Translations under genes and position numbers: made by a program | In this document: positions 1 to 64,000 of the stretch, piece by piece | How positions within the stretch are numbered: position 1 is the first letter of the stretch | Layout: every line of letters begins with the position of its first letter | Notes under the pieces: model-generated | The model's input: the letters and a program-made list of their open reading frames with translations, nothing else | Told to the model about the DNA's origin: nothing | The model's database searches: none | Assembly (NCBI GenBank): GCA_963705085.1 | Contig: CAVPIV010000004.1 | Coordinates: forward strand, 181,028 to 245,027 | Origin: an uncultured Thermoleophilia bacterium | Lineage (GTDB): Bacteria; Actinomycetota; Thermoleophilia; UBA2241 | Reading direction: 5' to 3' | Length of the DNA stretch: 64,000 nucleotides

Positions 1-1
1 G

Positions 2-520
2 CTCAAGGGCCGGCTGGATGTGCTCGTCGACCCCGCGACGCTCGTCATCCCCGAGGTGCAGGAGCCCCTCGGCGACGACGAGCTCCGCGCCTTCGTCGCC
101 GAGCACCCCCTCAAGGTCGTGGCCGCGACCGTCGGCAACGACGAGCACTCCGTCGGCCTCTTCGAGGTCCTCGACATCAAGCACGGCGGCATCGAGACCT
201 GGGGCATCGAGCACGTCTACCTGGGCACCTCGGTCCCGGTCGAGAAGGTCCTGGACGCTGCCCTCGAGCACGCCGCCCAGGCGATCCTCATCAGCACGAT
301 CATCACCCACAACGAGATCCACCGCATCAACATGGAGAAGCTCGCCGACCTGGCCGTCGAGAAGGGCGTGCGCGACAAGCTCCTGCTCATCAGCGGCGGC
401 ACCCAGGTCACCGACGAGCTGGCCAGGGAGTGGGGCATGGACGCCGGCTTCGGCCGCGGCACCAAGGGGCGCGATGTGGCGTCGTTCATGGTGCGGGCGT
501 GGCGGGAACGAAACGGCTAG
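2..520 (+). CDS. oraE: D-ornithine 4,5-aminomutase E (beta) subunit, C-terminal cobalamin-binding domain (gene starts upstream of window)
   Basis: LKVVAATVGNDEHSVG (DxHxxG B12 motif), IKHGGIE, YLGTSVPVEK, GGTQVT and GFGRGTKG closely match clostridial OraE; frame is open from base 2. Confidence 0.9.
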   Translation, partial: LKGRLDVLVDPATLVIPEVQEPLGDDELRAFVAEHPLKVVAATVGNDEHSVGLFEVLDIKHGGIETWGIEHVYLGTSVPVEKVLDAALEHAAQAILISTIITHNEIHRINMEKLADLAVEKGVRDKLLLISGGTQVTDELAREWGMDAGFGRGTKGRDVASFMVRAWRERNG

Positions 521-623
521 AAACCACCATAACCGAGATCCGAGGACCACGAACAAGGGATGATGGCAGAGCGTGGCTGGATGGCTTTGCTCACCGCTGC
601 ACTTGCGCTTCAGTGGCTTCTGG

Positions 624-661
624 TGTTTCCCATACGCGAGGTGTTTCCCATGTGGGAAACA
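624..661. promoter_or_regulatory. Putative autoregulatory operator of the AbiEi-type antitoxin
   Basis: Perfect inverted repeat TGTTTCCCA-TG-TGGGAAACA (642-661) plus an extra half-site TGTTTCCCA (624-632) directly before the start codon. Confidence 0.6.
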
Positions 662-667
662 TAAGTC

Positions 668-1744
668 GTGGAGGAAACAGTGCAAGAGGTCGGACTTAAC
701 AGAGAGAGCCTTCAAGCGGCCCTGGAGCAGCTGTTCCCTCGCGGCGCCGTCGACGTCGGCCACTGCGGGGTGGCCGGCCGCTGGCGTTCTGACTGTGAGG
801 CGTCGGTAGGCCTCGGCGATCAGAGCCTCAGTCTCCTTGTCGAGTTCAAGCAGGTCGGCAGCGAGGCAAGGCTGAAAGAGGCTGCCGAGCTGATCCGCCG
901 GCGCCAGGACGAGTCTCCCAGCCGGCTCTTGATCCTCGCTTGCCCGTTCCTGAGCTCCTCTCGGCAGGAGCTCCTGCGTGAGAGCGGTGTGCCGTACTTC
1001 GATCTTGCCGGCAATGCCTGGATCGTCTCCGACGCCGTGCATGTCGACCGCCGCGGCTTCCCCAATCCTTTCTCAGAGCGGCGGCGAGCGCGAGATCCTT
1101 TCTCCGACAAGGCTTCGCTTGTGCTTCGCGCCCTGATTGCCCCGGGGCCAGGAAGAGGGGTGCGCAGCATCGCCGAGCAGGCAGACCTGAGCGCCGGCTA
1201 CGTCTCCAAGATCGTGCAGGAGCTCGAGGAGCGCGGCTACGTCGCCCGGCGCGAGGGAGGCCTCGCACTGCGGAACGGACAGGAGCTCCTGCGGGACTGG
1301 GTTCGCGCCTATCGCAGGCACTGGATCGAGAGAAGAGGCTACTTTCTGCCGGCGGCTCGTCCGCAGGCAGTCATGGATGCGATCCGCCAGGCCTCAATCA
1401 GCGTCGACTACGCTCTCTCCCTGCAGGCCGGGGCCAGTTTGGTCGCGCCCTACGCCGACTTCGATGTCGTCGACGTCTATGTTCATAGCATCGACGACGC
1501 GGTAGCACTTGCGGGCCAGCTCGAGGCTCGCGAGGTCGATCGAGGCGCCAACCTGCGCATCAGCGTGCCCTACTACCGCGTCTCCGCGTTCTTCGATAGA
1601 CAGGAGGCAGCTGGTCTGCCGGTCGTTTCGGACCTGCAGCTCTACCTCGACCTCTATGACTATCCCTTGCGGGGTCGCGAACAGGCTGAGCAGATCCTCG
1701 AGCGCCGCCTGATGCCAAAGCTCGAGGCAGCTGAGCACAAGTAG
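668..1744 (+). CDS. Type IV TA AbiEi-family antitoxin / HTH transcriptional regulator
   Basis: Central HTH (VRSIAEQADLSAGYVSKIVQELEERGYV); C-terminal VVSDLQLYLDLYDYPLRGREQAE typical of AbiEi_2 proteins; coupled to a downstream NTase. Confidence 0.7.
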   Translation: MEETVQEVGLNRESLQAALEQLFPRGAVDVGHCGVAGRWRSDCEASVGLGDQSLSLLVEFKQVGSEARLKEAAELIRRRQDESPSRLLILACPFLSSSRQELLRESGVPYFDLAGNAWIVSDAVHVDRRGFPNPFSERRRARDPFSDKASLVLRALIAPGPGRGVRSIAEQADLSAGYVSKIVQELEERGYVARREGGLALRNGQELLRDWVRAYRRHWIERRGYFLPAARPQAVMDAIRQASISVDYALSLQAGASLVAPYADFDVVDVYVHSIDDAVALAGQLEAREVDRGANLRISVPYYRVSAFFDRQEAAGLPVVSDLQLYLDLYDYPLRGREQAEQILERRLMPKLEAAEHK

Positions 1745-2575
1745 ATGTCTCTCGATCCAACACTGCTCGTGGGGCTGCGCGTCCTGCAGCCCTACCTCGA
1801 TGACATCGTCGTCGCCGGCGGCTGGGTGCCGTACCTCTACGCTGCGCACCAACCGCCATCGGATGAGGCGGTCGCGCTCAAGACGCGGGACCTCGACCTC
1901 GCCGTGCCTCGAGAGGTCCCCGAGCGAGAGAAGACGATCGACCAGCTGCTGGACGAGGCGGACTTCGCCTGCGAGTTCCGCTCGCGAGGGACTCCGCCGG
2001 TCACGGTCTATCTGGCGACGCATGCCGGTGACGAAGTGGAGATCGAGTTCATCACGACTGCGCAAGGTGCGGACCTGGGCGTGCACACCGTGCAAGGCGG
2101 CATGACCGCGCAGGAGCTTCGCTACGTCGACCTGTTGCTCGAGCACACCTGGCCCTTGCCGCTCGACGCCCTCAGCGCCGGGGAACTCGATGGGCGCATC
2201 TGGGTGCCGACACCGGCGGCCTTCGTCCTACAGAAAGCCCTTTCGCACACGTCGCGGACCGACGCGCTGAAGAAGGAGAAGGACCTCTACTACATCTTCT
2301 CTGTCATGGATGCGTTCCGCGGATGGCATCCCTGGGTTCGAGAGGAGCTGAAGGCGCTCGCCGCCGCCAGACGCCCTTGGTCCCGGCGCGCACTTCAGGA
2401 TCTTGAAGCTGCGTTTGAGACGCCTGGCGGTTCAGGTGCCGACGCGCTCTTGAACCAGCGGCCTGGCACGGCGTACTCGGGCCTCAACGACGAGCAGTTC
2501 CGCCAATACGCCTGGTCGGTGATGCACATGCTGCTCGAGATGATGAGGGAGGGTCAGGCCGCCGACGGCACGTAG
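1745..2575 (+). CDS. Nucleotidyltransferase-fold protein (GSU2403/AbiEii-like putative toxin)
   Basis: VVAGGW...TRDLDL (GG plus DxD, pol-beta NTase motifs), QKAL and KKEKDLYYI; starts 1 nt after the antitoxin stop. Confidence 0.7.
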   Translation: MSLDPTLLVGLRVLQPYLDDIVVAGGWVPYLYAAHQPPSDEAVALKTRDLDLAVPREVPEREKTIDQLLDEADFACEFRSRGTPPVTVYLATHAGDEVEIEFITTAQGADLGVHTVQGGMTAQELRYVDLLLEHTWPLPLDALSAGELDGRIWVPTPAAFVLQKALSHTSRTDALKKEKDLYYIFSVMDAFRGWHPWVREELKALAAARRPWSRRALQDLEAAFETPGGSGADALLNQRPGTAYSGLNDEQFRQYAWSVMHMLLEMMREGQAADGT

Positions 2576-2598
2576 CGCCGTGCCGATCTTCTTCTAGA

Positions 2599-3435
2599 CT
2601 AGATCCCGCGCCCGCGGACGTACTCGCTCACGTCCACGTTGAGCCGCAGGTCTTCGAGACGGAAGGTCGCCCACGGGCGCCCAGCGTCGATCCACGTCGC
2701 GCTGCCGACCGTGTTGGTGAGCACTCCGCCGAGCTCAGCCCATTCGTCGGCGTGGGTCAGCCACAGCGTCTTCTCGGCGCTCGCCGAGCCCTTGTAGCGC
2801 ATGGTCTCCGTCCAGGTGGGCAGGCCGCTCGCGGGATCGAAGCGCACAACGAAGCCCTGCTCCGTGTCCTTGAACGGCACCACCAGCAGGGCCGTCTCGG
2901 CGTCCAGCGGCTCCCAGCGCACACGCGGATCGGTCAGGAACAGCGCCGGGAACTGCCACGACTCGGCCCACATGCCCTGGTTCGCCGACCACTCCATCTT
3001 GGGGCCCGAGTCCGTGCCGACGATCGGGATCTCCGCCAGGCTCGCGCCGTCGATGTAGCGCTCGTTGATACGCAGGACGGGGATGCCGAACCAGCACACC
3101 TCGATGTAGTGACGGTAGTCCTGCCCGGCCACGTGCGTGAAGCGGTACCGGGCCGGCAGGTCCAGCGGCCCCGCCGGGCGAACGCGGGCGCGGCCGGTGA
3201 GGACGGCGCTGGTGACCACGGGTATCCGGTCCCCGTACACCGTGCGGTAGAAGCGCTCCACCGGGGCAGGCAGATCCGCGGGCAGGGCGATCGTCTCAAT
3301 CGAGGCGGGCTGCGCCTCCGGGTAGTCTGGGAAGGGGGAGGGCTCGATCTGGAATCCGAGCCAGCCGACGAACAGGACCAGCGCCAGCACGCCCGCCGTC
3401 CAGGCGATGATCGTCATAGCCTTCCTCGCTCTCAT
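2599..3435 (-). CDS. DUF6544-like membrane-anchored protein
   Basis: N-terminal TM helix, LPADLPAPVERFYRTVYG, ESWQFPA and VRWEPLD; divergent from TetR. Confidence 0.6.
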   Translation of the reverse strand: MRARKAMTIIAWTAGVLALVLFVGWLGFQIEPSPFPDYPEAQPASIETIALPADLPAPVERFYRTVYGDRIPVVTSAVLTGRARVRPAGPLDLPARYRFTHVAGQDYRHYIEVCWFGIPVLRINERYIDGASLAEIPIVGTDSGPKMEWSANQGMWAESWQFPALFLTDPRVRWEPLDAETALLVVPFKDTEQGFVVRFDPASGLPTWTETMRYKGSASAEKTLWLTHADEWAELGGVLTNTVGSATWIDAGRPWATFRLEDLRLNVDVSEYVRGRGI

Positions 3436-3485
3436 GAGAACCATCCCTCCATCCACCCGGGTGGGGCTTGACGCCCGACCCTTGC

Positions 3486-3513
3486 TGCATCTAGTATGCA
3501 AGCAAGTACTTGC
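3486..3513. promoter_or_regulatory. Palindromic TetR operator region in divergent promoter
   Basis: TGCAT-N5-ATGCA (3486-3500) and perfect 12-bp palindrome GCAAGTACTTGC (3502-3513). Confidence 0.5.
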
Positions 3514-3543
3514 AAACGTCAAGTCAAGGCAAGCGAGGACCGG

Positions 3544-4161
3544 ATGTCGGCAGTGGAGAGGGAGACGAGGCAGTCCATCCTGGACGCCGCGGCCGAGCTC
3601 ATGGGCGAGCGGGGCTACCGGGCGACAACCACGCGAGCGATCGCCGAGCGCGCCGGCGTGAACGAAGTCACGATCTTCAGGCAGTTCGGCAACAAGAAGG
3701 GGCTCCTGCAGGCGCTCGTGGAGGATTGGGCCACGACCATGGCGGGGTTCGCCGTCGCCGAGATCTCAGCCCCCGAAGACACACGCGGCACCCTCGAGTC
3801 GCTCGCGGCGATGGAGGTCCGGCAGGCGCGGCAGTTCGGTGCGCCGGCCATGCGGCTCGCGTTCGACGCCCGGTCGGAGCCCGACGTGATGGAGGTCATG
3901 GGCGCCGGACCTGCCGGCAACCTCGAGGGGCTCGCCGACTACCTGGCCGCGCGGCAGGAGGCCGGCGACCTGCGCACGGACCTCGACCCGCGCGTCATGG
4001 CCGAGGCGTTCTTCGCCCTCACCTCGACGTTCGTGATGTCGCGGCTGCTGCTCGGCGAGCGCCTGGCCGGCGTCGGGCCGCAGATGGACGAGGCCGCGCG
4101 CCAGATGCTCGAGGTCTACCTGACGGGCGTGGGGCTGAAGAGAGAGCGCGAAGCGACGTAG
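3544..4161 (+). CDS. TetR/AcrR family regulator
   Basis: ILDAAAELMGERGYRATTTRAIAERAGVNEVTIFRQFGNK TetR HTH. Confidence 0.9.
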   Translation: MSAVERETRQSILDAAAELMGERGYRATTTRAIAERAGVNEVTIFRQFGNKKGLLQALVEDWATTMAGFAVAEISAPEDTRGTLESLAAMEVRQARQFGAPAMRLAFDARSEPDVMEVMGAGPAGNLEGLADYLAARQEAGDLRTDLDPRVMAEAFFALTSTFVMSRLLLGERLAGVGPQMDEAARQMLEVYLTGVGLKREREAT

Positions 4162-4167
4162 GCTTCG

Positions 4168-4239
4168 ACGATGCCGTCTAACGCCTGGTCGGCCCTCAAC
4201 GACGCCGCCGAGGTCGCCGAGCAGATCACCTCGGCGGTG
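4168..4239 (+). pseudogene. 72-nt sliver of a SIMPL-domain gene
   Basis: TMPSNAWSALNDAAEVAEQITSAV aligns without gaps to 8362-8433 (TMSADAKSALDDAAKIAGQITSAV), about 80% nt identity by manual count. Confidence 0.75.
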
Positions 4240-4277
4240 CGGCCCGGATCCGTCCAGTTCGAGGCCTGACGTCACCC

Positions 4278-4306
4278 TTGCCAAGCGTCACGTGACACGT
4301 TACACT
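4278..4306 (+). promoter_or_regulatory. higBA promoter with palindromic operator
   Basis: TTGCCA-17-TACACT with palindrome GTCACGTGAC (4287-4296) in the spacer. Confidence 0.65.
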
Positions 4307-4313
4307 GCCGCCT

Positions 4314-4595
4314 GTGATCAAGACGTTCGCGGACAAGCGCACGCAGGAGCTCTACCTCACGGGTAGGGCCAAGCGCTTTCCGCCCGACGTTGCTCGCCGC
4401 GCCGCTCGCAAACTCGAGTACATCGACTTGGCGAGTCGGCTCGACGATCTCAAGGTTCCGCCGGGGAACCGGCTGCATGCGCTCGAGCGGGAGCGCGAGG
4501 GACAACACGCGATCTCGGTGAACGACCAGTGGCGCATCTGTTTCCGCTTCCAGGACGGTGACGCCTATGACGTCGAGATCACTGACTATCACTAG
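4314..4595 (+). CDS. higB: HigB (RelE/ParE family) toxin
   Basis: MIKTFADK, PPGNRLHAL, GQHAISVNDQWRICFRF and VEITDYH. Confidence 0.92.
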   Translation: MIKTFADKRTQELYLTGRAKRFPPDVARRAARKLEYIDLASRLDDLKVPPGNRLHALEREREGQHAISVNDQWRICFRFQDGDAYDVEITDYH

Positions 4596-4609
4596 AGGTG
4601 AGGTGCACC

Positions 4610-4924
4610 ATGAGCATTGCCAACAGGAGCGAGATGCGACGCCGGCCGACCCATCCAGGAGAGATGTTGCGCGAGGACTTCCTGGTCGACTACGGGCTCA
4701 CCGTCGCGACGCTGGCCGAGGCGCTCGGCGTCTCTCGCCAGACAGTGAACGAGCTGTTGCGCGAGCGGCGTGCCGTGAGTCCGGAGATGGCCCTGCGGTT
4801 GTCGCGCCTCTTCGGCAACTCGCCGGAGTTCTGGCTGAACGCGCAGCGCGCCGTGGATCTCTGGGACGCGGCGCGATCGATCAAGGCAGAGGTCGACAGG
4901 ATCAAGCCACTCAGTGCCGCCTAG
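4610..4924 (+). CDS. higA: HigA antitoxin (XRE HTH)
   Basis: PTHPGEMLREDFL, ALRLSRLFGNSPEFWLNAQ; downstream of higB. Confidence 0.92.
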   Translation: MSIANRSEMRRRPTHPGEMLREDFLVDYGLTVATLAEALGVSRQTVNELLRERRAVSPEMALRLSRLFGNSPEFWLNAQRAVDLWDAARSIKAEVDRIKPLSAA

Positions 4925-4928
4925 GAGC

Positions 4929-5393
4929 CTAGTACTCGCCCTTGATCACGAAGAACGAGCCCCGGATCGTCCCCGCCAGCTTGGACTTCTGCGTGGCGAA
5001 CTTGAACTTGCCCGCGAGCTCCGCGGGCACCTCCATCCCTTCTGAGAGCTTGAAGCCGACCGCGCGCTTCTTGGGATCGTCGATCGCGTACACGAAGTTG
5101 ACCTCGAGGCCATCCTCGTAAAACACGTGGGCGGCCCTGATGCCGTCCACTTCGAACTGTGACGTCTCCAGGGGCCTGGCGGCGAACTCGATGCCGCGCT
5201 CCTCTTTGAGGATGCGGTTCACGTAGGCGAGCGTGTCCTGGCTCTCGTCTGCCGGCACGACTGTGAACTGATGCTTGTACTTGTTCATGTAGTAGCGCGC
5301 CTCGTTGGCACGCAGACCGGCGAGCGCGGCTGCCACGGGCGAAGACTCCAGCCCCGCCGTCGACACGTTCACGAAATCGACCACCTCAGGCAT
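4929..5393 (-). CDS. Conserved hypothetical protein
   Basis: 154-aa ORF with RBS (GAAGGAGG); ALAGLRANEARYY...KRAVGFKLSEG...KSKLAGTIRGSFFVIKGEY recalled as a conserved family of unknown function. Confidence 0.65.
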   Translation of the reverse strand: MPEVVDFVNVSTAGLESSPVAAALAGLRANEARYYMNKYKHQFTVVPADESQDTLAYVNRILKEERGIEFAARPLETSQFEVDGIRAAHVFYEDGLEVNFVYAIDDPKKRAVGFKLSEGMEVPAELAGKFKFATQKSKLAGTIRGSFFVIKGEY

Positions 5394-5510
5394 CGTCGTG
5401 CCTCCTTCGTCCGGTGAGCGGAGGTGCTTGGCGTCAAGATACCCGCCTGGCCGCCTGGCGGCATCACGACGGCCGCGCCGAACAGGCGGGTGGCGCCGGA
5501 GCGCGTCCGG

Positions 5511-5729
5511 GCGGTGCTCAGCGTCACGATCCTCACTCACAACGAGATCTACCGCACCGAGATGGAGAGGCCCGCCGACCCGGGTACGGCGATGGGCGTG
5601 CGCGACGATCTCCTGCTTGACAGTGGTGGCACCCAGGTGACCAACGGGCCGGCGAGGGCGTGGGGGATAGACTCCGGCTTCGGTCGCGGCGCCGAGGGCC
5701 GCGACGGGGCGTCGTTCCTCGTGCGCGCG
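5511..5729 (+). pseudogene. Decayed copy of the oraE 3' end
   Basis: Gap-free alignment to 281-499, about 79% nt identity (46/219 mismatches, manual); several L-to-P changes; no start codon or rest of gene. Confidence 0.88.
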
Positions 5730-5975
5730 CTGCGCCTCAGGCCCGGTGCCGAAGGCACCCCGTGCCATGATGGGTGCAGCGGTGGAGAGACCCAGCAAGC
5801 GCATCAGCAGAGCGCCACAAAGGGTAGACTGACCCGGAAGCGGATGCGCGCGCTCATCCGTACGATGTTATGTTCGCAGCAAGGCTTGCAGGTTCTGCGC
5901 CGAGCGTTGGACGGCTATTGTCACAGGCTGAATGGGATTCATCATTTGATCTGGTTGTTCTTGAGAGCGTGAACC

Positions 5976-6398
5976 ATGCAGAACTTACTTAGAATGTTTG
6001 AGCGCGTTGTGATCGGTTCTCTCGTTTTTATGATGATGATTGTTGTTCTTCTTGCGACGTTGGAATTGGGATGGTTAATAGTAATTGACGTTATAACCGA
6101 TCCAATTGTACTGCTTGAAATTGATGAACTACTTGATATATTCGGATTCTTCTTGCTGGTTCTTATTGGTATTGAGTTACTTGATACAATAAGGTCATAT
6201 TTGTCTCAACATATAGTACACGTTGAGATTGTGATTGAGGTGGCAATGATTGCGGTTGCCCGTAAAGTGATTATCTTGGACGTCAAAGATTTATCTGGTG
6301 TGACGTTGGTTGGGATAGCTGCGATTATCGTTGCTCTGACGGCGGCGTATTTCACTCTTAGACGTTACCGTGGCTGGCGTTCCGACAATCAAGCGTGA
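5976..6398 (+). CDS. Phosphate-starvation-inducible PsiE-family membrane protein, AT-rich
   Basis: LLVLIGIELLDTI and VAMIAVARKVIILD; four TM segments; GC 35-43% in sampled lines. Confidence 0.8.
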   Translation: MQNLLRMFERVVIGSLVFMMMIVVLLATLELGWLIVIDVITDPIVLLEIDELLDIFGFFLLVLIGIELLDTIRSYLSQHIVHVEIVIEVAMIAVARKVIILDVKDLSGVTLVGIAAIIVALTAAYFTLRRYRGWRSDNQA

Positions 6399-6501
6399 TC
6401 ATGAGCGATGTTCGGCGATGCCGAGACCGCGAGGGTCTTCGAAAGGCGCTTCTCTACACGCCCGCCGAACGAGCGTGGGGGCCAGTTGCAGCCCGCGTGC
6501 G

Positions 6502-6645
6502 AACGACCAGTGGCGTAACTGCTTCGTATGGCTAGACTCTCTCCCGTCCACCCCGGCGAGGTGCTGCTCGAGGAGTTACTCAAGCCCCTCGGCCTGAGCC
6601 AGAACCGCCTCGCGCTGGCGATCGGCGTCCATCCTCGCCGCATCA
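6502..6645 (+). pseudogene. Remnant of a second higBA locus
   Basis: [10 protein letters not shown] (HigB C-terminus) fused to [39 protein letters not shown] (HigA N-terminus), then similarity is lost. Confidence 0.8.
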
Positions 6646-6770
6646 GAGACATAGGAGCACACCGTACGCGCCGAAAGGCCGATCCATCCTTCAAGGCTCC
6701 GCGCAGGTTATGCGCACGACGTCAGATCGCCGAAGGAACCCAGCCCAGGAGCCTGCGACTCACGGACGCG

Positions 6771-6848
6771 AAGATCTCGACCACGGGAGTGATCATCGCC
6801 ACCTACGAGCCCGCCGGGCCGCTCGAGGTCGGCACGATCGGCGCCTAG
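6771..6848 (+). pseudogene. C-terminal sliver resembling a dihydrofolate-reductase/RibD-C family gene
   Basis: [16 protein letters not shown]...stop resembles the conserved last strand of that family; no upstream part present. Confidence 0.4.
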
Positions 6849-6887
6849 AGCGGTATCTCAACGGACGGGCCCCGAGGAAGAGGCGGC

Positions 6888-8030
6888 TCACGGAGCCACG
6901 ATCCGGTACACGGCGCCTTCCAGTGACGTCATGTAGAGCTCACCGCGGCCGTCTTCTCCGAAGGACGAGATGCGCTCGATCCGACGGTCTGCTCCCTCGA
7001 GCAGTCGTGGCTCGCCATCCGGCCCTCGCATCGCCCAGACGTGACCGCTGACGAAATCCGCGTAGAGGTAGTGCCCCCGGAGGGCGGGGATGGCGGTTCC
7101 GCGGTAGACGTACCCGCCCGTGATCGATTCGCCCATATCGTGCCCGTACTCGGCAACGGGCCACACGAGCTCGTCGCGGTCGAGCCGCCGCGCTGTGGCG
7201 GCGTCGTACTCTTGGGAGCCCTCGTAGCCGCGCCAGCCGAGGTTCGCTCCCGGCGGCGTTTCGGGCGGGAGGTAGTTCACCTCTTCGCGCTCGTTCTGGC
7301 CGACGTCGGCGATCCACAGCCCCCCTTCCTTGCGGTCGAAGGAGAAGCGCCAGGGGTTCCGCACTCCTACGGCGTAGATCTCCGGATCGGCTCCGCCGGC
7401 CACATTGAGACGCAGGATCTTCCCAAGCAGACTGCCCGGGTTCTGCGCTCGCCCCTCCGGGTCGCCGGCGCCGCCACCGTCTCCCATGCCCACGTACAGG
7501 AGGCCGTCTGGGCCGAACTGCAACTGTCCGCCGTTGTGATTCTGGTACGGCTGGGGCACAGAGAGGAGATCGACGCGGCTACTCACGTCGGCACGGTCCG
7601 GGTCGTCATCGCGGACTGAGAACTCCGACACCTTCGTCGTCCCCTCCTCGTCGGTGAAGTTGACGTAGAACCTGCCCGAGCGCGGGAAGTCCGGATCGAA
7701 GACGAGCGAAAGCAGCCCCTGCTCGGAGCCACTTGACACGGAATCCGAGAGGTCGAGGAATGGCTCGGCGAGCACGTCGTCCTTCACGACGCGAATCAGG
7801 CCGCCCTTCTCGACGACGAAGAGACGGGACGTGTCGCCGGGCGGCGCCGTGACGTACAGGGGCTCTGAGAAGGCGCCCGGGATGCGCTCGAGGGCGACGA
7901 CGGGTGCAGAAGAGGAGGGGGAGGGTGGGGAGGACGACGCCTTCCCAGGCGGTTCCGCGGCGCCGCCGCAGCTTGCCGACGCGAGCACGGCAGCAACGAG
8001 TATCGCCACTATCAACCAGCGGAGCCGCAT
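6888..8030 (-). CDS. PQQ-dependent sugar (glucose/sorbosone) dehydrogenase family lipoprotein
   Basis: Signal peptide with LASASC lipobox; EQGLLSLVFDPDF, NHNGGQLQFGPDG, GVRNPWRFSFD and SITGGYVYRG. Confidence 0.88.
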   Translation of the reverse strand: MRLRWLIVAILVAAVLASASCGGAAEPPGKASSSPPSPSSSAPVVALERIPGAFSEPLYVTAPPGDTSRLFVVEKGGLIRVVKDDVLAEPFLDLSDSVSSGSEQGLLSLVFDPDFPRSGRFYVNFTDEEGTTKVSEFSVRDDDPDRADVSSRVDLLSVPQPYQNHNGGQLQFGPDGLLYVGMGDGGGAGDPEGRAQNPGSLLGKILRLNVAGGADPEIYAVGVRNPWRFSFDRKEGGLWIADVGQNEREEVNYLPPETPPGANLGWRGYEGSQEYDAATARRLDRDELVWPVAEYGHDMGESITGGYVYRGTAIPALRGHYLYADFVSGHVWAMRGPDGEPRLLEGADRRIERISSFGEDGRGELYMTSLEGAVYRIVAP

Positions 8031-8172
8031 GATGGCACGGTTCCGCATGCTGCGGCAGCGGTAAACGTCGCGCGCATCCCCGTGAACTAATGTCTTCACA
8101 CGTGCGTCCTCACAGGTACTGACACGGCGACGCAGCCGTCTCCGGCGCGCGCACTTCTCAAGGGGGATCGCG

Positions 8173-8901
8173 ATGGCTTTCGGGAACAGGTACGCAACTG
8201 CCGCACTGCTCGCGGCTCTCTCGCTGGCGCTCATTGCGCTTGCCGGCTGCTCGAGTTCCGGCGCCACCTCGGAAGGCGCCCCCGCCAACACGGTGACCGC
8301 CTCCGGCAGCGGCACCGCGCAGGCCGCGCCGGACACCGCCGAGATGTCCTTCGGCGTGACCACGATGTCGGCCGACGCCAAGTCGGCGCTCGACGACGCC
8401 GCCAAGATCGCTGGGCAGATCACCTCGGCCGTCAAGAAGCAGGGCATCGCCGACGAGGACATCCAGACGCGCGACGTCAGCGTGTACCCGCAGACGACCG
8501 ACCAGAACGGCAAGCAGGTCATCACCGGCTACCAGGCGTCGCTCAGCGTGCAGGTCAAGGTGCGCGACATCGCCAAGCTCGGCGAGGTCATCTCGGCTGC
8601 CAACGACGCCGGCGCCAACACCATCAGCGGGCCCTCGTTCACGATCGCCGATCCGGCGCCCGTCCGCGCCGAGGCCATCGACGAGGCTGTGGCGGACGCC
8701 CGCACGAGCGCCGAGGCGATGGCGCAAGGCCGCCGGCAAGAGCGTCGGCGAGGTGCTGAGCCTGAGCTCGAGCGACGTCGGTATGGTCGGCCCGATGTAC
8801 AGGTCAGCCGACATCGCCGAGGCGGCCAAGGCGCCGTGCCCATCGAGCCGGGTCAGCTCGACATCACCGCGACTGTGGTCGTGGTCTTCGAGCTCAAGTA
8901 G
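8173..8901 (+). CDS. SIMPL (DUF541) lipoprotein with two compensating frameshifts near 8725 and 8833
   Basis: LAGC lipobox, GYQASLSVQV, AGANTISGPSF and PIEPGQLDITATVVVVFELK; the expected AKAAGKSVGEVLSLS segment is in another frame. Confidence 0.8.
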   Translation: MAFGNRYATAALLAALSLALIALAGCSSSGATSEGAPANTVTASGSGTAQAAPDTAEMSFGVTTMSADAKSALDDAAKIAGQITSAVKKQGIADEDIQTRDVSVYPQTTDQNGKQVITGYQASLSVQVKVRDIAKLGEVISAANDAGANTISGPSFTIADPAPVRAEAIDEAVADARTSAEAMAQGRRQERRRGAEPELERRRYGRPDVQVSRHRRGGQGAVPIEPGQLDITATVVVVFELK

Positions 8902-9052
8902 CCCAAAGCCCGACTCCGGCTCTGGCGACGCGACTTCCGGGCATCGCTTGACACGACCCTCAAACGGTCTAGAAAGGGGTTCAAAGGGCCGCGGAGCGCC
9001 CCCACGTGCTCTTCGACCTCGCGAAAGCGGATCCTGAAGGCGGATTGACTCG

Positions 9053-9559
9053 GTGGGAACCCGGTTCTCGCTGCACACGACACTCGAAGTTCCGCGCAAG
9101 GGGTGGCTGGTCCTCTACGTACCCGACAGCCTCATCGGTGGGACACGGAGACGCGTGTGGATACGGGGGACTCTGAACGGAAAGCCCTTCGCCGCGACCG
9201 CGAACCCGTGGAAGGACTCGACTCACGCCATCACGGTGAATCGCCAGATGCGGAGGAGGCTCGGCATCTCGGGCCCGATGGAAGTTGACCTCGAGGCGGA
9301 GGTGCTGGACGAGCCGGTCCTCGACGTGGAGCTTCCAGACGATCTTGTCTCGGCGATTCACGCAGACCCGGCCGCGCGCGCGACGTTCGACGCGCTGCCG
9401 CCGTCGCATCAGAAGGAGTTCGTCTTCTACTTGGACGAGGCGAAGCGCCCGTCGACCCGAGCCGAGCGCGTTCGCAGGAGTGTCGCCGTTCTGCACGCCG
9501 GCAGGCACCTGTGGGAGGATCCGTCCAAGATGCTCGCGGATGATCTGAGAGAGCTCTGA
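9053..9559 (+). CDS. DUF1905 + YdeI/OmpD-associated domain protein
   Basis: RVWIRGTLNG N-terminal domain; LPDDL...ARATFDALPPSHQKEFVFYLDEAKRPSTRAERV. Confidence 0.75.
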   Translation: MGTRFSLHTTLEVPRKGWLVLYVPDSLIGGTRRRVWIRGTLNGKPFAATANPWKDSTHAITVNRQMRRRLGISGPMEVDLEAEVLDEPVLDVELPDDLVSAIHADPAARATFDALPPSHQKEFVFYLDEAKRPSTRAERVRRSVAVLHAGRHLWEDPSKMLADDLREL

Positions 9560-9566
9560 CCGGCAG

Positions 9567-10520
9567 ATGATCCCCGCTGACGTCCTCTCGTGGCTCCTCG
9601 ACCCGGCTGACCCGTCCCTGCGCTTCCGCGTGGGCACGGAGCTCCTGGACATGCCGCCGGACGATCCGGATCTGGCGGACTGCCGGCGGGCGATCCCTTC
9701 CTCGCCGTCCGTCAGACGCATCCTGGATCTCATGCACCCTGACGGCTACTGGCTGCAGAAGAACCCGCGAACCGGACAGGTACTTGGCGATGGCGTCGAG
9801 TACGGCAGCTTCGCCACGACGCACTTCTGCCTGTCCTATCTCGCCGAACTGGGCATGGATCGCAGTGACGAGCGGGTGCGCAAGGCGGCCGAGCGCTACC
9901 TCGATCTCCAGCAGCCGGACGGGGACTGGTACAGGCACCTCTCGTGCCTGTTCGGCTTCAATATCACCACCTTCCTCCGGCTGGGCTATCGGGACGATCC
10001 GCGGCTCAACCGGTCCGTGGACCTCCTGCTCGCGTCCATCCGTCCTGACCACGGCTACCTGTGCGACCTGCACGAGAGGCCCTCACGCCGGTCCAAGAGC
10101 TGCATCCGTGGTTCAGCGAAGGCTCTGGAGGCCTTCGCCGCGCTCGGCGGCGCCTTTCGCGAGCACGAGAGCTGCCTGCGCCTCGTGGACTACTTCCTGC
10201 AACGAGACGGGATCTACCGGAGAGATGATCCCGAGCGGTTCGTCAACACCGACGTGCACACCCTCATCTTTCCGTTTCACTGGAGAGCGGGCCTGCTCGA
10301 GATCCTCCTCAGCCTCGGCAGGCTCGGCTGCGGGGAGGACGAACGCCTTCGGCGCGCATGGGACCTTCTCGAGTCCAAGGCGGATTCGCAGGGACGCTAC
10401 CCGCTGGAATGGTCACCGACGCAGTCTCCCTGGAAGGTCGGCAAGCGCGGTGAACCGAACAGATGGGTCACCTTCTACGCGTACCTCGCCAGGAAGCATG
10501 GTAAGCGCCTGGGTGACTGA
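9567..10520 (+). CDS. Prenyltransferase/squalene-cyclase-like alpha-barrel protein of unknown function
   Basis: WLLDPADPSLRFR, QQPDGDW, LIFPFHWRAGLLEIL and VGKRGEPNRWVT. Confidence 0.55.
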   Translation: MIPADVLSWLLDPADPSLRFRVGTELLDMPPDDPDLADCRRAIPSSPSVRRILDLMHPDGYWLQKNPRTGQVLGDGVEYGSFATTHFCLSYLAELGMDRSDERVRKAAERYLDLQQPDGDWYRHLSCLFGFNITTFLRLGYRDDPRLNRSVDLLLASIRPDHGYLCDLHERPSRRSKSCIRGSAKALEAFAALGGAFREHESCLRLVDYFLQRDGIYRRDDPERFVNTDVHTLIFPFHWRAGLLEILLSLGRLGCGEDERLRRAWDLLESKADSQGRYPLEWSPTQSPWKVGKRGEPNRWVTFYAYLARKHGKRLGD

Positions 10521-10588
10521 CGGGCGAATGCCCCCCTGCAAAGCGGGAAACCCGTCGATAGCCTCGACGTGATACCAGGAGATTCCCC

Positions 10589-10798
10589 ATGGAGACTGTG
10601 ACCGTCTCGCCCAAGTATCAGGTGGTCATCCCGAAGTCGATCCGCGAGCGGCTGCGGCTGGTCCCGGGCCAGAAGGTGCAGGCCATCGTGATCGGCGACC
10701 ACATCGAGCTCCTGCCCGTGCGTCCCGCCTGCGATCTGCGTGGCATCTTCCGTGGTCTCGACATCAGCGGTGGGCGTGAGGAGCACGACCGTCTGTGA
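10589..10798 (+). CDS. vapB: AbrB/MazE/SpoVT-family antitoxin (VapB)
   Basis: VTVSPKYQVVIPKSIRERLRLVPG swapped-hairpin motif; overlaps the PIN gene start. Confidence 0.88.
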   Translation: METVTVSPKYQVVIPKSIRERLRLVPGQKVQAIVIGDHIELLPVRPACDLRGIFRGLDISGGREEHDRL

Positions 10799-11067
10799 AC
10801 GTCGTCGATTCCTCAGCCTGGCTGGAGTACTTCGGTGACGGCCCCAATGCGGGCGACTTCGCACCGGCGATCGAGGATCCCGATCGTCTCGCGGTGCCCA
10901 GCCTCACCCTGGTCGAGGTCTTCAAGCGCAGCTCCCAGCTCAAGGACGAGGCCACAGCGCTGGAGGCCGTCGGCGTCATGCTCCAAGGTCGTGTGGTGGA
11001 GCTCTCGGCAAGCCTGGCCATCGACGCCGCCAGGCTCTCGCTTGAGACCGGTCTCGCCATGGCCGAC
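10795..11067 (+). pseudogene. vapC: VapC PIN toxin, truncated after ...GLAMAD
   Basis: MNVVDSSAWLEYF, LVEVFKR and LAMAD, then the frame runs into antisense ABC sequence; the last ~35 PIN residues are missing. Confidence 0.85.
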
Positions 11068-11181
11068 TTAGAGCCAGTAGATGAACACGAAGAGCGGCGC
11101 GAAGACGAGCGTGAGAACGAGCATGAGGAGGTCGCGACGCAGCTCGCGGAGGCTCTTCCCGAAGACGTGGATCAGCCTCAT
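11068..11181 (-). pseudogene. 37-codon stub of an ABC transporter permease
   Basis: MRLIHVFGKSLRELRRDLLMLVLTLVFAPLFVFIYWL-stop; start overlaps the ATPase stop (ATGA). Confidence 0.8.
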
Positions 11182-12045
11182 GAGCGGAGCCGCCTGCCGG
11201 TGAGGCTGATGAAGACGTCCTCGACCGTCGCCCGGTCCTCCAGAAAGGCGACTGCCTCGCGAGCCAGTCCCGGCTCGGCGCCGAGCTCGATCTCGACGAC
11301 GTCGCCCTCGCCGACACTGCTCTTGAGGGCGTCCGGCGTGTCCAGCACGAGCAGTCTGCCGTGGTCGATGATGGCGACCCGGTCCGCTACCCGGTCAGCC
11401 TCGTCCATGTTGTGCGTCGTGAGGATGATCGTCTTGCTGCGGGCCAGCGAGCGGATGTAGTCGCGCAGCCATGATCCGGCTCTGCGGGTCAAGACCCGCC
11501 TCGGGCTCGTCGAGCACGACGATCTCGGGATCGTGGACCAGGGCGAGGGCGAAATTGAGCCTTCTCTTCATGCCGCCAGAGAGCGCCGTCGCCAGCGCTC
11601 CCGACTTGGTCTCGAGGCCCATGTCGATCAGGAGCCGGCGGCCGCGACGCCGCGCTTCTGCTTTCGTGAGGTCGTACATCTCACCCATGAACTCGAGCTG
11701 CTCGAGGCAGGTGAGCTTCTCCCAGAGGACGACCTCCTGGGGGCAGACGCCGACGCGGCGGCGGACAGCGGCGTTGCCACCGGTGATGGGCTTGCCGCCG
11801 ACGAGCACCGTGCCGGAGTCCGGCCGGAGCAGCCCGCACAGCATCTTGATGCTCGTCGTCTTGCCGGCGCCGTTGGGACCCAGGAAGCCGAGGACCTCGC
11901 CTTCGTGGACATCGAGGGACAGGCCGTCGACCGCGAGCACCTCACCGAAGCGCTTGGTCAGAGCTTGGGCTCTGAGGACGACGGCCGGCGCGGTCCCGGT
12001 CACGTCCGGCCGGCCAGGCGCCGCTGACGGAGCGTCAACCGGCAT
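11178..12045 (-). pseudogene. ABC transporter ATP-binding protein, frameshifted near 11470
   Basis: GPNGAGKT, LSGGMKRR and VLDEPEAGLDPQSR in one frame; DYIRSLARSKTIILTTHNMDEAD continues in another. Confidence 0.88.
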
Positions 12046-12760
12046 GATCGTCTCGGCGTGTCAGGGCGGCGGCGAGGTAGTCTATCGCCGCCGCAGTCGC
12101 CGCCTCGCCTCGTACTTCGTCCGGCACCACCTGGAAGTACGAGTTCAGACGGGGAAGGAGCTGGGCGTCGCCGACGACGATAACGAGCGCGTTCGTCAGG
12201 CGAATCGCCCACTCGAGGTCCACGTCGTCGCGCAGCTCACCGCGCGCCTGGGCGGCTGTGAGGATTGCGCCGACCGTCTCCCGCATGGCGGTCGCGACCG
12301 GCGTGACGAGATCGGCCTCGAGTCCGACGTCGCCGTGATAGGCGGCATGGGCGAAGAACCGCAGCAGCCCCGTGAACATGCGACTCCACTCGATGCCGCC
12401 CGCGAAGTAGGCGGAGAGCGCATCGCGCAGGGGCAGGGCCGCCAGCATGGGGCGATACTGATCGAATGACGCCGTCAGGAAGCGGCCCGATATCAAAGCG
12501 GCGACCCTGACCATGCCGTCCCTGTCGGGGAAGTACTGGTACAGCGAGCCGACGGCGACCCCGGCACGCCGGGCGACAGTCTTGATCTGCACCGCTGCCG
12601 GCCCGCCGTTCGCGGCCTCCTGCAGGATCGCGTCGACTACCCCGAGCTGGCGGTCAGGATCCAATCGCCTGAACGTGCGCGACACGAGCCCCTGACGTTC
12701 GAGGGCGACGATCTCCGCGTGGAGAAGAGCAGCTTCTTCCGGCTCGAGCACGTGAACCAT
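12035..12760 (-). CDS. TetR/AcrR family regulator
   Basis: IKTVARRAGVAVGSLYQYFPDRD HTH; heads the ABC operon. Confidence 0.88.
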   Translation of the reverse strand: MVHVLEPEEAALLHAEIVALERQGLVSRTFRRLDPDRQLGVVDAILQEAANGGPAAVQIKTVARRAGVAVGSLYQYFPDRDGMVRVAALISGRFLTASFDQYRPMLAALPLRDALSAYFAGGIEWSRMFTGLLRFFAHAAYHGDVGLEADLVTPVATAMRETVGAILTAAQARGELRDDVDLEWAIRLTNALVIVVGDAQLLPRLNSYFQVVPDEVRGEAATAAAIDYLAAALTRRDDHAG

Positions 12761-12795
12761 GATTCACATTATATAGCAGCATGGTTCACACGCAA
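12752..12795 (-). promoter_or_regulatory. Promoter for a probably leaderless TetR transcript, with operator inverted repeats
   Basis: Minus strand TTGCGT-16-TATAAT ends 7 nt before the ATG; 10-bp IR GTGAACCATG (12752-61) / CATGGTTCAC (12780-89). Confidence 0.6.
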
Positions 12796-12986
12796 CGCAA
12801 CTCCGCCCTGGTGCGTTGTCGCGAAGCCGGAGCGTGTCTTGCCGGCGGCTCGCGCGGAATCGTCCGGTGGGTGTTTTCTCAGGTCGATGGACGCAGCCGG
12901 GTACTACGGGCTGGTCTAGCGTCGTCTGCCTCGAGTCGGGCAGAATGCCAGGAAACGATGAAAAGGCGAGTCCCTGGAGGCGCGCC

Positions 12987-13070
12987 GTGGCTGAAACAAA
13001 CTCCGGAATCCCTGTGACTGCGGACAACTTCGACCGCGCGGAGACCCACGCCGCAGAGGGTCGAACATGA
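12987..13070 (+). pseudogene. 27-aa mini-ORF resembling the N-terminus of DUF1254-family proteins
   Basis: GGAGG RBS, MAETNSGIPVTADNFDRAETH...; stop overlaps the next ATG. Confidence 0.45.
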
Positions 13071-13909
13071 CAGTAATCTCGCTCGGCAGTCTCTTCTTGC
13101 GGTTCAGGTGGCGCATTTCGCTGACGCTCACGCTGGTAGTCGTCGAGTCATTGCTGGAGGTGCTGTATCCGCTGCTCATCGGCTTCGCCATCAACGATCT
13201 GCTGGCCGGGCGCTATGACGGGCTCATTCACCTGGGTATGCTGGGCCTCGCCTCCGTGCTGATCGGCAGCGCCCGACGCTACTACGATACACGCATCTAT
13301 TCCGGCATTTACCGGCAGGTGGCCGTGGAGCTCGTAGAACGGGAGCAGGCGGCGGGCGCCAGCGTATCGCGGACGTCAGCCCACACGAACCTCCTCACCG
13401 AGTTCGTAGATTTCCTCGAAGACACAATGCCGGAGCTGATCGGCGCGCTGGTGGCGGTCGTTGGCATCCTCGCTGTCACCGCGGGGCTCTCGCTGCCGGT
13501 GTTCCTTGGCTGTCTCGCACTGTTCCTGCTGGTATTCCTGGTGTACACGATCACGGCCGGACGCAACTACCGGCTGAACGCGGGCTACAACAATCAGTTC
13601 GAAGAGGCGGTCGACGCCATCGCCTCGAGGAGGAGGGACCGGCTGACGAACCACTTCCATCGCCTCATGCAGTGGAACGTGCGCCTCTCCGATCTCGAAA
13701 CGCTGAACTACGCCGTGTTCTGGATCGGCGCAGTGGCGCTGCTGCTGTTCACGCCGTACAGCGCGGTCAGCGCCGGCGTGCTCGAATACGGGCTCGTGTT
13801 CTCGCTGCTGCTTTACGTCTTCGAGTTCATCGACTGGCTGTCGGACCTGCCGCTACACATACAACAGGCCATCCGGCTGCGGGAGATCTCGAAGCGCCTG
13901 ACCGGCTAG
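13067..13909 (+). CDS. ABC transporter six-transmembrane-domain protein (ABC_membrane_3-like), no ATPase domain
   Basis: LYPLLIGFAINDLL, RRYYDTRIYSGIY and EFVDFLEDTMPELI. Confidence 0.75.
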   Translation: MTVISLGSLFLRFRWRISLTLTLVVVESLLEVLYPLLIGFAINDLLAGRYDGLIHLGMLGLASVLIGSARRYYDTRIYSGIYRQVAVELVEREQAAGASVSRTSAHTNLLTEFVDFLEDTMPELIGALVAVVGILAVTAGLSLPVFLGCLALFLLVFLVYTITAGRNYRLNAGYNNQFEEAVDAIASRRRDRLTNHFHRLMQWNVRLSDLETLNYAVFWIGAVALLLFTPYSAVSAGVLEYGLVFSLLLYVFEFIDWLSDLPLHIQQAIRLREISKRLTG

Positions 13910-13984
13910 CGGAGGTCCATTGCTCTGGCATTCATCATCAGGCCCATCGCAGCAGCAGTCGCAGGATGAGGCCATACACGACAT

Positions 13985-14040
13985 CGAACCAAGCGTTTCA
14001 AACGACGCTTGACAGCGCGCCTGAACCAGTCGCTAGCTGT
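13985..14040 (+). repeat. Degenerate integron attC-like hairpin
   Basis: ATCGAAC-5-GTTTCAAA-cgacgcttgacagcgcg-CCTGAAC-5-GCTAGCT; size and box spacing are attC-like but the R boxes pair only 4/7. Confidence 0.3.
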
Positions 14041-14050
14041 CGGGAGAGTC

Positions 14051-14192
14051 GGCTTCCCTGACTACGAGGACGCCGTCATCACGGAGGCCGCGCGACGGAG
14101 TTGGGGCGGCGGCGATCGTCACGCGCGACGCCAAAGGCTTTGCGCGCTCCAATGCCCCCATCTTCAGTCCACCAGAGCTCCTCGCGGCCCTG
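14051..14192 (+). pseudogene. PIN-domain toxin C-terminal remnant (frameshifted)
   Basis: [16 protein letters not shown] followed by [28 protein letters not shown] in another frame. Confidence 0.7.
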
Positions 14193-14271
14193 TGGGCAGG
14201 CTCGCAGTAGGTTCGACGTGGCCCGCGTTGGATTGCGCGCTGGGCGCGGGCTGAACACAGCGGATGCCCGC

Positions 14272-14760
14272 CTACGCTCGCCCCTTGACCAGCTCTTTCG
14301 CCGCTTTGCCGGTCATGTGCTCGACCGCGATCTCGACCACGCACGTTCGCTTCAGCTGGCCCTCGATCTCGTTGTCGGCGGCGTCGAGGTAGTCCGGCGA
14401 GTACTTCCGGGCGAGGCAGCGGAGCCCGTGCCGCTTCTCGTCGTCGTCCGTGAGGACGCGCGCCCTGCCGAAGACGACGGCGCTGCGAAAGTGCGTCGTG
14501 AAGGTGCTCTGCTGGACGTCGTCCGCGGCGACGACGCAGAACGAGACCTTCTCGTTGCGCTCGATGCCGTCGAGCTTGTGGCCGGTCTGCGCGCAGTGAA
14601 AGAAGATCCTGCCGTCGTCGTAGGCGAAGCTCAAGGGGACGGCGTAGGGGTAGCCGTCGTCGCCCTGCACCGCGAGGACCCCCGAGGTGCAGGTCTGCAG
14701 CATGGCGATCGTCTCCGCCGCGGAGAGCAGCTGCCCCTTGCGTCTCATCGCTCTGAACAT
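14272..14760 (-). CDS. Pyridoxamine 5'-phosphate oxidase-like (NimA/5-nitroimidazole reductase-like) protein
   Basis: [39 protein letters not shown] and [12 protein letters not shown]. Confidence 0.8.
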
Positions 14761-14952
14761 GTGTCATCTCTCTGTCGCGGTACAGGCAGGCGGACGCCCG
14801 GCGCCCAAGCGCACGAGCACGCCGGCGGCTCACATGATAGCTGGGTTGGCACATCCATCTCGCAGGTGGTCGCGTCACGTTGGGGTTGTCGAACTGATCC
14901 GCGTGGGAAGCATGTCGGCACAACCAACAGGAATCGACGGGAGGAGCGTCCT

Positions 14953-15402
14953 ATGAGCCCGGAGGACGACGCTGGGAGGTCCGGCGGATTCTCGGCAGAA
15001 GAACGAGCCGCGATGAAGGAGCGCGCACAGGAGCTGAAGGCGGAAGCGCGCCGCGGCACGCGCTCCAAGGCGGACGGCGAAAGCGATGTACTGGCGAAGA
15101 TCGCTGAGATGCCCGAGCCGGACCGGCCGATGGCCCTGCGGCTGCACGAGATCGTCAAGGCCAGCGCGCCCGTGCTGTCGCCGAAGACGTGGTACGGGAT
15201 GCCGGCCTACGCGCTCGACGGCAAGGTCGTCTGCTTCTTTCAGGGCGCGAGCAAGTTCAGCGCGAGGTACGCGACGTGGGGCTTCAACGACGTCGCGCAC
15301 CTGGACGAGGGCGACATGTGGCCGACCTCGTTCGCGGTGAAGGAGCTTACGCCCGCTGCGGAGGAGAGGATCGCCGCGCTCATCCGGAAGGCCGTGAGCT
15401 GA
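14953..15402 (+). CDS. DUF1801 (YdhG-like) protein
   Basis: [30 protein letters not shown] and [10 protein letters not shown]. Confidence 0.85.
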
Positions 15403-15419
15403 TCACCGAAATCGCCATC

Positions 15420-16124
15420 GTGCCCGGCCTGTCGGCCTCTGAGCTTCTGCCGGCGGCGGTGGGGATCGCCCTCAACCCGCCGGCGGTGGTCGCCGTGATC
15501 CTGATGCTCTCGTCGTCGAGGAAGAGGGCGGTGTCGTTCGTCCTCGGGTGGATGGCGGGGCTGCTCGTCGTGGGCGCCGGCGTGCTCCTCCTCGGCGACG
15601 CGGGCCAGGCGGCAGGTTCGCCGTCCACGATCGGCCTCGTCGCCAAGCTCGCTCTGGGCCTGGCCCTTCTCGCGTTCGCGATCCGGCAGTGGCGTCGGCG
15701 GCCGTCGTCGGCCGAGGCCGATGAGGAGGCCGACGAGGCCGAGGCAGACGACGAGGAGATGCCGAAGTGGATGCGCTCGCTCGCCGGCTTCTCGCCGGGC
15801 AAGTCGTTCGTGACGGCCGCGCTCTTCGCCGCGGTGAACCCCAAGACGCTGGCGCTGAACATCGCCGGCGCCATCGTGATCGTCGAGGCCTCCCTCAGCG
15901 TTCCGGCGCAGGCGGTCGCACTCGTGCTGTTCGTCGCCGTGGCCAGCCTCACGGTCATGGCGCCGCTGCTCTATCAGCTGCTGTCGCCCGAGCGAGCCGA
16001 GCTGAGGCTCGCGTCCGCGCAGCGGTGGCTCATCGCGAACAACAAGGCGATCACTGCCACCGTGTTGCTGCTCCTCGGCATCATGCTCGTCGCCTCGGGC
16101 GTCCAGGGCCTCGTGGCGTCCTGA
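15420..16124 (+). CDS. GAP (Sap, sulfolipid-addressing) family membrane protein; start uncertain
   Basis: IALNPPAVVAVILML, FVLGWMAG, AVNPKTLALNIAG and WLIANNKAI. Confidence 0.8.
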   Translation: MPGLSASELLPAAVGIALNPPAVVAVILMLSSSRKRAVSFVLGWMAGLLVVGAGVLLLGDAGQAAGSPSTIGLVAKLALGLALLAFAIRQWRRRPSSAEADEEADEAEADDEEMPKWMRSLAGFSPGKSFVTAALFAAVNPKTLALNIAGAIVIVEASLSVPAQAVALVLFVAVASLTVMAPLLYQLLSPERAELRLASAQRWLIANNKAITATVLLLLGIMLVASGVQGLVAS

Positions 16125-16204
16125 GGATTCAGGATTCGTGTGAGGACATTTCTCAGCATGCGCCGTCGGCCGACGAAATCGCGCGCCGCGCTTGGCCGCC
16201 GTGG

Positions 16205-16315
16205 CGCGACCCCCGCCTCGCGGCGCGCATCTCCCACGCGCGCCTGATAGTCGGTTTCCGCACGCGGCTTGTGCATGAGTACCCACAGATCGACGACGAG
16301 CGGTGTACTCCATAG
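16205..16315 (+). pseudogene. HEPN/HepT (DUF86-like) toxin remnant
   Basis: RDPRLAARISHARLIVGFRTRLVHEYPQIDD: Rx4H HEPN motif with N-to-T change; no N-terminus. Confidence 0.65.
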
Positions 16316-16421
16316 CGCGGCACGACGTGCGTGTTCTGCGGCTTGAGCGCGCGGCCCTTCTCGAGCAAGCGGGGCACGCGGACTGACGTGCTCTCGGCCC
16401 GTGTCCTGGCCGTCATGGCCG

Positions 16422-17090
16422 CTACGTTGTCTCGCGCGCCCGCTCCAGCCCGTCGAGGATCAGCCCCAGACCGAACTCGAAGTCGGCGTTCTCGTCCCAG
16501 CCGACCGTCAGCATGTGGTCGGTGATGACCTCGGTGAGGTACGGGAACTCATCGGCGGGGATCGCGGCGAGGAAGGCCTCGGCCATCTCCCGGGCATCGC
16601 CTCCGCCGCCGGCCATGTTGAGCTGCTGGCGGCCGAAGCCGTAGACGTAGCTGTCGAGCGCCGAGAACGCGCGCAGGGCAAGTTCGACGGAGAAGCCCGC
16701 CCGGCGCAGCGTGCCGATCACCCATTCGAAGTAGAGGAGCCTGGCGGGTCCGCTGCTCTCGCGCGAGTCGATCAGGGCGCTCGCCCAGGGATGACGGGCG
16801 AAGACCTGGCGGGCCGAGACCGCCCTTCTGCGCATCGCCTCTCGCCAGTCGACCTCGCCAAAGGGCAGGTCGATCTCGGCGACGACGAGATCAAGCATGC
16901 CGTCGAGCACGTCGTCCTTGTTGCTCACGTGGTTGTAGAGCGACATCGCCTCGACGCCGAGCCGGCGGCCGAGCTCGCGCATCGAGAGCGCGTCGATGCC
17001 GTGCTCGTCGGCGAGCTCCAGCGCGGCGGTCAGCACCCGCTCTCGAGTGAGTGGAGCGCGTCCGGGCTTCGCTGCTGATCCTCCGTCCAC
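16422..17090 (-). CDS. TetR regulator with TetR_C-type C-terminal domain
   Basis: LTRERVLTAALELADEHGIDALSMRELGRRLGVEAMSLYNHV and FEFGLGLILDGL. Confidence 0.92.
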   Translation of the reverse strand: MDGGSAAKPGRAPLTRERVLTAALELADEHGIDALSMRELGRRLGVEAMSLYNHVSNKDDVLDGMLDLVVAEIDLPFGEVDWREAMRRRAVSARQVFARHPWASALIDSRESSGPARLLYFEWVIGTLRRAGFSVELALRAFSALDSYVYGFGRQQLNMAGGGGDAREMAEAFLAAIPADEFPYLTEVITDHMLTVGWDENADFEFGLGLILDGLERARETT

Positions 17091-17147
17091 TGGCCTCCTC
17101 CGTTGACGCGGGTTCCGCGGGTGGCGGCCGCGAGCACGATCTGGGGC

Positions 17148-17189
17148 TTGACATACTTACGCCGTAAGTAGATACTTACACCGTAAGTG
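17148..17189. promoter_or_regulatory. Promoter with tandem TetR operators CTTAC-N3-GTAAG
   Basis: TTGACA (17148-53), TACTTACGCCGTAAGTA (17154-70) and TACTTACACCGTAAGTG (17173-89). Confidence 0.8.
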
Positions 17190-17252
17190 GAGTGTATCGG
17201 GTTTGCGGCGCGCCGGCAAGGGCCACGCGTCGCCGGGCGGATTGGAGGAGCG

Positions 17253-17993
17253 ATGAAGACGATCGATCATGTCACTCTGCGTCTGCGGAAGATGGGGGGC
17301 TGGGCGGCGCTGTACCTGGCCTGCGCGTACCTGCTGGCGATGCCGTTCTTCCTGGTGGTCGTCAACTACCCCAGCGTGACGGACCCCGCCGAGAAGGTCG
17401 CGCTGCTCGCGGCCAACCAGGGCAGCATCCACGCCATGTACCTCGTCACCTATGTGGTCTTCGGCGTTGCCCTCGCCGTCCTCGCGCTTGCGCTCTACGA
17501 GCGGCTGAAGCCCGCGGCGCCGGTCATGATGCAGGTGGCAACTGCCGTGGGTCTGATGTGGGCGTTCGTCCTGATCGCGAGCGGCATGGTCTTCAACGCC
17601 GGCATGGCCGCCGCGGTCGCCCTCTACCCGGCGAGCCCAGACCAGGCGGTAGCGACCTGGCAGGCGATCGAGCCGGTAGCGCAAGGACTCGGCGGCTCCG
17701 GCGGCGAGCTCCTCGGCGGTCTTTGGGTCCTGCTCGTCAGCATCGCCGGCCTCCGCGCGGCCCAGCTTTCCAGGCCGCTCAGCTGGCTGGGCGTGGCGAT
17801 CGGTCTCGTGGGCATCCTCTCGGTGATTCCGCCGCTGAAGGACGCGGCCTACGCCTTCGGGCTGCTGCAGATCGCGTGGTTCGCTGGGCTTGGGATCACC
17901 ATGCTCCGCGCCACGGAGCGGCGCGAGCCGCTGCCCGCACCCAGCCTCGAATCCGCGCAGGCTCAGCGCACGGTGGTCCAGCAAGCGCAGTAG
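17253..17993 (+). CDS. DUF4386-family membrane protein
   Basis: About six TM helices; GELLGGLWVLLVS and QIAWFAGLG; divergent from TetR. Confidence 0.7.
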   Translation: MKTIDHVTLRLRKMGGWAALYLACAYLLAMPFFLVVVNYPSVTDPAEKVALLAANQGSIHAMYLVTYVVFGVALAVLALALYERLKPAAPVMMQVATAVGLMWAFVLIASGMVFNAGMAAAVALYPASPDQAVATWQAIEPVAQGLGGSGGELLGGLWVLLVSIAGLRAAQLSRPLSWLGVAIGLVGILSVIPPLKDAAYAFGLLQIAWFAGLGITMLRATERREPLPAPSLESAQAQRTVVQQAQ

Positions 17994-18187
17994 TCGGCGC
18001 CACCCGAAAGGCGAGCTGCCAGCCGTCCTGCAGCGTCGTCGGGGTCCCGGGGATCGCCGGCGTGACCTGAGTTGAGCCTGGCCGAAAGGCCACAGCCCAG
18101 CCAAGTCCGCCGGCGGTCCCCGCCGCATCGGGCGCAGCCGAGCAAGGGGCCGGATTCCGCGGACCATGTGTGGACTACAATCGATCC

Positions 18188-20894
18188 ATGTCCACGCCGA
18201 TTCTCGCCACCAAGCTCGCGATCCCGCCGTCTCGGCCGAGCGTGGTGGTTCGCCCGAGGCTGATCGACCGGCTGGATGAGGGCGTGCGGGGCCGGCTGAC
18301 TCTTGTCTCTGCCCCGGCCGGCTTCGGGAAGACCACGATTATCAGCGAGTGGGCCGCCGGTCTAAGACGTGTTCAACCGGAGGTCCGTCCTGCCTGGCTT
18401 TCCCTCGACGAAGGGGACAGCGATCCGGCGCGTTTCCTGGCCTCCCTCGTCGCCGCTCTGCGGACGGTGGCGGCGGATGTTGGGGAAGGGGTGGTGGACA
18501 TGCTCCAGTCTCCCCAGCCGCCACCGATCGAAGCGCTGCTGACGGCTCTGCTCAACGAGATCGCGACGCTCTCGCACGATGTCGTCCTCGTCCTCGACGA
18601 CTACCATGTCGTCGACTCAGAGCCGGTGGACCAGGCTCTGGCGTTTCTGCTGGAGCATCTGCCGCCACAGATGCACCTGGTCATCGCCACGCGGGAGGAT
18701 CCACATCTGCCTCTGGCCAGGTGGCGCGCTCGGGGCCAGCTGACCGAGTTGCGTGCGGCCGACCTGCGGTTCACCCCCGCCGAGGCCGCCGAGTTCCTCA
18801 GCCGGGTGATGAGCCTCGACCTCTCGGCGAACGACATCATCGCCCTCGAGGCCCGCACCGAAGGGTGGATCGCCGGACTGCAAGTGGCGGCGCTCTCCCT
18901 TCGGGGGCGATCAGACGCGGCCAGCTTCATTCAAGGCTTCACCGGCAGCCACCGTTTCGTGCTGGACTACCTGGTCGAGGAGGTGCTCGAGCGACAGCCG
19001 GCACGCACGCGGAGCTTCCTGCTGCAGACCGCCATGCTCGACAAGTTGTGCGGCTCTCTGTGCGATGCCGTCACCGGGCAAGAGCACAGCAAAGGGATGC
19101 TCGAGCGCTTGGAGCGCGACAACCTGTTCGTTGTTCCGCTCGATGATGGGCGTCAGTGGTATCGCTATCACCACCTCTTCGCCGATGTTCTGCAAGCGTA
19201 CTTACTCGAGGAGCAGCCTGATCAGCTGCCCGCTCTGCACCGGAGGGCGAGCGAGTGGTACGAGGAGAACGGTTCGCGACCGGACGCGATCCGTCACGCT
19301 TTGTGCGCCATGGACTTCGGGTGGGCGGCAGACCTGATCGAGTTGGCGTGGCCTCTGGTGGAGGAGAGCGGCTCCCAGACCGCCACGTGGCTCAACTGGG
19401 CGGGGGCGCTGCCGGACGAGCTGATCCGCGCCCGGCCTGTGCTCAGCGTTTCGTATGCCTACGCATTGTTGGGTAGAGGTGAGATCGAGGCTGCCGAGGC
19501 CCGGCTGACGGACGCCGAGCGCTGGCTTAAGACGCCCGACGAGGCGGACGGACAGTCAGCGTCCCAGGCGGTCGTCGTGGACGAAGAACAGCTTCGGTCC
19601 CTGCTGGCGACCATAGCTGTGGCCCGTGCCTACTATGCCCATTCTCTCGGTGATGTGCCCGGTACCGTGATGCACGCTCAGCGGGTACTCGAGCTCTTGC
19701 CCGAAGGAGAGCGTCTCAGGCGCGGACAGGCGACCGCGCTCATGGGGATGACGTACTGGGCAAGCGGCGACCTGGAAGCCGCCGACCGGGTTTTCGTCGA
19801 CTACAGCATGAGACTGCTCGCCGCCGGCAACATCCCCGACGCGATCAGCGCCGCATCTGTTCTGCCTGAGGTCAGGCCGGCGCTGGGTCGTCTTCGTGAT
19901 GCTTCGGACGCACTCATGCGGCTGCTGCAGGTCGTGGTGGACCAGGGCGAGCCTCTGCCTCCGGACACGGCCGATCTATATCGAGGGCTGGGTGAACTGG
20001 ACCTTGAACGGGGCGACCTGGCTGCTGCGACGGAACACCTGCTGAGAAGCAAGGAGATTGGCGAGCAAGGGGAGTTGCCGGTATGGAGGTGGCGCTGGTG
20101 TGTCGCCCAGGCTCGGCTCAACGAGGCGGAGGGCGACCTGGAGGGCGCTCTCAGCCTGCTGGACGAGGCTCAGCGCCTGTTCATCAGGACGCCCTTGCCG
20201 GACGTGCGCCCCATTCTAGCTCGGAAGGCGCGGATTCGGGCTGCCCAGGGCAGGGTGGCCGAAGCACTGCAGTGGGCGCACGCACGGGGCCTGTCCGTCG
20301 ACGACGATCTCAGCTACCTGCACGAGTTCGAACACCTCACGCTTGCGAGGGTGCTCATCGCCCGGTATGAGAGCGAGCGGGCGGCCGGCGCGGTTCACGA
20401 CGCCGTGCGACTGCTCGAGCGTCTCCTGCACGCGGCGGAAGCAGGCGGCAGGGGAGGAAGCGTGATCCAGATCCTGGCGTTGCTGGCGCGCGCTCACCAG
20501 GCGCAAGGCAACACAGCCGCGGCCCTTGCGCCGCTGGAGCGCGCCCTTCCCCTGGCCGAGGCGGAGGGCTACGTCCGGGTCTTTGTAGATGAGGGTCCGC
20601 CGATGGCCCGCCTTCTGCAGCTCGCCGCCTCCCGCGCCACGGCGCCGGACAGCGCGAGGCGGTTGTTGGCGGCCTTCCCGTCGGCCAGCGTCGAGCTCAT
20701 GAGCTGAACGCGAGCTCGGAGTGCTCCGGCTCGTCGCTGAGGGGCTCACAAACCAGGAGATCGCCGCCCGGCTGTATCTCTCGCCGTTCACGGTCAAGGC
20801 CCACACCCGCAGCATCTACACCAAGCTTGATGCCCACAGCCGGACGCAGGCTGTTGCCAAGGCGAGGGAACTGGGAGTCCTACCCCAGCACTGA
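18188..20894 (+). CDS. MalT-like STAND ATPase / TPR / LuxR regulator, +1 frameshift at ~20705 before the HTH
   Basis: LATKLAIP, SAPAGFGKTT, VLVLDDYH, TEGWIAGLQ and WYRYHHLF; LuxR HTH (ERELGVLRLVAEGLTNQEIAARLYLSPFTVKAH) follows an extra T that creates TGA. Confidence 0.88.
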
Positions 20895-20946
20895 TCTCGC
20901 GTCCCTTCGAGCTTCCGCACCCAGCCGCGGCCCGCGGCGAGTCTGC

Positions 20947-21030
20947 GATTAGTCCGCCGCGCGCGGGGCCCTGACGTGCCGCGCGGCGCTCAATAGGCCT
21001 ACGCCGATTAGTCCCACCGAATAGTCCGTT
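20947..21030 (+). promoter_or_regulatory. Repeated boxes (G/C)AWTAGKCC upstream of the small gene
   Basis: GATTAGTCC 20947, CAATAGGCC 20991, GATTAGTCC 21006 and GAATAGTCC 21019. Confidence 0.5.
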
Positions 21031-21113
21031 CGGACGATGACGGCGCCTCCGTTCGCCCCCATGCTTGTCGAGTAGGCGCCGCAGGCGTCTCAGGCGGACG
21101 GTGGAAGGGCAAC

Positions 21114-21350
21114 GTGGGCAGCTACCAGATCAGGATCGAGGGCCATCTTGGACCAGGGTGGGCCAACTGGTTTGAGGGGATGCGGATCACCCTGGAGGAC
21201 AACGGCGACACGCTCCTGACCGGCGCGGTAGTCGACCAGGCCGCGCTCCACGGGCTCCTGAAAAAGGTGCGCGATCTCGGCGTGCCGCTCGTCTCCGTCA
21301 CTCGCCTTGACCCCGGCCCGGCGCACCAACCGACGAACAAAGGAGATTGA
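21114..21350 (+). CDS. Conserved 78-aa protein associated with MalT-like regulators
   Basis: YQIRIEGHLG.W.WFEG...GDTLLTG.VVDQAALHGLL..VRDLGVPLVSV; paralog at 35133-35388. Confidence 0.8.
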   Translation: MGSYQIRIEGHLGPGWANWFEGMRITLEDNGDTLLTGAVVDQAALHGLLKKVRDLGVPLVSVTRLDPGPAHQPTNKGD

Positions 21351-21351
21351 G

Positions 21352-22077
21352 ATGTTCTCGTACAGAAGAACCGCGATCATCGTGGGTGTGCTGTTCATCA
21401 TCGGAGACATCGCAGGCGTGCTGAGCTACGTCGTGACAGGAGGTCTGCTGGATGGCCCGGATGCCCTTACCAAGATCGCCGCAAGCCAGAACCAACTCGT
21501 GCTGGGAGCGCTCCTCGTGCTGGTCATGGGCCTCGCGCTGGCGATGGTCCCGGTCGTGATGTTCCCGGTCTTCAAGAAGTACAACGAAGTCCTGGCGCTT
21601 GGATGTGTCGTCTTCAGGGGCGCGCTCGAGACCGTCGGCTACATGGCGTCTGCAGGCACGTGGCTGCTGCTCGTCGAGCTCAGCCGGGAGCATGCGGAGG
21701 CGGCGTCTGCCGGCGCTCCGCACTTCCAGACCCTCAGCGCGCTCCTCGCGGGTCCGACTGCCGCGTACCTCATCTCCATCGCCTTCAGCCTCGGCTCCCT
21801 GATGTTCTACTACCTCTTCTACCAGTCGAGACTCATCCCCCGATGGCTGTCGGTCTGGGGTCTTGCCGGCGCCGTCCTGTACCTGGCTGCACCGTTGCTG
21901 CAGATGTTCGGCCACGGTTTCGGGATCCTGATGGCGCCCCTGGCGGTGGCGGAGATCGTCCTGGCGGTATGGCTGATCGCCAAAGGGTTCAATCGGTCGG
22001 CACTGGCTGCCGGCGCCGGGAGCCAGGCGTCCGCCCGGCGCTGGCCGGAAGTCGCCTCAGCGGGTATCACGAGGTAG
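21352..22077 (+). CDS. DUF4386-family membrane protein
   Basis: RRTAIIVGVLF, YQSRLIPRWLSVWG and EIVLAVWLIAKGFN. Confidence 0.85.
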   Translation: MFSYRRTAIIVGVLFIIGDIAGVLSYVVTGGLLDGPDALTKIAASQNQLVLGALLVLVMGLALAMVPVVMFPVFKKYNEVLALGCVVFRGALETVGYMASAGTWLLLVELSREHAEAASAGAPHFQTLSALLAGPTAAYLISIAFSLGSLMFYYLFYQSRLIPRWLSVWGLAGAVLYLAAPLLQMFGHGFGILMAPLAVAEIVLAVWLIAKGFNRSALAAGAGSQASARRWPEVASAGITR

Positions 22078-22171
22078 TTGCTTCACGATCGACCAAGCGG
22101 TGTTCGCGCGAGTGCGCGAAGGCAAGATCTGTGTGCCTGCCGGCTGACATCCGCCGAGACCGCGGCGCATG

Positions 22172-22870
22172 TCAGCCCCCGAGTCCGTCCCTCGCGACGA
22201 TCGAGGACGGACTCAGCAGGCGCTGAAGGCCGTCGAGGATCAGGCCGAGGCCGAAGCCGAACGCGGCGGCGTCGTCCCAGGGCGCCGCCGCATACGCCGT
22301 CGCCACGCGCGCCAGGGCCGGGTAGGCCCCCTCAGGGATGGCGTCGAGGACGTCTTGCGCCTCTGCGGAGTTGTCCGCATCGTCACCCAACGTGAGGATG
22401 GACCGCTGGCGCTCGAAGCCGTAGATGTAGCTGTCGAGCACGAAGAACGCGTGTGCGGCGACTCCCGGGGAGAAGCCCGCCCGGAGCAGGGTGCCGAGGA
22501 CTCGATCCGCGTAGGACAGGCCGCTGGGACCGCTCCGCTCTCGGGAGTCGATGAGCCCGGCGGCCCATGGATGCCGCGCGAAGACCTCCCGTGCAGAAAC
22601 CGCCCGGAGCCGCATCGCTTCCTTCCAGTCGACGCCCTCGGAGGGGAGGTCGATCTCGGCTACGACGAGATCGGCCATGCCGACCAGCACGTCGTCCTTG
22701 CCGGCCACATGGTTGTAGAGTGACGCGGCCTCGACGCCGAGCCTTCGCGCGAGCTCGCGCATGGTGAGCGACTCGATGCCGCTCTCATCCGCGAGATCCA
22801 TGGCCGCACGCACCACGCGTGGCCGATTGAGTGTGTCGCGCGCGCCGCTTCTGCCTGCCGGAGCGTTCGT
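22172..22870 (-). CDS. TetR regulator (paralog of 16422-17090); apparent start codon is ACG
   Basis: LTMRELARRLGVEAASLYNHV and FGFGLGLILDGL; RBS AAGGAGG is followed by in-frame ACG at 22870. Confidence 0.8.
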   Translation of the reverse strand, partial: TNAPAGRSGARDTLNRPRVVRAAMDLADESGIESLTMRELARRLGVEAASLYNHVAGKDDVLVGMADLVVAEIDLPSEGVDWKEAMRLRAVSAREVFARHPWAAGLIDSRERSGPSGLSYADRVLGTLLRAGFSPGVAAHAFFVLDSYIYGFERQRSILTLGDDADNSAEAQDVLDAIPEGAYPALARVATAYAAAPWDDAAAFGFGLGLILDGLQRLLSPSSIVARDGLGG

Positions 22871-22918
22871 GGCGCCTCCTTGCCGCTGCCCTCGCTGTGG
22901 ACTGAACTACGATGCTCC

Positions 22919-22975
22919 TTGACATACTAACAGTGTTAGCCTACGCTGGGCAAGTCGTAAACTAACAGCGTTAGT
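22919..22975. promoter_or_regulatory. Promoter with two TetR operators CTAAC-N3-GTTAG
   Basis: TTGACA (22919-24), CTAACAGTGTTAG (22927-39) and ACTAACAGCGTTAGT (22961-75). Confidence 0.8.
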
Positions 22976-22997
22976 AACGGAGAGGAAGGGAGTACGC

Positions 22998-23423
22998 ATG
23001 GCTGCCATGGGCACCGAGACGAGGGCGCGCCTGTCGTGGATGTGGGTCTTCGTGATGCTGAACATGATCTACGCGGACATCCTCAGCTTCATGTACCCGG
23101 GGTACTTGCAGCAGATCCTGGAAGGACACGCCGAGCAGATCACGATCACTCCGGAGTTCTTGCTCGCCGCCGCGATCGCGACTGAGATCCCGATCGCGAT
23201 GGTGGTGCTCACCCAGGTGCTGCCGCAGCGTGTGGCTCGCTGGGCGAACGTGGCCGCCGGCGCGCTGACGATTGTCTACGTCATCGTCGGAAGGTCCGAG
23301 GCTCCCCACTACATCTTCATCATGGCTCTGGAGACGCTCGCCTGCATCGCCATTGTCTGGTCGGCATGGACATGGCGCGGAGCCGACGCGCGAGTACCGG
23401 CCCGCGATCTGGTAGCGGAGTAG
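22998..23423 (+). CDS. DUF6326-family membrane protein
   Basis: LSWMWVFVMLNMIYADILSFM and EIPIAMVVL. Confidence 0.75.
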   Translation: MAAMGTETRARLSWMWVFVMLNMIYADILSFMYPGYLQQILEGHAEQITITPEFLLAAAIATEIPIAMVVLTQVLPQRVARWANVAAGALTIVYVIVGRSEAPHYIFIMALETLACIAIVWSAWTWRGADARVPARDLVAE

Positions 23424-23654
23424 GCGCCGCGGCGCACCCGGCGGCTTCTGCGGCAACCCACGGGCATCGGCGGTCGTCCTGCACCGGCCGTGACTGTCTG
23501 TGCCGCGTGCGCGCCCGCGACGTCGCGGGCGCGCACGCGTAGGCAACCCTTGGGAGTCCGCCCACACACCTCGTGCCGGCGCTCGGTGGGGCTTTGCGGG
23601 GCGCGAGGCGCAGAGGACCCCGATTGACTCCCTCCGCTCGCCGTCTCGTCGCTA

Positions 23655-23718
23655 AGTAAAAGGTTCTTGACATCGTGTCGGCTTTGCTTTACTCTTGGCA
23701 TGTCAAACATACCTGACA
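23655..23718. promoter_or_regulatory. Putative XRE-regulator boxes and promoter
   Basis: GTAAA-N7-TGACA, TGTCG-N8-TTACT and TGTCA-N8-TGACA in an AT-richer patch containing TTGACA. Confidence 0.4.
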
Positions 23719-23734
23719 CCAAGGGGTGGTCGCC

Positions 23735-24184
23735 ATGCCGTTCGAAGAGAAGCTCACGTGGGTCAATCTGGTGGTCACGGCGCTGGTCGCGGGCGTGTAC
23801 TTCGTGCTCATGCTCGGCCAGGTGGTGGACGTGCCCGCGGCGGAGGTCGCCTACCAGAAGCCGATGCTCATCGCCGTCGGCGTCTCGGTACTGCTGACGA
23901 TTGTCGGCTCGATCCTGATGGGGATCGGGACGGGCATCTCGATGGAGCTGTCGGGCCGCTCCGCCGACGACATGGACCGCAAGGACGAGCGCGACAAGGA
24001 CATCAGCCGGCGCGGCGACGTCGCCGGGTTCTACATCGTCTCAGCGGGCGCGCTCGCGGTGATGGCGCTCACGATGCTCGAGTACGACTACTTCTGGATC
24101 GCCAACGCGCTGTACCTGTCCTTCGTCGTCGCCACCCTCGTCTCGGGGGCCGTGAAGCTCGTCGCCTATCGCAGGGGCTTCTAG
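23735..24184 (+). CDS. Membrane protein co-transcribed with XRE regulator
   Basis: Four TM segments; DRKDERDKDISRRG motif. Confidence 0.65.
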   Translation: MPFEEKLTWVNLVVTALVAGVYFVLMLGQVVDVPAAEVAYQKPMLIAVGVSVLLTIVGSILMGIGTGISMELSGRSADDMDRKDERDKDISRRGDVAGFYIVSAGALAVMALTMLEYDYFWIANALYLSFVVATLVSGAVKLVAYRRGF

Positions 24185-24186
24185 CC

Positions 24187-24414
24187 ATGGTCAAGCCGAC
24201 GAACGTGGCAAACAGCATCCGCGCGCTCAGGTTCGCGGCCGGCGAGATGACGCAGGCCGAACTCGCGGATCGGGTCGGCGTCACCCGGCAGACCATCATC
24301 GCCATTGAGCAGGGCCGCTACTCGCCGACGCTCGAGATGGCCTTCAAGATCGCGCGCGTATTCGGCGTGGGACTCGACGAGGTGTTCCAGTACCCGGAGG
24401 AGGAGCAATCATGA
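24187..24414 (+). CDS. XRE-family helix-turn-helix regulator
   Basis: MTQAELADRVGVTRQTIIAIEQGRYSPTLEMAFKIARVF. Confidence 0.92.
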   Translation: MVKPTNVANSIRALRFAAGEMTQAELADRVGVTRQTIIAIEQGRYSPTLEMAFKIARVFGVGLDEVFQYPEEEQS

Positions 24415-25235
24415 AGACGACAACCGCTCGAGCTGATCGCGGCCCGGCCGCGCAACCAACAGTCCTGATCCTCGGCGGCACTGGGCGCACCGGACGGCTC
24501 GTCGTAGAGCAGCTTCTGGGTCGCGGCGCCACCGTGCGCGCGATCGTGCGGTCGGCAGACCGGCTTCCGTCCGGGTGTGCCGACGACGCGAACCTGCAGG
24601 TCATCGAGGCCGACATCCTGTCGCTGAGCGACGACGAGCTCCGGCGCCACCTGCGCGGCTGTGACGCGGTCGTCTCGTGCCTCGGTCACCCGAACAACCT
24701 GAAGGGCGTTTTCGGGCCGCCGTACGACCTGGTGACGCCGGTAGCGCGGCGGCTGCACGCGGCGGCGCAGGCGCTCCACCCGGAGAGGCCGGTGAAGTTC
24801 GTGCTGATGAGCAGCGTCTCTGTCAATCACCCCGGCGGACTCGACCCTCGCCGTGGTCCGCTCGAGGGCGCCACGCTGGGGTTCCTGCGCGCGCTCGTGC
24901 CGCCGGCCCAGGACAACCAGCGCGCCGCGGACTTCCTCTGCCGCGAGGTCGGCGCCGCCTGCGGCGAGATGGAGTGGGTCGCCGTCCGGCCGGACTCATT
25001 GCTCGACGGCGACGTAGCCCAGATCACGCCGGGGTACGCCCTCCATAGGACCCTCGTCACCAGCCTGTTCAGACCAAACAGCACGAGCAGGGCCAATGTG
25101 GCGCGCTTCATGTGCGACCTGGCCTGCGACGCGCAGGCGTGGCAGCAGTGGAAGGGCGAGCTGCCCGTCATTGTCAACGACCGGGCGGCGTGCAGTCTCG
25201 GGAGCGGCGCGGCGGCCCGTCGTCGCGCCGCATAG
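24411..25235 (+). CDS. NAD(P)H-binding atypical SDR (NAD_binding_10-like)
   Basis: LILGGTGRTG Rossmann motif, DAVVSCLGH and WVAVRPDSL. Confidence 0.85.
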   Translation: MKTTTARADRGPAAQPTVLILGGTGRTGRLVVEQLLGRGATVRAIVRSADRLPSGCADDANLQVIEADILSLSDDELRRHLRGCDAVVSCLGHPNNLKGVFGPPYDLVTPVARRLHAAAQALHPERPVKFVLMSSVSVNHPGGLDPRRGPLEGATLGFLRALVPPAQDNQRAADFLCREVGAACGEMEWVAVRPDSLLDGDVAQITPGYALHRTLVTSLFRPNSTSRANVARFMCDLACDAQAWQQWKGELPVIVNDRAACSLGSGAAARRRAA

Positions 25236-25396
25236 CCTGTTCCCGCCGCACGGATCATCTGCAGCCACGGCGGGCCTGGCGTGAGATCCGCACGCCAGGC
25301 CCGCCGCCGAATTGCGTTTCGTCCGCCAGAACGACCGTGTTGACCGTCTAGCGCACGTTCCTGCTCTGAGTGGTCGCGCCGATCTTGCTCCCGGTC

Positions 25397-28300
25397 CTAG
25401 TTGCCTTTGATGATCCGGCAGGTGAAGTCGTAGGTTGCCGGGACGGAGTAGCTGGTCAGGTGCTCCATTCTGACCAAATACGTAGCCTGGGCTGTACCGA
25501 GCGGAACGGTGTAGTCGATGAGCCGATTCCGGTCTGGCCAGTCGGTCTCGTCGATCCAGGCGCCGTCTGCCTGGCGCAGCTCGAGCTGGGCGTAGTACAT
25601 GTTCGCGCCCCCGCTAAGCGCCATGATGATCCTGTCGCCTGGATCCAGCACGATGGTGAAGAGATCGGCAAGGTCCCCCGAGGCCAGAGTACCGGCGATG
25701 CGTGAGGACGGGAGGGTTTTGCCGGGCATGTCGGCCGGAACGTCGGTCGTCTCCGTCCACGACCCCTGAGTGGTGACGCGCTCCCATTCACTGGCCGCTC
25801 CGACGAAGGTGGAGCTCGCATCCGGGATGTACTCGGCGCGGAACTGGTACGAGCCTGGGCCGAGCACTCCGCCGTACCACGCCTCTCCTCTTCCCAGCCC
25901 CTGATCAGTCGTCACAAAGCTGAACGGCGAGGTCGCGGTCGCCGTGACGGCTCGCTCGGCGACCACCCAGCTGTGACCGTCCGGCATGAAGCCGGTCACC
26001 CGAATCGTGCCGGTGGGCACTACGCCGGCCGGCGCGTTCCACGTCATCGTGATCGTTGCGTGTACCCACGGGCCTGGCACGGTCGCGTCGACACCGCTGG
26101 AAAGCGTCGTGGTGATCACGAGTGGGAGAGAGGCGCTGGGCACCCACCCCGCATAGAGCGTGAGGGGCTGCGTCGCCATGGTGCCGAAGGTGTAGGGACT
26201 GGTAAGACCCTCATCGCTGTACCAGCCGGTGAAGACGTGGTCTGCCCACCTGACACGCGCGCCCTCGATGGCTGTCCCATGGGGAACCATGCTGACGATG
26301 TCCGCGTCTCCGTTCTGCGGTTTGAAGGTGAGCTTGTAGCTGTTGCGGGCGTAGTGGTACTCGACGACGGTGCTGCCGTCCTCCGCGATTGTCACGGTCT
26401 GCGGTTCGGGGCTTGCGAAGCCGGCGTAGGTGTTCACGGCCGGCGTGACGCTGGCTCCGGGCGCGGCGCGCAGCGTTTGCGTGGCGATCAGGTCGTAGGC
26501 TGAGCCATCCACCGTTTGCCGGTAGTGTCTGACACGGTAGAGGGGGTTCACGGTCCACTTGGCATAGAGCTGCAGGTCCGCGGCGGGCATCGTCGTCCCC
26601 GCGTAGGGCTGCCCGCTGAACGACTCACTGTCGTACCAGCCGGCGAAGGTGTGGTTGGTCCACGTGACGGCTGGAGCGTCGATGGCCGCCCCGTACGCGA
26701 CGGTGCTGACGACGTCCTCGTCTCCGTTCTGCGGCTTGAAGGTCAGCTTGTAGCTGTTGCGGGCGTAGTAGTACTCGACGAGGGTGCTGCCGTCGCCCGC
26801 GATCGTCACGGTCTGCGGCGCCGGACTCGTGAAGCCGGCGTAGCTGTTCACGGCCGGTGTTACGCTGGCTCCGGGCGTGCCGGCGAACGTCTGGATGGCG
26901 CCAAGGTCGTAGGCGGAGCCGTCTACGGTCTGCCGGTAGTGCTTGACCCGGTACTCAGGCGTCGCCGTCCACTTGGCATAGAGATGTACGTTCGCGGCCG
27001 GCATGGTGGTCGCGGCGTTGGGGTCGCCAGCGCACGCCTCGTTGTCGTACCAGCCGCCGAAGACCCAGCCCGTGTTCACGACCGCGGGGGCCGCCATGTC
27101 GCCTTCGTACAGAACGGTCTTGACGATAGCCGGATCTCCGTTCTGCGGCGAGAAGGTGAGCTGGTAACTGGTGCGTGCGTAGTAGTAGTCCACGACGGTG
27201 CTGCCGTCGCCCTTGATCGACATCGTGCGCGTCTGCGGCGCCGTGAAGCCCGTGTAGCTCTTCACCTCCGGCGTGACCTGCATGTCGGTCGTGCCGCTGC
27301 CCGGCTGGGTTTCCAGCAAGAGCGGATCATCGCCGTACGAGCCGGTCAGCGACTGCCTGTAGTGCCTGACGGTGTAGGCGGTGTTCGTGGTGGCCGTCCA
27401 CTTCGCGTACAGCTGGACGTTCCTCGCCGGCATGCTCGTCGCCGTGTAGGCGGCGCCGGTGTACTCGGCGTTCTCGTACCAGCCGCCGAAGCTGTAGCCG
27501 GCACGGGTCGGCGCGGGCAGCGTAACGCTGCTCGCGTACGCGCCGACGATGGGACTGACCAGACTCCCGTTCACGCTGTTGAAGCTGATCATGTAGCTGT
27601 CCGCCAGGTTGTCCCAGACGACATGATAGGTGCGGGAGGGGGCGACGGAGGTGAACGCGAGATTCCCGCCAAGCCACTTGACCGTCATGGTCCCTTCGGT
27701 GATCTCCTGGCCCACCGGCTTCTGGACGGTGATGACGCCGTTCGACTGCGTGAAGTTGCTGTTGCTGAACGTGATGTCGAACCTGCCGCTGCCGTACGTG
27801 TACGGCACGACGCTGATGTCGCCCTTCGTCAAGTCCATCTGCTTCATGCTGAAGACCGTGGAGGGCAACGTGTAGGTCGTCGTGTTTCCCTTCAAGTGAA
27901 TGTCGTCCGTGGCATCGGTGAGGACATAGGAGAAGTTGAAGATGTTCATTCTGTTCCCGGTATCCCACAGCGGGAACTCGTGGTTGTACAGCGTCGGGTT
28001 GAATTCGTACTTTCCCTTGGATGCTTGTGCGTAGAATCGCAAGTGCAGGTAGATGCCGATCTCCGTGTAGAGAGAGCCAGATGTTGTCGAGGTCGTCTGT
28101 GCGTTCTCGTGGAGCAAGTGGTAGTAGAAGTAGCCCCACAATCGAACGTATGGGCCGGTCTCGATGTCGATGCCGACACTGGCCATGTCGACGGTGAACA
28201 GGCCGAACTCAATGCGGAAGATGAGACCCGCTCGCACGCCCAAGGTTCCCATGACCCAGAACTCGACCTCGTACCTCTCGTCGACGAGCTCGATCTGGTC

Positions 28301-31006
28301 GGTGGTCGCCGTCATCCCTTTGAGCTTGAGAGCAAACACGTAGCGTGTCGCCTTCTGGTACTCGAAGGTGGCGCCGAGGGAGAGATTGAGGTCGACGTTG
28401 ACCACGAAATCGATGCTGAAGCGGAACGCGATGACGCGCATCGGGTCGACGGCGCCCTTCTCGCTGTGGAGGCGCTTCTGGAAGAGCGTCACGTAGTCAT
28501 GCGTGTTGTCCAGCATCTGGTCATAGCGCTCGTAGAAGCTCTGCGCCTTCGCCTCGGCCTCGTCGGTCTGGAAGCTCTTCTTCTCGATCATCGTCTTGAT
28601 CTCTTTGGCGATGTCGATCGGATCGGGGCTGCTGGGGGTGGTGAGGTTGGCGGTGATGTAGATGCCAGTGAAGTTGTAGAGGTCGAAGTTGCCGGTGATC
28701 TGATAGTCGGAGATGTAAGGGATGAACCACTTCCACTTCCAGATCGCCCGGCCGGAAGCGGAGAGCGAGCTGCGGATCTCCTCCTTGAACGTGCCGCTCA
28801 GATCGATCTTCATGAGGCTCTTGCCGACGGTGACGCTGAACGTCACCGTGATCTCGCAGCCGAGACCGTTCTTCCCCGCGAAGTGCTCGAGGTCGGTGTA
28901 GATGCGCGCTTCGACCTTCGGATTGGGTTCGACGGCGATGTCGTCGAGCGACACGTCCTCAGGCAGGCCCGCCGCGCGCAGCTGGCTGCGGAACCCGTCG
29001 GTCTTGAGCGCCAGCGTTGTCAGGTAGTCCGCGGCCGAGTCGGCGAAGCCACTGTCGATGGTCTGCTGCTCGATGTCCGCCTCCATCGCGGCGACTTCCT
29101 CGGCGTCCAGAGCCGACTGGTAGTCAGTCTCGTACGAGGAGTAGAGCTCCATGGCCTGCGCCAGCTGGTCCTCGGTGACGGCGTCATAAGCGATGATGTA
29201 GTCGGCGCCGCTCGTCGCCACCGAGGTGATGACGGCGAAGGTGATCTGGGATGCGTCGGAGCCGAGCGTGCCGGTGTAGAAGGCAAGGTAGTCGCCGGCC
29301 TCGACCTTGGTCTCCGCGTCGAGGCCCATCTCGGCGAACTCCGTCCCCGTAAACGTCAGCAGGCTGATGGGGACGGTGATGGACGTGTTCGCGTCATTGC
29401 CGTCGAGGTCCGCGGTCCGCTCAACCGGCAGGACGTCCGGCATGAACAGCACGTCCTCGGCCTCGGCGGTCTGGTAGGTGACGGTGGCGCCGTCGATGCC
29501 GGTCACCTCCACGTAGGCGACGTCTTCGTCCGAGTAGTCCTCCGTCGGGACGCGCTCGTCCGGCGGCGTGCCGCTGTAGATGGCCAGCACGTCGCCGACC
29601 GCCAGCGGGTCCGCCTCTTCATACGTGAACGTGCCCGTCTCCGTGGCCTCGGGGATCTCGCCTTCGCCCTGCGTGTCGCCGGCCGTCATCAGCGGAATCG
29701 ACGGGCTGCTCGTCTTGACGCCGTTGACGGTCATGTCGCTGACCTTGTCCGACTTGAGGATCACTACATCGGGGTCGAGGACGAGATCCATGACCTCGTC
29801 CTTGTGGATCGTGAAGCAGTAGGTGCGGACGCTGTCCGACTCGCCGGCGAACGTGAGCGCGTCGTCCAGCAGCGTCAGCTTGTAGGAAGCCCCCCGCGCG
29901 TAGCCTCCTACGGCGGCGACCGTGAAGGCGCCGTCGCCGCCCGTGACCGAAAGGCCGTCGAAGGGCGTGTCGTCGAGCACCTCAAGCCGCAACGCGTCTT
30001 TGACGGCTTCGGCGGTCATGCTGTCAGATGATCGGACCTGGATTTCGAAGCCCGGCGCACGGTCCGCGGCGCTGGCGAAGACGTCCTCGTCTGTGCTCGG
30101 CGCCGCGGCGAGCGCCGCCCAGCGGGCGTGCAGGGTCAGGTTCGACGTGACGATCGTGTCCTCGGCGACGGCGTGTTCGAAGGTGTCGTCGTCGGTGTAC
30201 CAGCCGAGGAAGGCCGAATCGGCTTTGTTGGGCGCCGCCAGCTCGCCCAGCGCCTCGCCGCTGTTCCGTGTGATCGGGTCGAGGGGCTCGCCTCCATTGC
30301 TGTCGAAGCTCACGGTGACCGGTGGGGCGAGCGTGAAGTTGACCGTGTACGTCCGTCGCACGGTCGTGTCCTTCGTTGCCTTCGCCGTCACGACGACAGT
30401 CGCCGACCCGGGCAGGCTCCCCGCATTGGTCACCACGGCCGTCGCCGTCGGGTCGTTCGTGGTGGCCGTGACCGTGGGCGTTTGGACCGTGCCGAGCGGG
30501 AATGCGACGTCATAGGTGAGTGTGTAGGGAGAAAACCCCGTCACCGTCCGTGTGTTCACGCGCAGGTCGCTCAGCGTGGCGTCGGCCGGCGTGGCGAACA
30601 CCGTCCCAGAGTAAGGCGACCACTTCAGGTTCGTGTACTGCACTCTGAGATGGAAGGCATAACGGTGGTAGTTGGTCAGACCGCCGACCGTCCAGGTCGT
30701 CACGGACCGATCACGAATCTCTATCCTCTTCCAGCTGTCCTCGACGTCCGTCTGTACCTCTTTGTACTCGAGGACGTACATCAGGACGCTGTCAGCCGGG
30801 GCGGCGCTTCTCCAGGTGACGATCACGGAGTGGTTCTCGCCGACAGCCTTCAGGCTGTCCTTGGGCGCCGGGGAGAACTGGCCCGTGGTGGGAGCGCCAA
30901 GGGCGCTGACACAGAAGACGCTGAGAAGGCAGGCTGCAACTGCCAGAGCGAGAAGGAGTCTGAGAGCACGTGCTCCAATTGGGGGAGAAGACGTGTTCAC
31001 GCACAC
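25397..31006 (-). CDS. 1869-aa secreted surface protein: FN3, cadherin-like beta-sandwich, large central domain, InlB-B (Listeria-Bacteroides) repeats alternating with MucBP-like units
   Basis: Signal peptide; WTVGGLTNY (FN3); LSDLRVN...VTGFSP..LTY; repeated F.GWY...L.AKW and YRVxHYRQ...DGSTxVxYYYARNSY units. Confidence 0.8.
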   Translation of the reverse strand: MCVNTSSPPIGARALRLLLALAVAACLLSVFCVSALGAPTTGQFSPAPKDSLKAVGENHSVIVTWRSAAPADSVLMYVLEYKEVQTDVEDSWKRIEIRDRSVTTWTVGGLTNYHRYAFHLRVQYTNLKWSPYSGTVFATPADATLSDLRVNTRTVTGFSPYTLTYDVAFPLGTVQTPTVTATTNDPTATAVVTNAGSLPGSATVVVTAKATKDTTVRRTYTVNFTLAPPVTVSFDSNGGEPLDPITRNSGEALGELAAPNKADSAFLGWYTDDDTFEHAVAEDTIVTSNLTLHARWAALAAAPSTDEDVFASAADRAPGFEIQVRSSDSMTAEAVKDALRLEVLDDTPFDGLSVTGGDGAFTVAAVGGYARGASYKLTLLDDALTFAGESDSVRTYCFTIHKDEVMDLVLDPDVVILKSDKVSDMTVNGVKTSSPSIPLMTAGDTQGEGEIPEATETGTFTYEEADPLAVGDVLAIYSGTPPDERVPTEDYSDEDVAYVEVTGIDGATVTYQTAEAEDVLFMPDVLPVERTADLDGNDANTSITVPISLLTFTGTEFAEMGLDAETKVEAGDYLAFYTGTLGSDASQITFAVITSVATSGADYIIAYDAVTEDQLAQAMELYSSYETDYQSALDAEEVAAMEADIEQQTIDSGFADSAADYLTTLALKTDGFRSQLRAAGLPEDVSLDDIAVEPNPKVEARIYTDLEHFAGKNGLGCEITVTFSVTVGKSLMKIDLSGTFKEEIRSSLSASGRAIWKWKWFIPYISDYQITGNFDLYNFTGIYITANLTTPSSPDPIDIAKEIKTMIEKKSFQTDEAEAKAQSFYERYDQMLDNTHDYVTLFQKRLHSEKGAVDPMRVIAFRFSIDFVVNVDLNLSLGATFEYQKATRYVFALKLKGMTATTDQIELVDERYEVEFWVMGTLGVRAGLIFRIEFGLFTVDMASVGIDIETGPYVRLWGYFYYHLLHENAQTTSTTSGSLYTEIGIYLHLRFYAQASKGKYEFNPTLYNHEFPLWDTGNRMNIFNFSYVLTDATDDIHLKGNTTTYTLPSTVFSMKQMDLTKGDISVVPYTYGSGRFDITFSNSNFTQSNGVITVQKPVGQEITEGTMTVKWLGGNLAFTSVAPSRTYHVVWDNLADSYMISFNSVNGSLVSPIVGAYASSVTLPAPTRAGYSFGGWYENAEYTGAAYTATSMPARNVQLYAKWTATTNTAYTVRHYRQSLTGSYGDDPLLLETQPGSGTTDMQVTPEVKSYTGFTAPQTRTMSIKGDGSTVVDYYYARTSYQLTFSPQNGDPAIVKTVLYEGDMAAPAVVNTGWVFGGWYDNEACAGDPNAATTMPAANVHLYAKWTATPEYRVKHYRQTVDGSAYDLGAIQTFAGTPGASVTPAVNSYAGFTSPAPQTVTIAGDGSTLVEYYYARNSYKLTFKPQNGDEDVVSTVAYGAAIDAPAVTWTNHTFAGWYDSESFSGQPYAGTTMPAADLQLYAKWTVNPLYRVRHYRQTVDGSAYDLIATQTLRAAPGASVTPAVNTYAGFASPEPQTVTIAEDGSTVVEYHYARNSYKLTFKPQNGDADIVSMVPHGTAIEGARVRWADHVFTGWYSDEGLTSPYTFGTMATQPLTLYAGWVPSASLPLVITTTLSSGVDATVPGPWVHATITMTWNAPAGVVPTGTIRVTGFMPDGHSWVVAERAVTATATSPFSFVTTDQGLGRGEAWYGGVLGPGSYQFRAEYIPDASSTFVGAASEWERVTTQGSWTETTDVPADMPGKTLPSSRIAGTLASGDLADLFTIVLDPGDRIIMALSGGANMYYAQLELRQADGAWIDETDWPDRNRLIDYTVPLGTAQATYLVRMEHLTSYSVPATYDFTCRIIKGN
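26330..27400 (-). repeat. Three ~414-bp intragenic repeats
   Basis: Blocks starting near 26330, 26744 and 27160 share GTAGxxGTACTCGACGAxGGTGCTGCCGTC-type sequence. Confidence 0.8.
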
Positions 31007-31637
31007 ACCTCCGAGTCAAGAAACATGATTGACGATCACGATCAACAGCAGAATGTGGCGCTTCCTTGCACCGTCTCCAGACCCCCTCTTCCGCGCGTTC
31101 GCTGCACGCCAACGCGGCTCGCCATGTCGTGGGGAAGAAAGGAAGAAGGAGCGATCAGAGCACCGTTGGCGGTTGACTCTGCCGCTCCGCCTGCAGCTGG
31201 CTTTGTCGTTACCTAGACGACGGCGTCTGGATCCACCAGGTGACTCTCGCTCCAGCTGCTAATGCAGGCCTCCCGACCCATGGCGAAAACCGCGTCCCCA
31301 TCATGTATCGGCATTGCATCAGCCGACGTTGAGTACTCAGAGCGTCGGCGGCGCGCCGCCGGCGTGCGGCTCAGCGCGGTGATGGACGGCGGGCGCACTA
31401 CCATGTTGCGCGCGGGCGAGCGGCGGTGCAGCCGCTGCCCGTGCCGCGTGGTCAAGCCCGCGTAAGGTCCTTCGGCCTGCGGCTCACTGCGCGAGCCCGG
31501 GGGGTGTTGCTCGCTTGTGACGGCCGCCAGCCGTGGAGCTGTCCAGCATGTCCTGGCAGCCTGACGGCGAGACCGGCCAGCGGCCGGGTCTCGCCGATTG
31601 GTTTCTTCGCACTCAGGCGAATCGCCTGTGGACGGCT

Positions 31638-31769
31638 GCGTCGGCTGTTGGAGAAGGAGTGCTGGGCATGCTCCAGTCTCCCCGGCCGCCGTCGATCGAA
31701 TCGATGCTGACGGCCCTGCTCAACGAGATCGCAGCTCTCCCGCACGGTGTCGTCCTCGTGCTCGACGAC
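31638..31769 (+). pseudogene. Sliver of a third MalT-like regulator gene
   Basis: AVGEGVLGMLQSPRPPSIESMLTALLNEIAALPHGVVLVLDD aligns gap-free to 18470-18601, about 86% nt identity (manual). Confidence 0.88.
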
Positions 31770-31895
31770 AAGGGGCCGACCTGCCGCGAGGACGCAGGTC
31801 GCCCCTCCGGCGTCGCCGCGGTGCGGGATCGCCGACCGGTCGGACACACCGCCGGACGGCGACCTCGCTGCGGGCGAAAGGCTCAGACGTCGGCT

Positions 31896-32849
31896 TCAGG
31901 CGTCGGCCGCGTTCACCGTCACCGCCACGTTGCCGCGCTTGTGGCCGAGCTCGACGTAGCGGTGAGCGTCGATGATCTGCTCGAGGGGGTAGCACCTGTC
32001 GGTGATCGGCGTGATCGCTCGCGCCTCGACGAGTTCTCTCACCCTGTCGAGGCGCGCGGAGCTCAGGACGAGGGCGCCGTCGTCGATCGACACGTACGCG
32101 CCGCCGGCGGTCAGCGCTCGCTTGCACGCCTCCTTGAGCGCGGATGTCCTGCGCTTGCCGACCGCGTCCAGCACGACGTCGTACCGTCCCAGCTCGAGCA
32201 GCGAACGCTCGTCGGTGTAGTCCAGGGTCCTGTCTGCTCCCAGCGCGGTCACGAACTGAACGTTTCTCGCGCCGCACACGCCGGTCACTTCCGCCCCGAG
32301 GTGCTTCGCGTACTGCACGGCGAACGTCCCTGAGGTACTGGACGCTCCATAGACGAGCACCTTGTGGTTCGGTCTGACGCCGACCCTGTCGAGGTACTGC
32401 AGCGCCAGCAGGCCGCCGTACGCGGCCGCGGTCGCTGCCTCATGGCTCACGTTGCCCGGTTTGAGCGCGAGGCAGCCGCGCTTTGAGTCGTCTTCCTTCA
32501 TGCACGTGAAGTCCGCGTAGGCGCCGAGCGAGACGCCGGTGAGACCGAAGACCCGGTCGCCGACCTTGAAGCGCCGGATCCCGGCGCCCGCCTGGACGAC
32601 TTCTCCCGAGAGCACCTCGCCGATGATCTCGTTCCGCGGGCGCGTGATGCCGATCAGCAGGCGCATCGGGATGAGGAACCGCAGCGGGATGTCGGAGCCT
32701 CGGATGAAGATGTCGCTGTTCGTCACGGAAGTGGCGCAGACCCTGATCAGGACTTCGTCATCGGCCGGCACGGGCCGTGGGCGCTCCACGATCTTCAGCA
32801 CGTCGGCCGGGCCGTATCTGGTACACACGATGGCCTTCATCGACTCCAT
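31896..32849 (-). CDS. NAD(P)-dependent MDR-family oxidoreductase (Zn-independent, quinone reductase-like)
   Basis: MKAIVCTRYGPADVL, VLVYGASSTSGTFAVQYAK and RYVELGHKRGNVAV. Confidence 0.88.
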   Translation of the reverse strand: MESMKAIVCTRYGPADVLKIVERPRPVPADDEVLIRVCATSVTNSDIFIRGSDIPLRFLIPMRLLIGITRPRNEIIGEVLSGEVVQAGAGIRRFKVGDRVFGLTGVSLGAYADFTCMKEDDSKRGCLALKPGNVSHEAATAAAYGGLLALQYLDRVGVRPNHKVLVYGASSTSGTFAVQYAKHLGAEVTGVCGARNVQFVTALGADRTLDYTDERSLLELGRYDVVLDAVGKRRTSALKEACKRALTAGGAYVSIDDGALVLSSARLDRVRELVEARAITPITDRCYPLEQIIDAHRYVELGHKRGNVAVTVNAADA

Positions 32850-32876
32850 GGATACTCCTTCGTCGTGGGATGCCGG

Positions 32877-33641
32877 CTAGTTCGCGAGGCTCGGGTCCGT
32901 CAGGCGGGGTGGTGCCGAGGCGGGGACCCTCACGCCCCTGATGAGGAGCCACAGTGCCAGCCCCACTTCGGCCATAAGGCTCACGGCGATCCCGGGAGTG
33001 GTGATCTCCGGGTGGGCCGGGAGCAGCAGCGCTTGTGAGAACCAGACGAGGACGGCGACGCCGTCGGCGATGAGGAGGACGCCCAGGGTGCGGGGAAGGA
33101 TTCCCGACCTGTAGACCAGGTAACCGAGCGGGAACAGCCACGTGCCGAAGAACAGCTGCGCCGTGACGAAGCCCACCTTGTACACGCCGGCGGACAGGAG
33201 CCCCAGTCCCTCAAGTTGGGCCGCTGAGAAGGCCTGCATGTGGCTGCCCGCGTCGGCCATCAGCAGCGCGGCGAGCAGCGGCAGCATGCTCGCGCACTGA
33301 ATGGCGACGCCGACGGTGTTGAGCAGCAGGAAGAGCAACGCTAGCTCTTTGCCGACCGGTCGCAGAAGGATGTAGAGACCCCAGGCGGTCACAAGAAAGA
33401 GGAACGCCGAGATCAGCCCGACGACCAAGGCCAGACGGAAGGACGCGGGGTCTGTGACGACCGACTGGTAGACCTGCTGCGCTTCACCGAGCCCAACGTG
33501 CCCCAGCCTGTCCGCAAACACGGACGCCAGGATGAAGCCGAGGTAGCAGCCTCCCGTGATCCTGGCCACCTTGCTCTGCGCCGCTGTCGGCGCCTTCATG
33601 CCCGGATTGCCGGTCGTGGTGGTGGTTCCCTCCGCGTTCAT
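32877..33641 (-). CDS. DUF4386-family membrane protein
   Basis: ARITGGCYL, AQLFFGTWLFPLGYLVYRSGILPR and AEVGLALWLLIRGV. Confidence 0.85.
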   Translation of the reverse strand: MNAEGTTTTTGNPGMKAPTAAQSKVARITGGCYLGFILASVFADRLGHVGLGEAQQVYQSVVTDPASFRLALVVGLISAFLFLVTAWGLYILLRPVGKELALLFLLLNTVGVAIQCASMLPLLAALLMADAGSHMQAFSAAQLEGLGLLSAGVYKVGFVTAQLFFGTWLFPLGYLVYRSGILPRTLGVLLIADGVAVLVWFSQALLLPAHPEITTPGIAVSLMAEVGLALWLLIRGVRVPASAPPRLTDPSLAN

Positions 33642-33691
33642 GACGTGCTCCCTCTTCCGTGATGTTTGAGACGTGCAGACAAATCCCGGCG

Positions 33692-34231
33692 TCACGCCTG
33701 GAGCACGTCGGATCCGTACAGCCTCTTGTGGAGATAGCCGATGGCTATGCCAAGAGCGAGGAACCGTGGGACGTTCAGAGCCGTGCCGATGAAGAAGGCA
33801 CGCGCGGAATCACGCTCTATGCCAATCGCTGCGAGCCGAACCATGACGATGGCGGCGCCAAAAGCGACGCAGCTCAGCATCATCGACTTCAGGACCGGAT
33901 CACTCATTGGCAGCTTGGTGAAGAAGCGAAGCAGGACACCGCTGATGATGAATGAGAGGGCGATGCCGCCCACCAACGGTCCGACGAGAACGCCTTCGCC
34001 GTAAGAGATCGAGAACAGACTCCTGAATTCCGCGGCGATGGGCAGCAGGGAAAACGCGATGGTGGTTGCCCAGAATGCCAATCCTCCGCCTGCGGTCAGC
34101 ACGCAGATCTTCTTGACAGTGCCATGTGACGTCATTGTGGTCTGGTGTTTGTCTGCAGCCTGGCATTCCGGCGCCGTCGACCTGCTCTGGCCGATGGGAT
34201 TCGGGATCGTGGTGCTGTTGGTCGTGTCCAT
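33692..34231 (-). CDS. Hypothetical membrane protein
   Basis: Four hydrophobic segments, lower GC, RBS present. Confidence 0.5.
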   Translation of the reverse strand: MDTTNSTTIPNPIGQSRSTAPECQAADKHQTTMTSHGTVKKICVLTAGGGLAFWATTIAFSLLPIAAEFRSLFSISYGEGVLVGPLVGGIALSFIISGVLLRFFTKLPMSDPVLKSMMLSCVAFGAAIVMVRLAAIGIERDSARAFFIGTALNVPRFLALGIAIGYLHKRLYGSDVLQA

Positions 34232-34336
34232 GCGTCACTCCTGGTTCGGATCGGGTGGGCCGGTCGCATGGAGGGGGATCCGATCGATCGGGCGAAACGA
34301 CGGTGCCAGATTGCGGATCCGCCTCGGCAGACCGTG

Positions 34337-35110
34337 CTAGGCGGCCTGGCCGGTCACTGATGCGGCGAGCAACTTCATGCCGTCTCCCTCCGACGTGATG
34401 GTTTGGCCGGACGCCCGCGTGGCCGGATTGAACCCCTTGGCGATCAGCCACACCCCCAGGGCGATCTCCTGCACGAAGATGAGGGAGTTCGCGACGAGGT
34501 TGACCGGCGTGAGGCCGAGGTGCTGGGTGAAGCCGGAGTAGACCGTCGCGCCGAGACACAGCGCGGCTCCAACGAGACCCCAGCCCGACAGCCAGCGAGG
34601 AACGAGTCTTGCCTTGTACAGGAGGCAGTAGTACATGAACGCGCCGGCAAGCCACGCCAACGACATGACGTAGCCGTGGGTCCAATCCCGGGCCGCCAGC
34701 AGACTCGAACCCACGGCTTCGAACGACGACGCGTCGCCAGGTGCCCCGGCGACGGATTGCCGGCTCACGCTGAGGAGCGTCAGCAGGCCGATCATGCCGA
34801 CAAGGACCAGTGCGCCCTCGACGGTTCTGGCCGCCACGGATCCGAGGGCCACGCCCCGATTGTGCTTCCGCAAGACCGGATACAGCCCAATGGCGATGCC
34901 CGCGGCGGTGATGGCCCACACGAACTCGACGAGCGCTCCCGCGACCACCCGGTCGTCATGCGCGGCCAGAATGGTGAGGTAGTTCGGGGCGTCGAGCAGC
35001 CGCGCCGTGACGACCGCGCTCAGGATGCTCGTGGCCGTGCAGAGGATGAAGAGCAGGCCCACGACCACGGCGGTCCTTCTGTGGGGGGAATATGTAGGGT
35101 TTGCGAGCAT
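34337..35110 (-). CDS. DUF4386-family membrane protein
   Basis: RRTAVVVGLLF, YKARLVPRWLSGWG and EIALGVWLIAKGFN; closest to 21352-22077. Confidence 0.85.
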   Translation of the reverse strand: MLANPTYSPHRRTAVVVGLLFILCTATSILSAVVTARLLDAPNYLTILAAHDDRVVAGALVEFVWAITAAGIAIGLYPVLRKHNRGVALGSVAARTVEGALVLVGMIGLLTLLSVSRQSVAGAPGDASSFEAVGSSLLAARDWTHGYVMSLAWLAGAFMYYCLLYKARLVPRWLSGWGLVGAALCLGATVYSGFTQHLGLTPVNLVANSLIFVQEIALGVWLIAKGFNPATRASGQTITSEGDGMKLLAASVTGQAA

Positions 35111-35132
35111 CCCGTCCTCCGCTTCCTTCTGG

Positions 35133-35388
35133 TCAGGGTGTCGTGCCGGGCCCGACCGGATTGACTGAGATCAGGGGAACGCCGAGGTCGCGCACCCTCC
35201 TCAGGAGTCCGTGCAGCGCGGCCTGGTCGACGACCGGTCCGGTCAGGAGGGTGTCGCCGTTCTCTTCCGGCGTGACGGTCGAGTCCGGGGAACCAATCTG
35301 CCCAGGTGCGATCGAGCTGGCCCTTGATCCTGATCTCGTAGATCAGCGGTAGCTCTTGATCAGCTGCGGGATCAGGTCTGTTCGGCAT
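35133..35388 (-). pseudogene. Paralog of the 78-aa protein, +1 frameshift near 35280
   Basis: IYEIRIKGQLDRTWADWFPGL, then in the next frame TVTPEENGDTLLTGPVVDQAALHGLLRRVRDLGVPLISV. Confidence 0.85.
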
Positions 35389-35480
35389 CGGCCTGTGTCC
35401 GTTCTCGCGGGTGATGACGGTGCATGCCATCTGCTCGGTGTACGGACAGTCTGGGCGCGCCGACGCGTCGCCGGTAGACA

Positions 35481-35517
35481 CTTCGGTGTGAGCCGGAGTG
35501 TTGTTCTGAGTGTTGTT
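35481..35517 (-). promoter_or_regulatory. Tandem boxes upstream of the second small gene
   Basis: Minus strand AACAACACTC twice, 12 bp apart, then CACACCGAAGTGTC. Confidence 0.45.
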
Positions 35518-35569
35518 TCTGGGTGGTGAGGGGAGGGCCGGGAGGCCGGCGGGGCGTGGGAGCCGGCGT

Positions 35570-38242
35570 CTACAGCAAGCCCAGTTCCCTGGCACGGGCG
35601 ACGGCCTCGGTGCGCCGCTGCACGTTCAGCTTCTCGAAGATGCGGCGGTTGTGGCCCTTGACGGTGTCCAGGGCCAGGAAGAGCTGTCTGCCGATCTCCT
35701 GATTCGAAAGGCCCTGGGCGATCAGCCGCAGGACTTCGAGCTCGCGCGGGCTGAGCGGTTCGGCCGGCGAGGAGGGACGGGGAGCGGGGGATGCCGGAGC
35801 GGAGGATCCCGGTCTTTCGCCGCGCGCATCCAGCTCAAGGCGGCCATGAGCCTGCCTACGTAGTCCGGTCTGATGCCCTGCGCGGCCGCCGCGGACAGGA
35901 GGTCCGCCATCGGCGCTCCCTCGTCTACGAAGAGACGGACGAAGCCGCCCGGCTCGGCCAGCGCCAGCGCTTCGCCCAACGAGCGTGCCGCTGCGTCCTC
36001 TTCAGCCCCGCCCTCTTCCCCGAGCGCGTGCTGGGCGACGGCCTGCAGGATCAGCGTCCTCAGCCGCTCGTCCGCCCAGCCCTGGGCCTCCAGGCGCTGG
36101 CCCAAGGGTCCCAGCACCGCCAGCGCCGCGCCCGGGTCGCCCTGGGCGATAAGCACGCGAGCCTGGCTGAGCGGGAGGTCGTACTGCCCGGCCAGTCGGG
36201 CGGCAGCGGTCACCTGGCCCTGCCGTAGCAGCGTCAGAACCTGGGCGGCGGCGATCTCCGGCAGGCGCAGCACAAAGGCGTTGTCGTGCGCGGATCGTTG
36301 CGCCTCCGCCAGCATCGCCGCCGCGCTCTCCACATCGCCTCGGGCCAGCGTCACCCGTGCCAGGAAGATGTCGCTGGCGATGGACCGGTCGATCCCGCGA
36401 TCGTAGAGGCCCGCCAGGCGCCGGCTCTGCTGCGCGTGCTGTTCGGCGCCGTCGAGGTCGTCCCACTCGTAGCAGATCCGCGCCAGGCTGAGGTGCACTT
36501 CCTCGACGTTCGGCAGCGGGTGCTCGCCGGCGAGCTCCAGCACTCGTCGGTAGCTCTCGGCCGCCTGGTGGAGCTGGTTGTCCAACTCCTGCAGGTTGCC
36601 CTGGACCTCACGCCGCCAGCATCCTCGAGAACACGTGCCCGGATCTCTCGGCGAGCTCGACGCATTCCCGGCAGATGAGAGCGGCGGCGGCACGATCGCC
36701 CCTGAGAACGTGCGCCATGGTCGCCGCCCAAGCGGCGGTGAAACGGAACGGCAGATTCTCGGGGCGCAGGTACTCCTGCGCACGACGTGCCTGCGCGGCC
36801 ATCGTCTCGACGTCGTAGCGGGTGAGCGCCAGCGTGGCCCGGGCGCAGGCTATCTGTCCGATCAGGTCGCGGGTCGCCTCGTCGAGCTCGACGCCCTGCA
36901 GCGCGCGCTCGGCCCCTTGCAGCTTCTCTTCGACGCCCGTCGTTTGCGCGGCCATCAGGGTCAGTGTGGCGGAGCGCACCAGCAGCCGGGGCCGTGCCTC
37001 GAGCACCGTTCGTGGAAGGGAGGCCAGCCAGTCGCGGATGGGCGTCAACACCCTGCGGAGATGCAGGTCCATGCCGTCGCTGTCGATGAGACGCTCGGCG
37101 CGCTCGACGTCGTTGGCGAGCGTCGCGTGCCGAAAAGCCTCGAGGAGCTGGCCATCGGTTTCGTACCATTCACTGGCCCGGAGGTGCAGGTCGGCGATCT
37201 CCTCTGCCGAGCGACTCTGCCCCAGCCGTTGTCGCAGCAGGTCGTCGAACAGATGGTGGTAGCGGTACCAGCGCCGTTCGTCGTCGAGGGGGACGATGAA
37301 CAGGTTGGCGCGCTCGATGGCCTGCAGGGTTCCATCGCCGGAGCCGGCAGGGGCGCGCAGGAGCGCGTCACACAGCGGGCCGCACAGGCGGTCGAGGATG
37401 GACGTGTGCAGCAAGAACGCCTGGACCTCGTCGGGCTGTCGCTGCAGGACCTCCTCGAGCAGGTAGTCCAGCACGAAGCGGTGGCTCCCGGTGAAGGAGC
37501 GGATGAAGTCGGCGGCATCCGGGAGTCCCTGGAGAGAGATGGCCGCCATCTGCAGACCGGCGATCCAGCCTTCGGTGCGGGCTTCCAGCGCCTCGATGGC
37601 GTCTGCCGAGAGGTCGAGGCCCGTCGCCCGTTTGAGGAACTCGGTGGCCTCGGCGGGTGTGAATCGCAGGTCGACGGCGCGCAGCTCGGTCAATTGACCT
37701 CGGGCGCGCAGCCGGGCCAGGGGCAGACGTGGATCCTCCCGGGTGGCGATGACCAGGTGCGTCCGCGGCGGCAGGTGATCGAGCAGAAACGTGAGGGCCT
37801 CGTCATCCGGCCTGGAGTCGAGCACGTGGTAGTCGTCCAGGACGAGAACGACCTCGTCGGAGACGGCGCTGAGCTCATTGACGATGGTCGTCAGGATCGA
37901 CTCGAGTGGCGGAGGCTGTGGTGATTGGAGGGCAACCAGCACCCCGCTGCCGATACCCGGCGCGACCGTCCGCAGCGCGGCGACGAGGTAGGCCAGGAAG
38001 CTCGAGGGGTCGTCGTCCCTCTCGTCCAGCGACAGCCAGGCGACCGGTCGCCCACATCCGGCGGCCCATTCGGCGACCAGCGTGGTCTTGCCGAAGCCCG
38101 CGGGGGCGGAGACGAGGGTCAGCGGACCGCGTGTGCCCTCGGTGAGCCGCGCCATCAGGCGGGGTCGGGCGACGATGTCGGGCCGGGACGGAGGGACGTA
38201 CAGCTTCGTCAAGAGAAGTGGGGCAGGCGCTCTGCTGGTCAC
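35570..38242 (-). pseudogene. Second MalT-like STAND/LuxR regulator, frameshifts near 36612 and 35790-35830
   Basis: LLTKLYVP, SAPAGFGKTT, LVLDDYH and WYRYHHLF; the TPR part and LuxR HTH (PLSPRELEVLRLIAQGLSNQEI) lie in different frames. Confidence 0.85.
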
Positions 38243-38458
38243 AGCCGCTCCGGGAGCCGCGTCACGGCACACACTCGCGACCAGTCTATCCCTTCTCGCC
38301 GTGATGCAGGGCCGCCGGGCAGCTCCGGGCGTCCGGCACCCTCGGCCACGTGTCAGCATCGGCAACGCCTGTACCTTCGGATGGCCGCAGCCACGGCCGA
38401 TACAGCCATCGCGGGTGGCGATCGTTCCGCCGCGCGGTGATCCGAGACTGGAGGGGCC

Positions 38459-40654
38459 ATGAGGAGCTGTGCCGGCACACATCCATCTGTTCGTCTTTTC
38501 CTATGGTCTGCCGGCCTCCTGCTCGCACTCCTGCTCGCTTCCGCGCTCGCCGCGCCGACGGCGCGGGCGGCGAGCATGCAGCCAGTCGCAGCGCCGCTGA
38601 GCGCCGAGTTCGTCGAGTACCAGAAGCAGCGGGGACTCGAGCGCGTCATGGGTCTCGAGCGCGCGCCTTGGGCCCGTCCCGGCGTCACGCCGGCGCCGAT
38701 GGACCCGCCATCCTCGACCGGCGGGATATCCGCCAGAGTTCGCGTGGCCTTCCCGAGCTCTTTCGACCTGCGCACCGGCGGCAGGGTGTCGCCCGTCAAG
38801 AACCAGAACCCGTACGGGACCTGCTGGACCTTTGCGACCTTCGCGTCCGCGGAGTCCTGTCTTCTGCCGGGAGAGCTGCGCGACTTCTCCGAGGACAACC
38901 TGGCCCTCAACGCCGGCTTCGACACGGGCGGCGATCCCTATGATCACGGCGGTAACTACTCCATGTCGACGGCGTACCTCATCCGTTGGGGCGGACCGGT
39001 CGACGAGACGCAGGACGCCTACGGCGACTCGTCTACGCCTTCCGGCTTGTCCGCCGGCAAGCACGCGCAGGAGGTGCTCTACGTGCCCGGCGGCGGCGCC
39101 TCCGATACCGCCGCCATCAAGGACGCCCTGATGACGTACGGCGCCGTCGCCACCTCGATCCGCTGGGAGAGCTCCTCGTACAAGAGCTCGACGGCGGGCT
39201 TCTACTACAGTGGCAGTGGTTCCACCAATCACGCCGTGACCATAGTGGGCTGGGACGACGCCTATCCCGCGGCGAGCTTCGCGACGTCTCCGGCCGGCGA
39301 CGGCGCCTGGCTGGTCAAGAACAGCTGGGGTCCGGGCTGGGGACAGGGTGGCTACTTCTGGGTCTCCTACCACGACCGCCACTGCGCCACGGACAACGTG
39401 TTCAACGCTGTCTACTGCGGTCTGGCTCCTGCATCCAACTACGGCACCGTCTACTACCATGATCCGCTGGGCGAGGTGGGCACGGTAGGCTACAACAGCA
39501 CCACCGCCTGGGCCGCCAACGTCTTCACCGCCGTCGATGCCGAGCCGATCACCGCGGTGGGCTTCTTCACGCCCGTCGCGGGCACGACCTACACTGTCTA
39601 TGCCGGCGGCTCACTCGCCGCCCTTCAGGCAAAGGGCTCGGGGTCCTTCTCGACTCCGGGCTACCACACCGTTCAGCTTTCGTCGCCGCTCGCCGTGAGC
39701 GCCGCGTCGTCGTTCGTCGCCGCCGTACGCCTCACCACCCCTGGCCTCAACTACCCTGTGGCCTACGAAGCGGTGGTGGGGGGCTACAGCTCGTCGGCCA
39801 CATCGGCGCCGGGGCAGAGCTTCATCAGCCGGGACGGCTCCTCCTGGTCGGACATCACTGGGTGGAACGCCACGGCCAACGTCTGCCTCAAGGCCTACAG
39901 TGCGGTTGCGGGCACCGTCCCGACACCGACGCCCACGCCCACACCGACCCCCACCCCGACGCCGACGCCCACCCCGACGCCGACGCCCACCCCGACGCCC
40001 ACCCCGACGCCGACGCCCACCCCGACGCCGACGCCGACGCCCACGCCCACCCCGACGCCCACGCCGACCCCGACGCCGACGCCGGGTGACGACCTGGAGG
40101 CGCCCGAGACCGAGGCGCACGGTTGGGACGACGGCTGGCACCGGCAGCCGGTTCGGGTGACGTTCGTGGCGGTCGACCAAGGGGAGCCGGCCAGCGGCGT
40201 CGCCTACACCGAGTACGCCGTCGGCGACGGCGACTGGGTGCGGGGCGCCGAGGTCGTGATCTCCCGCAGTGGCGAGTCCACGGTGTGGTATCGGTCTGTT
40301 GACAGGGCCGGCAACGTCGAGGGAGCGCGGAGCTGCGAGGTCAAGGTCGACGCGGTCGGGCCGAAGTGCACGGCGAAGTCGGTGACGGTGAGCCGCGGCG
40401 GCGTCGCCAGGGTCAGGTTCTCGGTCGCCGACAGCGTCAGTCCGTCGGTGCGCTTCACGGCCAAGATCAAGACGGGCTCGGGTGCGGTCAAGAAGAGCAT
40501 CTCCTCCGACGGCTGGCAGGACGCGGGCTTCTGGTGGCAGTGGACGTTCCGTTGCACGCTGCCGAAGGGCAAGTACCAGATCCGTATCTACGCCACCGAT
40601 CTGGCGGGCAACGCCCAGAGCGCGCTCGGGACTGGGACGCTGACGGTGAAGTAG
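38459..40654 (+). CDS. Secreted papain-family (C1A) cysteine protease with lectin-like domain, PT linker and two Ig-like C-terminal domains
   Basis: Signal peptide; KNQNPYGTCWTF (catalytic C), NHAVTIVGWDD (H) and VKNSWG (N). Confidence 0.92.
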   Translation: MRSCAGTHPSVRLFLWSAGLLLALLLASALAAPTARAASMQPVAAPLSAEFVEYQKQRGLERVMGLERAPWARPGVTPAPMDPPSSTGGISARVRVAFPSSFDLRTGGRVSPVKNQNPYGTCWTFATFASAESCLLPGELRDFSEDNLALNAGFDTGGDPYDHGGNYSMSTAYLIRWGGPVDETQDAYGDSSTPSGLSAGKHAQEVLYVPGGGASDTAAIKDALMTYGAVATSIRWESSSYKSSTAGFYYSGSGSTNHAVTIVGWDDAYPAASFATSPAGDGAWLVKNSWGPGWGQGGYFWVSYHDRHCATDNVFNAVYCGLAPASNYGTVYYHDPLGEVGTVGYNSTTAWAANVFTAVDAEPITAVGFFTPVAGTTYTVYAGGSLAALQAKGSGSFSTPGYHTVQLSSPLAVSAASSFVAAVRLTTPGLNYPVAYEAVVGGYSSSATSAPGQSFISRDGSSWSDITGWNATANVCLKAYSAVAGTVPTPTPTPTPTPTPTPTPTPTPTPTPTPTPTPTPTPTPTPTPTPTPTPTPTPTPTPGDDLEAPETEAHGWDDGWHRQPVRVTFVAVDQGEPASGVAYTEYAVGDGDWVRGAEVVISRSGESTVWYRSVDRAGNVEGARSCEVKVDAVGPKCTAKSVTVSRGGVARVRFSVADSVSPSVRFTAKIKTGSGAVKKSISSDGWQDAGFWWQWTFRCTLPKGKYQIRIYATDLAGNAQSALGTGTLTVK
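39920..40084 (+). repeat. (Pro-Thr)27 linker microsatellite
   Basis: 55 codons of CCG/CCC-ACG/ACC/ACA. Confidence 0.95.
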
Positions 40655-40660
40655 AAGGCT

Positions 40661-40712
40661 CGGGGGCCGGTGTGAGCGGGCGACGAACGTCGCAGGCTCA
40701 CACCGGCCCCCG
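40661..40712 (+). terminator. Long hairpin after protease gene
   Basis: 17-bp arms CGGGGGCCGGTGTGAGC / GCTCACACCGGCCCCCG with nested GCGACG-AA-CGTCGC. Confidence 0.65.
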
Positions 40713-40789
40713 CTTGTCTCCCGGATCGGCGCCTGGCCTGCGGCGCGGTGGGGAGTGGGGTAAGCTCCCGCCGAGTGAAGGGAGCCGCC

Positions 40790-42142
40790 GTGCCGTCAGT
40801 GAGCCGCAGCGTCGACGCCCTCGTCGCCGAGATCGGATCGACGATCACCGTCGTTTCGGCGTTCGAGGGGCTGGCCGAGTATCCCGCGGCGCCGCCGCGG
40901 CTGCTCGGCCAGGGCGTCGCCGTGACGTCGGTCGCCGACGGCGACGTGACGATCGGGCTGGCGGCCGCCCGGGCGCAGCTCGAGGCGGCCGTCGGACGTC
41001 TCGTTCCCGCGCTCACGCTGGCGACCAGCTCGGCCGCCGGCGGGTTGCGCATGACCGTCCATGGCCTCACCCAGCGAATGACGGCGATGGCGGCGCGGGA
41101 GGCGGCGCTCGGCGCCGGCGCGGTCGTGAAGTACGTGACCGCCGGCAAGTTGCGCGGCGCCGACCTGCAACGGATAGACGAGGTGCGGCCGAGCCTCATC
41201 CTGCTCGCCGGCGGTGTCGAGGGCGGCGACTCCGACACGGTCTTGTACAACGCCGGCCGTCTGGCGGAGCTGGCGACCCGGCCGATCGTCGTCTACGGCG
41301 GCAACTCCCTGGTCGCGGCCGAGGCGCGCGCGCGTCTCGAGGCGGCCGGCTTTCGGGTACGGGTCACGAGCAATGTGTACCCCGGTGTCGACGAGCTCGA
41401 CGTCGTCCCGGCGCGGGCCGTCATCCACGACGCCTTCGAGGAGCACATCACGCACGCTCCCGGCATGGAGCGGATTCGCGAGTCCGTGGGCGGGAGCATC
41501 CTGCCGACGCCCGGGGCCGTGCTGCTTGCCGCCGAGCGTCTCGCCCAAGACTTGGGCGATCTCGTCGTCGTCGACGTCGGCGGCGCCACGACCGACGTCC
41601 ACTCGGTGACCGACGGCAGCCCGGATTACGCCGCCCTGCAGATCGAGCCGCAGCCACACGCCAGACGCAGCGTCGAGGGCGACCTCGGTACCTATGTGAG
41701 CGCCGAGCATGTCGCCGCCATGCTGGACGCCGGCCGCCGGCCGAAGGTGTTGCCGCCGGCTCTGCCGGTGACCGACGAGGAGATCGCGGCGGCGCTCGCG
41801 CTGGCACGTCACGCCGCCGTCACTGCCATGCAGCGTCACGCCGGCCGGCTCGTCTCGTTCTATACACCCACCGGCCGGACGACGGTCGTCCGGGGCCGCG
41901 ACCTCACCGCCTGCCGGCTGGTGATCGGCACCGGGGGCGCGCTCACGCGACTCCCCGGCGGCGAGGGGATCCTCGCCGCCATGCTCGGAGGAGGCGGCGG
42001 CGAGCTGCTCCTGCCGCCGAAGGACGCGCGCTGCCTGCTCGATCGCGACTACGTCTTCGCCTGCTGCGGCGCGCTGCTCGGGCACGTCCCGGACGGCGCG
42101 GTGGTCGCGCTCTTGCGCGCCAGTCTGGGTCTCTGCTACTGA
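40790..42142 (+). CDS. GlmL/MutL-like reactivating factor of B12 ornithine aminomutase (OraF-like)
   Basis: LVAEIGSTITVV, TSSAAGGLRMTVHGL, LLAGGVEGG, ILPTPGAV, VVVDVGGATTDVHSV and RSVEGDLG (ASKHA fold, GlmL signature). Confidence 0.85.
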   Translation: MPSVSRSVDALVAEIGSTITVVSAFEGLAEYPAAPPRLLGQGVAVTSVADGDVTIGLAAARAQLEAAVGRLVPALTLATSSAAGGLRMTVHGLTQRMTAMAAREAALGAGAVVKYVTAGKLRGADLQRIDEVRPSLILLAGGVEGGDSDTVLYNAGRLAELATRPIVVYGGNSLVAAEARARLEAAGFRVRVTSNVYPGVDELDVVPARAVIHDAFEEHITHAPGMERIRESVGGSILPTPGAVLLAAERLAQDLGDLVVVDVGGATTDVHSVTDGSPDYAALQIEPQPHARRSVEGDLGTYVSAEHVAAMLDAGRRPKVLPPALPVTDEEIAAALALARHAAVTAMQRHAGRLVSFYTPTGRTTVVRGRDLTACRLVIGTGGALTRLPGGEGILAAMLGGGGGELLLPPKDARCLLDRDYVFACCGALLGHVPDGAVVALLRASLGLCY

Positions 42143-42175
42143 ACGTCCACCTTCGGCCCCCGTCAGTTCTCGACT

Positions 42176-44254
42176 ATGCTTGATCCAGTGGGCTCCTGCG
42201 GGGACAAGCGTGCCGTCACGCGCGGTGTCGCGCGAGGGCTCGTTGTCGCCCTCGCGACGGCCGCGCTCTGCGTGATCCCGAGCGTGGCCGCTGCCGTTCC
42301 GCCCAGCCCGGCCCTGCTCGAGCGCGCGGCGCGCGATGAGGCCCTCGCCGCGCGCGTCGCGGCCTATGAAGAGCACGCGCGGTCGCGTGGCATCGACGCG
42401 CCGGCGCGGCCGGCCACCGTGGCCGCGCGCGACGCCCGCGGGGTGCTGCGTCTTCGCACCAAGAAGGTGGCGCCGGCCGCCGGCGAGCTCAAGACGCTGG
42501 CGCTGCTCGTCGACTTCTCCGATCGCGCACACATCGTCTCGGCACCATGGTTCGACGGCCTCCTGTTCGCCGACGTTCTCGGCCCGTCGAGTTTGCGCGG
42601 CTACTTTCGGGAGGTGTCGTACGGCAGTGCGACGGGCCCCGGCCTGCTGGACGTGGTGACCGACGATCCACCGTCGTCGGTCGGCGGCTGGCTACGCCTG
42701 CCGGGCACGCTGGCCTCGTATGTCGCGGGCGGCGACAACGGCACAGGCTCGTACCCCGGCAACGCCCAGAAGATGGTTGAGGACGCCGTGGCGGCGGCCG
42801 ATCCGTGGGTCGACTTCAGCGCCTACGACAACAACGGCGACGGCTTCGTCGAGAACCTCATCGTCGTCCACGCCGGCCGCGGCGCGGAGTACACGGGCAG
42901 TGCCGCCGACCTGTGGTCGCATCAGTGGGAGACGTCGCAACCCGTTGCTGTCGACGGCGTGTTCGTCTCGGACTACTCCACGGAGCCCGAGTACTGGCGG
43001 ACCGCGGGCGACATGACGATCGGGGTATTCGCGCACGAGATCGGTCACGTCCTCGGGCTGCCCGATCTGTACGATCGCGACTTCTCCAGTGCCGGGGTCG
43101 GCGCGTGGAGCCTGATGGGCGCCGGCAGCTGGAACGGCGATAACGGCGACTCGCCGGCGCGCCTGGACGCCTGGTGCTCGTCGCGGCTCGGCTGGCTGCA
43201 ACCGCAGACGGTCAGCGGGACGCCGACCGCACGCGGTCTGGCGCCGGTTGGCGACTCGCGCACGGCGAGCGCGATCAAGCTCTACCCCTCCGGTGCGACC
43301 GGCGGCCTGGAGTACTTCCTCGTGGAGAATCGGCAGAAGACCGGGACGGACGCCGGCCTGCCCGGTGGCGGCCTGCTTGTCTGGCACGTCGATGAAACGC
43401 GGATCGGCGTCGACCACCGCAACGATGACGAGACGCACAAGCTGGTCGACCTGGAGGAGGCGGGCGGGGCACAGGATCTCGACTTCCCGTTCAGCGTGGG
43501 TTCGGCCGACGATCCCTTCCCGGGATCGACCGGGGCGCGGGCGTTCCTGGACACGACGCGCCCGGACGCTCGCACGTACGCCGGACGGGCGTCGGGCGTC
43601 GTGGTCGACGAGATCGGCGCCGACGGCGCCGTCATGACGGCGCGCTTTGGCGCCGTGGAGCCGGCCGACGGCACCGCGCCGACCGTGCGGGTCGTCGGAG
43701 CGAGGAGCGGCGGGCACTACCGCCGCGACACGACCCTCACGGTCGTGGCCGTGGACCAGCCGGGAGGATCCGGCGTCGGCCTGGTGACCTACGGCCTCGA
43801 CGGCGGCCCGCTCCAGGCCGTCGAGGGGGGCAGGGCCGACATCGTGATTCCGGCGGTGCCGAACGCGTTTCACGTACTGGTCTTCTCGGCCGTCGATCGC
43901 GTGGGGAACAGTGCGCCCGTGCGGCGCTTCACGCTCACGACCGACACGAAGGGGCCGGTCGGGGCCGGCCGCTCCGTGAGCGGCAGGCGGGGCCGGCCGA
44001 TTGCCATTCCGTACAGGCTGAGCGACACGCTGAGCGCCAGGGTCTGGGACGTGCGCGTCGTCGTCACGCGGCCGTCGGGGGCGATCGCGCGGACGTTCAA
44101 GCTGGGTCCCACCGCGTCCCGCCGGAGTGGCACGTTCTACTCCTTCACCTGGCGTCCAACCGCCAGCGGCGCCTACGTCTACCGGGTTTACGGACGGGAC
44201 ACGGCCGGCAATCCGCAGAGCGTCAAGGGCCGTGGCCTCGTCACCGTACGCTGA
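42176..44254 (+). CDS. Secreted M6 (immune inhibitor A-like) metalloprotease with Ig-like C-terminal domains
   Basis: LLVDFSD, IVVHAGRGAE, GVFAHEIGHVLGLPDLYD (HExxH), WSLMGAGSW and YFLVENR. Confidence 0.9.
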   Translation: MLDPVGSCGDKRAVTRGVARGLVVALATAALCVIPSVAAAVPPSPALLERAARDEALAARVAAYEEHARSRGIDAPARPATVAARDARGVLRLRTKKVAPAAGELKTLALLVDFSDRAHIVSAPWFDGLLFADVLGPSSLRGYFREVSYGSATGPGLLDVVTDDPPSSVGGWLRLPGTLASYVAGGDNGTGSYPGNAQKMVEDAVAAADPWVDFSAYDNNGDGFVENLIVVHAGRGAEYTGSAADLWSHQWETSQPVAVDGVFVSDYSTEPEYWRTAGDMTIGVFAHEIGHVLGLPDLYDRDFSSAGVGAWSLMGAGSWNGDNGDSPARLDAWCSSRLGWLQPQTVSGTPTARGLAPVGDSRTASAIKLYPSGATGGLEYFLVENRQKTGTDAGLPGGGLLVWHVDETRIGVDHRNDDETHKLVDLEEAGGAQDLDFPFSVGSADDPFPGSTGARAFLDTTRPDARTYAGRASGVVVDEIGADGAVMTARFGAVEPADGTAPTVRVVGARSGGHYRRDTTLTVVAVDQPGGSGVGLVTYGLDGGPLQAVEGGRADIVIPAVPNAFHVLVFSAVDRVGNSAPVRRFTLTTDTKGPVGAGRSVSGRRGRPIAIPYRLSDTLSARVWDVRVVVTRPSGAIARTFKLGPTASRRSGTFYSFTWRPTASGAYVYRVYGRDTAGNPQSVKGRGLVTVR

Positions 44255-44277
44255 GCGCCGCCGGCGGGCGGGCGATC

Positions 44278-47200
44278 GTGAGCACGGTGTCTGACGAGCG
44301 CGGCAGGGTGGAGCCGCATCCGGCGCTGGCGCCGTTCGCGCCGCGGGTCCGGGACTGGTTCACGGCGGCGTTCCGGGCCCCGACGCCCGCGCAGGTTCAG
44401 GCGTGGCCGGCGATCGCCGCGGGCGGGCACGCCCTCATCTCGGCGCCGACCGGCTCGGGCAAGACGCTCGCCGCGTTCCTGTGGGCGCTCGATCGCCTGG
44501 TGGCCGAGCCCCCCGCCGGCGACCGCGAGCGGGGCCGGCTCCGGCTCGTGTACGTGTCGCCCCTCAAGGCGCTCGGCTACGACGTTCAGAGAAACCTGAG
44601 GGCGCCGCTGCGCGGCATTGGAGCCGATCTGCGGGTGGCGACCCGCACCGGCGACACGCCCGCCCGTGAGCGCCGGGCGATGCTGCGCACGCCGCCCGAC
44701 ATCCTCATCACGACCCCGGAGTCCCTCTACCTCATGCTCACCTCCCAGGCTCGCGAGCTGTTCGCCGGCGCGGAGTGGGTGATCGTCGACGAGATCCACG
44801 CCGTCGCCCAGACGAAGCGCGGCGCGCATCTCGCCGTGAGCCTGGAGCGACTCGCCGAGCAGGCGGGTCGCGACGTGCAACGCATCGGTCTCTCCGCGAC
44901 CCAGCGGCCGCTGGACGAGGTCGCGCGCTTCCTCGTCGGGCCTCACCGCGACTGCGCCATCGTCGACGCCGGCGTGCGCAAGCCGCTCGACCTGCGCATC
45001 CAGGTGCCCGTTGAGTCGATGGCGGAGCCCGAGGTCCCGGTCGAGCTCGCCAGCTTGCCGGGCGGGGAGGCGACGCGGCGCTCGATCTGGCCGGCGGTCT
45101 ACCCGGAACTGCTGCGCCTCGTGCGCGAGCATCGCTCGACGCTCGTCTTCGTGAACAACCGCCGCGCCGCCGAGCGCATCGCCCTGCGGCTCAACGACCT
45201 CGCCGGGCGCGATGACGCCGGGCACCGGGTCTCCTCGCCCGCGGGCGAGATCGCCCGGGCGCATCACGGCTCGCTGGCCCGCGAGGAGCGCCAGGCGATC
45301 GAGGAGCAGCTCAAGGAGGGCCGGCTGCCGTGTCTCGTGGCGACGTCGTCGCTCGAGCTCGGCATCGACATGGGCGCCATTGACCTGGTCGTGCAGATCG
45401 AGTCTCCCAAGTCGGTGGCGCGCGGGCTGCAGCGCATCGGCCGCGCCGGGCACGGCGTCGGCGAGGTCTCGCGCGGGAGGATCTTCCCCAAGTTCCGGGC
45501 CGACCTGCTCGAGTGCGCCGTCGTCGCGAGGCGCATGCGCGAGGGACAGATCGAGACGACCGTGGTGCCGCGCAACCCGCTCGACGTGCTCGCGCAACAG
45601 GTCGTGGCCATGGCCGCAACGGCCGGCGACAAAGGACTCCCGGCCGCCGACGTCTTCGCTCTGTTGCGGCGCACGTGGACGTTCGCCGAGCTGCAGCGCC
45701 GCCAGTTCGACAACGTGCTCGACATGCTCGACGGGCGCTACCCGTCGCACGAGTTCGCGGAGCTGCGGGCGCGGATCGTGTGGGACAGGGTCGCCGACAC
45801 GATCCGCGCCCGGCCCGGCGCCCTCGCCTTGGCCGTGGCCAACGCGGGCACCATACCCGACCGCGGCCTCTTCTCGGTCAACCTGCCGGACGGGCGTCGG
45901 GTGGGGGAGCTCGACGAGGAGATGGTCTACGAGGCCCGGGTCGGCCAGGCCTTCCTGCTCGGCGCCACGTCGTGGCGGATCGAGGAGATCACGCGTGACC
46001 GGGTTGTCGTCTCGCCTGCCCCGGGCGCGTCCGCCGCGGTTCCGTTCTGGCACGGCGAGTCCGTCGGGCGGCCGATGGAGCTCGGCGAGGCGATCGGCGC
46101 CTTCGCCCGCTGGGCCGTCGGTCAGGACGAAGACGTGCTCCGGCGCGAGTACGACCTCGACGAGCGCGCCGCCCGCAACCTGCTCGCCTACCTGCGCGAG
46201 CAGCAGGCGGCGACGCGCGTCGTGCCTTCGGATCGCGCCGTCGTCGTCGAGCGCTTTCGCGACGAGGTCGGCGACTGGCGGCTCTGCCTGCTGACGCCCT
46301 TCGGCGGCCAGGTGCATGCCGCATGGGCCCTGGCGCTGAGCGCCCGGGTGCGCGCCCGCCTGGGGCAGGAGGCCGAGGCGATCTGGTCGGACGACGGCAT
46401 CATCCTGCACCTGCCCGACGCCGACGATCCCCCGGCCGGGGACCTGGTTCTTCTGGAACCGGACGAGGCCGAGGACCTGCTCGTCGGCGAGCTCGGCGGC
46501 AGCGCTCTCTTCGGCGCGCGCTTCCGCGAGAACGCGGCCCGCGCCCTGCTCATCCCGAGGGCCCGTCCTGGCCGTCGCACGCCGCTCTGGCAGCAACGGC
46601 TCAAGGCCCAGGCGCTGCTCGCCGTGGCGCGGCGGTATCCGGAGTTCCCGATCGTGCTCGAAACCTACCGGGAGTGCTTGTGCGACGTGCTCGATCTGCC
46701 GGGGCTGCGGGAGGTCCTGCGTCGACTGAGCACGCGCGAGATCGGGGTTGTCGAGGTCGAGACGGCGGCGGCCTCGCCGTTCGCCTCCTCGCTGCTCTTC
46801 GACTACGTGGCCACGTACATGTACGAGGGCGACGCGCCGAGGGCCGAACGCCGGGCCCTCGCCCTCGCCCTGGACCGCGACCTGCTGCGCGAGCTTCTCG
46901 GTCAGGAGGAGCTGCGCGACCTCATCGCTCCGGCCGCGCTGGCCGCGGTCGAGGACGAGCTGCAGTGCCGTGCGGACCACCGCAGGGCACGTGATGCCGA
47001 CGGCCTCCACGACGTCCTCCGCCGGCTCGGCGACCTGACCGAGGAGGAGGCCCTCGAGCGCGTGAGCGAGCCGGCCGCGGCGCGGGGGTGGCTTGCCGAG
47101 CTGGAGGGCGAGCGTCGAGCCGCGCCGGTCAGAATCGCCGGCGTGGAGCGCTGGATCGCCGCTGAGGACGCCGGCCTCTACCGCGACGCGCTGGGCGCGA

Positions 47201-48786
47201 TCCCGCCGGCCGAACTGCCGCAGACCTTCCTGGCCGGCGTCCCGAACGCGCTGCTGACGGTGTTGAGGCGCTACGCGCGCACGCACGGTCCGTTCGAGGG
47301 CGACGACGTGCGGCGCCGGTGGGGCGTGGACGCGAGCGCCGCCCTCACGCTGCTGGAGCAGGCCGGGGAGCTTGTCCGCGGCGAGCTGCGCCCGCTCGGC
47401 ACCGAGCGCGAGTGGTGCGACCCGGAGGTGCTGCGCCGCCTGCGACGCGCCTCGCTGGCGGCCTTGCGCCGGGAGATCGAGCCGGTCTCCTCCGAGGCAC
47501 TGGCGCGCTTCGCGCCGGCGTGGCAGGGAGTCGGCGGACCGGCGGTGAGAGGGTCGGCAATGGCCGGCTCTGCTCAGGCTGGTCCCGGTGTCGACCGGCT
47601 TCGCGACGTCCTGGTGCCGCTCCAGGGTCTGCCCCTGCCGGTCGGAGTCTGGGAGCGCGACGTGCTGCCGTCGCGTGTCGGGGCGTACTCGCCGGCCTGG
47701 CTCGACGAGCTCTGCGCGAGCGGAGAGGTGGTTTGGGCCGGCGTGGGCGCATCGGGAGACCGGGCTGGCCGGGTGGCGCTGTACTTCCGGGAGGACGCGG
47801 CGCTCCTCGGTCTCCCGCCCGCGACCGGTGAGGCTCCCCGGGGCGAGGTGCACGGGCTCCTGCGGGAGCGCCTGGGGCGCGGGGCCTGCTTCTTCGCTGA
47901 TCTGCTCGTGGAGTACCCGGAGGCGCCGCCCGACGAGCTGCGGGACGCTCTCTGGGACCTGGTCTGGGCCTCCGAGGCGACCAACGACGCCTTCGCCCCG
48001 CTGCGCGCCGCGGCACCCGGCCGTAGCTCCGCGGCGCCGAGGGGACATCGTGGATCCGTTGCGCGATCGCCCGGGGGAACGGGCGCCGGACGCTTCCAGC
48101 GCCGGGGGAGGGGGGCGCCGCCGCTGCAGGGGCGCTGGTCTCTCACGGCGGCCGTGTTCGGCGCCGCGGCGCCCGAGGCCGAGGGCCGGCGTCGCGCCTG
48201 GGCCGAGCTGCTGCTCGAGCGGCACGGCATCGTCACGCGCGAGCTCGTGCGGGCGGAGCGCGCCGCGGGCGGCTTCGCCGCCCTCTATCCGGCGCTCTCC
48301 GCCCTCGAGACGATCGGCAAGGCGCGCCGCGGCTACTTCGTGGAGGGCCTTGGCGGCGCCCAGTTCGCGCTGCCGGGCGCGGTCGAGCGGCTGCGCGCCG
48401 AGGCTGACACTCCGGGCCTTGCGCTGGTCCTCGCGGCCGCCGATCCCGCACAGCTCTACGGCGCGGCGCTGCGCTGGCCGGACGCGGGCGGTCGCGCCCC
48501 GGCGCGTCGCGCCGGGGCCTACGTGGTGCTCGTCGGCGGCCGTCCTGTGCTCGGCCTCGAGTCCGGCGGGCACAGCATGGCGGTCTTCCCGGGGGAGTCC
48601 GCCGAGACGCTGGACGCCGCGTTCGCGGCGCTCGCGGGGGCGGTCGCGGAGGGCCGTGTGCCGCGCCTCGCGCTCGAGCGCATCGACGGTGCGGCGGCCA
48701 CGGAGTCGCCCTACGCCGGGCGCCTCCAGGAGCTCGGCTTCCGGGCTGGCCTGCGGCGCCTCAGTTTCGCGCGGCGCTACGCCTGA
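44278..48786 (+). CDS. lhr: Lhr-family DEAD/DEAH helicase (full length)
   Basis: APTGSGKT, YVSPLKAL, VIVDEIHAV, GLSAT, HHGSL, ATSSLELGID and QRIGRAGH; C-terminal winged-helix/HTH_42 region. Confidence 0.95.
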   Translation: MSTVSDERGRVEPHPALAPFAPRVRDWFTAAFRAPTPAQVQAWPAIAAGGHALISAPTGSGKTLAAFLWALDRLVAEPPAGDRERGRLRLVYVSPLKALGYDVQRNLRAPLRGIGADLRVATRTGDTPARERRAMLRTPPDILITTPESLYLMLTSQARELFAGAEWVIVDEIHAVAQTKRGAHLAVSLERLAEQAGRDVQRIGLSATQRPLDEVARFLVGPHRDCAIVDAGVRKPLDLRIQVPVESMAEPEVPVELASLPGGEATRRSIWPAVYPELLRLVREHRSTLVFVNNRRAAERIALRLNDLAGRDDAGHRVSSPAGEIARAHHGSLAREERQAIEEQLKEGRLPCLVATSSLELGIDMGAIDLVVQIESPKSVARGLQRIGRAGHGVGEVSRGRIFPKFRADLLECAVVARRMREGQIETTVVPRNPLDVLAQQVVAMAATAGDKGLPAADVFALLRRTWTFAELQRRQFDNVLDMLDGRYPSHEFAELRARIVWDRVADTIRARPGALALAVANAGTIPDRGLFSVNLPDGRRVGELDEEMVYEARVGQAFLLGATSWRIEEITRDRVVVSPAPGASAAVPFWHGESVGRPMELGEAIGAFARWAVGQDEDVLRREYDLDERAARNLLAYLREQQAATRVVPSDRAVVVERFRDEVGDWRLCLLTPFGGQVHAAWALALSARVRARLGQEAEAIWSDDGIILHLPDADDPPAGDLVLLEPDEAEDLLVGELGGSALFGARFRENAARALLIPRARPGRRTPLWQQRLKAQALLAVARRYPEFPIVLETYRECLCDVLDLPGLREVLRRLSTREIGVVEVETAAASPFASSLLFDYVATYMYEGDAPRAERRALALALDRDLLRELLGQEELRDLIAPAALAAVEDELQCRADHRRARDADGLHDVLRRLGDLTEEEALERVSEPAAARGWLAELEGERRAAPVRIAGVERWIAAEDAGLYRDALGAIPPAELPQTFLAGVPNALLTVLRRYARTHGPFEGDDVRRRWGVDASAALTLLEQAGELVRGELRPLGTEREWCDPEVLRRLRRASLAALRREIEPVSSEALARFAPAWQGVGGPAVRGSAMAGSAQAGPGVDRLRDVLVPLQGLPLPVGVWERDVLPSRVGAYSPAWLDELCASGEVVWAGVGASGDRAGRVALYFREDAALLGLPPATGEAPRGEVHGLLRERLGRGACFFADLLVEYPEAPPDELRDALWDLVWASEATNDAFAPLRAAAPGRSSAAPRGHRGSVARSPGGTGAGRFQRRGRGAPPLQGRWSLTAAVFGAAAPEAEGRRRAWAELLLERHGIVTRELVRAERAAGGFAALYPALSALETIGKARRGYFVEGLGGAQFALPGAVERLRAEADTPGLALVLAAADPAQLYGAALRWPDAGGRAPARRAGAYVVLVGGRPVLGLESGGHSMAVFPGESAETLDAAFAALAGAVAEGRVPRLALERIDGAAATESPYAGRLQELGFRAGLRRLSFARRYA

Positions 48787-48822
48787 CGTCGCCCCGGACG
48801 CCGCGTGCGCGCCGCCGCGTCG

Positions 48823-49797
48823 TCAGCCGTTGAGCGTGATCGCCTCAGGAGCGCAGGTGCGCAGGCAGTGCCCGCAGAGGCGGCAGGCGTCGGGGTTCTG
48901 GACGACGGCCTTGCCGCCGTTCAACGTGAACACTCCGTAGGGGCAGACCTGGACGCAGTTGCCGCACCCCGTGCAGGCGTCCGCGTCGACGACGACAGGA
49001 GCGGCAGCCGACGACCCGTCGCCCGACGACTGGCCACCGGCGTCGCCGCTCGAGGAGCCGTCGTCGGCGGACCCGTTGGAGGTGGTGCTGCCGCCATCGC
49101 CGCTGCTCAGCAGGCCGCAGCCGGCGAAGAAGGCGGCGGCCCCGACGACGCCGGCCGCCGCCAGGAAGCCCTTGCGCGAGAAGCGGGGAGGGCCGGCCTC
49201 GGAGGGAGGGCCGAACTCGGACGCGTCTCCGACGCGCCGGCAGGCGTCCGGCTCGGCCGCCCGTCCGCAGGCCGCCACGGACTGCGCGCCGCTCTCGGCC
49301 TGCGGCGGCTTGAGAGCGGCTCGCCGCGACTCGGCCTGCCCCCCAAGGTTGCGCGCGCTCGCCTCGACGCCGCGCGCCTCGCGACGCGCCCGTCGCCCAT
49401 CGCCCATCGCCGCGAGGCGAGCCAGGGAGTCCGAGGCGCTCGCGGGTGCCGCGGCCGTGACGGCGGCCGGAACCGGGCTCACGGCTGGCACGCGTGCCCG
49501 GGCTGGGCGGCTCTGGCCGTGGCGGCGCTTGCCGCGGACCACTTTGCCGGTCATCGAGACGAGCCACCGCAGGTGCAGCGCCGTGTGAAGGCCCACGCCC
49601 GCGGCCATGACAGCGCCGCTCCAGTCGTGGACCGTCTGCCAGACGGCAGTGCTGATGCCGAGGATGACGGGCTGGCCGGCGGCGGACACGCTCACAGTGG
49701 TTTCTGGGAAGAGGCGGAAGAGCCCGGTCACGGCGCAGAACAGAAAGGCGATGCCGGTGATCATGTCGACCCAGTAGTTGACCATCGCCTTCTTCAT
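48823..49797 (-). CDS. DUF4405 membrane domain fused to a 2[4Fe-4S] ferredoxin
   Basis: VNYWVD...WQTVHDWSG...GLHTALHLRW; CTGCGNCVQVCP and CRLCGHCLRTCAP. Confidence 0.75.
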   Translation of the reverse strand: MKKAMVNYWVDMITGIAFLFCAVTGLFRLFPETTVSVSAAGQPVILGISTAVWQTVHDWSGAVMAAGVGLHTALHLRWLVSMTGKVVRGKRRHGQSRPARARVPAVSPVPAAVTAAAPASASDSLARLAAMGDGRRARREARGVEASARNLGGQAESRRAALKPPQAESGAQSVAACGRAAEPDACRRVGDASEFGPPSEAGPPRFSRKGFLAAAGVVGAAAFFAGCGLLSSGDGGSTTSNGSADDGSSSGDAGGQSSGDGSSAAAPVVVDADACTGCGNCVQVCPYGVFTLNGGKAVVQNPDACRLCGHCLRTCAPEAITLNG

Positions 49798-50095
49798 CGC
49801 ATACCTCGTGTCCGTCGTGGGTTGTCGGCGGCGGGACGATCGGCAGTCTCGACCTGCGCAGGCGGGCCTCTTCCGGCTCCAGGCCAGCATGATAGGCGGG
49901 CTCCCTGTGACCTCGCTGAGAGGACGCTGAGGTTTTGTGCCGGATGAGGAGGGCGCATGGCGCCCATTTGCTCGTGCACAGTCCAAGCCGCGCGTAATGC
50001 AAGAGGATCGACCGGCCGACGATAGAATGGATTCAGGACGGCAACCTCGGCGCGCCGTCGGCACGGCGACTCTCACCCTGAGGCAGGGAGGACGG

Positions 50096-51868
50096 ATGAA
50101 AAGGTATTCCCGGAGGAGCGCCGTCGTGCTGGCGCTGGCGACGGCGCTGCTCGCGTGTCTGGTCGCCGCGCCCCTGGCGGTGGCGAGCGCGGCGGCAGAT
50201 CCGCCGATCCAGGCGGCGCCGCTGAGCGAGGCGTTCCGGCAGTACCAGGCGCAACAGCGTCTGCAGCGGGCGCTGGGCCTGAACGGCGTCGTTCAGCCCA
50301 ACCTGGGCATGATCCCTGAGCCGATGGATCCCTCGATCCTCAAGGGCACGGCCGGCACGGCACGGGTACGCTCGGTCGTCCCGCCCGTCGCCTACGACCT
50401 GCGGTCTCTGGGCAAGCTGACGCCCGTCAGGGACCAGAACCCGTTCGGCACCTGCTGGACGTTCGCCTCGCTCGCCTCGCTCGAGTCGTGCCTCCTGCCC
50501 GCCGAGGCGCGCGACTTCTCCGAGGATCACATGACGCTGACGTCGGGCTTCGACGACGGCGGCGACCCCTACAACGAGGGCGGCAACTACTACATGGCGA
50601 CCGCCTACTTGGCGCGCTGGGGCGGCCCCGTCGACGAGACGGACGACGCCTACGGCGACGGCTTCACGCCGCCGGGACTCAGTCCCGACAAGCACGTGCA
50701 GGAGGTCCTCTACATCCCCGGCGGCGACATCGCCGCCGACACGAAGGCCATCAAGACCGCGATCATGACCTACGGTGCGGTGGCGACGTCGCTGTACTGG
50801 ACGAACAGCGCCTACGACGAGAGCGAGAACAGCTATTACTACTTCGGCCTGGCGAGCATCGATCACGCCGTGACCATCGTCGGTTGGGACGACACCTTCT
50901 CCGCCACGCGCTTCGGTCTCATGCCTCCCGGCAACGGCGCCTGGCTCGTGCGCAACAGCTGGGGGACCGAGTGGGGCGACGGCGGCTACTTCTGGGTGTC
51001 CTACTGGGACGCCCATTGTGGCCGCGACAACGTCTTCAACGCCGTCTACCCCAACGCCGAACCGACGACCAACCACGACACGATCTACTACCACGACCCG
51101 CTGGGCCAGGTCGACACGCTGGGCTACGGCGATGAGACGGCCTGGGGGGCGAACGTCTACACGGCGACCGCCAGCCAGGCGGTCACGGCGGTCGGCTTCT
51201 TCACGCACGTGCCGGGCACCACCTACTCCGTGTACACGGGCGGTGTGACGGGCGGCGGCGCACCGGGGACCTTGACGAAGAAGGCGTCGGGCACGATCAA
51301 CACCGCCGGCTACCACACCGTCAGGCTCTCCTCGCCGCGAGGCGTCGTCCGCGGCGGCAAGTTCGCGGTGGCCGTCAAGCTCAGGACCCCCGGCCTCGAC
51401 TACCCGATCGCCTACGAGGGGTATGTTGCGGACTTCAGCTCGGGGGCGACGGCCTCGCCGCGGCAGAGCTACATGCGGCACACCGACGCAAGCCTGTGGC
51501 TGGACCTGACCCGCTACGATCCCACGGGCAACGTGTGTCTCAAGGCGTACGCGGACGACGATACCCAGGCGCCGACGAGTACGGTCGCGGCGCCGGCCTC
51601 AGTAGGGCGGTACGCCAGGGTCACGCTCAGGTTCCGGGTGAACGACCCGCAGCCGAGCTGCGGCTCCGCCGCGGTCAGGATCCAGATCCTGAAGGGGGCT
51701 TCGGTCGTCAGGACGATCACCGTCGGGACGAAGGGGACGAATACGACCGCCGGCTACATCTGGACGGCGACCCTCGGCAAGGGCGTCTACACGTGGCGGG
51801 TGTCGGCCATCGATCTGGCGGGCTATCCGGCAGCCGCGATGGTGCCTGCGGCGCTGGTCATCAGGTAG
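50096..51868 (+). CDS. Second secreted C1A cysteine protease with lectin-like domain
   Basis: RDQNPFGTCWTF, DHAVTIVGWDD and VRNSWG; paralog of 38459-40654. Confidence 0.92.
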   Translation: MKRYSRRSAVVLALATALLACLVAAPLAVASAAADPPIQAAPLSEAFRQYQAQQRLQRALGLNGVVQPNLGMIPEPMDPSILKGTAGTARVRSVVPPVAYDLRSLGKLTPVRDQNPFGTCWTFASLASLESCLLPAEARDFSEDHMTLTSGFDDGGDPYNEGGNYYMATAYLARWGGPVDETDDAYGDGFTPPGLSPDKHVQEVLYIPGGDIAADTKAIKTAIMTYGAVATSLYWTNSAYDESENSYYYFGLASIDHAVTIVGWDDTFSATRFGLMPPGNGAWLVRNSWGTEWGDGGYFWVSYWDAHCGRDNVFNAVYPNAEPTTNHDTIYYHDPLGQVDTLGYGDETAWGANVYTATASQAVTAVGFFTHVPGTTYSVYTGGVTGGGAPGTLTKKASGTINTAGYHTVRLSSPRGVVRGGKFAVAVKLRTPGLDYPIAYEGYVADFSSGATASPRQSYMRHTDASLWLDLTRYDPTGNVCLKAYADDDTQAPTSTVAAPASVGRYARVTLRFRVNDPQPSCGSAAVRIQILKGASVVRTITVGTKGTNTTAGYIWTATLGKGVYTWRVSAIDLAGYPAAAMVPAALVIR

Positions 51869-51887
51869 AACGAAGCGGCGGGAACGG

Positions 51888-51925
51888 GCCGAGGAGGCTC
51901 GCCGGATCCGGCGAGCCTCCTCGGC
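51888..51925. terminator. Perfect 38-bp palindrome (terminator or cruciform)
   Basis: GCCGAGGAGGCTCGCCGGATCCGGCGAGCCTCCTCGGC equals its own reverse complement. Confidence 0.6.
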
Positions 51926-51935
51926 TATACCCTGT

Positions 51936-51978
51936 TGCATAGGTCCTATGCTATCCTGCGCTGCATAAGACCTATGCA
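51936..51978. promoter_or_regulatory. Twin palindromic operator TGCATA-N5-TATGC(A/T) flanking an extended -10 upstream of orr-arcE-arcB
   Basis: TGCATAGGTCCTATGCT (51936-52) and TGCATAAGACCTATGCA (51962-78); TG-C-TATCCT between them. Confidence 0.65.
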
Positions 51979-51987
51979 GGGAGGCTC

Positions 51988-53088
51988 ATGCTCGCGAACC
52001 CGACAGTCACTGTTGATCTCGGCAAGATCGAGGCCAACACCCGCACGGTCGTCGAGCAGCTTCCCGGAATCGAAGTCGTCGGCGTCGTCAAGGCCACCTC
52101 GGGCAGCCCGGAGGTGGGCAACGCGATGCTGGCGGGCGGGGCGGTGGCCCTTGGCGAGTCGCGGCTCGAGAACATCAAACGGCTTCGCGACGGGGGCCTG
52201 ACGGCGCCGATCTGGCTGTTGCGGGCGCCGGTGCCGGCGCTCGCCGACGAGGCCGTGCGCTATACCGATGTTTCGCTGGAGAGCGAGCTCACGATCGTGC
52301 GCGCCCTCGAGGAGGCGGGAGCCCGGCAGCGGCGCCGTCATGGCATCGTGGCCATGGTCGACCTGGGCGATCTGCGCGAGGGGATGATGCCGGCCGAGCT
52401 GCCGGCGTTCGTCGACGAGGTCGAGCGCCTGACGCACGTGGAGCTCATGGGCATCGGCGTCAACCTGACGTGCTATGGCGAGATCATCCCGGACGATCGC
52501 AACCTCGGGCAGCTCGCCGCCCTGGCGGCCCAGACCGAGCGTCAGATCGGCCGCCGGCTGCGGTACGTCTCGGGCGGCAACTCGAGCTCGATCGCGATGG
52601 TCCTCGAGGGGCGCATGCCGCCCGCCATCAACTCGCTGCGCGTCGGCGAGACCATCCTGCTGGGCGTCGAGACGATCCACCGGCAGCCGGCGATGGGCCT
52701 CTTCCTGGACGCCATCACGCTCGCGGCCCCCGTGATCGAGTGCAAGCGCAAGCCCTCGCTGCCGATCGGCACCCAGGGTCAGGACGCCTTCGGCAACACC
52801 TCGGTCTTCGAGGATCGCGGGCAGCGACGCCGCGCGATCCTCGCTCTCGGCCGCCAGGACGTCTCGCCGGAGGGCCTGCGCCCCGTCGACCCGCGCATCG
52901 AGGTCCTCGGCGGCTCCAGCGACCACATGATCCTCGACGTCGAGGACCTCAACGCGTGCCTCACCCTGGGCGATACGGTGACCTTCATCCCGAACTACGC
53001 CGCCACCCTGCAGCTCTTCACCTCGTCGTACGTGGACAAGGTGTACGCGACGCCGCAGGCGGCGCCCATCTCAGCCCGTCCGGAATGA
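51988..53088 (+). CDS. orr: Ornithine racemase (PLP, alanine-racemase fold)
   Basis: GVVK (PLP lysine), MVDLGDLREG, GVNLTCYG, SGGNSSS, KPSLPIG..G.DAFG and GGSSDH match clostridial Orr. Confidence 0.85.
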   Translation: MLANPTVTVDLGKIEANTRTVVEQLPGIEVVGVVKATSGSPEVGNAMLAGGAVALGESRLENIKRLRDGGLTAPIWLLRAPVPALADEAVRYTDVSLESELTIVRALEEAGARQRRRHGIVAMVDLGDLREGMMPAELPAFVDEVERLTHVELMGIGVNLTCYGEIIPDDRNLGQLAALAAQTERQIGRRLRYVSGGNSSSIAMVLEGRMPPAINSLRVGETILLGVETIHRQPAMGLFLDAITLAAPVIECKRKPSLPIGTQGQDAFGNTSVFEDRGQRRRAILALGRQDVSPEGLRPVDPRIEVLGGSSDHMILDVEDLNACLTLGDTVTFIPNYAATLQLFTSSYVDKVYATPQAAPISARPE

Positions 53089-53123
53089 CTCCGGCCGGAG
53101 GACTGCCAACCAGAGGAGCGGTC

Positions 53124-54446
53124 ATGGCCAGCAAGACCAAGGTGCTCATCATGGGAGCTGCCGGGCGCGACTTCCACAACTTCAACATGTGCTTTCGCGA
53201 CAACGAGGCCTATGAGGTCGTCGCCTTCACCGCGACGCAGATCCCGTACATCAACGACCGCAAGTACCCTGCGGAGCTGGCCGGCCGTCTCTACCCGAAC
53301 GGCATTCCGATCCACGACGAGACCGAGCTGGCCGATCTCGTGACGCGGCACGGCGTCGACGAGGTCGTCTTCGCCTACAGCGACGTTCCCTACAGCTACG
53401 TCATGCATCGCTCCGCCCACGTGAACGCGCTCGGCCCCGACTTTCGTCTGCTCGGTCCTGCGCAGACGATGATCAAGAGCAGCAAACCGGTGATCGCCGT
53501 CTGCGCCGTGCGCACCGGCGCCGGCAAGAGCCAGACCACGCGCAAGATCCAGACCATGCTGCGCGGGGCCGGCAAGAAGGTCGTCAGCATCCGCCACCCC
53601 ATGCCGTACGGGGATCTGGTCGCGCAGCGCGTGCAGCGCTACGCGACGATCGCGGACCTGGCGAGGTACAACTGCACGATCGAGGAGATGGAGGAGTACG
53701 AGCCGCACGTCGCCGCCGGCAACGTGATCTACGCGGGCGTCGACTACGAGGCGATCGTCCGCCAGGCCGAGCAGGAGGCCGACGTCATCCTCTGGGACGG
53801 CGGCAACAACGACTTCAGCTTCGTCAAGCCCGACCTGTACGTGACCGTCGCCGATCCGCACCGCCCGGGCGACGGTCTGCGCTACTACCCCGGCGAGGTC
53901 AACCTGCGGCTCGCCGACGTCGTCGTGCTCAACAAGATCGACACCGCCGACCGCGCCGGCATCGAGGCCGAGATCGACAACGTGCGCTCGGTCAACCCGA
54001 ACGCCAGGATCGTCATGGGCGCCTCGCCGGTCACCGTCGATGACCCGGCGGCGATCCGCGGGCGCCGCGTCCTCGTCGTCGAGGACGGCCCCACGCTGAC
54101 GCACGGCAACATGAAGTACGGCGCCGGCACCGTGGCCGCACGCCAACTCGGCGCCGCCGAGCTCATCGATCCACGGCCCTTCGCCGTCGGCGAGATCGCG
54201 GCGACCTTCGCGAAGTACCCCAACATCGGCGTGCTGCTGCCGGCCATGGGCTACTCCGAGCAGCAGCTCACCGACCTCGCCCAGACGATCAACGCCTCGG
54301 GCGCCGACCTGGTCGTCATCGGCACGCCGATCGATCTGCGGCGCATCGTGGACATCAAGATCCCCGCCGTCCAGGTCGGGTACGACCTCCAGGAGATCGG
54401 CTCTCCGACGCTGACGGACATCCTCAGCGAACGCGGGTTCATCTGA
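53124..54446 (+). CDS. arcE: Arginine synthetase ArcE-like protein (cDPG-synthetase/P-loop family)
   Basis: MGAAGRDFHNFN, VVAFTATQIP, AVRTGAGKSQT, IRHPMPYGDL, WDGGNNDF and VEDGPTLTHG; directly upstream of OTC. Confidence 0.75.
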   Translation: MASKTKVLIMGAAGRDFHNFNMCFRDNEAYEVVAFTATQIPYINDRKYPAELAGRLYPNGIPIHDETELADLVTRHGVDEVVFAYSDVPYSYVMHRSAHVNALGPDFRLLGPAQTMIKSSKPVIAVCAVRTGAGKSQTTRKIQTMLRGAGKKVVSIRHPMPYGDLVAQRVQRYATIADLARYNCTIEEMEEYEPHVAAGNVIYAGVDYEAIVRQAEQEADVILWDGGNNDFSFVKPDLYVTVADPHRPGDGLRYYPGEVNLRLADVVVLNKIDTADRAGIEAEIDNVRSVNPNARIVMGASPVTVDDPAAIRGRRVLVVEDGPTLTHGNMKYGAGTVAARQLGAAELIDPRPFAVGEIAATFAKYPNIGVLLPAMGYSEQQLTDLAQTINASGADLVVIGTPIDLRRIVDIKIPAVQVGYDLQEIGSPTLTDILSERGFI

Positions 54447-54489
54447 TAGCATCGTTGTCCTTGCCCGTCAGCCCAGCAAGGGGGGCCGC

Positions 54490-55452
54490 ATGCCTGAGCG
54501 CTTCTATACTCGCATCACGGAGCTGGACCTCACCGGCCGCAGCTTCCTCACGATCCACGATTTCTCGTCGGCCGAGATCATGGCCCTCCTGGGTCTTGCC
54601 CGCGACCTCAAGGCTGCCCAGAAGAACCGCGAATCAGTGCACATGCTGCCTGGCCGCGCCGTGGCCCTCGTCTTCATGAAGACCTCGACGCGCACCCGCA
54701 TGAGCTTCGAGGTCGGCGTCCAGCAGCTCGGCGCGCAGCCCATCTTCCTCAACGCCAACGACATCCAGCTGCGCGTCGGCGAGACGATCAAGGACACCGC
54801 CAACGTGATGAGCCGCTACGTCGACTGCATCATGATCCGCACCTTCGCCCAGCAGGACGTCGAGGACCTGGCCGCCTACGGCCAGATCCCGGTCATCAAC
54901 GGCCTCACCGACGACCATCACCCCTGCCAGGGCATGGCCGACGCCCTCACCGTGCGCGAGCACTGCGGGGACCTGCAGGGCCGCACCCTCGTCTACACGG
55001 GCGACGGCAACAACGTGCTCACCTCGCTCATGGAGGTCGGCGCCAAGACGGGCATGAACGTCATCGCCTGCACGCCGCCGGACTACAAGCCCGCCGAGTG
55101 GGCGATCACCCGCGCCCGGGAGGACGCCCGGGAGAGCGGCGCCAGCATCGAGTGGACGAGCAACCTGCGCGCCGCCGTCAAGGGCGCCGACGTGATCTAC
55201 ACCGACACCTTCACGAGCATGGGCAAGGAGGCCGAACACGACCAGCGCCTGCAGGCCCTGCGCGACTACCAGGTCAACATGGACCTCGTCCGGCACGCCG
55301 GGCCGCAGGTCAAGGTCATGCACTGCCTGCCGGCCCACTGGGGCGAGGAGATCACCGAAGAGGTGCTCTACTCGCCCAACTCGATCGTCTTCGACCAGGC
55401 CGAGAACCGGCTGCACGCCCAGAAGGCGATCATGGCGGCGATCATCGACTGA
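54490..55452 (+). CDS. arcB: Ornithine carbamoyltransferase
   Basis: FMKTSTRTR, HPCQ, GDGNNV, DTFTSMG, MHCLP and AENRLH. Confidence 0.92.
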   Translation: MPERFYTRITELDLTGRSFLTIHDFSSAEIMALLGLARDLKAAQKNRESVHMLPGRAVALVFMKTSTRTRMSFEVGVQQLGAQPIFLNANDIQLRVGETIKDTANVMSRYVDCIMIRTFAQQDVEDLAAYGQIPVINGLTDDHHPCQGMADALTVREHCGDLQGRTLVYTGDGNNVLTSLMEVGAKTGMNVIACTPPDYKPAEWAITRAREDARESGASIEWTSNLRAAVKGADVIYTDTFTSMGKEAEHDQRLQALRDYQVNMDLVRHAGPQVKVMHCLPAHWGEEITEEVLYSPNSIVFDQAENRLHAQKAIMAAIID

Positions 55453-55492
55453 GGCGACGGCGAGACGCTGATGCCGCCGCGCCCCCTTGTCG

Positions 55493-57205
55493 TCAGATCC
55501 AGCTCGGGAACCAGTAGATCCGGGAGAACTCCTCCGGCGTCATCGGGATCGCCAGGACGACCGGCAGGAAGGCGACGACGATCCCCACGATGAGTCCGGC
55601 GGCGGCCGTCGCCACGAGCGGTCTGTGCCGCCGCAGGCGCGGCGACGCGAGCACCATCACCGCTCCCACGCCCAGCAGGCATGCAACAGCGACGCCGACC
55701 CAGCCGAGGGCCGGGCTCAGCTCACGGGGGAGGGTCCAGAAGAGCCACTGGCCGAGGCGGCCGACGGGGCTCCACAGCAGCGCCGTGGCAAGCGCGGCGC
55801 CGGTCAGCAGCAACCAGCGGCGCCGCGTCGGGTCGGCGAGTCCCGCGAACTGAGCCAGACCGGCCGCCACGAGCACGGCCAGGAACGGGGCCACCGGCGT
55901 CATGTAGAAGAGGAACGACGTGCGCGCCGTTGCGAACCAGGGCAGGTAGAGGACGGCGACGATGGCCGCCGGCACGAGCATCAGCGTCCCTCGGCGCAGG
56001 AGCGCCACGATGGGCGCCGCCACAAGGGCGAGAGTCGCCCCCCACCAGAGGAACGGATTGCCGATCGCCACCACGCCGCGGTGTTCGGTCGTCCCGCGGA
56101 AGTAGTACCAGACGGGGCGGTAGTCGATGATCCACGAGGGCGCGATCGACGCGTAGCTGTGCTCGGCGTCGAGGTCGATGCTGTACATCCACATCTGGCG
56201 CTGCAACTCCCACCAGTCGGCGAAGGTGTGACCGCTGATGAAGTACTGCGCATAGCTGGCCATGTAGACGATCGCCGGCACGAGGACGAGGGCGCCGAGG
56301 GCGGGGAGGGCATCGACGAGGGCACGCGGGATGCGCCGGTCCGGCGACGGCGGGGCGGCGGCCGTCGCGTCCCCGGACGGCGCGGATCTGTCGCCGGTCG
56401 TGGCGACCGGCTCGTGGCCGCCTCCCGGCGCCACGCCGGAGGGCGCCTCCGCCTCCGCGAGGGAGACGGTTCCCGGGACCTGCTCGAGCTCAGGGGCGGC
56501 GGACCGGCGCACGAGCCAGCCGCCGGCCACGATGAGCCCGGCCGCCAGCAGGGCGAGGACGCCCGACCACTTCGTGGCCAGGGCAAGTCCCCCGGCAAGG
56601 CCGCACAGGACCAGCCACAGCAGCTTGTGCCCGTCCTGAACGTAGCGCAGGGCGAGGTAGATGCAGAGCACCGTCCAGGCGGCGACGAAGATGTCGAGCA
56701 TCGCGACCCGCGACTGGGTGATGCCCAGGGGGTCGGCGGCGGCGAAGAGGAGGGCGACGAGCGCCCACGCCCGCGACAGGCCGAGCCGTCTGGCCACGGG
56801 ATAGACGCAGACGAGGACGACCATGCCGGCGACGACCGCCGGCAGGCGCCAGCCGATGGCACGGTCGCCGAACAGGATGATGCCGGCGGCGATCGCGAAC
56901 TTGCCCATGTCCGGGTGTGGCCAGGAGGTCGAGTCGCCGGGGATCCAGCGGTACAGCGGATTTGTTGGGCCTACGCGCCCGTCGACGATCATCCTGCCGT
57001 CCTTGACGTAGTAGACCTCGTCGAAGACGTACTCGGCCGGGAAGTCGAGGCGCCAGAGGCGCAGACCGGCCGAGACGGCGAGGATCAGGATGACGGCGGC
57101 GATCCAGAGCCGCCGGCCTGTCGGCGACCAGCGGCGGGGGGCCGCGACGCCGGTCCCGGGGCTGGCGATGGGTGTCGTCGTCGCGTTCGCCGAGTGCTCC
57201 TTCAC
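55493..57205 (-). CDS. Protein O-mannosyltransferase (PMT family)
   Basis: YVFDEVYYV, HPDMGKF, GWRLP, LATKWSG, HSYAS and IGNPFLWW. Confidence 0.88.
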   Translation of the reverse strand: MKEHSANATTTPIASPGTGVAAPRRWSPTGRRLWIAAVILILAVSAGLRLWRLDFPAEYVFDEVYYVKDGRMIVDGRVGPTNPLYRWIPGDSTSWPHPDMGKFAIAAGIILFGDRAIGWRLPAVVAGMVVLVCVYPVARRLGLSRAWALVALLFAAADPLGITQSRVAMLDIFVAAWTVLCIYLALRYVQDGHKLLWLVLCGLAGGLALATKWSGVLALLAAGLIVAGGWLVRRSAAPELEQVPGTVSLAEAEAPSGVAPGGGHEPVATTGDRSAPSGDATAAAPPSPDRRIPRALVDALPALGALVLVPAIVYMASYAQYFISGHTFADWWELQRQMWMYSIDLDAEHSYASIAPSWIIDYRPVWYYFRGTTEHRGVVAIGNPFLWWGATLALVAAPIVALLRRGTLMLVPAAIVAVLYLPWFATARTSFLFYMTPVAPFLAVLVAAGLAQFAGLADPTRRRWLLLTGAALATALLWSPVGRLGQWLFWTLPRELSPALGWVGVAVACLLGVGAVMVLASPRLRRHRPLVATAAAGLIVGIVVAFLPVVLAIPMTPEEFSRIYWFPSWI

Positions 57206-57276
57206 GCGGGGGCGTGTCTGCGACAGTATAGTGTGCGCTGCGTGCGCGCCGCTCTCCGCCCGCCGGAACGAAGGAG

Positions 57277-58815
57277 ATGCTCTTGGATCGTGTGCTCATC
57301 GGAGACGCTCCCCTGACGATCGACGACGTCATCGCGGTGGCCCGCGGGCGGGCCGAGATCGGCCTCGCCGACGCTGCGCGCCGGCGCATCGCACGCGCCC
57401 GGGCGGTGATCGTCGACGTTGTCGCCCGCGGGGAGGTCGTCTACGGCGTGACGACGGGCTTCGGCCAGCTCGCCACGACCCACATCCCGGTCGAGAAGGT
57501 GTGCGAGCTGCAGGAGAACCTCGTGCGCAGCCACGCCGTCGGCGTGGGGGCGCCGCTCTCCCGCGAGGTGGTGCGCGCCGCCATGACCGTTCGCCTCAAC
57601 ACCATGGCCCGGGGCTACTCGGGAGTGCGGCTGGAGGTCGCCGAGCAGCTGACCGCCATGCTGAACGCCGACCTGGTGCCCTGGGTGCCCTCGCGAGGGT
57701 CGCTCGGCGCCTCCGGCGATCTGGCCCCCTCGGCCCATCTCGTCCTGGCGATGATGGGTGAGGGCGAGCTGCTCGGGGTGGATGGAGGGCGCGAGCCGTC
57801 CGGGCCCGCCCTGCGGGCCGCCGGGCTCGCGCCCGTCATTCTCGAGGCCAAGGAGGGCCTCTCGCTGCTCAACGGCACCCAGTTCATGGCGGCCGTGGGC
57901 TGTCTCGCCGTCGTCGACGGCGAGTCCCTGCTCGACTCGGCCGACCTCATCGGGGCCATGAGCCTCGAGGGCCTGCGCGGCTCGGTCGGGCCGTTCCAGG
58001 ATCGGATCCAGCGACTTCGCCCGATCCCCGGGCAGCTCCACACGGCGCGCAACGTGCGCCGCGCCATCGAGGGCAGCGCGATCATGCTCAGCCACCTGAA
58101 CTGCGACAAGGTGCAGGACGCCTACTCGATCCGCTGTATCCCCCAGGTGCACGGCGCCTGCCGCGACGCCTCGCGCTGGCTGCGTGAGGTCATCTCCGTC
58201 GAAGTCGACTCCGTCACCGACAACCCGCTCGTCTTCCCGGACACCGGCGAGATCATCTCGGCCGGCAACTTCCACGGCGAGCCGCTCGCCCTGGCGCTCG
58301 ATCTGGCGGCCATGAGCCTGGCGGAGATCGCCTCCATCAGTGAGCGCCGCATCTTCCGCATGCTCACCAGCACCCTGTCGGAGCTGCCGCCTTTCCTTAC
58401 CAGGGACAGCGGCCTCAACAGCGGCTACATGCTCGGCCAGTACGTCGCGGCGGCCCTGGTCGCCGAAAACAAGGTGCTCTGCCACCCGGCCAGCGTCGAC
58501 TCGATCCCGACCTCGGCCGACCAGGAGGACCACGTGAGCCTGGGCATGACGGCGGCTCTGAAGCTGCAGGACGTCCTGCGCAACGCCCAGACCGTGCTCG
58601 GCATCGAGGCTCTCTGCGCCGCTCAGGCGATCGACTTGCTGGCCCCTCTCCAGCCGGGTCCCGGCACCGCCGCGGGGCGCGCCGCGGTGCGGCGGTTCGC
58701 CCCGGCGCTGGAACGGGATCGCTACCTCGCGCCCGAGATCGAAGCGGCGGCGCGGGCCGTCGCCGCCGGCGAGTTCGCCGCGATCGTCCGGGCGCAGCAT
58801 GCAGAGACGACGTGA
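57277..58815 (+). CDS. hutH: Histidine ammonia-lyase
   Basis: VYGVTTGFG, GSLGASGDLAP (MIO motif), KEGLSLLNGT, QDAYSIRC, GNFHG and QEDHVS. Confidence 0.95.
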   Translation: MLLDRVLIGDAPLTIDDVIAVARGRAEIGLADAARRRIARARAVIVDVVARGEVVYGVTTGFGQLATTHIPVEKVCELQENLVRSHAVGVGAPLSREVVRAAMTVRLNTMARGYSGVRLEVAEQLTAMLNADLVPWVPSRGSLGASGDLAPSAHLVLAMMGEGELLGVDGGREPSGPALRAAGLAPVILEAKEGLSLLNGTQFMAAVGCLAVVDGESLLDSADLIGAMSLEGLRGSVGPFQDRIQRLRPIPGQLHTARNVRRAIEGSAIMLSHLNCDKVQDAYSIRCIPQVHGACRDASRWLREVISVEVDSVTDNPLVFPDTGEIISAGNFHGEPLALALDLAAMSLAEIASISERRIFRMLTSTLSELPPFLTRDSGLNSGYMLGQYVAAALVAENKVLCHPASVDSIPTSADQEDHVSLGMTAALKLQDVLRNAQTVLGIEALCAAQAIDLLAPLQPGPGTAAGRAAVRRFAPALERDRYLAPEIEAAARAVAAGEFAAIVRAQHAETT

Positions 58816-60134
58816 AAGGCGGTCCGATGGGCGTGCGGCCTGACGACGATCGAGGCGCGAGCACCGACCGGGCGGCGAGCGGCAAGGTCGCCGCCGACCT
58901 CGTCTTGCGTGGTGCGAGCGAGCTGGTGACGATGACGGAGAGTCCGGCGTCAGGACTCGGCGTCATCGCCCGCGGCGCTCTGGCGGCCAGGGACGGCGCG
59001 ATCGTCTGGGTCGGCCCCGAGGCCGGGCTGGCGCAGGCCGTCGACCTGGCGCCCGACGGTCTCGAGCTCGACGCCGAGGGCTGCAGCGTCCTGCCCGGCT
59101 TCGTCGACGCGCACACGCACGTCCCCTTCGCCGGCTCGCGGGCCGACGAGTACGCCGAGCGGCTCGGCGGCGTCAGCTACGCCGACATCCTCGCCCGCGG
59201 CGGCGGTATCAACCGCACGGTGACGGCCACGCGCGAGGCGACGGAGGAGGAGCTCGCGCGTCTCTCCGCGGCCCGCTACGACAGCATGCTGCGTCACGGC
59301 ACGACGACGGCCGAGGTCAAGAGCGGCTACGGCCTGACGACGGCCGACGAGGCGAAGCAGCTGCGGGCGGCCGCGGTCGACCATCCCCTGCGCCGCGAGT
59401 ACACCTTTCTCGGCGCGCACCTGACGCCGCCGGAGTTCAAGGACCGCGACGACGCCTTCATCGACCTGGTCTGCGACGAGATGATTCCCGCCTGCGCGTC
59501 CCTGGCGACGTGGTGTGACGTGTTCTGCGACGAGGGCGCCTTCACCGTCGCCCAGTCCCGTCGCGTCCTGCTCGCCGGCCGCGCCGCCGGTCTCGGCCTG
59601 CGCATCCACGCCGACGAGCTGGCTCGCAGCGGCGGCTCCCGGCTGGCGGCTGAGCTCGGCTGCGCCTCGGCCGAGCACCTCATCCACGCCACCTGGGAGG
59701 ACATCGCCGCCATGAAGGCTGCCGGGGTCACTCCTGTGGTCCTGCCGGGGACCAGCTACACGCTGGGCGTCCAGTATGCCCCGGCGCGCGCCTTCCTCGA
59801 GGCCGGGCTCACCATAGCTCTGGCGACGGACTTCAATCCCGGAAGCTGCTACAGCGAGAACCTGCAACTCATGATCTCGCTCGCCTGCCAGCAGATGAAG
59901 CTGACGCCGGACGAAGCCCTGTTCGCCGCCACGGCCGGCGGCGCCGTGGCTCTGCGCCGCGACGACGTCGGGGCTCTGGCGGTGGGGAAGAGGTGCGACT
60001 TCAGCGTGCTGGTCGCCGTCAATCACCGTGAGCTGCCGTACCACTTCGGCGTCAGCCTCGTCGACAGCGTCGTCGTCGCGGGCCGCGTCGTCGTGCAGAA
60101 CGGCGTGCGCGTGGACGGCGCCGCCAAGCTCTGA
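58812..60134 (+). CDS. hutI: Imidazolonepropionase
   Basis: PGFVDAHTH, GGGINRTV, EVKSGYGL, HADEL and ALATDFNPGS. Confidence 0.95.
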   Translation: MKGGPMGVRPDDDRGASTDRAASGKVAADLVLRGASELVTMTESPASGLGVIARGALAARDGAIVWVGPEAGLAQAVDLAPDGLELDAEGCSVLPGFVDAHTHVPFAGSRADEYAERLGGVSYADILARGGGINRTVTATREATEEELARLSAARYDSMLRHGTTTAEVKSGYGLTTADEAKQLRAAAVDHPLRREYTFLGAHLTPPEFKDRDDAFIDLVCDEMIPACASLATWCDVFCDEGAFTVAQSRRVLLAGRAAGLGLRIHADELARSGGSRLAAELGCASAEHLIHATWEDIAAMKAAGVTPVVLPGTSYTLGVQYAPARAFLEAGLTIALATDFNPGSCYSENLQLMISLACQQMKLTPDEALFAATAGGAVALRRDDVGALAVGKRCDFSVLVAVNHRELPYHFGVSLVDSVVVAGRVVVQNGVRVDGAAKL

Positions 60135-60144
60135 GCTCGGGGCG

Positions 60145-60184
60145 GGCGGCGGCGCGCCTGATGGCGCGCCACCGCCTCTGTTCT
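60145..60184 (+). terminator. Rho-independent terminator after hutI
   Basis: GGCGGCGGCGCGCC-TGAT-GGCGCGCCACCGCC followed by TCTGTTCT. Confidence 0.65.
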
Positions 60185-60251
60185 CGCGTGGGCGTGATCT
60201 CCCGCAGATGAGTGCGTGCTTTTCCGTCCGCGGCCGCTCCTATCATCTCCC

Positions 60252-60300
60252 TTGACACGAACGTGTGTTCACCCTAAGCTCCATACGAACACACGTTCGA
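60252..60300 (+). promoter_or_regulatory. lexA promoter with two SOS boxes
   Basis: TTGACA-17-TAAGCT; CGAAC-GTGT-GTTCA (60258-71) and CGAAC-ACAC-GTTCG (60286-99). Confidence 0.9.
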
Positions 60301-60316
60301 CGAAACAGGAGGAACG

Positions 60317-60916
60317 GTGGAAGGTCTCACCCAGCGGCAAGAGCAGGTTCTGGAGTACATCCGCGAGAGCGTGCGCAGGGACGGCTACCCACCGACGGTC
60401 CGCGAGATCTGCACAGCCCTCGGGCTGTCGTCGCCCTCCACGGTGCACGCGCACCTCGCCAACCTCGAGCGGCGAGGTCTCATCAAACGCGACCCCACCA
60501 AGCCGCGCGCCCTCGACCTGGCCGAGGGGCACAAGCCCGTTCGGCCATTGCCGCTGGTCGGTCGTGTCGCCGCCGGCGCCCCCATCCTGGCCGAGGAGAA
60601 CATCGAGGATATGGTCGACGTCCCGGCGTTCCTGCGCCGCGACGACGGCGACTTCCTCCTGCGCGTCCACGGCGACTCCATGGTCGAGGCCGGCATCTTC
60701 GACGAGGACTACATCGTCGTGCACCCGGCCGAGCAGGCCGCCAACGGCGAGATCGTGGTGGCGATGGTCGGCGACGAGGCGACCACCAAGCGTTTCTTCA
60801 GTGAAGGGCCCAAGGTCCGCCTGCAGCCCGAGAACAGCCTGTACGAGCCGATCGTCGTCGACGCCGACGCGGTCCGCCTGGTCGGCAAAGTCGTGGGGGT
60901 GCTCCGCAAGCTATGA
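60317..60916 (+). CDS. lexA: SOS repressor LexA
   Basis: LTQRQ..VL, GYPPTVREIC, GRVAAGAP cleavage site, GDSM (catalytic S) and EATTKRF (K). Confidence 0.97.
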   Translation: MEGLTQRQEQVLEYIRESVRRDGYPPTVREICTALGLSSPSTVHAHLANLERRGLIKRDPTKPRALDLAEGHKPVRPLPLVGRVAAGAPILAEENIEDMVDVPAFLRRDDGDFLLRVHGDSMVEAGIFDEDYIVVHPAEQAANGEIVVAMVGDEATTKRFFSEGPKVRLQPENSLYEPIVVDADAVRLVGKVVGVLRKL

Positions 60917-61146
60917 ACGTCCTGCCGCTGACCGCGCTGCCTCTGCAATCGCTCGCCGACGTCGTCGACGAGACGCTCGCCGGCGCCCTTGCCGGGCACG
61001 GCCAGTCGTGCCTGTGGTGTGGCGGCGGCCCCGTCCGTGTCACGTCCTTCGACTTCTGGACAGGCGAGGTCAAGGTGCTCTGCCCGGAGTGCGGCAGCGA
61101 GCTCAGCGGCGCCGTGGTTCGCCATCGTCTCGAGGTGCCGGCGTGA
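60913..61146 (+). CDS. 77-aa zinc-ribbon protein
   Basis: CLWC...CPEC; overlaps lexA stop and the next start. Confidence 0.65.
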   Translation: MNVLPLTALPLQSLADVVDETLAGALAGHGQSCLWCGGGPVRVTSFDFWTGEVKVLCPECGSELSGAVVRHRLEVPA

Positions 61147-61568
61147 GCGGCTTGGCGCACGGCCGCCGCGTCTCCGCGACCGGCGCTCGTCCTGCCGCGC
61201 AGACCCGGTCCATGCGCGCGCCGGAAGCCCGCGGTGGAGGGTGGCGAGCCGGCGGCCGGGCTGGGCGGCGCGAGCTGCGCCGGCGCCGCCTCGCCGGCCT
61301 GCTTCGGTTTGCCGTGTTCCTGCTGTTCGTCTTCGTCGCCGTCTGGGCCGGGGTGCGTGTCGCGCACGCCACCAGCGACGCGGCCGTCTACCAGGGCGAG
61401 CGCTATGTTGTCCAGGTTGGCGACACCCTGTGGGACATCGCCCTTCGCCACGACAGCGACGTCGACCCGCGACGCGTCGTGTACGGCATCCGCGTCGCCA
61501 ACGGGCTGCCCAGCGGGCACGTCCTGCAGCCTGGCGACACGCTGATGCTGCCGTACCGCGGGGAGTAG
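61143..61568 (+). CDS. Membrane-anchored LysM protein (YneA/ChiZ-like SOS division inhibitor)
   Basis: Basic N-terminus, single TM helix, YVVQVGDTLWDIA...ANGL...LQPGDTLMLP. Confidence 0.85.
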   Translation: MSGLAHGRRVSATGARPAAQTRSMRAPEARGGGWRAGGRAGRRELRRRRLAGLLRFAVFLLFVFVAVWAGVRVAHATSDAAVYQGERYVVQVGDTLWDIALRHDSDVDPRRVVYGIRVANGLPSGHVLQPGDTLMLPYRGE

Positions 61569-61597
61569 TAGCTGCGTAGGGTATACTTGGCGGGCGC

Positions 61598-61674
61598 CGG
61601 GACGTGGCGCAGCCTGGCAGCGCACCTGCTTTGGGAGCAGGGGGTCGGCGGTTCGAATCCGCCCGTCCCGACCA
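61598..61674 (+). tRNA. tRNA-Pro (UGG)
   Basis: Cloverleaf, anticodon arm CCTGC-TTTGGGA-GCAGG, GGTTCGAATCC, CCA end. Confidence 0.97.
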
Positions 61675-61685
61675 GCACTACTCGA

Positions 61686-61762
61686 GCGGGAGTAGCTCAG
61701 TTGGCTAGAGCATCAGCCTTCCAAGCTGAGGGTCGCGGGTTCGAAGCCCGTCTCCCGCTCCA
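61686..61762 (+). tRNA. tRNA-Gly (UCC)
   Basis: TCAGC-CTTCCAA-GCTGA anticodon arm, GGTTCGAAG, CCA end. Confidence 0.97.
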
Positions 61763-61823
61763 CTTTCCTTCGCTGGCCGGCGCACAACCGTCCGCCACAG
61801 CCGTCGCACCGTAGGCCTCGCGT

Positions 61824-61900
61824 GCGCCCGTAGCTCAGCCGGATAGAGCAGGAGACTTCTAATCTTCAGGTCGCAGGTTCGAATCCTGCCGGGCGCGCCA
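61824..61900 (+). tRNA. tRNA-Arg (UCU)
   Basis: GGAGA-CTTCTAA-TCTTC anticodon arm, GGTTCGAATCC, CCA end. Confidence 0.97.
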
Positions 61901-62184
61901 GAACCCCTCCGGATGGCAGAGGACCGTCGTCCCGTGGTACTATCGCTACGGCGCCGCCAGGCGCCCGCTTTGACATCCATCCTCCCACACGCAACGGCTT
62001 CCGGCCGTGCATGAGGCGGCCTGCGCCCCCGTACCCAGGGGCGCGACAGACAGCGGCCGCCGAGGCCCGTCGGCGTCCTCGCGATTCAATCGAGACGAGA
62101 GCGCCGGCGGCGCCGTCCACCGCCGCCCGGGGCCCTGGCGTCGAAGGTGCGACACCCTCCCTTGACTCCTCCGCGCTGCAGGCC

Positions 62185-62283
62185 CTAGCGCCGCGAGCGG
62201 TTCCGCCACAGCCACCTGGCGACGAGCACGGCGGCGCTGATGCCGATGACGACCATGCCGACCGACCAGAGTTCAACCAGCAC
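62185..62283 (-). CDS. 32-aa single-TM small protein (below the ORF-track cutoff)
   Basis: GGGAGG RBS 7 nt before GTG; MLVELWSVGMVVIGISAAVLVARWLWRNRSRR. Confidence 0.55.
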   Translation of the reverse strand: MLVELWSVGMVVIGISAAVLVARWLWRNRSRR

Positions 62284-62304
62284 TTAAGCGCCTCCCGCGT
62301 CTCT

Positions 62305-62592
62305 TCACTCGACCCGGACGAGGTAGTCCGGGCAGCCGTACGCTGGACCCCGAATGATGCCGAGCCAGTGTGTGTACAGGGTGAGCTCCCCGGCGGCCCG
62401 CAGTCGCAAGGCGGTCTCGCTCAGGACCGTGTCGGGGACGTCCTCGAGCGGGACGAGTGTGTACATCTCGCCGGCTTCGCGGTTGAGGACGAACGCCTCC
62501 AGCTCGGCTTCGACCGCCGTCAGCAGAGGCTTGGGCTCGAGCCGGTCGTCTCCGTCGCCGGCCACGAGCGGCTGGGCGTGCGTGACTCTCAC
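62305..62592 (-). CDS. Hypothetical protein
   Basis: 95-aa ORF with normal composition and GC3 bias. Confidence 0.45.
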   Translation of the reverse strand: MRVTHAQPLVAGDGDDRLEPKPLLTAVEAELEAFVLNREAGEMYTLVPLEDVPDTVLSETALRLRAAGELTLYTHWLGIIRGPAYGCPDYLVRVE

Positions 62593-62676
62593 GAGGACCC
62601 CCGATCGACACGCGTCCGTTGCGAGGATAGCCGCCCGCGGGGGCTGCCGCCACGGGCGGCCGCCGGCGGACGAGCG

Positions 62677-62868
62677 TCAGGCCGCCGAGGATGGGTGAAC
62701 GCGGGAGGCGAACTCAACCGTGACGACAACGCCGTTGCTGTAGAGCAGCTGGATCATGGTGCCGTCGGGGTTCTCGTAGGTGTACACCTCGTCCGGGTCG
62801 TCTCGGCCGGACTCCTCGGCCATCTCGAACTTCGCCCTGTAGAGTCTCTTCGCCTGTTCGGGGGTCAT
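62677..62868 (-). CDS. Hypothetical 63-aa protein
   Basis: GGAGAGGAG RBS, MTPEQAKRLYRAKFEMAEES... Confidence 0.5.
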   Translation of the reverse strand: MTPEQAKRLYRAKFEMAEESGRDDPDEVYTYENPDGTMIQLLYSNGVVVTVEFASRVHPSSAA

Positions 62869-63317
62869 GGCGTCTCGCTCCTCTCCGCACGTCGCTCTCG
62901 ACGCCGATGCGGCGGCGATGCCGTCTACACCGGCGCGCGTGGTCGCGTCGTCACCATCGGCAGGGAGTGGCTGTCTTGAGAGGGAGAACATTTGTCCATG
63001 CCGCGCGGCCGGGTGGATCGCGGACGCGCCCCTCGCTCGTGGATCACTCGCGCCGGTGCGGCGCTGCCGTCAGGAGGGTCGGCCAATGCGAGGGAGCTCA
63101 AGGCGAAGCACCGGGGGTGTGGGCGAGGCGAGGGGTATCGCGAGGACGAGAAACCACAGGCCCGGTGCCAGCGGACCTTGAGCGATAAGCGGCGTGTGCG
63201 CGATCAAGCGGCGTGTGCGGCGACGGCGGCCATGAGGCGCAGGCGGCCGCCGCGTAAGGCGGGCCTTTGGCTTCGGCCTGCGGCAGAAAGGCCGGCGAGC
63301 GGCCGCTGCGGGCCCCG

Positions 63318-63566
63318 TCAGGCCTGCGTGCCGCCGGCGTGGCGGCTCTGCACGGTCTGCTGCTGCCGCTCCATCCTGCGTCCCATGGGCCGCCAGATGG
63401 CCATCCAGAAGACCGCCCAGGTGACGATCACGGCGACGGCGCGCTCAAGGAGCTCCGGCCAGGAAAGGTCGAAAGTCGCGAGCAGGTAGCGCTGGGCGAT
63501 CGAGACGACCAGCAGAATGACCACGAACGCCACGGCGTAGCCGGCTATCCTCAGGATCTTCACCAT
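63318..63566 (-). CDS. Small two-TM membrane protein
   Basis: TGGAGG RBS; two hydrophobic helices. Confidence 0.6.
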   Translation of the reverse strand: MVKILRIAGYAVAFVVILLVVSIAQRYLLATFDLSWPELLERAVAVIVTWAVFWMAIWRPMGRRMERQQQTVQSRHAGGTQA

Positions 63567-63982
63567 GCCTCCACTCGCTCGGCCGTTCTCGGGGCGCCAA
63601 CCTTCTCACAGCCGGCGCGTCTGCTCAAAAGATCTGCGGTGTGCGGCAACGTGCGGCGGTGAGCGGCGGTGGGCGGCGGCCGGGCGGCACGCGACGGCCG
63701 CCAGACGATGCGCGTCGGCGGGTCGGGTTTCAGGCGCCGCGGCCTGGACCTCGGGCGGCGGTCAGCCGGCGCTGCGCCGCACACGGCGGCGCGCTTGGCT
63801 CACCGCCGGATTGGCGCGTCTTTCGGAAGGGCGCCGACGTCCACGCGGCGGCCCGTCGCCGCCGTCCTTTGACAGGCGGCGCGCGAGCCGAGGAGACTAG
63901 GCGGCCGACAGGCTGACGACCCGGACGCTCGCGCGGGACCGGTCTGCCGGAGCCAGCGCGACGATGGATGAGGGGGAGGACA

Positions 63983-64000
63983 ATGGCGGAGGAGTTGCCC
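63983..64000 (+). CDS. Start of a gene running off the window
   Basis: GGGGGAGGA RBS then ATG GCG GAG GAG TTG CCC. Confidence 0.4.

Follow-up and report, generated by a model that had tools for sequence, protein, structure and literature searches.

Two C1A proteases and an M6 metalloprotease encoded in the window (the whole 64,000-nt stretch of DNA analyzed, from an uncultured Thermoleophilia bacterium) end in homologous domains of 101-103 aa. This tail is a lineage-specific, strictly C-terminal and strongly cationic subfamily of the Ig-like Big_13 domains, from which it is sharply separated within the superfamily. We give roughly even chances to what we consider the most likely reading, that it serves as a non-covalent, electrostatic module that retains secreted proteins on the negatively charged cell surface.

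Basic C-terminal domains of three proteases

The tails of C1A-1, M6 and C1A-2 can be aligned from end to end, and 14 positions are invariant; the three ORFs and the shared tail motif written out in the initial annotation were found as described. In pairwise BLASTP, where each E-value refers to a single comparison, C1A-1 matched M6 at 4e-11 and C1A-2 at 6e-06, while M6 matched C1A-2 at 3e-04. An HMM of the three tails detected only these three copies in a six-frame translation of the window; the next match had E = 0.86. The tails contain 15, 19 and 11 Lys + Arg residues versus 5, 3 and 3 Asp + Glu in C1A-1, M6 and C1A-2, respectively. The domain had been called Arg/Lys-rich, and the pI values of 10.2-11.9 and net charges of +8 to +16 agree with this; the remainder of each protein has a pI of 4.74-4.76. 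Coordinates are given in Table 1.

Table 1. Features of the three protease genes and their tails
Feature	Coordinates	Strand	Details
C1A-1 gene	38459..40654	+	ORF, 731 aa
C1A-1 Thr-Pro linker, ~33 TP units	39905..40102	+	From translation; between enzyme head and C-terminal cassette
C1A-1 OmpL47-type beta-barrel/Ig domain	40157..40348	+	NF047446; adjoins tail upstream
C1A-1 basic C-terminal Ig-like tail	40349..40654	+	101 aa + stop; net +10, pI 10.2
M6 metalloprotease gene	42176..44254	+	692 aa; TIGR03296 7.9e-61, Pfam Peptidase_M6 1.1e-18
M6 basic C-terminal Ig-like tail	43943..44254	+	103 aa + stop; net +16, pI 11.9
C1A-2 gene, corrected start	50096..51868	+	590 aa; GGAGGA ribosome-binding site before ATG 50096
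C1A-2 basic C-terminal Ig-like tail	51560..51868	+	102 aa + stop; net +8, pI 11.0

C1A-1 consists of a signal peptide (residues 1-37), Peptidase_C1 (99-312; Pfam, 5.8e-26), Lectin_like (331-481; 1.8e-42), a (TP)33 linker (483-548), an OmpL47-type domain (567-630; NF047446, 1.1e-18, 67.4 bits with a cutoff of 40) and the basic tail (631-731). A TP-rich linker is found at the equivalent place in the M10 protein P0117. In M6, the signal peptide is followed by the M6 domain (110-404), a weak OmpL47-type domain (518-587; NF047446 at 26.5 bits, under the cutoff of 40) and the tail (590-692). C1A-2 comprises a signal peptide, Peptidase_C1, Lectin_like and the tail, with neither linker nor OmpL47-type domain. 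The start of C1A-2 had been placed at 49937, the beginning of the longest ORF, and was moved to the ATG that follows the ribosome-binding site; the 590-aa product is identical to P0038. The OmpL47-type domain upstream of the tail in C1A-1 and M6, but not in C1A-2, was absent from the first account of the region. All three proteases have an N-terminal Sec-type signal peptide, recognized by inspecting the sequence and scanning it for hydrophobicity, not with a dedicated predictor. As the initial annotation had noted, none of the three contains an LPXTG motif, a C-terminal transmembrane segment or a match to SLH.

Fold and superfamily

AF2 predicted an 8-strand beta-sandwich for the C1A-1 tail (pLDDT 95.9) and the same strand order for the C1A-2 tail (pLDDT 87.5). 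The predicted fold is that of a divergent Pfam Big_13 (PF19077) Ig-like beta-sandwich and is thus already known. Each window tail scores under the Pfam threshold (24.6 bits for C1A-1, 15.5 for M6 and 14.4 for the C1A-2 tail by itself, versus a gathering score of 27), but homologous tails exceed it at 32.9-50 bits, and many tail relatives carry a precomputed PF19077 annotation. The profile of the three tails matches 5,097 representative proteins, the top ones being giants that contain as many as 49 tandem copies internally, and in the PDB it matches the BIg repeats of Salmonella SiiE (best, 2yn3, E = 2e-06). Since homologues pass the Big_13 threshold and the profile recovers both SiiE and giant proteins with internal repeats, the fold is a generic bacterial Ig repeat and not the undescribed domain that had been proposed. 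The initial annotation had also considered that the tail might be just such a repeat. With more than 5,000 matches, led by giants with internal repeats, this is true of the superfamily, but it does not describe the subfamily, in which all full-length members are terminal.

The tail shares homologous sequence, the Ig-like beta-sandwich and the motif G-x-Y...V-x-A-x-D-x-A-G-N with Big_13 domains such as the SiiE BIg and 'periscope' stalk repeats. In giant adhesins, the classical Big_13 domain is an acidic stalk repeat in internal tandem arrays, whereas the tail is strongly basic, occurs as a single copy that always comes last and is carried by enzymes. Foldseek searches with the tail models returned Ig-like matches only, which were non-specific (E ~1e-3, TM 0.5-0.67), and nothing in the predicted structures points to a wall ligand.

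Position, charge and distribution of the terminal subfamily

Every one of the 45 full-length members (40 loci, 30 GTDB species genomes) ends 0-1 residues before the stop codon, in line with the expectation of many matches that are always C-terminal. Among the 118 C1A protease relatives closest to the catalytic part, the tail ends exactly at the stop codon in 70; for GTDB members and C1A relatives together, the position is terminal in 115 of 115 cases. A subfamily HMM gives terminal members at least 38.5 bits, while internal repeats reach at most 31.8 bits and are acidic.

All 45 tails are basic; the net charge ranges from +4 to +27, with a mean of +14, while the parts upstream average -2.7 per 100 aa. 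Internal repeats of the superfamily (n = 250) average -7.2 per 100 aa and do not exceed +8. One C1A-family member, P0302, is an exception with a tail of net -1, which we count against retention by charge. A genome of 41% GC has a tail at +27 whose charge is carried by Lys, so the charge is not a by-product of high GC. Lys or Arg is conserved at tail columns 15, 16, 23, 25, 39, 41, 49 and 73 and at the last residue, which is K/R in 37 of 42 aligned tails (88%); the usual ending is L-x-V-K/R.

A signal peptide had been expected in all cases. By a simple heuristic rather than a trained predictor, 36 of the 45 ORFs have a signal-peptide-like N-terminus; the other nine do not, and most of these are cut by contig ends or are fragmented ORFs of <300 aa. 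The hosts are all uncultured, and 29 of the 30 genomes carry the label Thermoleophilia, Actinomycetes, Actinomycetota or Actinobacteria. The subfamily is found almost only in uncultured Thermoleophilia-type actinobacteria; the restriction to one lineage that had been anticipated applies to it and not to the superfamily at large.

Cargo proteins and modularity

The tail is attached to peptidases of families C1, M6, M10, S8 and C11 and to TIG, FG-GAP, RCC1, BNR, beta-helix and propeller proteins. Choice-of-anchor Z repeats (CoaZ_rpt_PGGG, NF058597) occur in 14 of 43 tail proteins and choice-of-anchor Q (choice_anch_Q, NF041518) in one. As the naming of choice-of-anchor families implies, the C-terminal anchor of their members varies between lineages; what such a family defines is the cargo and not the tail, which no NCBIfam model recognizes. 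Further cargo domains match families named after LPXTG-, PEP-CTERM- or T9SS-sorted relatives. This cargo is of the kind typical of anchored surface proteomes.

In 33 of 43 subfamily proteins, an OmpL47-type domain lies upstream of the tail, and the cassette of linker, OmpL47-type domain and tail is 59% identical between C1A-1 and the unrelated M10 metalloprotease P0117. About 15 C1A homologues lack any extension, and consequently the tail is not needed for catalysis. Other C1A homologues end in a different basic Ig-like domain, of TIG type or 'GAYRxRA' type, with a net charge of +10 to +27 over the last 100 aa. This convergence suggests that charge is selected rather than one specific fold.

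Possible functions of the tail

We count the terminal position, charge, conserved K/R, modularity, cargo, convergence and the lack of a classical anchor in favor of electrostatic retention at the cell surface. GW modules and other cationic, non-covalent anchors of Gram-positive surface proteins are likewise basic and C-terminal and keep secreted proteins attached to anionic wall or lipoteichoic polymers; GW modules differ from the tail in their SH3-like fold, in usually being repeated and in lineage, and no homology with the tail was detected. A precedent is found in the Lactobacillus cell-envelope proteases PrtB, PrtL and PrtH, which carry a C-terminal Lys-rich SlpA domain of pI >10 instead of LPXTG, and electrostatic attachment to the wall has been demonstrated for PrtL (PMC10535647). 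Like the tail, the SlpA (SLAP-type) domain is a C-terminal module (~100-136 aa) of a secreted protease with few acidic residues and follows a low-complexity spacer (PMC10535647). However, it is a bipartite repeat unrelated in sequence and fold to the single Ig sandwich, it belongs to the phylum Bacillota, and wall binding is known for PrtL while for the tail it is only proposed.

Anionic substrates or matrices outside the cell would be equally plausible ligands of a cationic beta-sandwich. It is possible, but on the whole unlikely, that the tail, as a generic Ig-like module for binding or spacing, is directed not at the cell's own surface but at external anionic material such as acidic polysaccharides, extracellular DNA, humic or clay surfaces or acidic proteins that serve as substrates, with a role akin to that of PKD, CBM or Ig domains on many secreted hydrolases. 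The Big_13 superfamily is widely used as an adhesin repeat, and the top Foldseek TM-score (0.67) was obtained with 8wae, a CBM whose ligand, porphyran, is an anionic sulfated galactan. Moreover, the hosts come from sediment and wetland, which are rich in anionic surfaces, and the tail genes are surrounded by genes for amino-acid catabolism, suggesting that the hosts live by scavenging protein. However, the tail is also found on non-enzymatic cargo, namely propellers and TIG/CoaZ proteins encoded in tandem gene arrays, and one substrate common to all of the cargo is implausible. An invariably terminal position is also atypical of substrate-binding modules, which can lie within a protein or at either of its ends.

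The tail might also act as a genuine sorting signal in the way the T9SS C-terminal domain (CTD) does, and be read by a dedicated putative machine, perhaps through the terminal strand and the free K/R carboxy-terminus, so that the cargo would be translocated, cleaved or covalently attached; we consider this improbable. The T9SS cargo RgpB, a gingipain of Bacteroidota, parallels the tail-bearing proteases: its cysteine-protease head follows a Sec signal peptide, an Ig domain precedes its terminal Ig-like beta-sandwich, and it ends in a Lys, the last few residues being essential for secretion (PMC4804311). More generally, type A CTDs are terminal Ig-like beta-sandwiches of ~80-100 aa that follow another Ig domain on Sec-exported proteases and adhesins, and a Lys at the last strand ends the protein (PMC4804311). 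The diverse cargo, including the choice-of-anchor proteins, and the constant ending at the stop codon, mostly in K/R, are compatible with sorting. Simple charge binding would not demand so exact an ending at the last strand and with a K/R, which could mean that the free C-terminus is recognized. However, the tail has eight strands instead of seven and no detectable sequence or specific structural similarity to the T9SS domain: TIGR04183 and PF18962 gave no match to it even at E up to 10, and no T9SS CTD was among the top 50 Foldseek matches of the C1A-1 and C1A-2 tail models. The LPXTG, SLH and FlgD models did not match the tail either. As far as two accounts of the T9SS describe it (PMC10202324, PMC5445135), the system is confined to Bacteroidota, whereas the tail hosts are labelled Actinomycetota. 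No machinery genes were seen near the tail loci, and within ~4 kb of the 45 loci no conserved partner gene was found, only SelA/SelD synteny. The other basic terminal Ig folds on orthologous proteases fit a physico-chemical role better than lock-and-key recognition.

An intramolecular role, in which the tail would be a folding chaperone, stabilizer or autoinhibitor that pairs electrostatically with the acidic enzyme body and is perhaps removed on maturation like bacterial pre-peptidase C-terminal (PPC) domains, would suit the striking charge split (pI 10-12 versus 4.7) and the presence of PPC domains (PF04151) in some homologues, but is very hard to credit because many of the bodies that carry the tail are unrelated and not proteases, because a TP linker of 66 aa and a further Ig domain stand between tail and head in C1A-1, and because the tail is missing from the ~15 otherwise similar C1A homologues and is accompanied rather than substituted by PPC domains.

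For surface retention, we envisage that tail-bearing proteins would be exported via their N-terminal signal peptides and that the folded beta-sandwich would expose Lys/Arg at its very last residue and at conserved strand positions that face the solvent. We infer that the ligand is a cell-envelope polymer: the tail would bind anionic envelope polymers non-covalently and mainly through charge, candidates being a teichoic-acid-like or other acidic wall glycopolymer or an S-layer. The OmpL47-type Ig domain of many members and the (TP)33 linker of C1A-1 may form a stalk between anchor and head. With the tail bound in this way, the acidic enzyme or adhesin body would be kept at the cell surface instead of diffusing away.

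A basic C-terminal domain common to three secreted proteases

The C1A peptidases C1A-1 and C1A-2 and the M6 metalloprotease each begin, by a heuristic call, with a Sec-type signal peptide and end with a tail of 101-103 residues. The three tails can be aligned over their whole length, with 14 positions invariant, and contain the motif from which the initial annotation had deduced a shared C-terminal domain; pairwise BLASTP among the tails gave E values of 4e-11, 6e-06 and 3e-04. No fourth copy was detected when an HMM of the three tails was run against a six-frame translation of the window. The tails are also as basic as had been claimed, with a pI of 10.2 in C1A-1, 11.9 in M6 and 11.0 in C1A-2, compared with 4.74-4.76 for the remainder of each protein. 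They contain 3-5 Asp and Glu residues per ~100 aa and are the C-terminal charge outliers among the codon-bias-supported ORFs of the window.

The same annotation had reported no conventional anchor in the three proteases, and we found none: a regular-expression and hydrophobicity scan detected neither an LPXTG motif nor a C-terminal transmembrane segment, only the N-terminal signal peptides, and Pfam returned no SLH domain. A lipoprotein anchor was rejected because, on inspection, the signal-peptide Cys of C1A-2 and of M6 lies outside any lipobox. A loose resemblance to a Tat motif is seen in the SRRSAV of the C1A-2 signal peptide. The longest ORF of this gene is 53 codons too long at its 5′ end; the true start is preceded by GGAGGA, and the product is identical to the database protein P0038.

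Upstream of the tail, the OmpL47-type domain (NF047446, cutoff 40 bits) scored above the cutoff in C1A-1 (67.4 bits) and below it in M6 (26.5 bits); an NCBIfam search of C1A-2 returned none. In C1A-1 a near-perfect (Thr-Pro)x33 linker of 66 aa joins the lectin-like domain to the C-terminal cassette, and a comparable TP-rich linker lies ahead of the cassette in the M10 protein P0117.

Positions of the protease genes, their tails and other features of the window
Feature	Position	Strand	Description
Flg_new protein	25397-31006	-	1869 aa; secreted
MalT-like regulator	35722-36783	-	one of two overlapping ORFs
MalT-like regulator	36608-38482	-	one of two overlapping ORFs
C1A-1	38459-40654	+	731 aa; Peptidase_C1 + Lectin_like (Pfam, NCBIfam)
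C1A-1 linker	39905-40102	+	(Thr-Pro)x33
C1A-1 tail	40349-40654	+	
MutL-type protein	40748-42142	+	PF13941
M6 metalloprotease	42176-44254	+	692 aa; TIGR03296 M6 domain
M6 tail	43943-44254	+	
Antisense ORF	44188-48573	-	1461 aa; antisense to Lhr helicase
DUF4405/4Fe-4S ORF	48823-50076	-	
C1A-2, excess 5′ part of longest ORF	49937-50095	+	
C1A-2	50096-51868	+	590 aa from the true start (ATG 50096; longest ORF from 49937); Peptidase_C1 + Lectin_like
C1A-2 tail	51560-51868	+	
Ala_racemase_N-like PLP enzyme	51988-53088	+	
Ornithine/aspartate carbamoyltransferase	54490-55452	+	
Aromatic amino-acid (histidine-type) ammonia-lyase	57277-58815	+	
Amidohydrolase	58812-60134	+	

Relation of the tail to the Big_13 superfamily

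Big_13 (PF19077) was the top Pfam match of all three tails, at 24.6, 15.5 and 14.4 bits against a gathering threshold of 27. Relatives with terminal basic tails exceed this threshold (P0117, 32.9; P0143, 36.9; P0136, 50 bits); Big_13 was detected at E ≤ 1e-4 in 17 of 43 proteins of this subfamily, and many carry a precomputed PF19077 annotation. Since the window tails fall short of a threshold that their relatives pass, their membership rests on transitive homology. Judged from sequence, the tail is by homology part of the Big_13 Ig-like superfamily, with sub-threshold copies in the window. In the PDB, the tail profile also matched the Salmonella adhesin SiiE at its BIg repeats (2yn3, E = 2e-06).

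Using the three-tail profile against 1.84 billion representative proteins, we obtained 5,097 matches at E ≤ 1e-3, of which 1,272 reached E ≤ 1e-10. Those scoring best are proteins 2,000-7,500 aa long in which as many as 49 stretches match as internal tandem repeats. For instance, P0014, P0032, P0044 and P0047 each contain 7-9 full-length internal matches, and Pfam annotates them as arrays of Big_13 and Big_7. The initial annotation had proposed an undescribed domain and had named internal matches as the mark of a generic Ig repeat. On that criterion the internal tandem matches in giant proteins make the fold a generic bacterial Ig repeat, and the fold itself was already known.

Structure prediction agrees with this assignment. 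AlphaFold2 was run on a 50-sequence alignment, for which we used a word-indexed protein search with a 42-tail profile (64 matches, all <200 aa); the architecture census below was drawn from GTDB loci and not from these short matches. Both the C1A-1 tail (pLDDT 95.9) and the C1A-2 tail (87.5) were modelled as an eight-strand β-sandwich with the same strand order. With either model Foldseek returned from the PDB only generic Ig-like sandwiches at E ~1e-3 and TM 0.5-0.67, among them RbmA, antibody and TCR V domains, CARDB, the Y_Y_Y domain of BT4663 and a porphyran-binding CBM. No T9SS CTD or FlgD structure was among the top 50 matches of either model.

Big_13 usually occurs as internal tandem repeats in large adhesins, whereas the window tails are present as one terminal copy per protein, although the repeat context is not a formal Pfam criterion for Big_13. 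In the literature searched, Big_13 appears only as a stalk repeat of periscope proteins and T1SS adhesins; we found there no description of a terminal basic Big_13 domain and nothing on a Thermoleophilia S-layer, and the papers on choice-of-anchor proteins had no bearing on the tail. Neither Pfam nor NCBIfam holds a tail-specific model, and the tail proteins are named only 'Ig-like domain-containing protein' or 'hypothetical protein' in the databases.

Position, lineage and charge of the terminal subfamily

In the representative search, P0038 (C1A-2 itself), P0078 (77% identical to the M6 protein), P0117, P0125, P0136, P0138 and P0143 each gave a single full-length match ending at the last residue. 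We then considered one genome per GTDB species, searching from a four-sequence tail alignment, and recovered full-length tails at 40 loci in 30 assemblies. The highest counts were at least six in one MAG and three in the 64-kb window; these per-genome copy numbers are lower bounds because the scan used just two peptide patterns. All 45 full-length matches in the GTDB loci end 0-1 residues before the stop codon, and the internal matches of the scan are weak and partial only (archaeal, Brevinematales and similar loci). A signal-peptide-like N-terminus was recognized by a simple heuristic in 36 of the 45 ORFs; the other nine are mostly cut at contig ends or are fragmented ORFs of <300 aa. Of the 30 assemblies, 29 bear the label Thermoleophilia, Actinomycetes, Actinomycetota or Actinobacteria, and the remaining one is labelled Desulfobacterales. 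Consequently, the expectation that a tail HMM would give many hits, all C-terminal, on signal-peptide proteins and in one lineage holds largely for the subfamily and fails for the superfamily with its internal repeats.

Two genomes of lower GC carry full-length terminal tails. One locus (L005) is in the Desulfobacterales MAG (51.6% GC), the sole member outside Actinomycetota, and could reflect horizontal transfer or mis-binning. The other (L031) is in a 41% GC 'Actinobacteria' MAG and has a Lys-rich tail of net charge +27. The window genome itself occurs in freshwater, sediment and wetland metagenomes. Together with the relatives recovered in the GTDB scan, this occurrence points to an uncultured Thermoleophilia-type actinobacterium as the probable host of the window.

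Charge distinguishes the subfamily. Across the 45 ORFs the net tail charge ranges from +4 to +27 with a mean of +14, and the upstream parts are acidic on average; by contrast, the mean over 250 internal repeats of the superfamily, taken from 56 giant proteins, is -7.2 per 100 aa and the maximum +8. Lys or Arg is conserved at tail alignment columns 15, 16, 23, 25, 39, 41, 49 and 73 and is the last residue in 37 of 42 aligned tails. An origin of this charge in Arg-rich, high-GC coding was rejected, as members with low GC are rich in Lys and more basic still. Since the 41% GC member maintains its charge of +27 through Lys, the charge is selected and is not a by-product of base composition. The subfamily HMM gave internal repeats a median score of 15.8 bits and a maximum of 31.8 bits. 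The lowest score was 57.1 bits for terminal members of the GTDB loci that had not been used in training and 38.5 bits for C1A relatives; given the gap between 31.8 and 38.5 bits, a dedicated subfamily model would separate the tails cleanly.

Cargo proteins and modularity

Among the 118 closest relatives of the C1A plus lectin catalytic part, 70 have the tail at the exact C-terminus; its net charge is +6 to +27 except in one protein (-1). Another 15 or so end directly after the lectin-like domain, and about nine carry a different basic Ig-like end domain, either of TIG type, with FTVKR or FRVRR as its last residues, or of 'GAYRxRA' type, with FKVK. The C1A homologues thus look to have converged on cationic terminal Ig domains. 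The TIG-type ends (P0265, P0287, P0289, P0312, P0271) and the 'GAYRxRA'-type ends (P0256, P0282, P0309, P0331) carry a net charge of +7 to +27 in their final 100 aa and close with hydrophobic-x-V-K/R.

The bodies of the 43 tail-bearing proteins are diverse. They include peptidases of families C1, M6, M10, S8 and C11, as well as TIG (12 proteins), 'choice-of-anchor Z' repeat (14), FG-GAP, RCC1, BNR, NHL and β-helix proteins. In 33 of the 43, the tail is immediately preceded by an OmpL47-type domain (E ≤ 1e-4). The C1A-1 cassette, which comprises linker, OmpL47-type domain and tail, is 59% identical to that of P0117, and as the two proteases are unrelated, the cassette moves as a unit. Tail genes also form tandem arrays of TIG and choice-of-anchor-Z paralogues in Thermoleophilia MAGs, three being consecutive at one locus (L010:2-4285), with further arrays at L013, L023 and L004.

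Gene neighbourhoods

Clustering of the neighbours at 46 loci revealed no recurrent candidate machinery beside the tail genes. The biggest cluster consists of antisense ORF artefacts within the tail genes themselves, followed by synteny with SelD-like and SelA genes and then by an ArsR regulator, a GGDEF protein and an ABC ATPase at three loci each. The SelD-like and SelA (selenocysteine) genes adjoin tail-bearing TIG or choice-of-anchor-Z genes in six loci.

In the window, the MutL-type gene and an Lhr helicase gene lie between the three proteases. The proteases are set among genes of amino-acid catabolism, namely those for the MutL-type protein, the PLP enzyme, the carbamoyltransferase, the ammonia-lyase and the amidohydrolase of the table, which suggests a protein-scavenging lifestyle of the host. 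Between Lhr and C1A-2, overlapping the over-extended C1A-2 ORF, is an ORF whose membrane segments are DUF4405/cytochrome-b-like and whose C-terminus has a 4Fe-4S dicluster domain. The ORF antisense to Lhr and other long antisense ORFs failed a codon-position GC test and were rejected as high-GC artefacts. The MalT-like regulator (AAA_16 + TPR_MalT) is split between different frames, TPR_MalT positions 1-77 closing the first ORF and 81-335 lying in the second; the split reflects a frameshift, pseudogenization or misassembly. In the Flg_new protein an fn3-like region accompanies five Flg_new (Listeria-Bacteroides) repeats; the protein is very acidic (net ~-100) and has no basic tail. It terminates ...TYDFTCRIIKGN, which looks like another kind of terminal β domain.

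Comparison with known anchors and sorting signals

The tails gave no match to the T9SS CTD models TIGR04183 and PF18962 at E ≤ 10 in either Pfam or NCBIfam. The window tails likewise had no match to the FlgD Ig-like domain PF13860 at E ≤ 10; the only FlgD signals were a weak NCBIfam match of the C1A-1 tail to PRK06655 (E = 0.066) and, among relatives, precomputed PF13860 annotations on two subfamily fragments (P0174, P0195). No SLAP-type family was present among the Pfam matches of the window proteins and tails. The tail belongs to none of the T9SS CTD, FlgD_ig, SLAP, SLH and LPXTG families.

The tail resembles the T9SS CTD in architecture only, both being an Ig-like β-sandwich at the extreme C-terminus of cargo with a Sec signal. 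In contrast to the Bacteroidota-group diderms that possess the T9SS machinery, the tail hosts are actinobacterial by 29 of 30 labels, and no conserved neighbour like that machinery was found around the tail loci. In charge and placement the tail resembles the SlpA domain of the Lactobacillus cell-envelope proteases PrtB, PrtL and PrtH. That domain is C-terminal, 114-136 aa long and Lys-rich with a pI > 10, and it replaces LPXTG in these proteases; electrostatic attachment was demonstrated for PrtL (PMC10535647). The tails share its C-terminal size class (~100-136 aa), its pI > 10 and its few acidic residues. However, the tail is a single Ig sandwich, whereas the SlpA domain has a bipartite fold.

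DISCUSSION

The tail is a known fold that has become, within a restricted lineage, a specialized cationic module at the C-terminus, probably for anchoring. We put at about even chance the reading that it retains exported proteins on the anionic cell envelope by charge; here we infer the binding, the ligand and the localization alike. The protein would be exported by its signal peptide, its acidic head, the body, would be held at the surface on a stalk formed by the OmpL47-type Ig domain and, in C1A-1, also by the (TP)33 linker, and the compact cationic end domain would bind the anionic envelope by charge. These four elements together are what a charge-based envelope retention module should contain, and the SlpA domain of PrtB, PrtL and PrtH is its nearest functional precedent. 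Moreover, orthologous proteases have other basic Ig-like folds at the same place, which speaks more for a physico-chemical role than for a specific receptor.

It is possible, and we consider it rather unlikely, that the tail instead binds substrates or anionic material outside the cell. Such a role would suit an Ig/CBM-like fold and hosts living in sediment, but the non-enzymatic cargo and the strictly terminal position agree poorly with it.

We give little credence to a true sorting signal. RgpB offers a real parallel, as an Ig domain is followed by a terminal Ig-like CTD with a final Lys and essential last residues (PMC4804311), and the strict end of the tails at a last strand with Lys or Arg is suggestive. 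However, the tails match no sorting model, no T9SS structure was among their fold matches, the hosts are not Bacteroidota and a partner gene was not found. A T9SS-like machine, with whose cargo tags the initial annotation had compared the tails, gained no evidence. It is correspondingly improbable that the tail is the cargo tag of an undescribed sorting or surface-attachment system in uncultured Thermoleophilia, a counterpart of the T9SS CTD that would be recognized through its last strand and free Lys/Arg carboxy-terminus. A function as intramolecular chaperone or inhibitor is very hard to credit given the diverse cargo and the long linker.

At present the tails are labelled 'Ig-like domain', Big_13 or not at all. 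Being small and well folded (pLDDT 96), the domain might serve as a display or immobilization tag. If it is a surface-retention module, it would be an Ig-fold addition to the few cationic wall anchors that act non-covalently, and a single HMM could predict surface proteins in these genomes. The tail would then define the exposed proteome of a widespread uncultured actinobacterial class of sediment, wetland and soil, comprising proteases, adhesin-like TIG/CoaZ proteins and propellers.

Follow-up and report, generated by a model that had tools for sequence, protein, structure and literature searches.

An orr-arcE-arcB operon as the probable arginine front-end of B12-dependent ornithine degradation in a Thermoleophilia bacterium

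The 64,000-nucleotide stretch of an uncultured Thermoleophilia genome that was analysed here (the window) carries three adjacent genes, encoding an ornithine racemase-like protein (Orr), a P-loop protein related to the arginine synthetase ArcE and an ornithine carbamoyltransferase (OTC), which probably form a separately regulated, self-contained unit that serves as the arginine front-end of oxidative, B12-dependent ornithine degradation (Table 1). As judged from their sequences, the most likely function of the three products is an ATP-forming conversion of arginine to D-ornithine. In the proposed route, an ArcE-type arginine synthetase would turn L-arginine, ADP and phosphate into citrulline, ammonia and ATP, the carbamoyltransferase would phosphorolyse citrulline to L-ornithine and carbamoyl phosphate, and Orr would racemise L-ornithine to D-ornithine. 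The latter would then be processed by OraSE, with a GlmL-like helper, and further by Ord and OrtAB to acetyl-CoA and alanine, and the carbamoyl phosphate would be consumed either by a carbamate kinase encoded elsewhere in the genome or in biosynthesis.

Table 1. Features of the window discussed in the text (positions are those of the window).
Feature	Position	Strand	Remarks
oraE 3' end, D-ornithine 4,5-aminomutase large subunit	2-520	+	last 172 codons, B12-binding domain
Accessory-gene insertion, ~40 kb	668-40654	.	separates oraE from GlmL-like gene; outside the pathway
GlmL-related ornithine-degradation protein (Or-4)	40775-42142	+	presumed mutase reactivase/chaperone
DUF4405 / 4Fe-4S membrane ferredoxin-like gene	48823-49797	-	Pfam DUF4405 and Fer4 families
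Perfect 18-bp inverted repeat GCCGAGGAGGCTCGCCGG / CCGGCGAGCCTCCTCGGC	51888-51925	+	3' of upstream protease gene
Promoter/operator region of orr operon	51926-51987	+	precedes orr ATG
-10-like TATACC	51926-51931	+	orr promoter region
Palindrome TGCATAGGTCCTATGCT	51936-51952	+	orr promoter region
Palindrome TGCATAAGACCTATGCA	51962-51978	+	orr promoter region; GGGAGG and ATG come after
orr, PLP-dependent ornithine racemase-like	51988-53088	+	366 aa
arcE-like, P-loop protein	53124-54446	+	440 aa; ATG at 53124
arcB/argF, ornithine carbamoyltransferase	54490-55452	+	320 aa

The earlier note on this DNA had described a tight three-gene operon, and this description holds, since all three genes are located on the + strand within 51988-55452, with intergenic gaps of 35 and 43 nt. 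At 5-8 nt before each start codon there is a purine-rich stretch resembling a Shine-Dalgarno sequence (GGGAGG for orr, GAGGAG for arcE and GGGGGG for the OTC gene), and a scan of the + strand found no terminator-like sites between the genes. Upstream, the inverted repeat behind the protease gene forms a terminator-like hairpin without a T-run, and downstream of the OTC gene a convergent gene ends at 55493; because of these two borders the orr-arcE-arcB unit is regarded as self-contained. The 42 called open reading frames that were scanned (all of at least 150 aa) include no gene for arginine deiminase (ArcA) or arginase, as the note had also stated, nor for carbamate kinase, and tblastn with a carbamate kinase query gave none in the window either.

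The region directly before orr contains, besides the -10-like hexamer, two matches to the palindrome TGCATA-N5-TATGCA, where 0.32 would be expected. This palindrome is present just before orr in 11 of 11 orr-arcE loci and in none of the 10 loci in which no arcE was seen after orr. When seven loci were aligned, the -10-like hexamer, the palindrome, the Shine-Dalgarno stretch and the ATG were kept in all of them, and a -35-like TTGCNC was found in five (it is missing from the window and from L002). The palindrome overlaps the predicted transcription start and probably gives the module its own control, exerted by a repressor that senses arginine or a related signal. In Streptomyces the ARG box consists of TGCAT and ATGCA half-sites with a 4-nt spacer in a 14-nt core (PMC5839063). 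Identity of the palindrome with an ArgR ARG box was considered and rejected, for although the half-sites agree, they are separated here by 7 nt (TGCAT-AAGACCT-ATGCA). As the operator strictly accompanies arcE, it could be used directly to search for the regulator.

The orr-arcE order is found in 12 loci including the window, the other 11 being actinobacterial (L001, L002, L003, L005, L084, L085, L086, L087, L088, L095 and L100), and the OTC gene comes next wherever the contig reaches far enough, so this arrangement is not due to chance. In L003, L085 and L095 these genes belong to one compact block, ord-ortA-ortB-oraS-oraE-glmL-like-orr-arcE(-OTC), which strengthens the proposal of the note that arginine synthetase is wired into ornithine fermentation; the Ord, OrtA, OrtB and OraE of L003 score above the NCBIfam equivalog cut-offs. 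The same genes are linked in a locus of a Symbiobacterium MAG, which belongs to another phylum. Ornithine clusters of the actinobacterial type also occur without arcE (L089, L090, L091, L093, L094 and L096), and in these no promoter-like sequence was found between the GlmL-like gene and the following orr, which implies that arcE and the OTC gene come as a module together with a new promoter/operator. The note knew of no description of the complete route in this phylum. Both ArcE homologs (PMC11032458) and catabolic ornithine clusters (PMC13397332) had been reported from actinobacteria, but the fusion of the two appears to be undescribed.

In the window itself the ornithine cluster is interrupted. 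The presence of oraE and of its reactivase gene, as claimed in the note, was confirmed, but only the last 172 codons of oraE lie within the window, the remainder extending past its left edge, and the two genes are 51 kb and 10 kb away from orr, respectively. The oraE fragment matches residues 567-736 of Clostridium sticklandii OraE (3kow; E 6.6e-59), contains the Pfam B12-binding domain and shares 84% identity with the complete OraE of L001. The GlmL-like protein scores 440.8 bits to Pfam MutL and 502.8 bits to NCBIfam ornith_Or-4 (NF040744), below the cut-off of 600, and is 79% identical to the L001 product encoded after oraE. In relatives the GlmL-like gene directly follows oraE, with a 4-nt overlap in L003 and gaps of 3 nt in L085, 24 nt in L001 and 64 nt in L084, and in DNA alignments the homology stops at the oraE stop codon and resumes at the GlmL-like start. 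The intervening insertion has a GC content of 0.62-0.69 over most of its length (to ~38 kb), compared with 0.72-0.75 at 40-50 kb. Of the seven-gene ornithine cluster the window thus shows the oraE 3' end, the GlmL-like gene and orr, and the rest would be located upstream of base 1; with the 40-kb break, and with ord, ortAB and oraS out of view, this strain may lack a complete downstream pathway. The DUF4405/4Fe-4S gene, located between the GlmL-like gene and orr, occupies the same opposite-strand position in L001, L002, L084 and L085 and is a candidate for a link to the pathway.

How much ATP the route would yield depends on the carbamoyl phosphate. A carbamate kinase gene directly follows the arcE homolog, on the same strand and at a median distance of 37 nt, in 22 of 82 loci, and the one product tested (L077) scores above the TIGR00746 cut-off. 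No such gene was found at a distance of up to 10 kb in the 12 orr-arcE loci. The same enzymes could work without the second ATP, citrulline-derived carbamoyl phosphate being directed to pyrimidines or other biosynthesis, so that the yield would be one ATP from ArcE and the share of acetyl-CoA. In Thermococcus kodakarensis carbamoyl phosphate for pyrimidines comes from ArcE and ArcB, and arcC is dispensable (PMC13260591, 2026), and in Bacteroidota pyrB-pyrI directly follow arcE. Against these points stand the 22 adjacent carbamate kinase genes, a related Thermoleophilia MAG (L004, ArcE 81% identical) with a carbamate kinase gene 8 kb from arcE, and the size of the contig, 1.37 Mb, elsewhere in which such a gene may sit; we consider this variant rather unlikely.

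The direction of flux can be questioned as well, since the reaction of the T. kodakarensis enzyme TK2200 (ArcE), correctly given in the note, Arg + ADP + Pi <-> citrulline + NH3 + ATP, is reversible (PMC11032458). Run backwards, the module would be biosynthetic: OTC would make citrulline out of ornithine and carbamoyl phosphate, ArcE would form arginine from citrulline, ammonia and ATP in place of ArgG/ArgH, and Orr would salvage D-ornithine. TK2200p does run both ways, and arginine auxotrophs can be rescued with citrulline plus ammonium (PMC11032458). The operator half-sites are those of the ARG boxes that control biosynthetic arg genes in Streptomyces (PMC5839063), and in 12 loci, mostly of Anaerolineae, argS is the gene directly before arcE. 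Neighbours such as argS or pyrBI beside other ArcE-family members indicate that the family does not always serve energy-yielding catabolism. Here, however, the module is joined in 12 loci to a purely catabolic ornithine cluster and never to argCJBD, Orr yields the D-isomer needed by OraSE, and the equilibrium of the ArcE reaction favours arginine breakdown (K = 10.1), with a high Ks for ammonia (PMC11032458), which makes a biosynthetic role improbable. We infer that arginine would be degraded rather than made by the orr-arcE-arcB unit.

The flanking genes were identified at the family level. Orr contains the Pfam Ala_racemase_N domain and matches NCBIfam racem_Orr (NF040742) over the whole model with 384.6 bits, below the cut-off of 480; as the Orr ortholog of L003, inside a complete ornithine cluster, reaches just 343.4 bits, the actinobacterial branch as such falls below this cut-off, which apparently does not represent it. 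Ornithine racemases are characterized by the PLP lysine, two PLP arginines, a catalytic Cys in place of the Tyr of alanine racemase and an Asn replacing the stacking His (PMC13397332). In Orr this signature is fully in place, with K35, R130, N159, C162-Y163 and R218 corresponding to Lys36, Arg129, Asn161, Cys164 and Arg220 of OrnR (PMC13397332), and orthologs of Orr were found in complete ornithine clusters. The OTC scores 413.2 bits to TIGR00658 (cut-off 280.85) and has both Pfam domains, OTCace_N and OTCace. In the PDB it matches the Pyrococcus furiosus OTC best (1pvv/1a1s, 341 bits), compared with 247 bits for M. tuberculosis ArgF, which fits a dedicated second enzyme rather than the usual biosynthetic one of the phylum, although a catabolic role is beyond what a sequence can assign and the ArcE reaction is reversible (PMC11032458).

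The 440-aa middle protein has no Pfam or NCBIfam match, and its close homologs, which number in the thousands and form a highly conserved family, are named "predicted GTPase" or "cyclic 2,3-diphosphoglycerate (cDPG) synthase"; the note was right to expect automated pipelines to use such names and miss the function. It aligns end to end with homologs from Pseudothermotoga thermarum (P0436, 61% identity), Thermofilum (P0315, 57%) and Ignisphaera aggregans (P0304, 47%), and Pseudothermotoga, Thermoproteales and Desulfurococcales are all listed as ArcE carriers (PMC11032458). A tight core clade (at least 60% identity) contains this protein, the Pseudothermotoga homolog and homologs with carbamate kinase directly after them. 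Across 27 core sequences 94 residues are invariant and common to the crenarchaeal homologs, including T131-S136 of the Walker A motif (RTGAGKSQT, residues 130-138). In a Foldseek search the AF2 model (pLDDT 92.6) matched cDPG synthetase best (8oru/8ork, E 2e-15), then LpxK (4ehy, TM 0.48/0.66), a fold neighbour reported for the TK2200p model too (PMC11032458). The middle gene is thus predicted to encode an arginine synthetase of the ArcE family, the orthology to TK2200 being transitive, because the comparison was made through homologs from the listed taxa. The note had asked whether the protein groups with true cDPG synthetases; it falls outside them, and this identity was rejected, as the phmmer match to 9sxb (32.2 bits, E 5.6e-07) covers only residues 215-323 and the structural alignment shows just 12-13% identity at TM 0.45. 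It is very improbable that the gene encodes something else, whether a GTPase, a cDPG synthetase, a P-loop protein resembling metallochaperones or an ArcE relative with a different guanidino or ureido substrate, for although automated names, weak sequence similarity to HypB, bacterial ArcE members known from sequence alone and divergent paralog groups (Gaiella 39%, Saccharicrinis 33%) speak for it, the cDPG synthetase similarity is confined to 109 residues, and the protein belongs to a core clade that shares its 94 invariant residues with crenarchaeal homologs and is linked to OTC and carbamate kinase.

Arginine synthetase was described in 2024, physiological work on it has covered a single hyperthermophilic archaeon, and its widespread bacterial homologs were given no role (PMC11032458, PMC13260591). 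With arcE standing beside B12-dependent ornithine genes, the archaeal enzyme seems to have a clear bacterial job, and this locus and its relatives offer a concrete, testable one. On a broader scale we suggest, tentatively and at near-even confidence, that arginine fermentation in one branch of the Actinomycetota, and in Symbiobacterium, now begins with ArcE, which has taken the place of arginine deiminase and forms, with OTC and Orr, a mobile, separately regulated front-end on the B12 cluster. If true, arginine synthetase would for the first time have a defined physiological role in bacteria, up to three substrate-level ATP could be gained per arginine (through ArcE, carbamate kinase and acetyl-CoA), and the 17-bp palindrome, whose half-sites are ARG-like, would be the binding site of the regulator. 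The names GTPase and cyclic 2,3-diphosphoglycerate synthase are probably wrong for thousands of database entries; if so, metabolic reconstructions for Actinomycetota of soils and sediments would overlook arginine catabolism as well as a step that yields ATP.

Among the characterized systems, the cDPG synthetase of Methanothermus fervidus (8ork, 8oru, 9sxb) is a distant homolog, the best fold match and the source of the NCBI name for the family, but its 2,3-diphosphoglycerate chemistry differs from the arginine and carbamoyl phosphate context of the window. In the pathway of T. kodakarensis (ArcE TK2200, ArcB TK0871, ArcC TK2158; PMC11032458, PMC13260591) ArcE belongs to the same P-loop family, as judged via the homologs from the listed taxa, and has the same predicted fold neighbours (LpxK 4EHY and cDPG synthetase), and in both cases arcE is paired with an ornithine carbamoyltransferase and automatically named "GTPase" or "hypothetical". 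The host is bacterial (Actinomycetota) here and archaeal there, and the archaeal genes have non-adjacent locus numbers, whereas those of the window form one operon, which, unlike in T. kodakarensis, begins with a racemase, has its own palindromic operator and shows no carbamate kinase in view. Ornithine is used for proline synthesis in the archaeon, whereas B12-dependent fermentation is predicted here. The ornithine gene cluster of the Stickland clostridia was reportedly described by Fonknechten et al. in 2009. In these organisms (Acetoanaerobium sticklandii, C. difficile; PMC3091704, PMC8803604) the arginine deiminase pathway feeds oxidative ornithine degradation, and the overall logic, arginine to citrulline to ornithine to D-ornithine, is the same, as are the later steps through 2,4-diaminopentanoate and 2-amino-4-oxopentanoate to acetyl-CoA and alanine; the clostridial gene set (Orr, OraSE, GlmL-like, Ord, OrtAB) recurs in the relatives L003, L085 and L095. 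Unlike in Stickland clostridia, a predicted ATP-forming ArcE stands here in place of the hydrolytic ArcA, the arginine genes and the ornithine cluster are physically joined, and orr no longer ends the ornithine operon but heads an arginine module behind a new promoter/operator.

The three genes orr, arcE and OTC (Table) lie on one strand with gaps of 35 and 43 nt, and reading of the sequence showed a purine-rich, ribosome-binding stretch ahead of every start codon. A scan of 51700-55700 revealed no terminator-like site on the coding strand between the genes, the two such sites found being on the wrong strand. The close spacing, the lack of an internal terminator-like site, the upstream hairpin and the downstream convergent gene together delimit a self-contained three-gene unit, and the earlier note's claim of an operon made of ornithine racemase, P-loop protein and OTC is thereby upheld. 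The racemase matches the whole NCBIfam racem_Orr model with 384.6 bits, under the 480-bit cut-off, and contains the full residue set which, from a 2025 study of the Salmonella enzyme, defines ornithine racemase (PMC13397332): the PLP lysine K35, the catalytic cysteine C162 with Y163 next to it, N159 in place of the stacking histidine, and the PLP arginines R130 and R218. OTC scores 413 bits with TIGR00658 (cut-off 281); among solved structures it matches the Pyrococcus furiosus enzyme best, with 341 bits compared with just 247 bits for M. tuberculosis ArgF.

Features of the window and of homolog loci (L numbers) from other genomes and metagenomes
Locus	Feature	Coordinates	Strand	Remark
window	orr, ornithine racemase-like	51988-53088	+	366 aa; alanine-racemase N-terminal domain, racem_Orr
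window	arcE-like middle gene	53124-54446	+	440 aa
window	OTC	54490-55452	+	320 aa; TIGR00658
window	perfect 18-bp hairpin	51888-51925		after secreted papain-like protease gene, 5' of orr
window	palindrome, two copies	51936-51952, 51962-51978		5' of orr
window	protein O-mannosyltransferase-like gene	ends 55493		convergent, 3' of OTC
window	oraE 3' end	2-520		last 172 residues; E 6.6e-59 to C. sticklandii OraE residues 567-736
window	GlmL-related Or-4 protein gene	40775-42142
window	DUF4405/4Fe-4S gene	48823-49797	-
L001	DUF4405/4Fe-4S gene	7792-8607
L002	DUF4405/4Fe-4S gene	5788-6663
L084	DUF4405/4Fe-4S gene	2215-3039
L085	DUF4405/4Fe-4S gene	7637-8551
window	papain-family and M6 proteases	38576-40654, 42188-44254, 50096-51868
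window	hutH, hutI	57292-60134		3' of the unit
window	lexA	60317-60916		TIGR00498
window	tRNA-Pro/Gly/Arg cluster	61598-61900
window	AbiEi-like and nucleotidyltransferase genes	668-2575		in insertion
window	possible HigB/HigA-like pair	4314-4924		sequence only; in insertion
window	DUF4386 membrane-protein paralogs (four)	17253-17993, 21352-22077, 32877-33641, 34337-35068		each near TetR or MalT-type regulator
window	intact MalT/LuxR-type paralog	18170-20707		845 aa
window	repeat protein	25397-30826	-	1809 aa; five Listeria-Bacteroides (InlB B-type) repeats
window	two adjacent ORFs	35722-36585, 36608-38212	-	jointly one MalT/LuxR-type regulator
L003	degenerate palindrome	303-319		just 5' of ord
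L004	degenerate palindrome	8510-8526		5' of 372-aa ORF
L004	372-aa ORF	8770-9888		in orr's place before arcE; no NCBIfam match
L004	carbamate kinase	1136-2089		beyond ABC-transporter-like genes
L083	ArcE homolog and following genes	9405-12123		Nocardioides sp. MAG
L015	481-aa protein	12261-13706		Symbiobacterium sp. MAG

The middle protein has no Pfam or NCBIfam match and thousands of very close relatives, whose names, where given, are 'predicted GTPase' or 'cyclic 2,3-diphosphoglycerate synthase' (cDPGS), just as had been expected of automated annotation, while TK2200, the ArcE of Thermococcus kodakarensis, is annotated as hypothetical and some of its homologs as putative GTPase (PMC11032458). 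The sole meaningful match in a sequence search of the PDB was a cDPG synthetase, with 32 bits (E 5.6e-07) over 109 residues, so that the protein is a distant relative of cDPGS placed outside that family; a grouping with cDPG synthetases, named in the earlier note as an argument against ArcE, was not seen. Low similarity was also reported between ArcE and cDPGS (PMC11032458). The AF2 model of the middle protein (pLDDT 92.6) has cDPGS as its nearest solved fold, at 12-13% identity, followed by LpxK 4EHY, the same PDB entry that resembles the AlphaFold model of TK2200p (PMC11032458). End to end, the protein shares 61% identity with the homolog of Pseudothermotoga thermarum, 57% with a Thermofilum homolog and 47% with the one from Ignisphaera aggregans, and it has 94 invariant residues in common with 26 other core sequences, including the Walker A loop and the RHPMxY, EExEExE, WDGGNND and EDxPTxTHG motifs. 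Since no Thermococcus protein was among the matches of the homolog searches, the exhaustive representative search, the cluster look-ups or the GTDB genome scan, the orthology to TK2200 rests on intermediates. ArcE homologs are widespread in bacteria, including Actinomycetota and Pseudothermotoga, and some of them have arcB or arcC nearby (PMC11032458). The closest named relatives come from Thermoleophilia MAGs, 'Actinomycetes bacterium' MAGs and one Nocardioides MAG, which, with the window GC of 62-75%, fits the label 'actinomycete' that had been given to the source in the broad sense of Actinomycetota. The guanine-specificity motif NKxD was considered and rejected: the window protein reads LNKID, but the position varies in the family (NKME, NKEE, TKVS), and therefore it says nothing on nucleotide preference.

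The association with ornithine-fermentation genes recurs beyond the window. In the closest relatives (L001, L002, L005 and L084; ArcE 83-88% identical) oraE and the GlmL-like gene are followed by a variable stretch, containing an Lhr helicase gene, a DUF4405/4Fe-4S gene in opposite orientation and, in some cases, proteases, and then by orr-arcE-OTC. The compact loci L003, L085 and L095 read ord-ortA-ortB-oraS-oraE-glmL-like-orr-arcE, then OTC where the contig allows, and in L003 Ord, OrtA, OrtB and OraE score above the NCBIfam equivalog cut-offs. The order orr-arcE(-OTC) is found again in four metagenome contigs (L086, L087, L088 and L100), and in a Symbiobacterium MAG (Bacillota) the run ortB-oraS-oraE-glmL-like-orr is followed, after two unrelated genes, by OTC-arcE. 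With the window included, arcE comes right after orr in 12 loci. Since six actinobacterial-type ornithine clusters (L089, L090, L091, L093, L094 and L096) lack arcE, the arginine genes are an add-on module and not a fixed part of the cluster; no arginine deiminase was apparent 3' of orr in three of them (L091, L094 and L096), a judgement based on the N-terminal 30 residues of the ORFs called there. Five loci, the window among them, conserve the DUF4405 and 4Fe-4S ferredoxin-like membrane gene, which is placed between the GlmL-like gene and orr in the reverse orientation and might have a functional link with the ornithine genes. Among the amino-acid catabolic genes of the window there are also genes for two papain-family cysteine proteases, which have a lectin-like domain, and for an M6 metalloprotease; the second papain-family protease and the M6 gene are present in L002 too. 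These proteases suggest a proteolytic, amino-acid-fermenting lifestyle. Beyond the unit lie hutH (histidine ammonia-lyase, TIGR01225, 663 bits) and hutI (imidazolonepropionase, TIGR01224, 424 bits), with genes for urocanase and a formiminotransferase found in addition in the relatives L084 and L085, so that the region is a neighbourhood of amino-acid catabolic genes; lexA and a tRNA cluster come next.

The module also seems to have its own control region. In an alignment of seven loci a -10-like hexamer (TATAAC, CATAAG or TATACC), the palindrome TGCATA-N5-TATGCA, GGGAGG and ATG occur in that order in all seven, and five of them, excluding the window and L002, also have a -35-like TTGCNC; the proposed orr promoter is based on this alignment and not on the sigma-70 scan of 51700-55700, which found nothing. 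Two palindrome copies are present 5' of orr in the window (0.32 expected by chance), and in six further loci measured the first base lies 26-42 nt before the orr start. The palindrome stands just 5' of orr in 11 of the 11 assessable loci with arcE after orr and in none of the ten where arcE was not seen after orr, two of these ten contigs ending within orr. In most of these ten (L089, L090, L093, L094, L113 and L121) orr starts within about 10-35 nt of the GlmL-like stop, and no promoter-like sequence intervenes. The most economical reading is that the acquisition of arcE and OTC came with a new, predicted promoter and operator, which places orr and the arginine genes under separate, plausibly arginine-responsive control. 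The half-sites are identical to those of Streptomyces ARG boxes, e.g., argH TCATGCATGAGTATGCAGAA (PMC5839063); a canonical ARG box was rejected because the spacer is 7 nt and not 4, and thus the palindrome is not assigned to ArgR. A degenerate copy, TGCATACTCCACATACA, precedes ord, with which the compact cluster of L003 opens, so that one regulator might control both operons, and another occurs in L004 before the ORF that precedes arcE.

In the proposed route ArcE would convert arginine to citrulline and NH3 with formation of ATP, OTC would split citrulline into ornithine and carbamoyl phosphate, and Orr would supply D-ornithine, which OraSE with its GlmL-like helper would turn into 2,4-diaminopentanoate; Ord would then yield 2-amino-4-oxopentanoate, and OrtAB acetyl-CoA and alanine. 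For the later steps the route relies on what is established for the clostridial pathway. Three things suggest that the direction is catabolic: the purely catabolic cluster attached, the racemase making the isomer used by OraSE, and the published ArcE equilibrium constant of 10.1, favouring arginine breakdown (PMC11032458). As to the fate of carbamoyl phosphate, no carbamate kinase was found in the window or within 10 kb in any locus with arcE right after orr; in L004, a Thermoleophilia MAG with an 81% identical ArcE, one (NF009008, 489 bits) lies 8 kb from arcE. The T. kodakarensis ArcE/ArcB pair can serve mainly carbamoyl phosphate supply (2026 study, PMC13260591).

The wider family was surveyed with one genome per species; more than 597 relatives were found. 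The best 80 are spread over many phyla, and apart from three actinobacterial loci with 81-85% their identity to the window protein is 62-68%. Neighbouring ORFs were clustered for 82 loci. Carbamate kinase is encoded directly 3' of the ArcE homolog, in the same orientation and with a median gap of 37 nt, in 22 of the 82, L077 as the one representative tested being above the TIGR00746 cut-off. In five loci (L032, L041, L058, L068 and L082; three labelled as Bacteroidota-lineage, two as 'uncultured bacterium') pyrB and pyrI are directly 3' and no OTC is adjacent; pyrB identity was tested for L082 only (TIGR00670, 376 bits), and pyrI was assigned by sequence clustering and appearance. This arrangement fits the 2026 T. 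kodakarensis study, in which ArcE/ArcB were found to provide the carbamoyl phosphate that goes into pyrimidines. Arginyl-tRNA synthetase lies directly 5' on the same strand in 12 of the 82 loci, mostly Anaerolineae (L008-L011, L029, L042, L056, L057, L071 and L072 from Anaerolineae and other Chloroflexota; L058 and L080), a context that hints at a different, possibly arginine-supplying role in that lineage. These three kinds of neighbour link the family to the metabolism of arginine and carbamoyl phosphate, as one would expect of ArcE. In L083 an 81% identical ArcE occurs without orr or OTC; an ABM-domain gene comes next, and then a 184-aa fragment of the arginase family. In L015 a protein two genes past arcE, with a weak CobW/HypB/UreG match, may be a divergent ArcE/cDPGS superfamily paralog.

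The window cluster itself is split by about 40 kb of accessory DNA (668-40654), whose insertion point falls precisely between the stop of oraE and the start of the GlmL-like gene. In relatives the GlmL-like gene directly follows oraE, the two overlapping by 4 nt or lying up to 64 nt apart; in the window the oraE 3' end and the GlmL-like gene appear intact. The insertion has lower GC, with no integrase or flanking tRNA seen, and its genes, in part tabulated, include toxin-antitoxin-like genes, several TetR regulators, MalT-type regulators, an ABC transporter, a glucose/sorbosone dehydrogenase-like gene and a protease. Its two adjacent MalT/LuxR-type ORFs, matching AAA_16 plus TPR_MalT positions 1-77 and then TPR_MalT positions 92-335, look like one gene split by a stop or frameshift, and the 1809-aa repeat protein is probably a surface protein.

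Both halves of the proposed system were already known in the phylum, namely ArcE homologs in Actinomycetota (PMC11032458) and catabolic ornithine-racemase clusters in actinobacteria (PMC13397332). Since the ArcE literature found makes no mention of ornithine racemase or the B12-dependent ornithine pathway (PMC11032458; PMC13260591), the fusion of both pathways, the substitution of ArcE for ArcA in arginine-to-ornithine fermentation and the predicted module-specific operator appear to be undescribed. No enzyme or system of a new type is revealed here; what the locus offers is a genomic prediction with good support, by which a bacterial role for arginine synthetase becomes directly testable.
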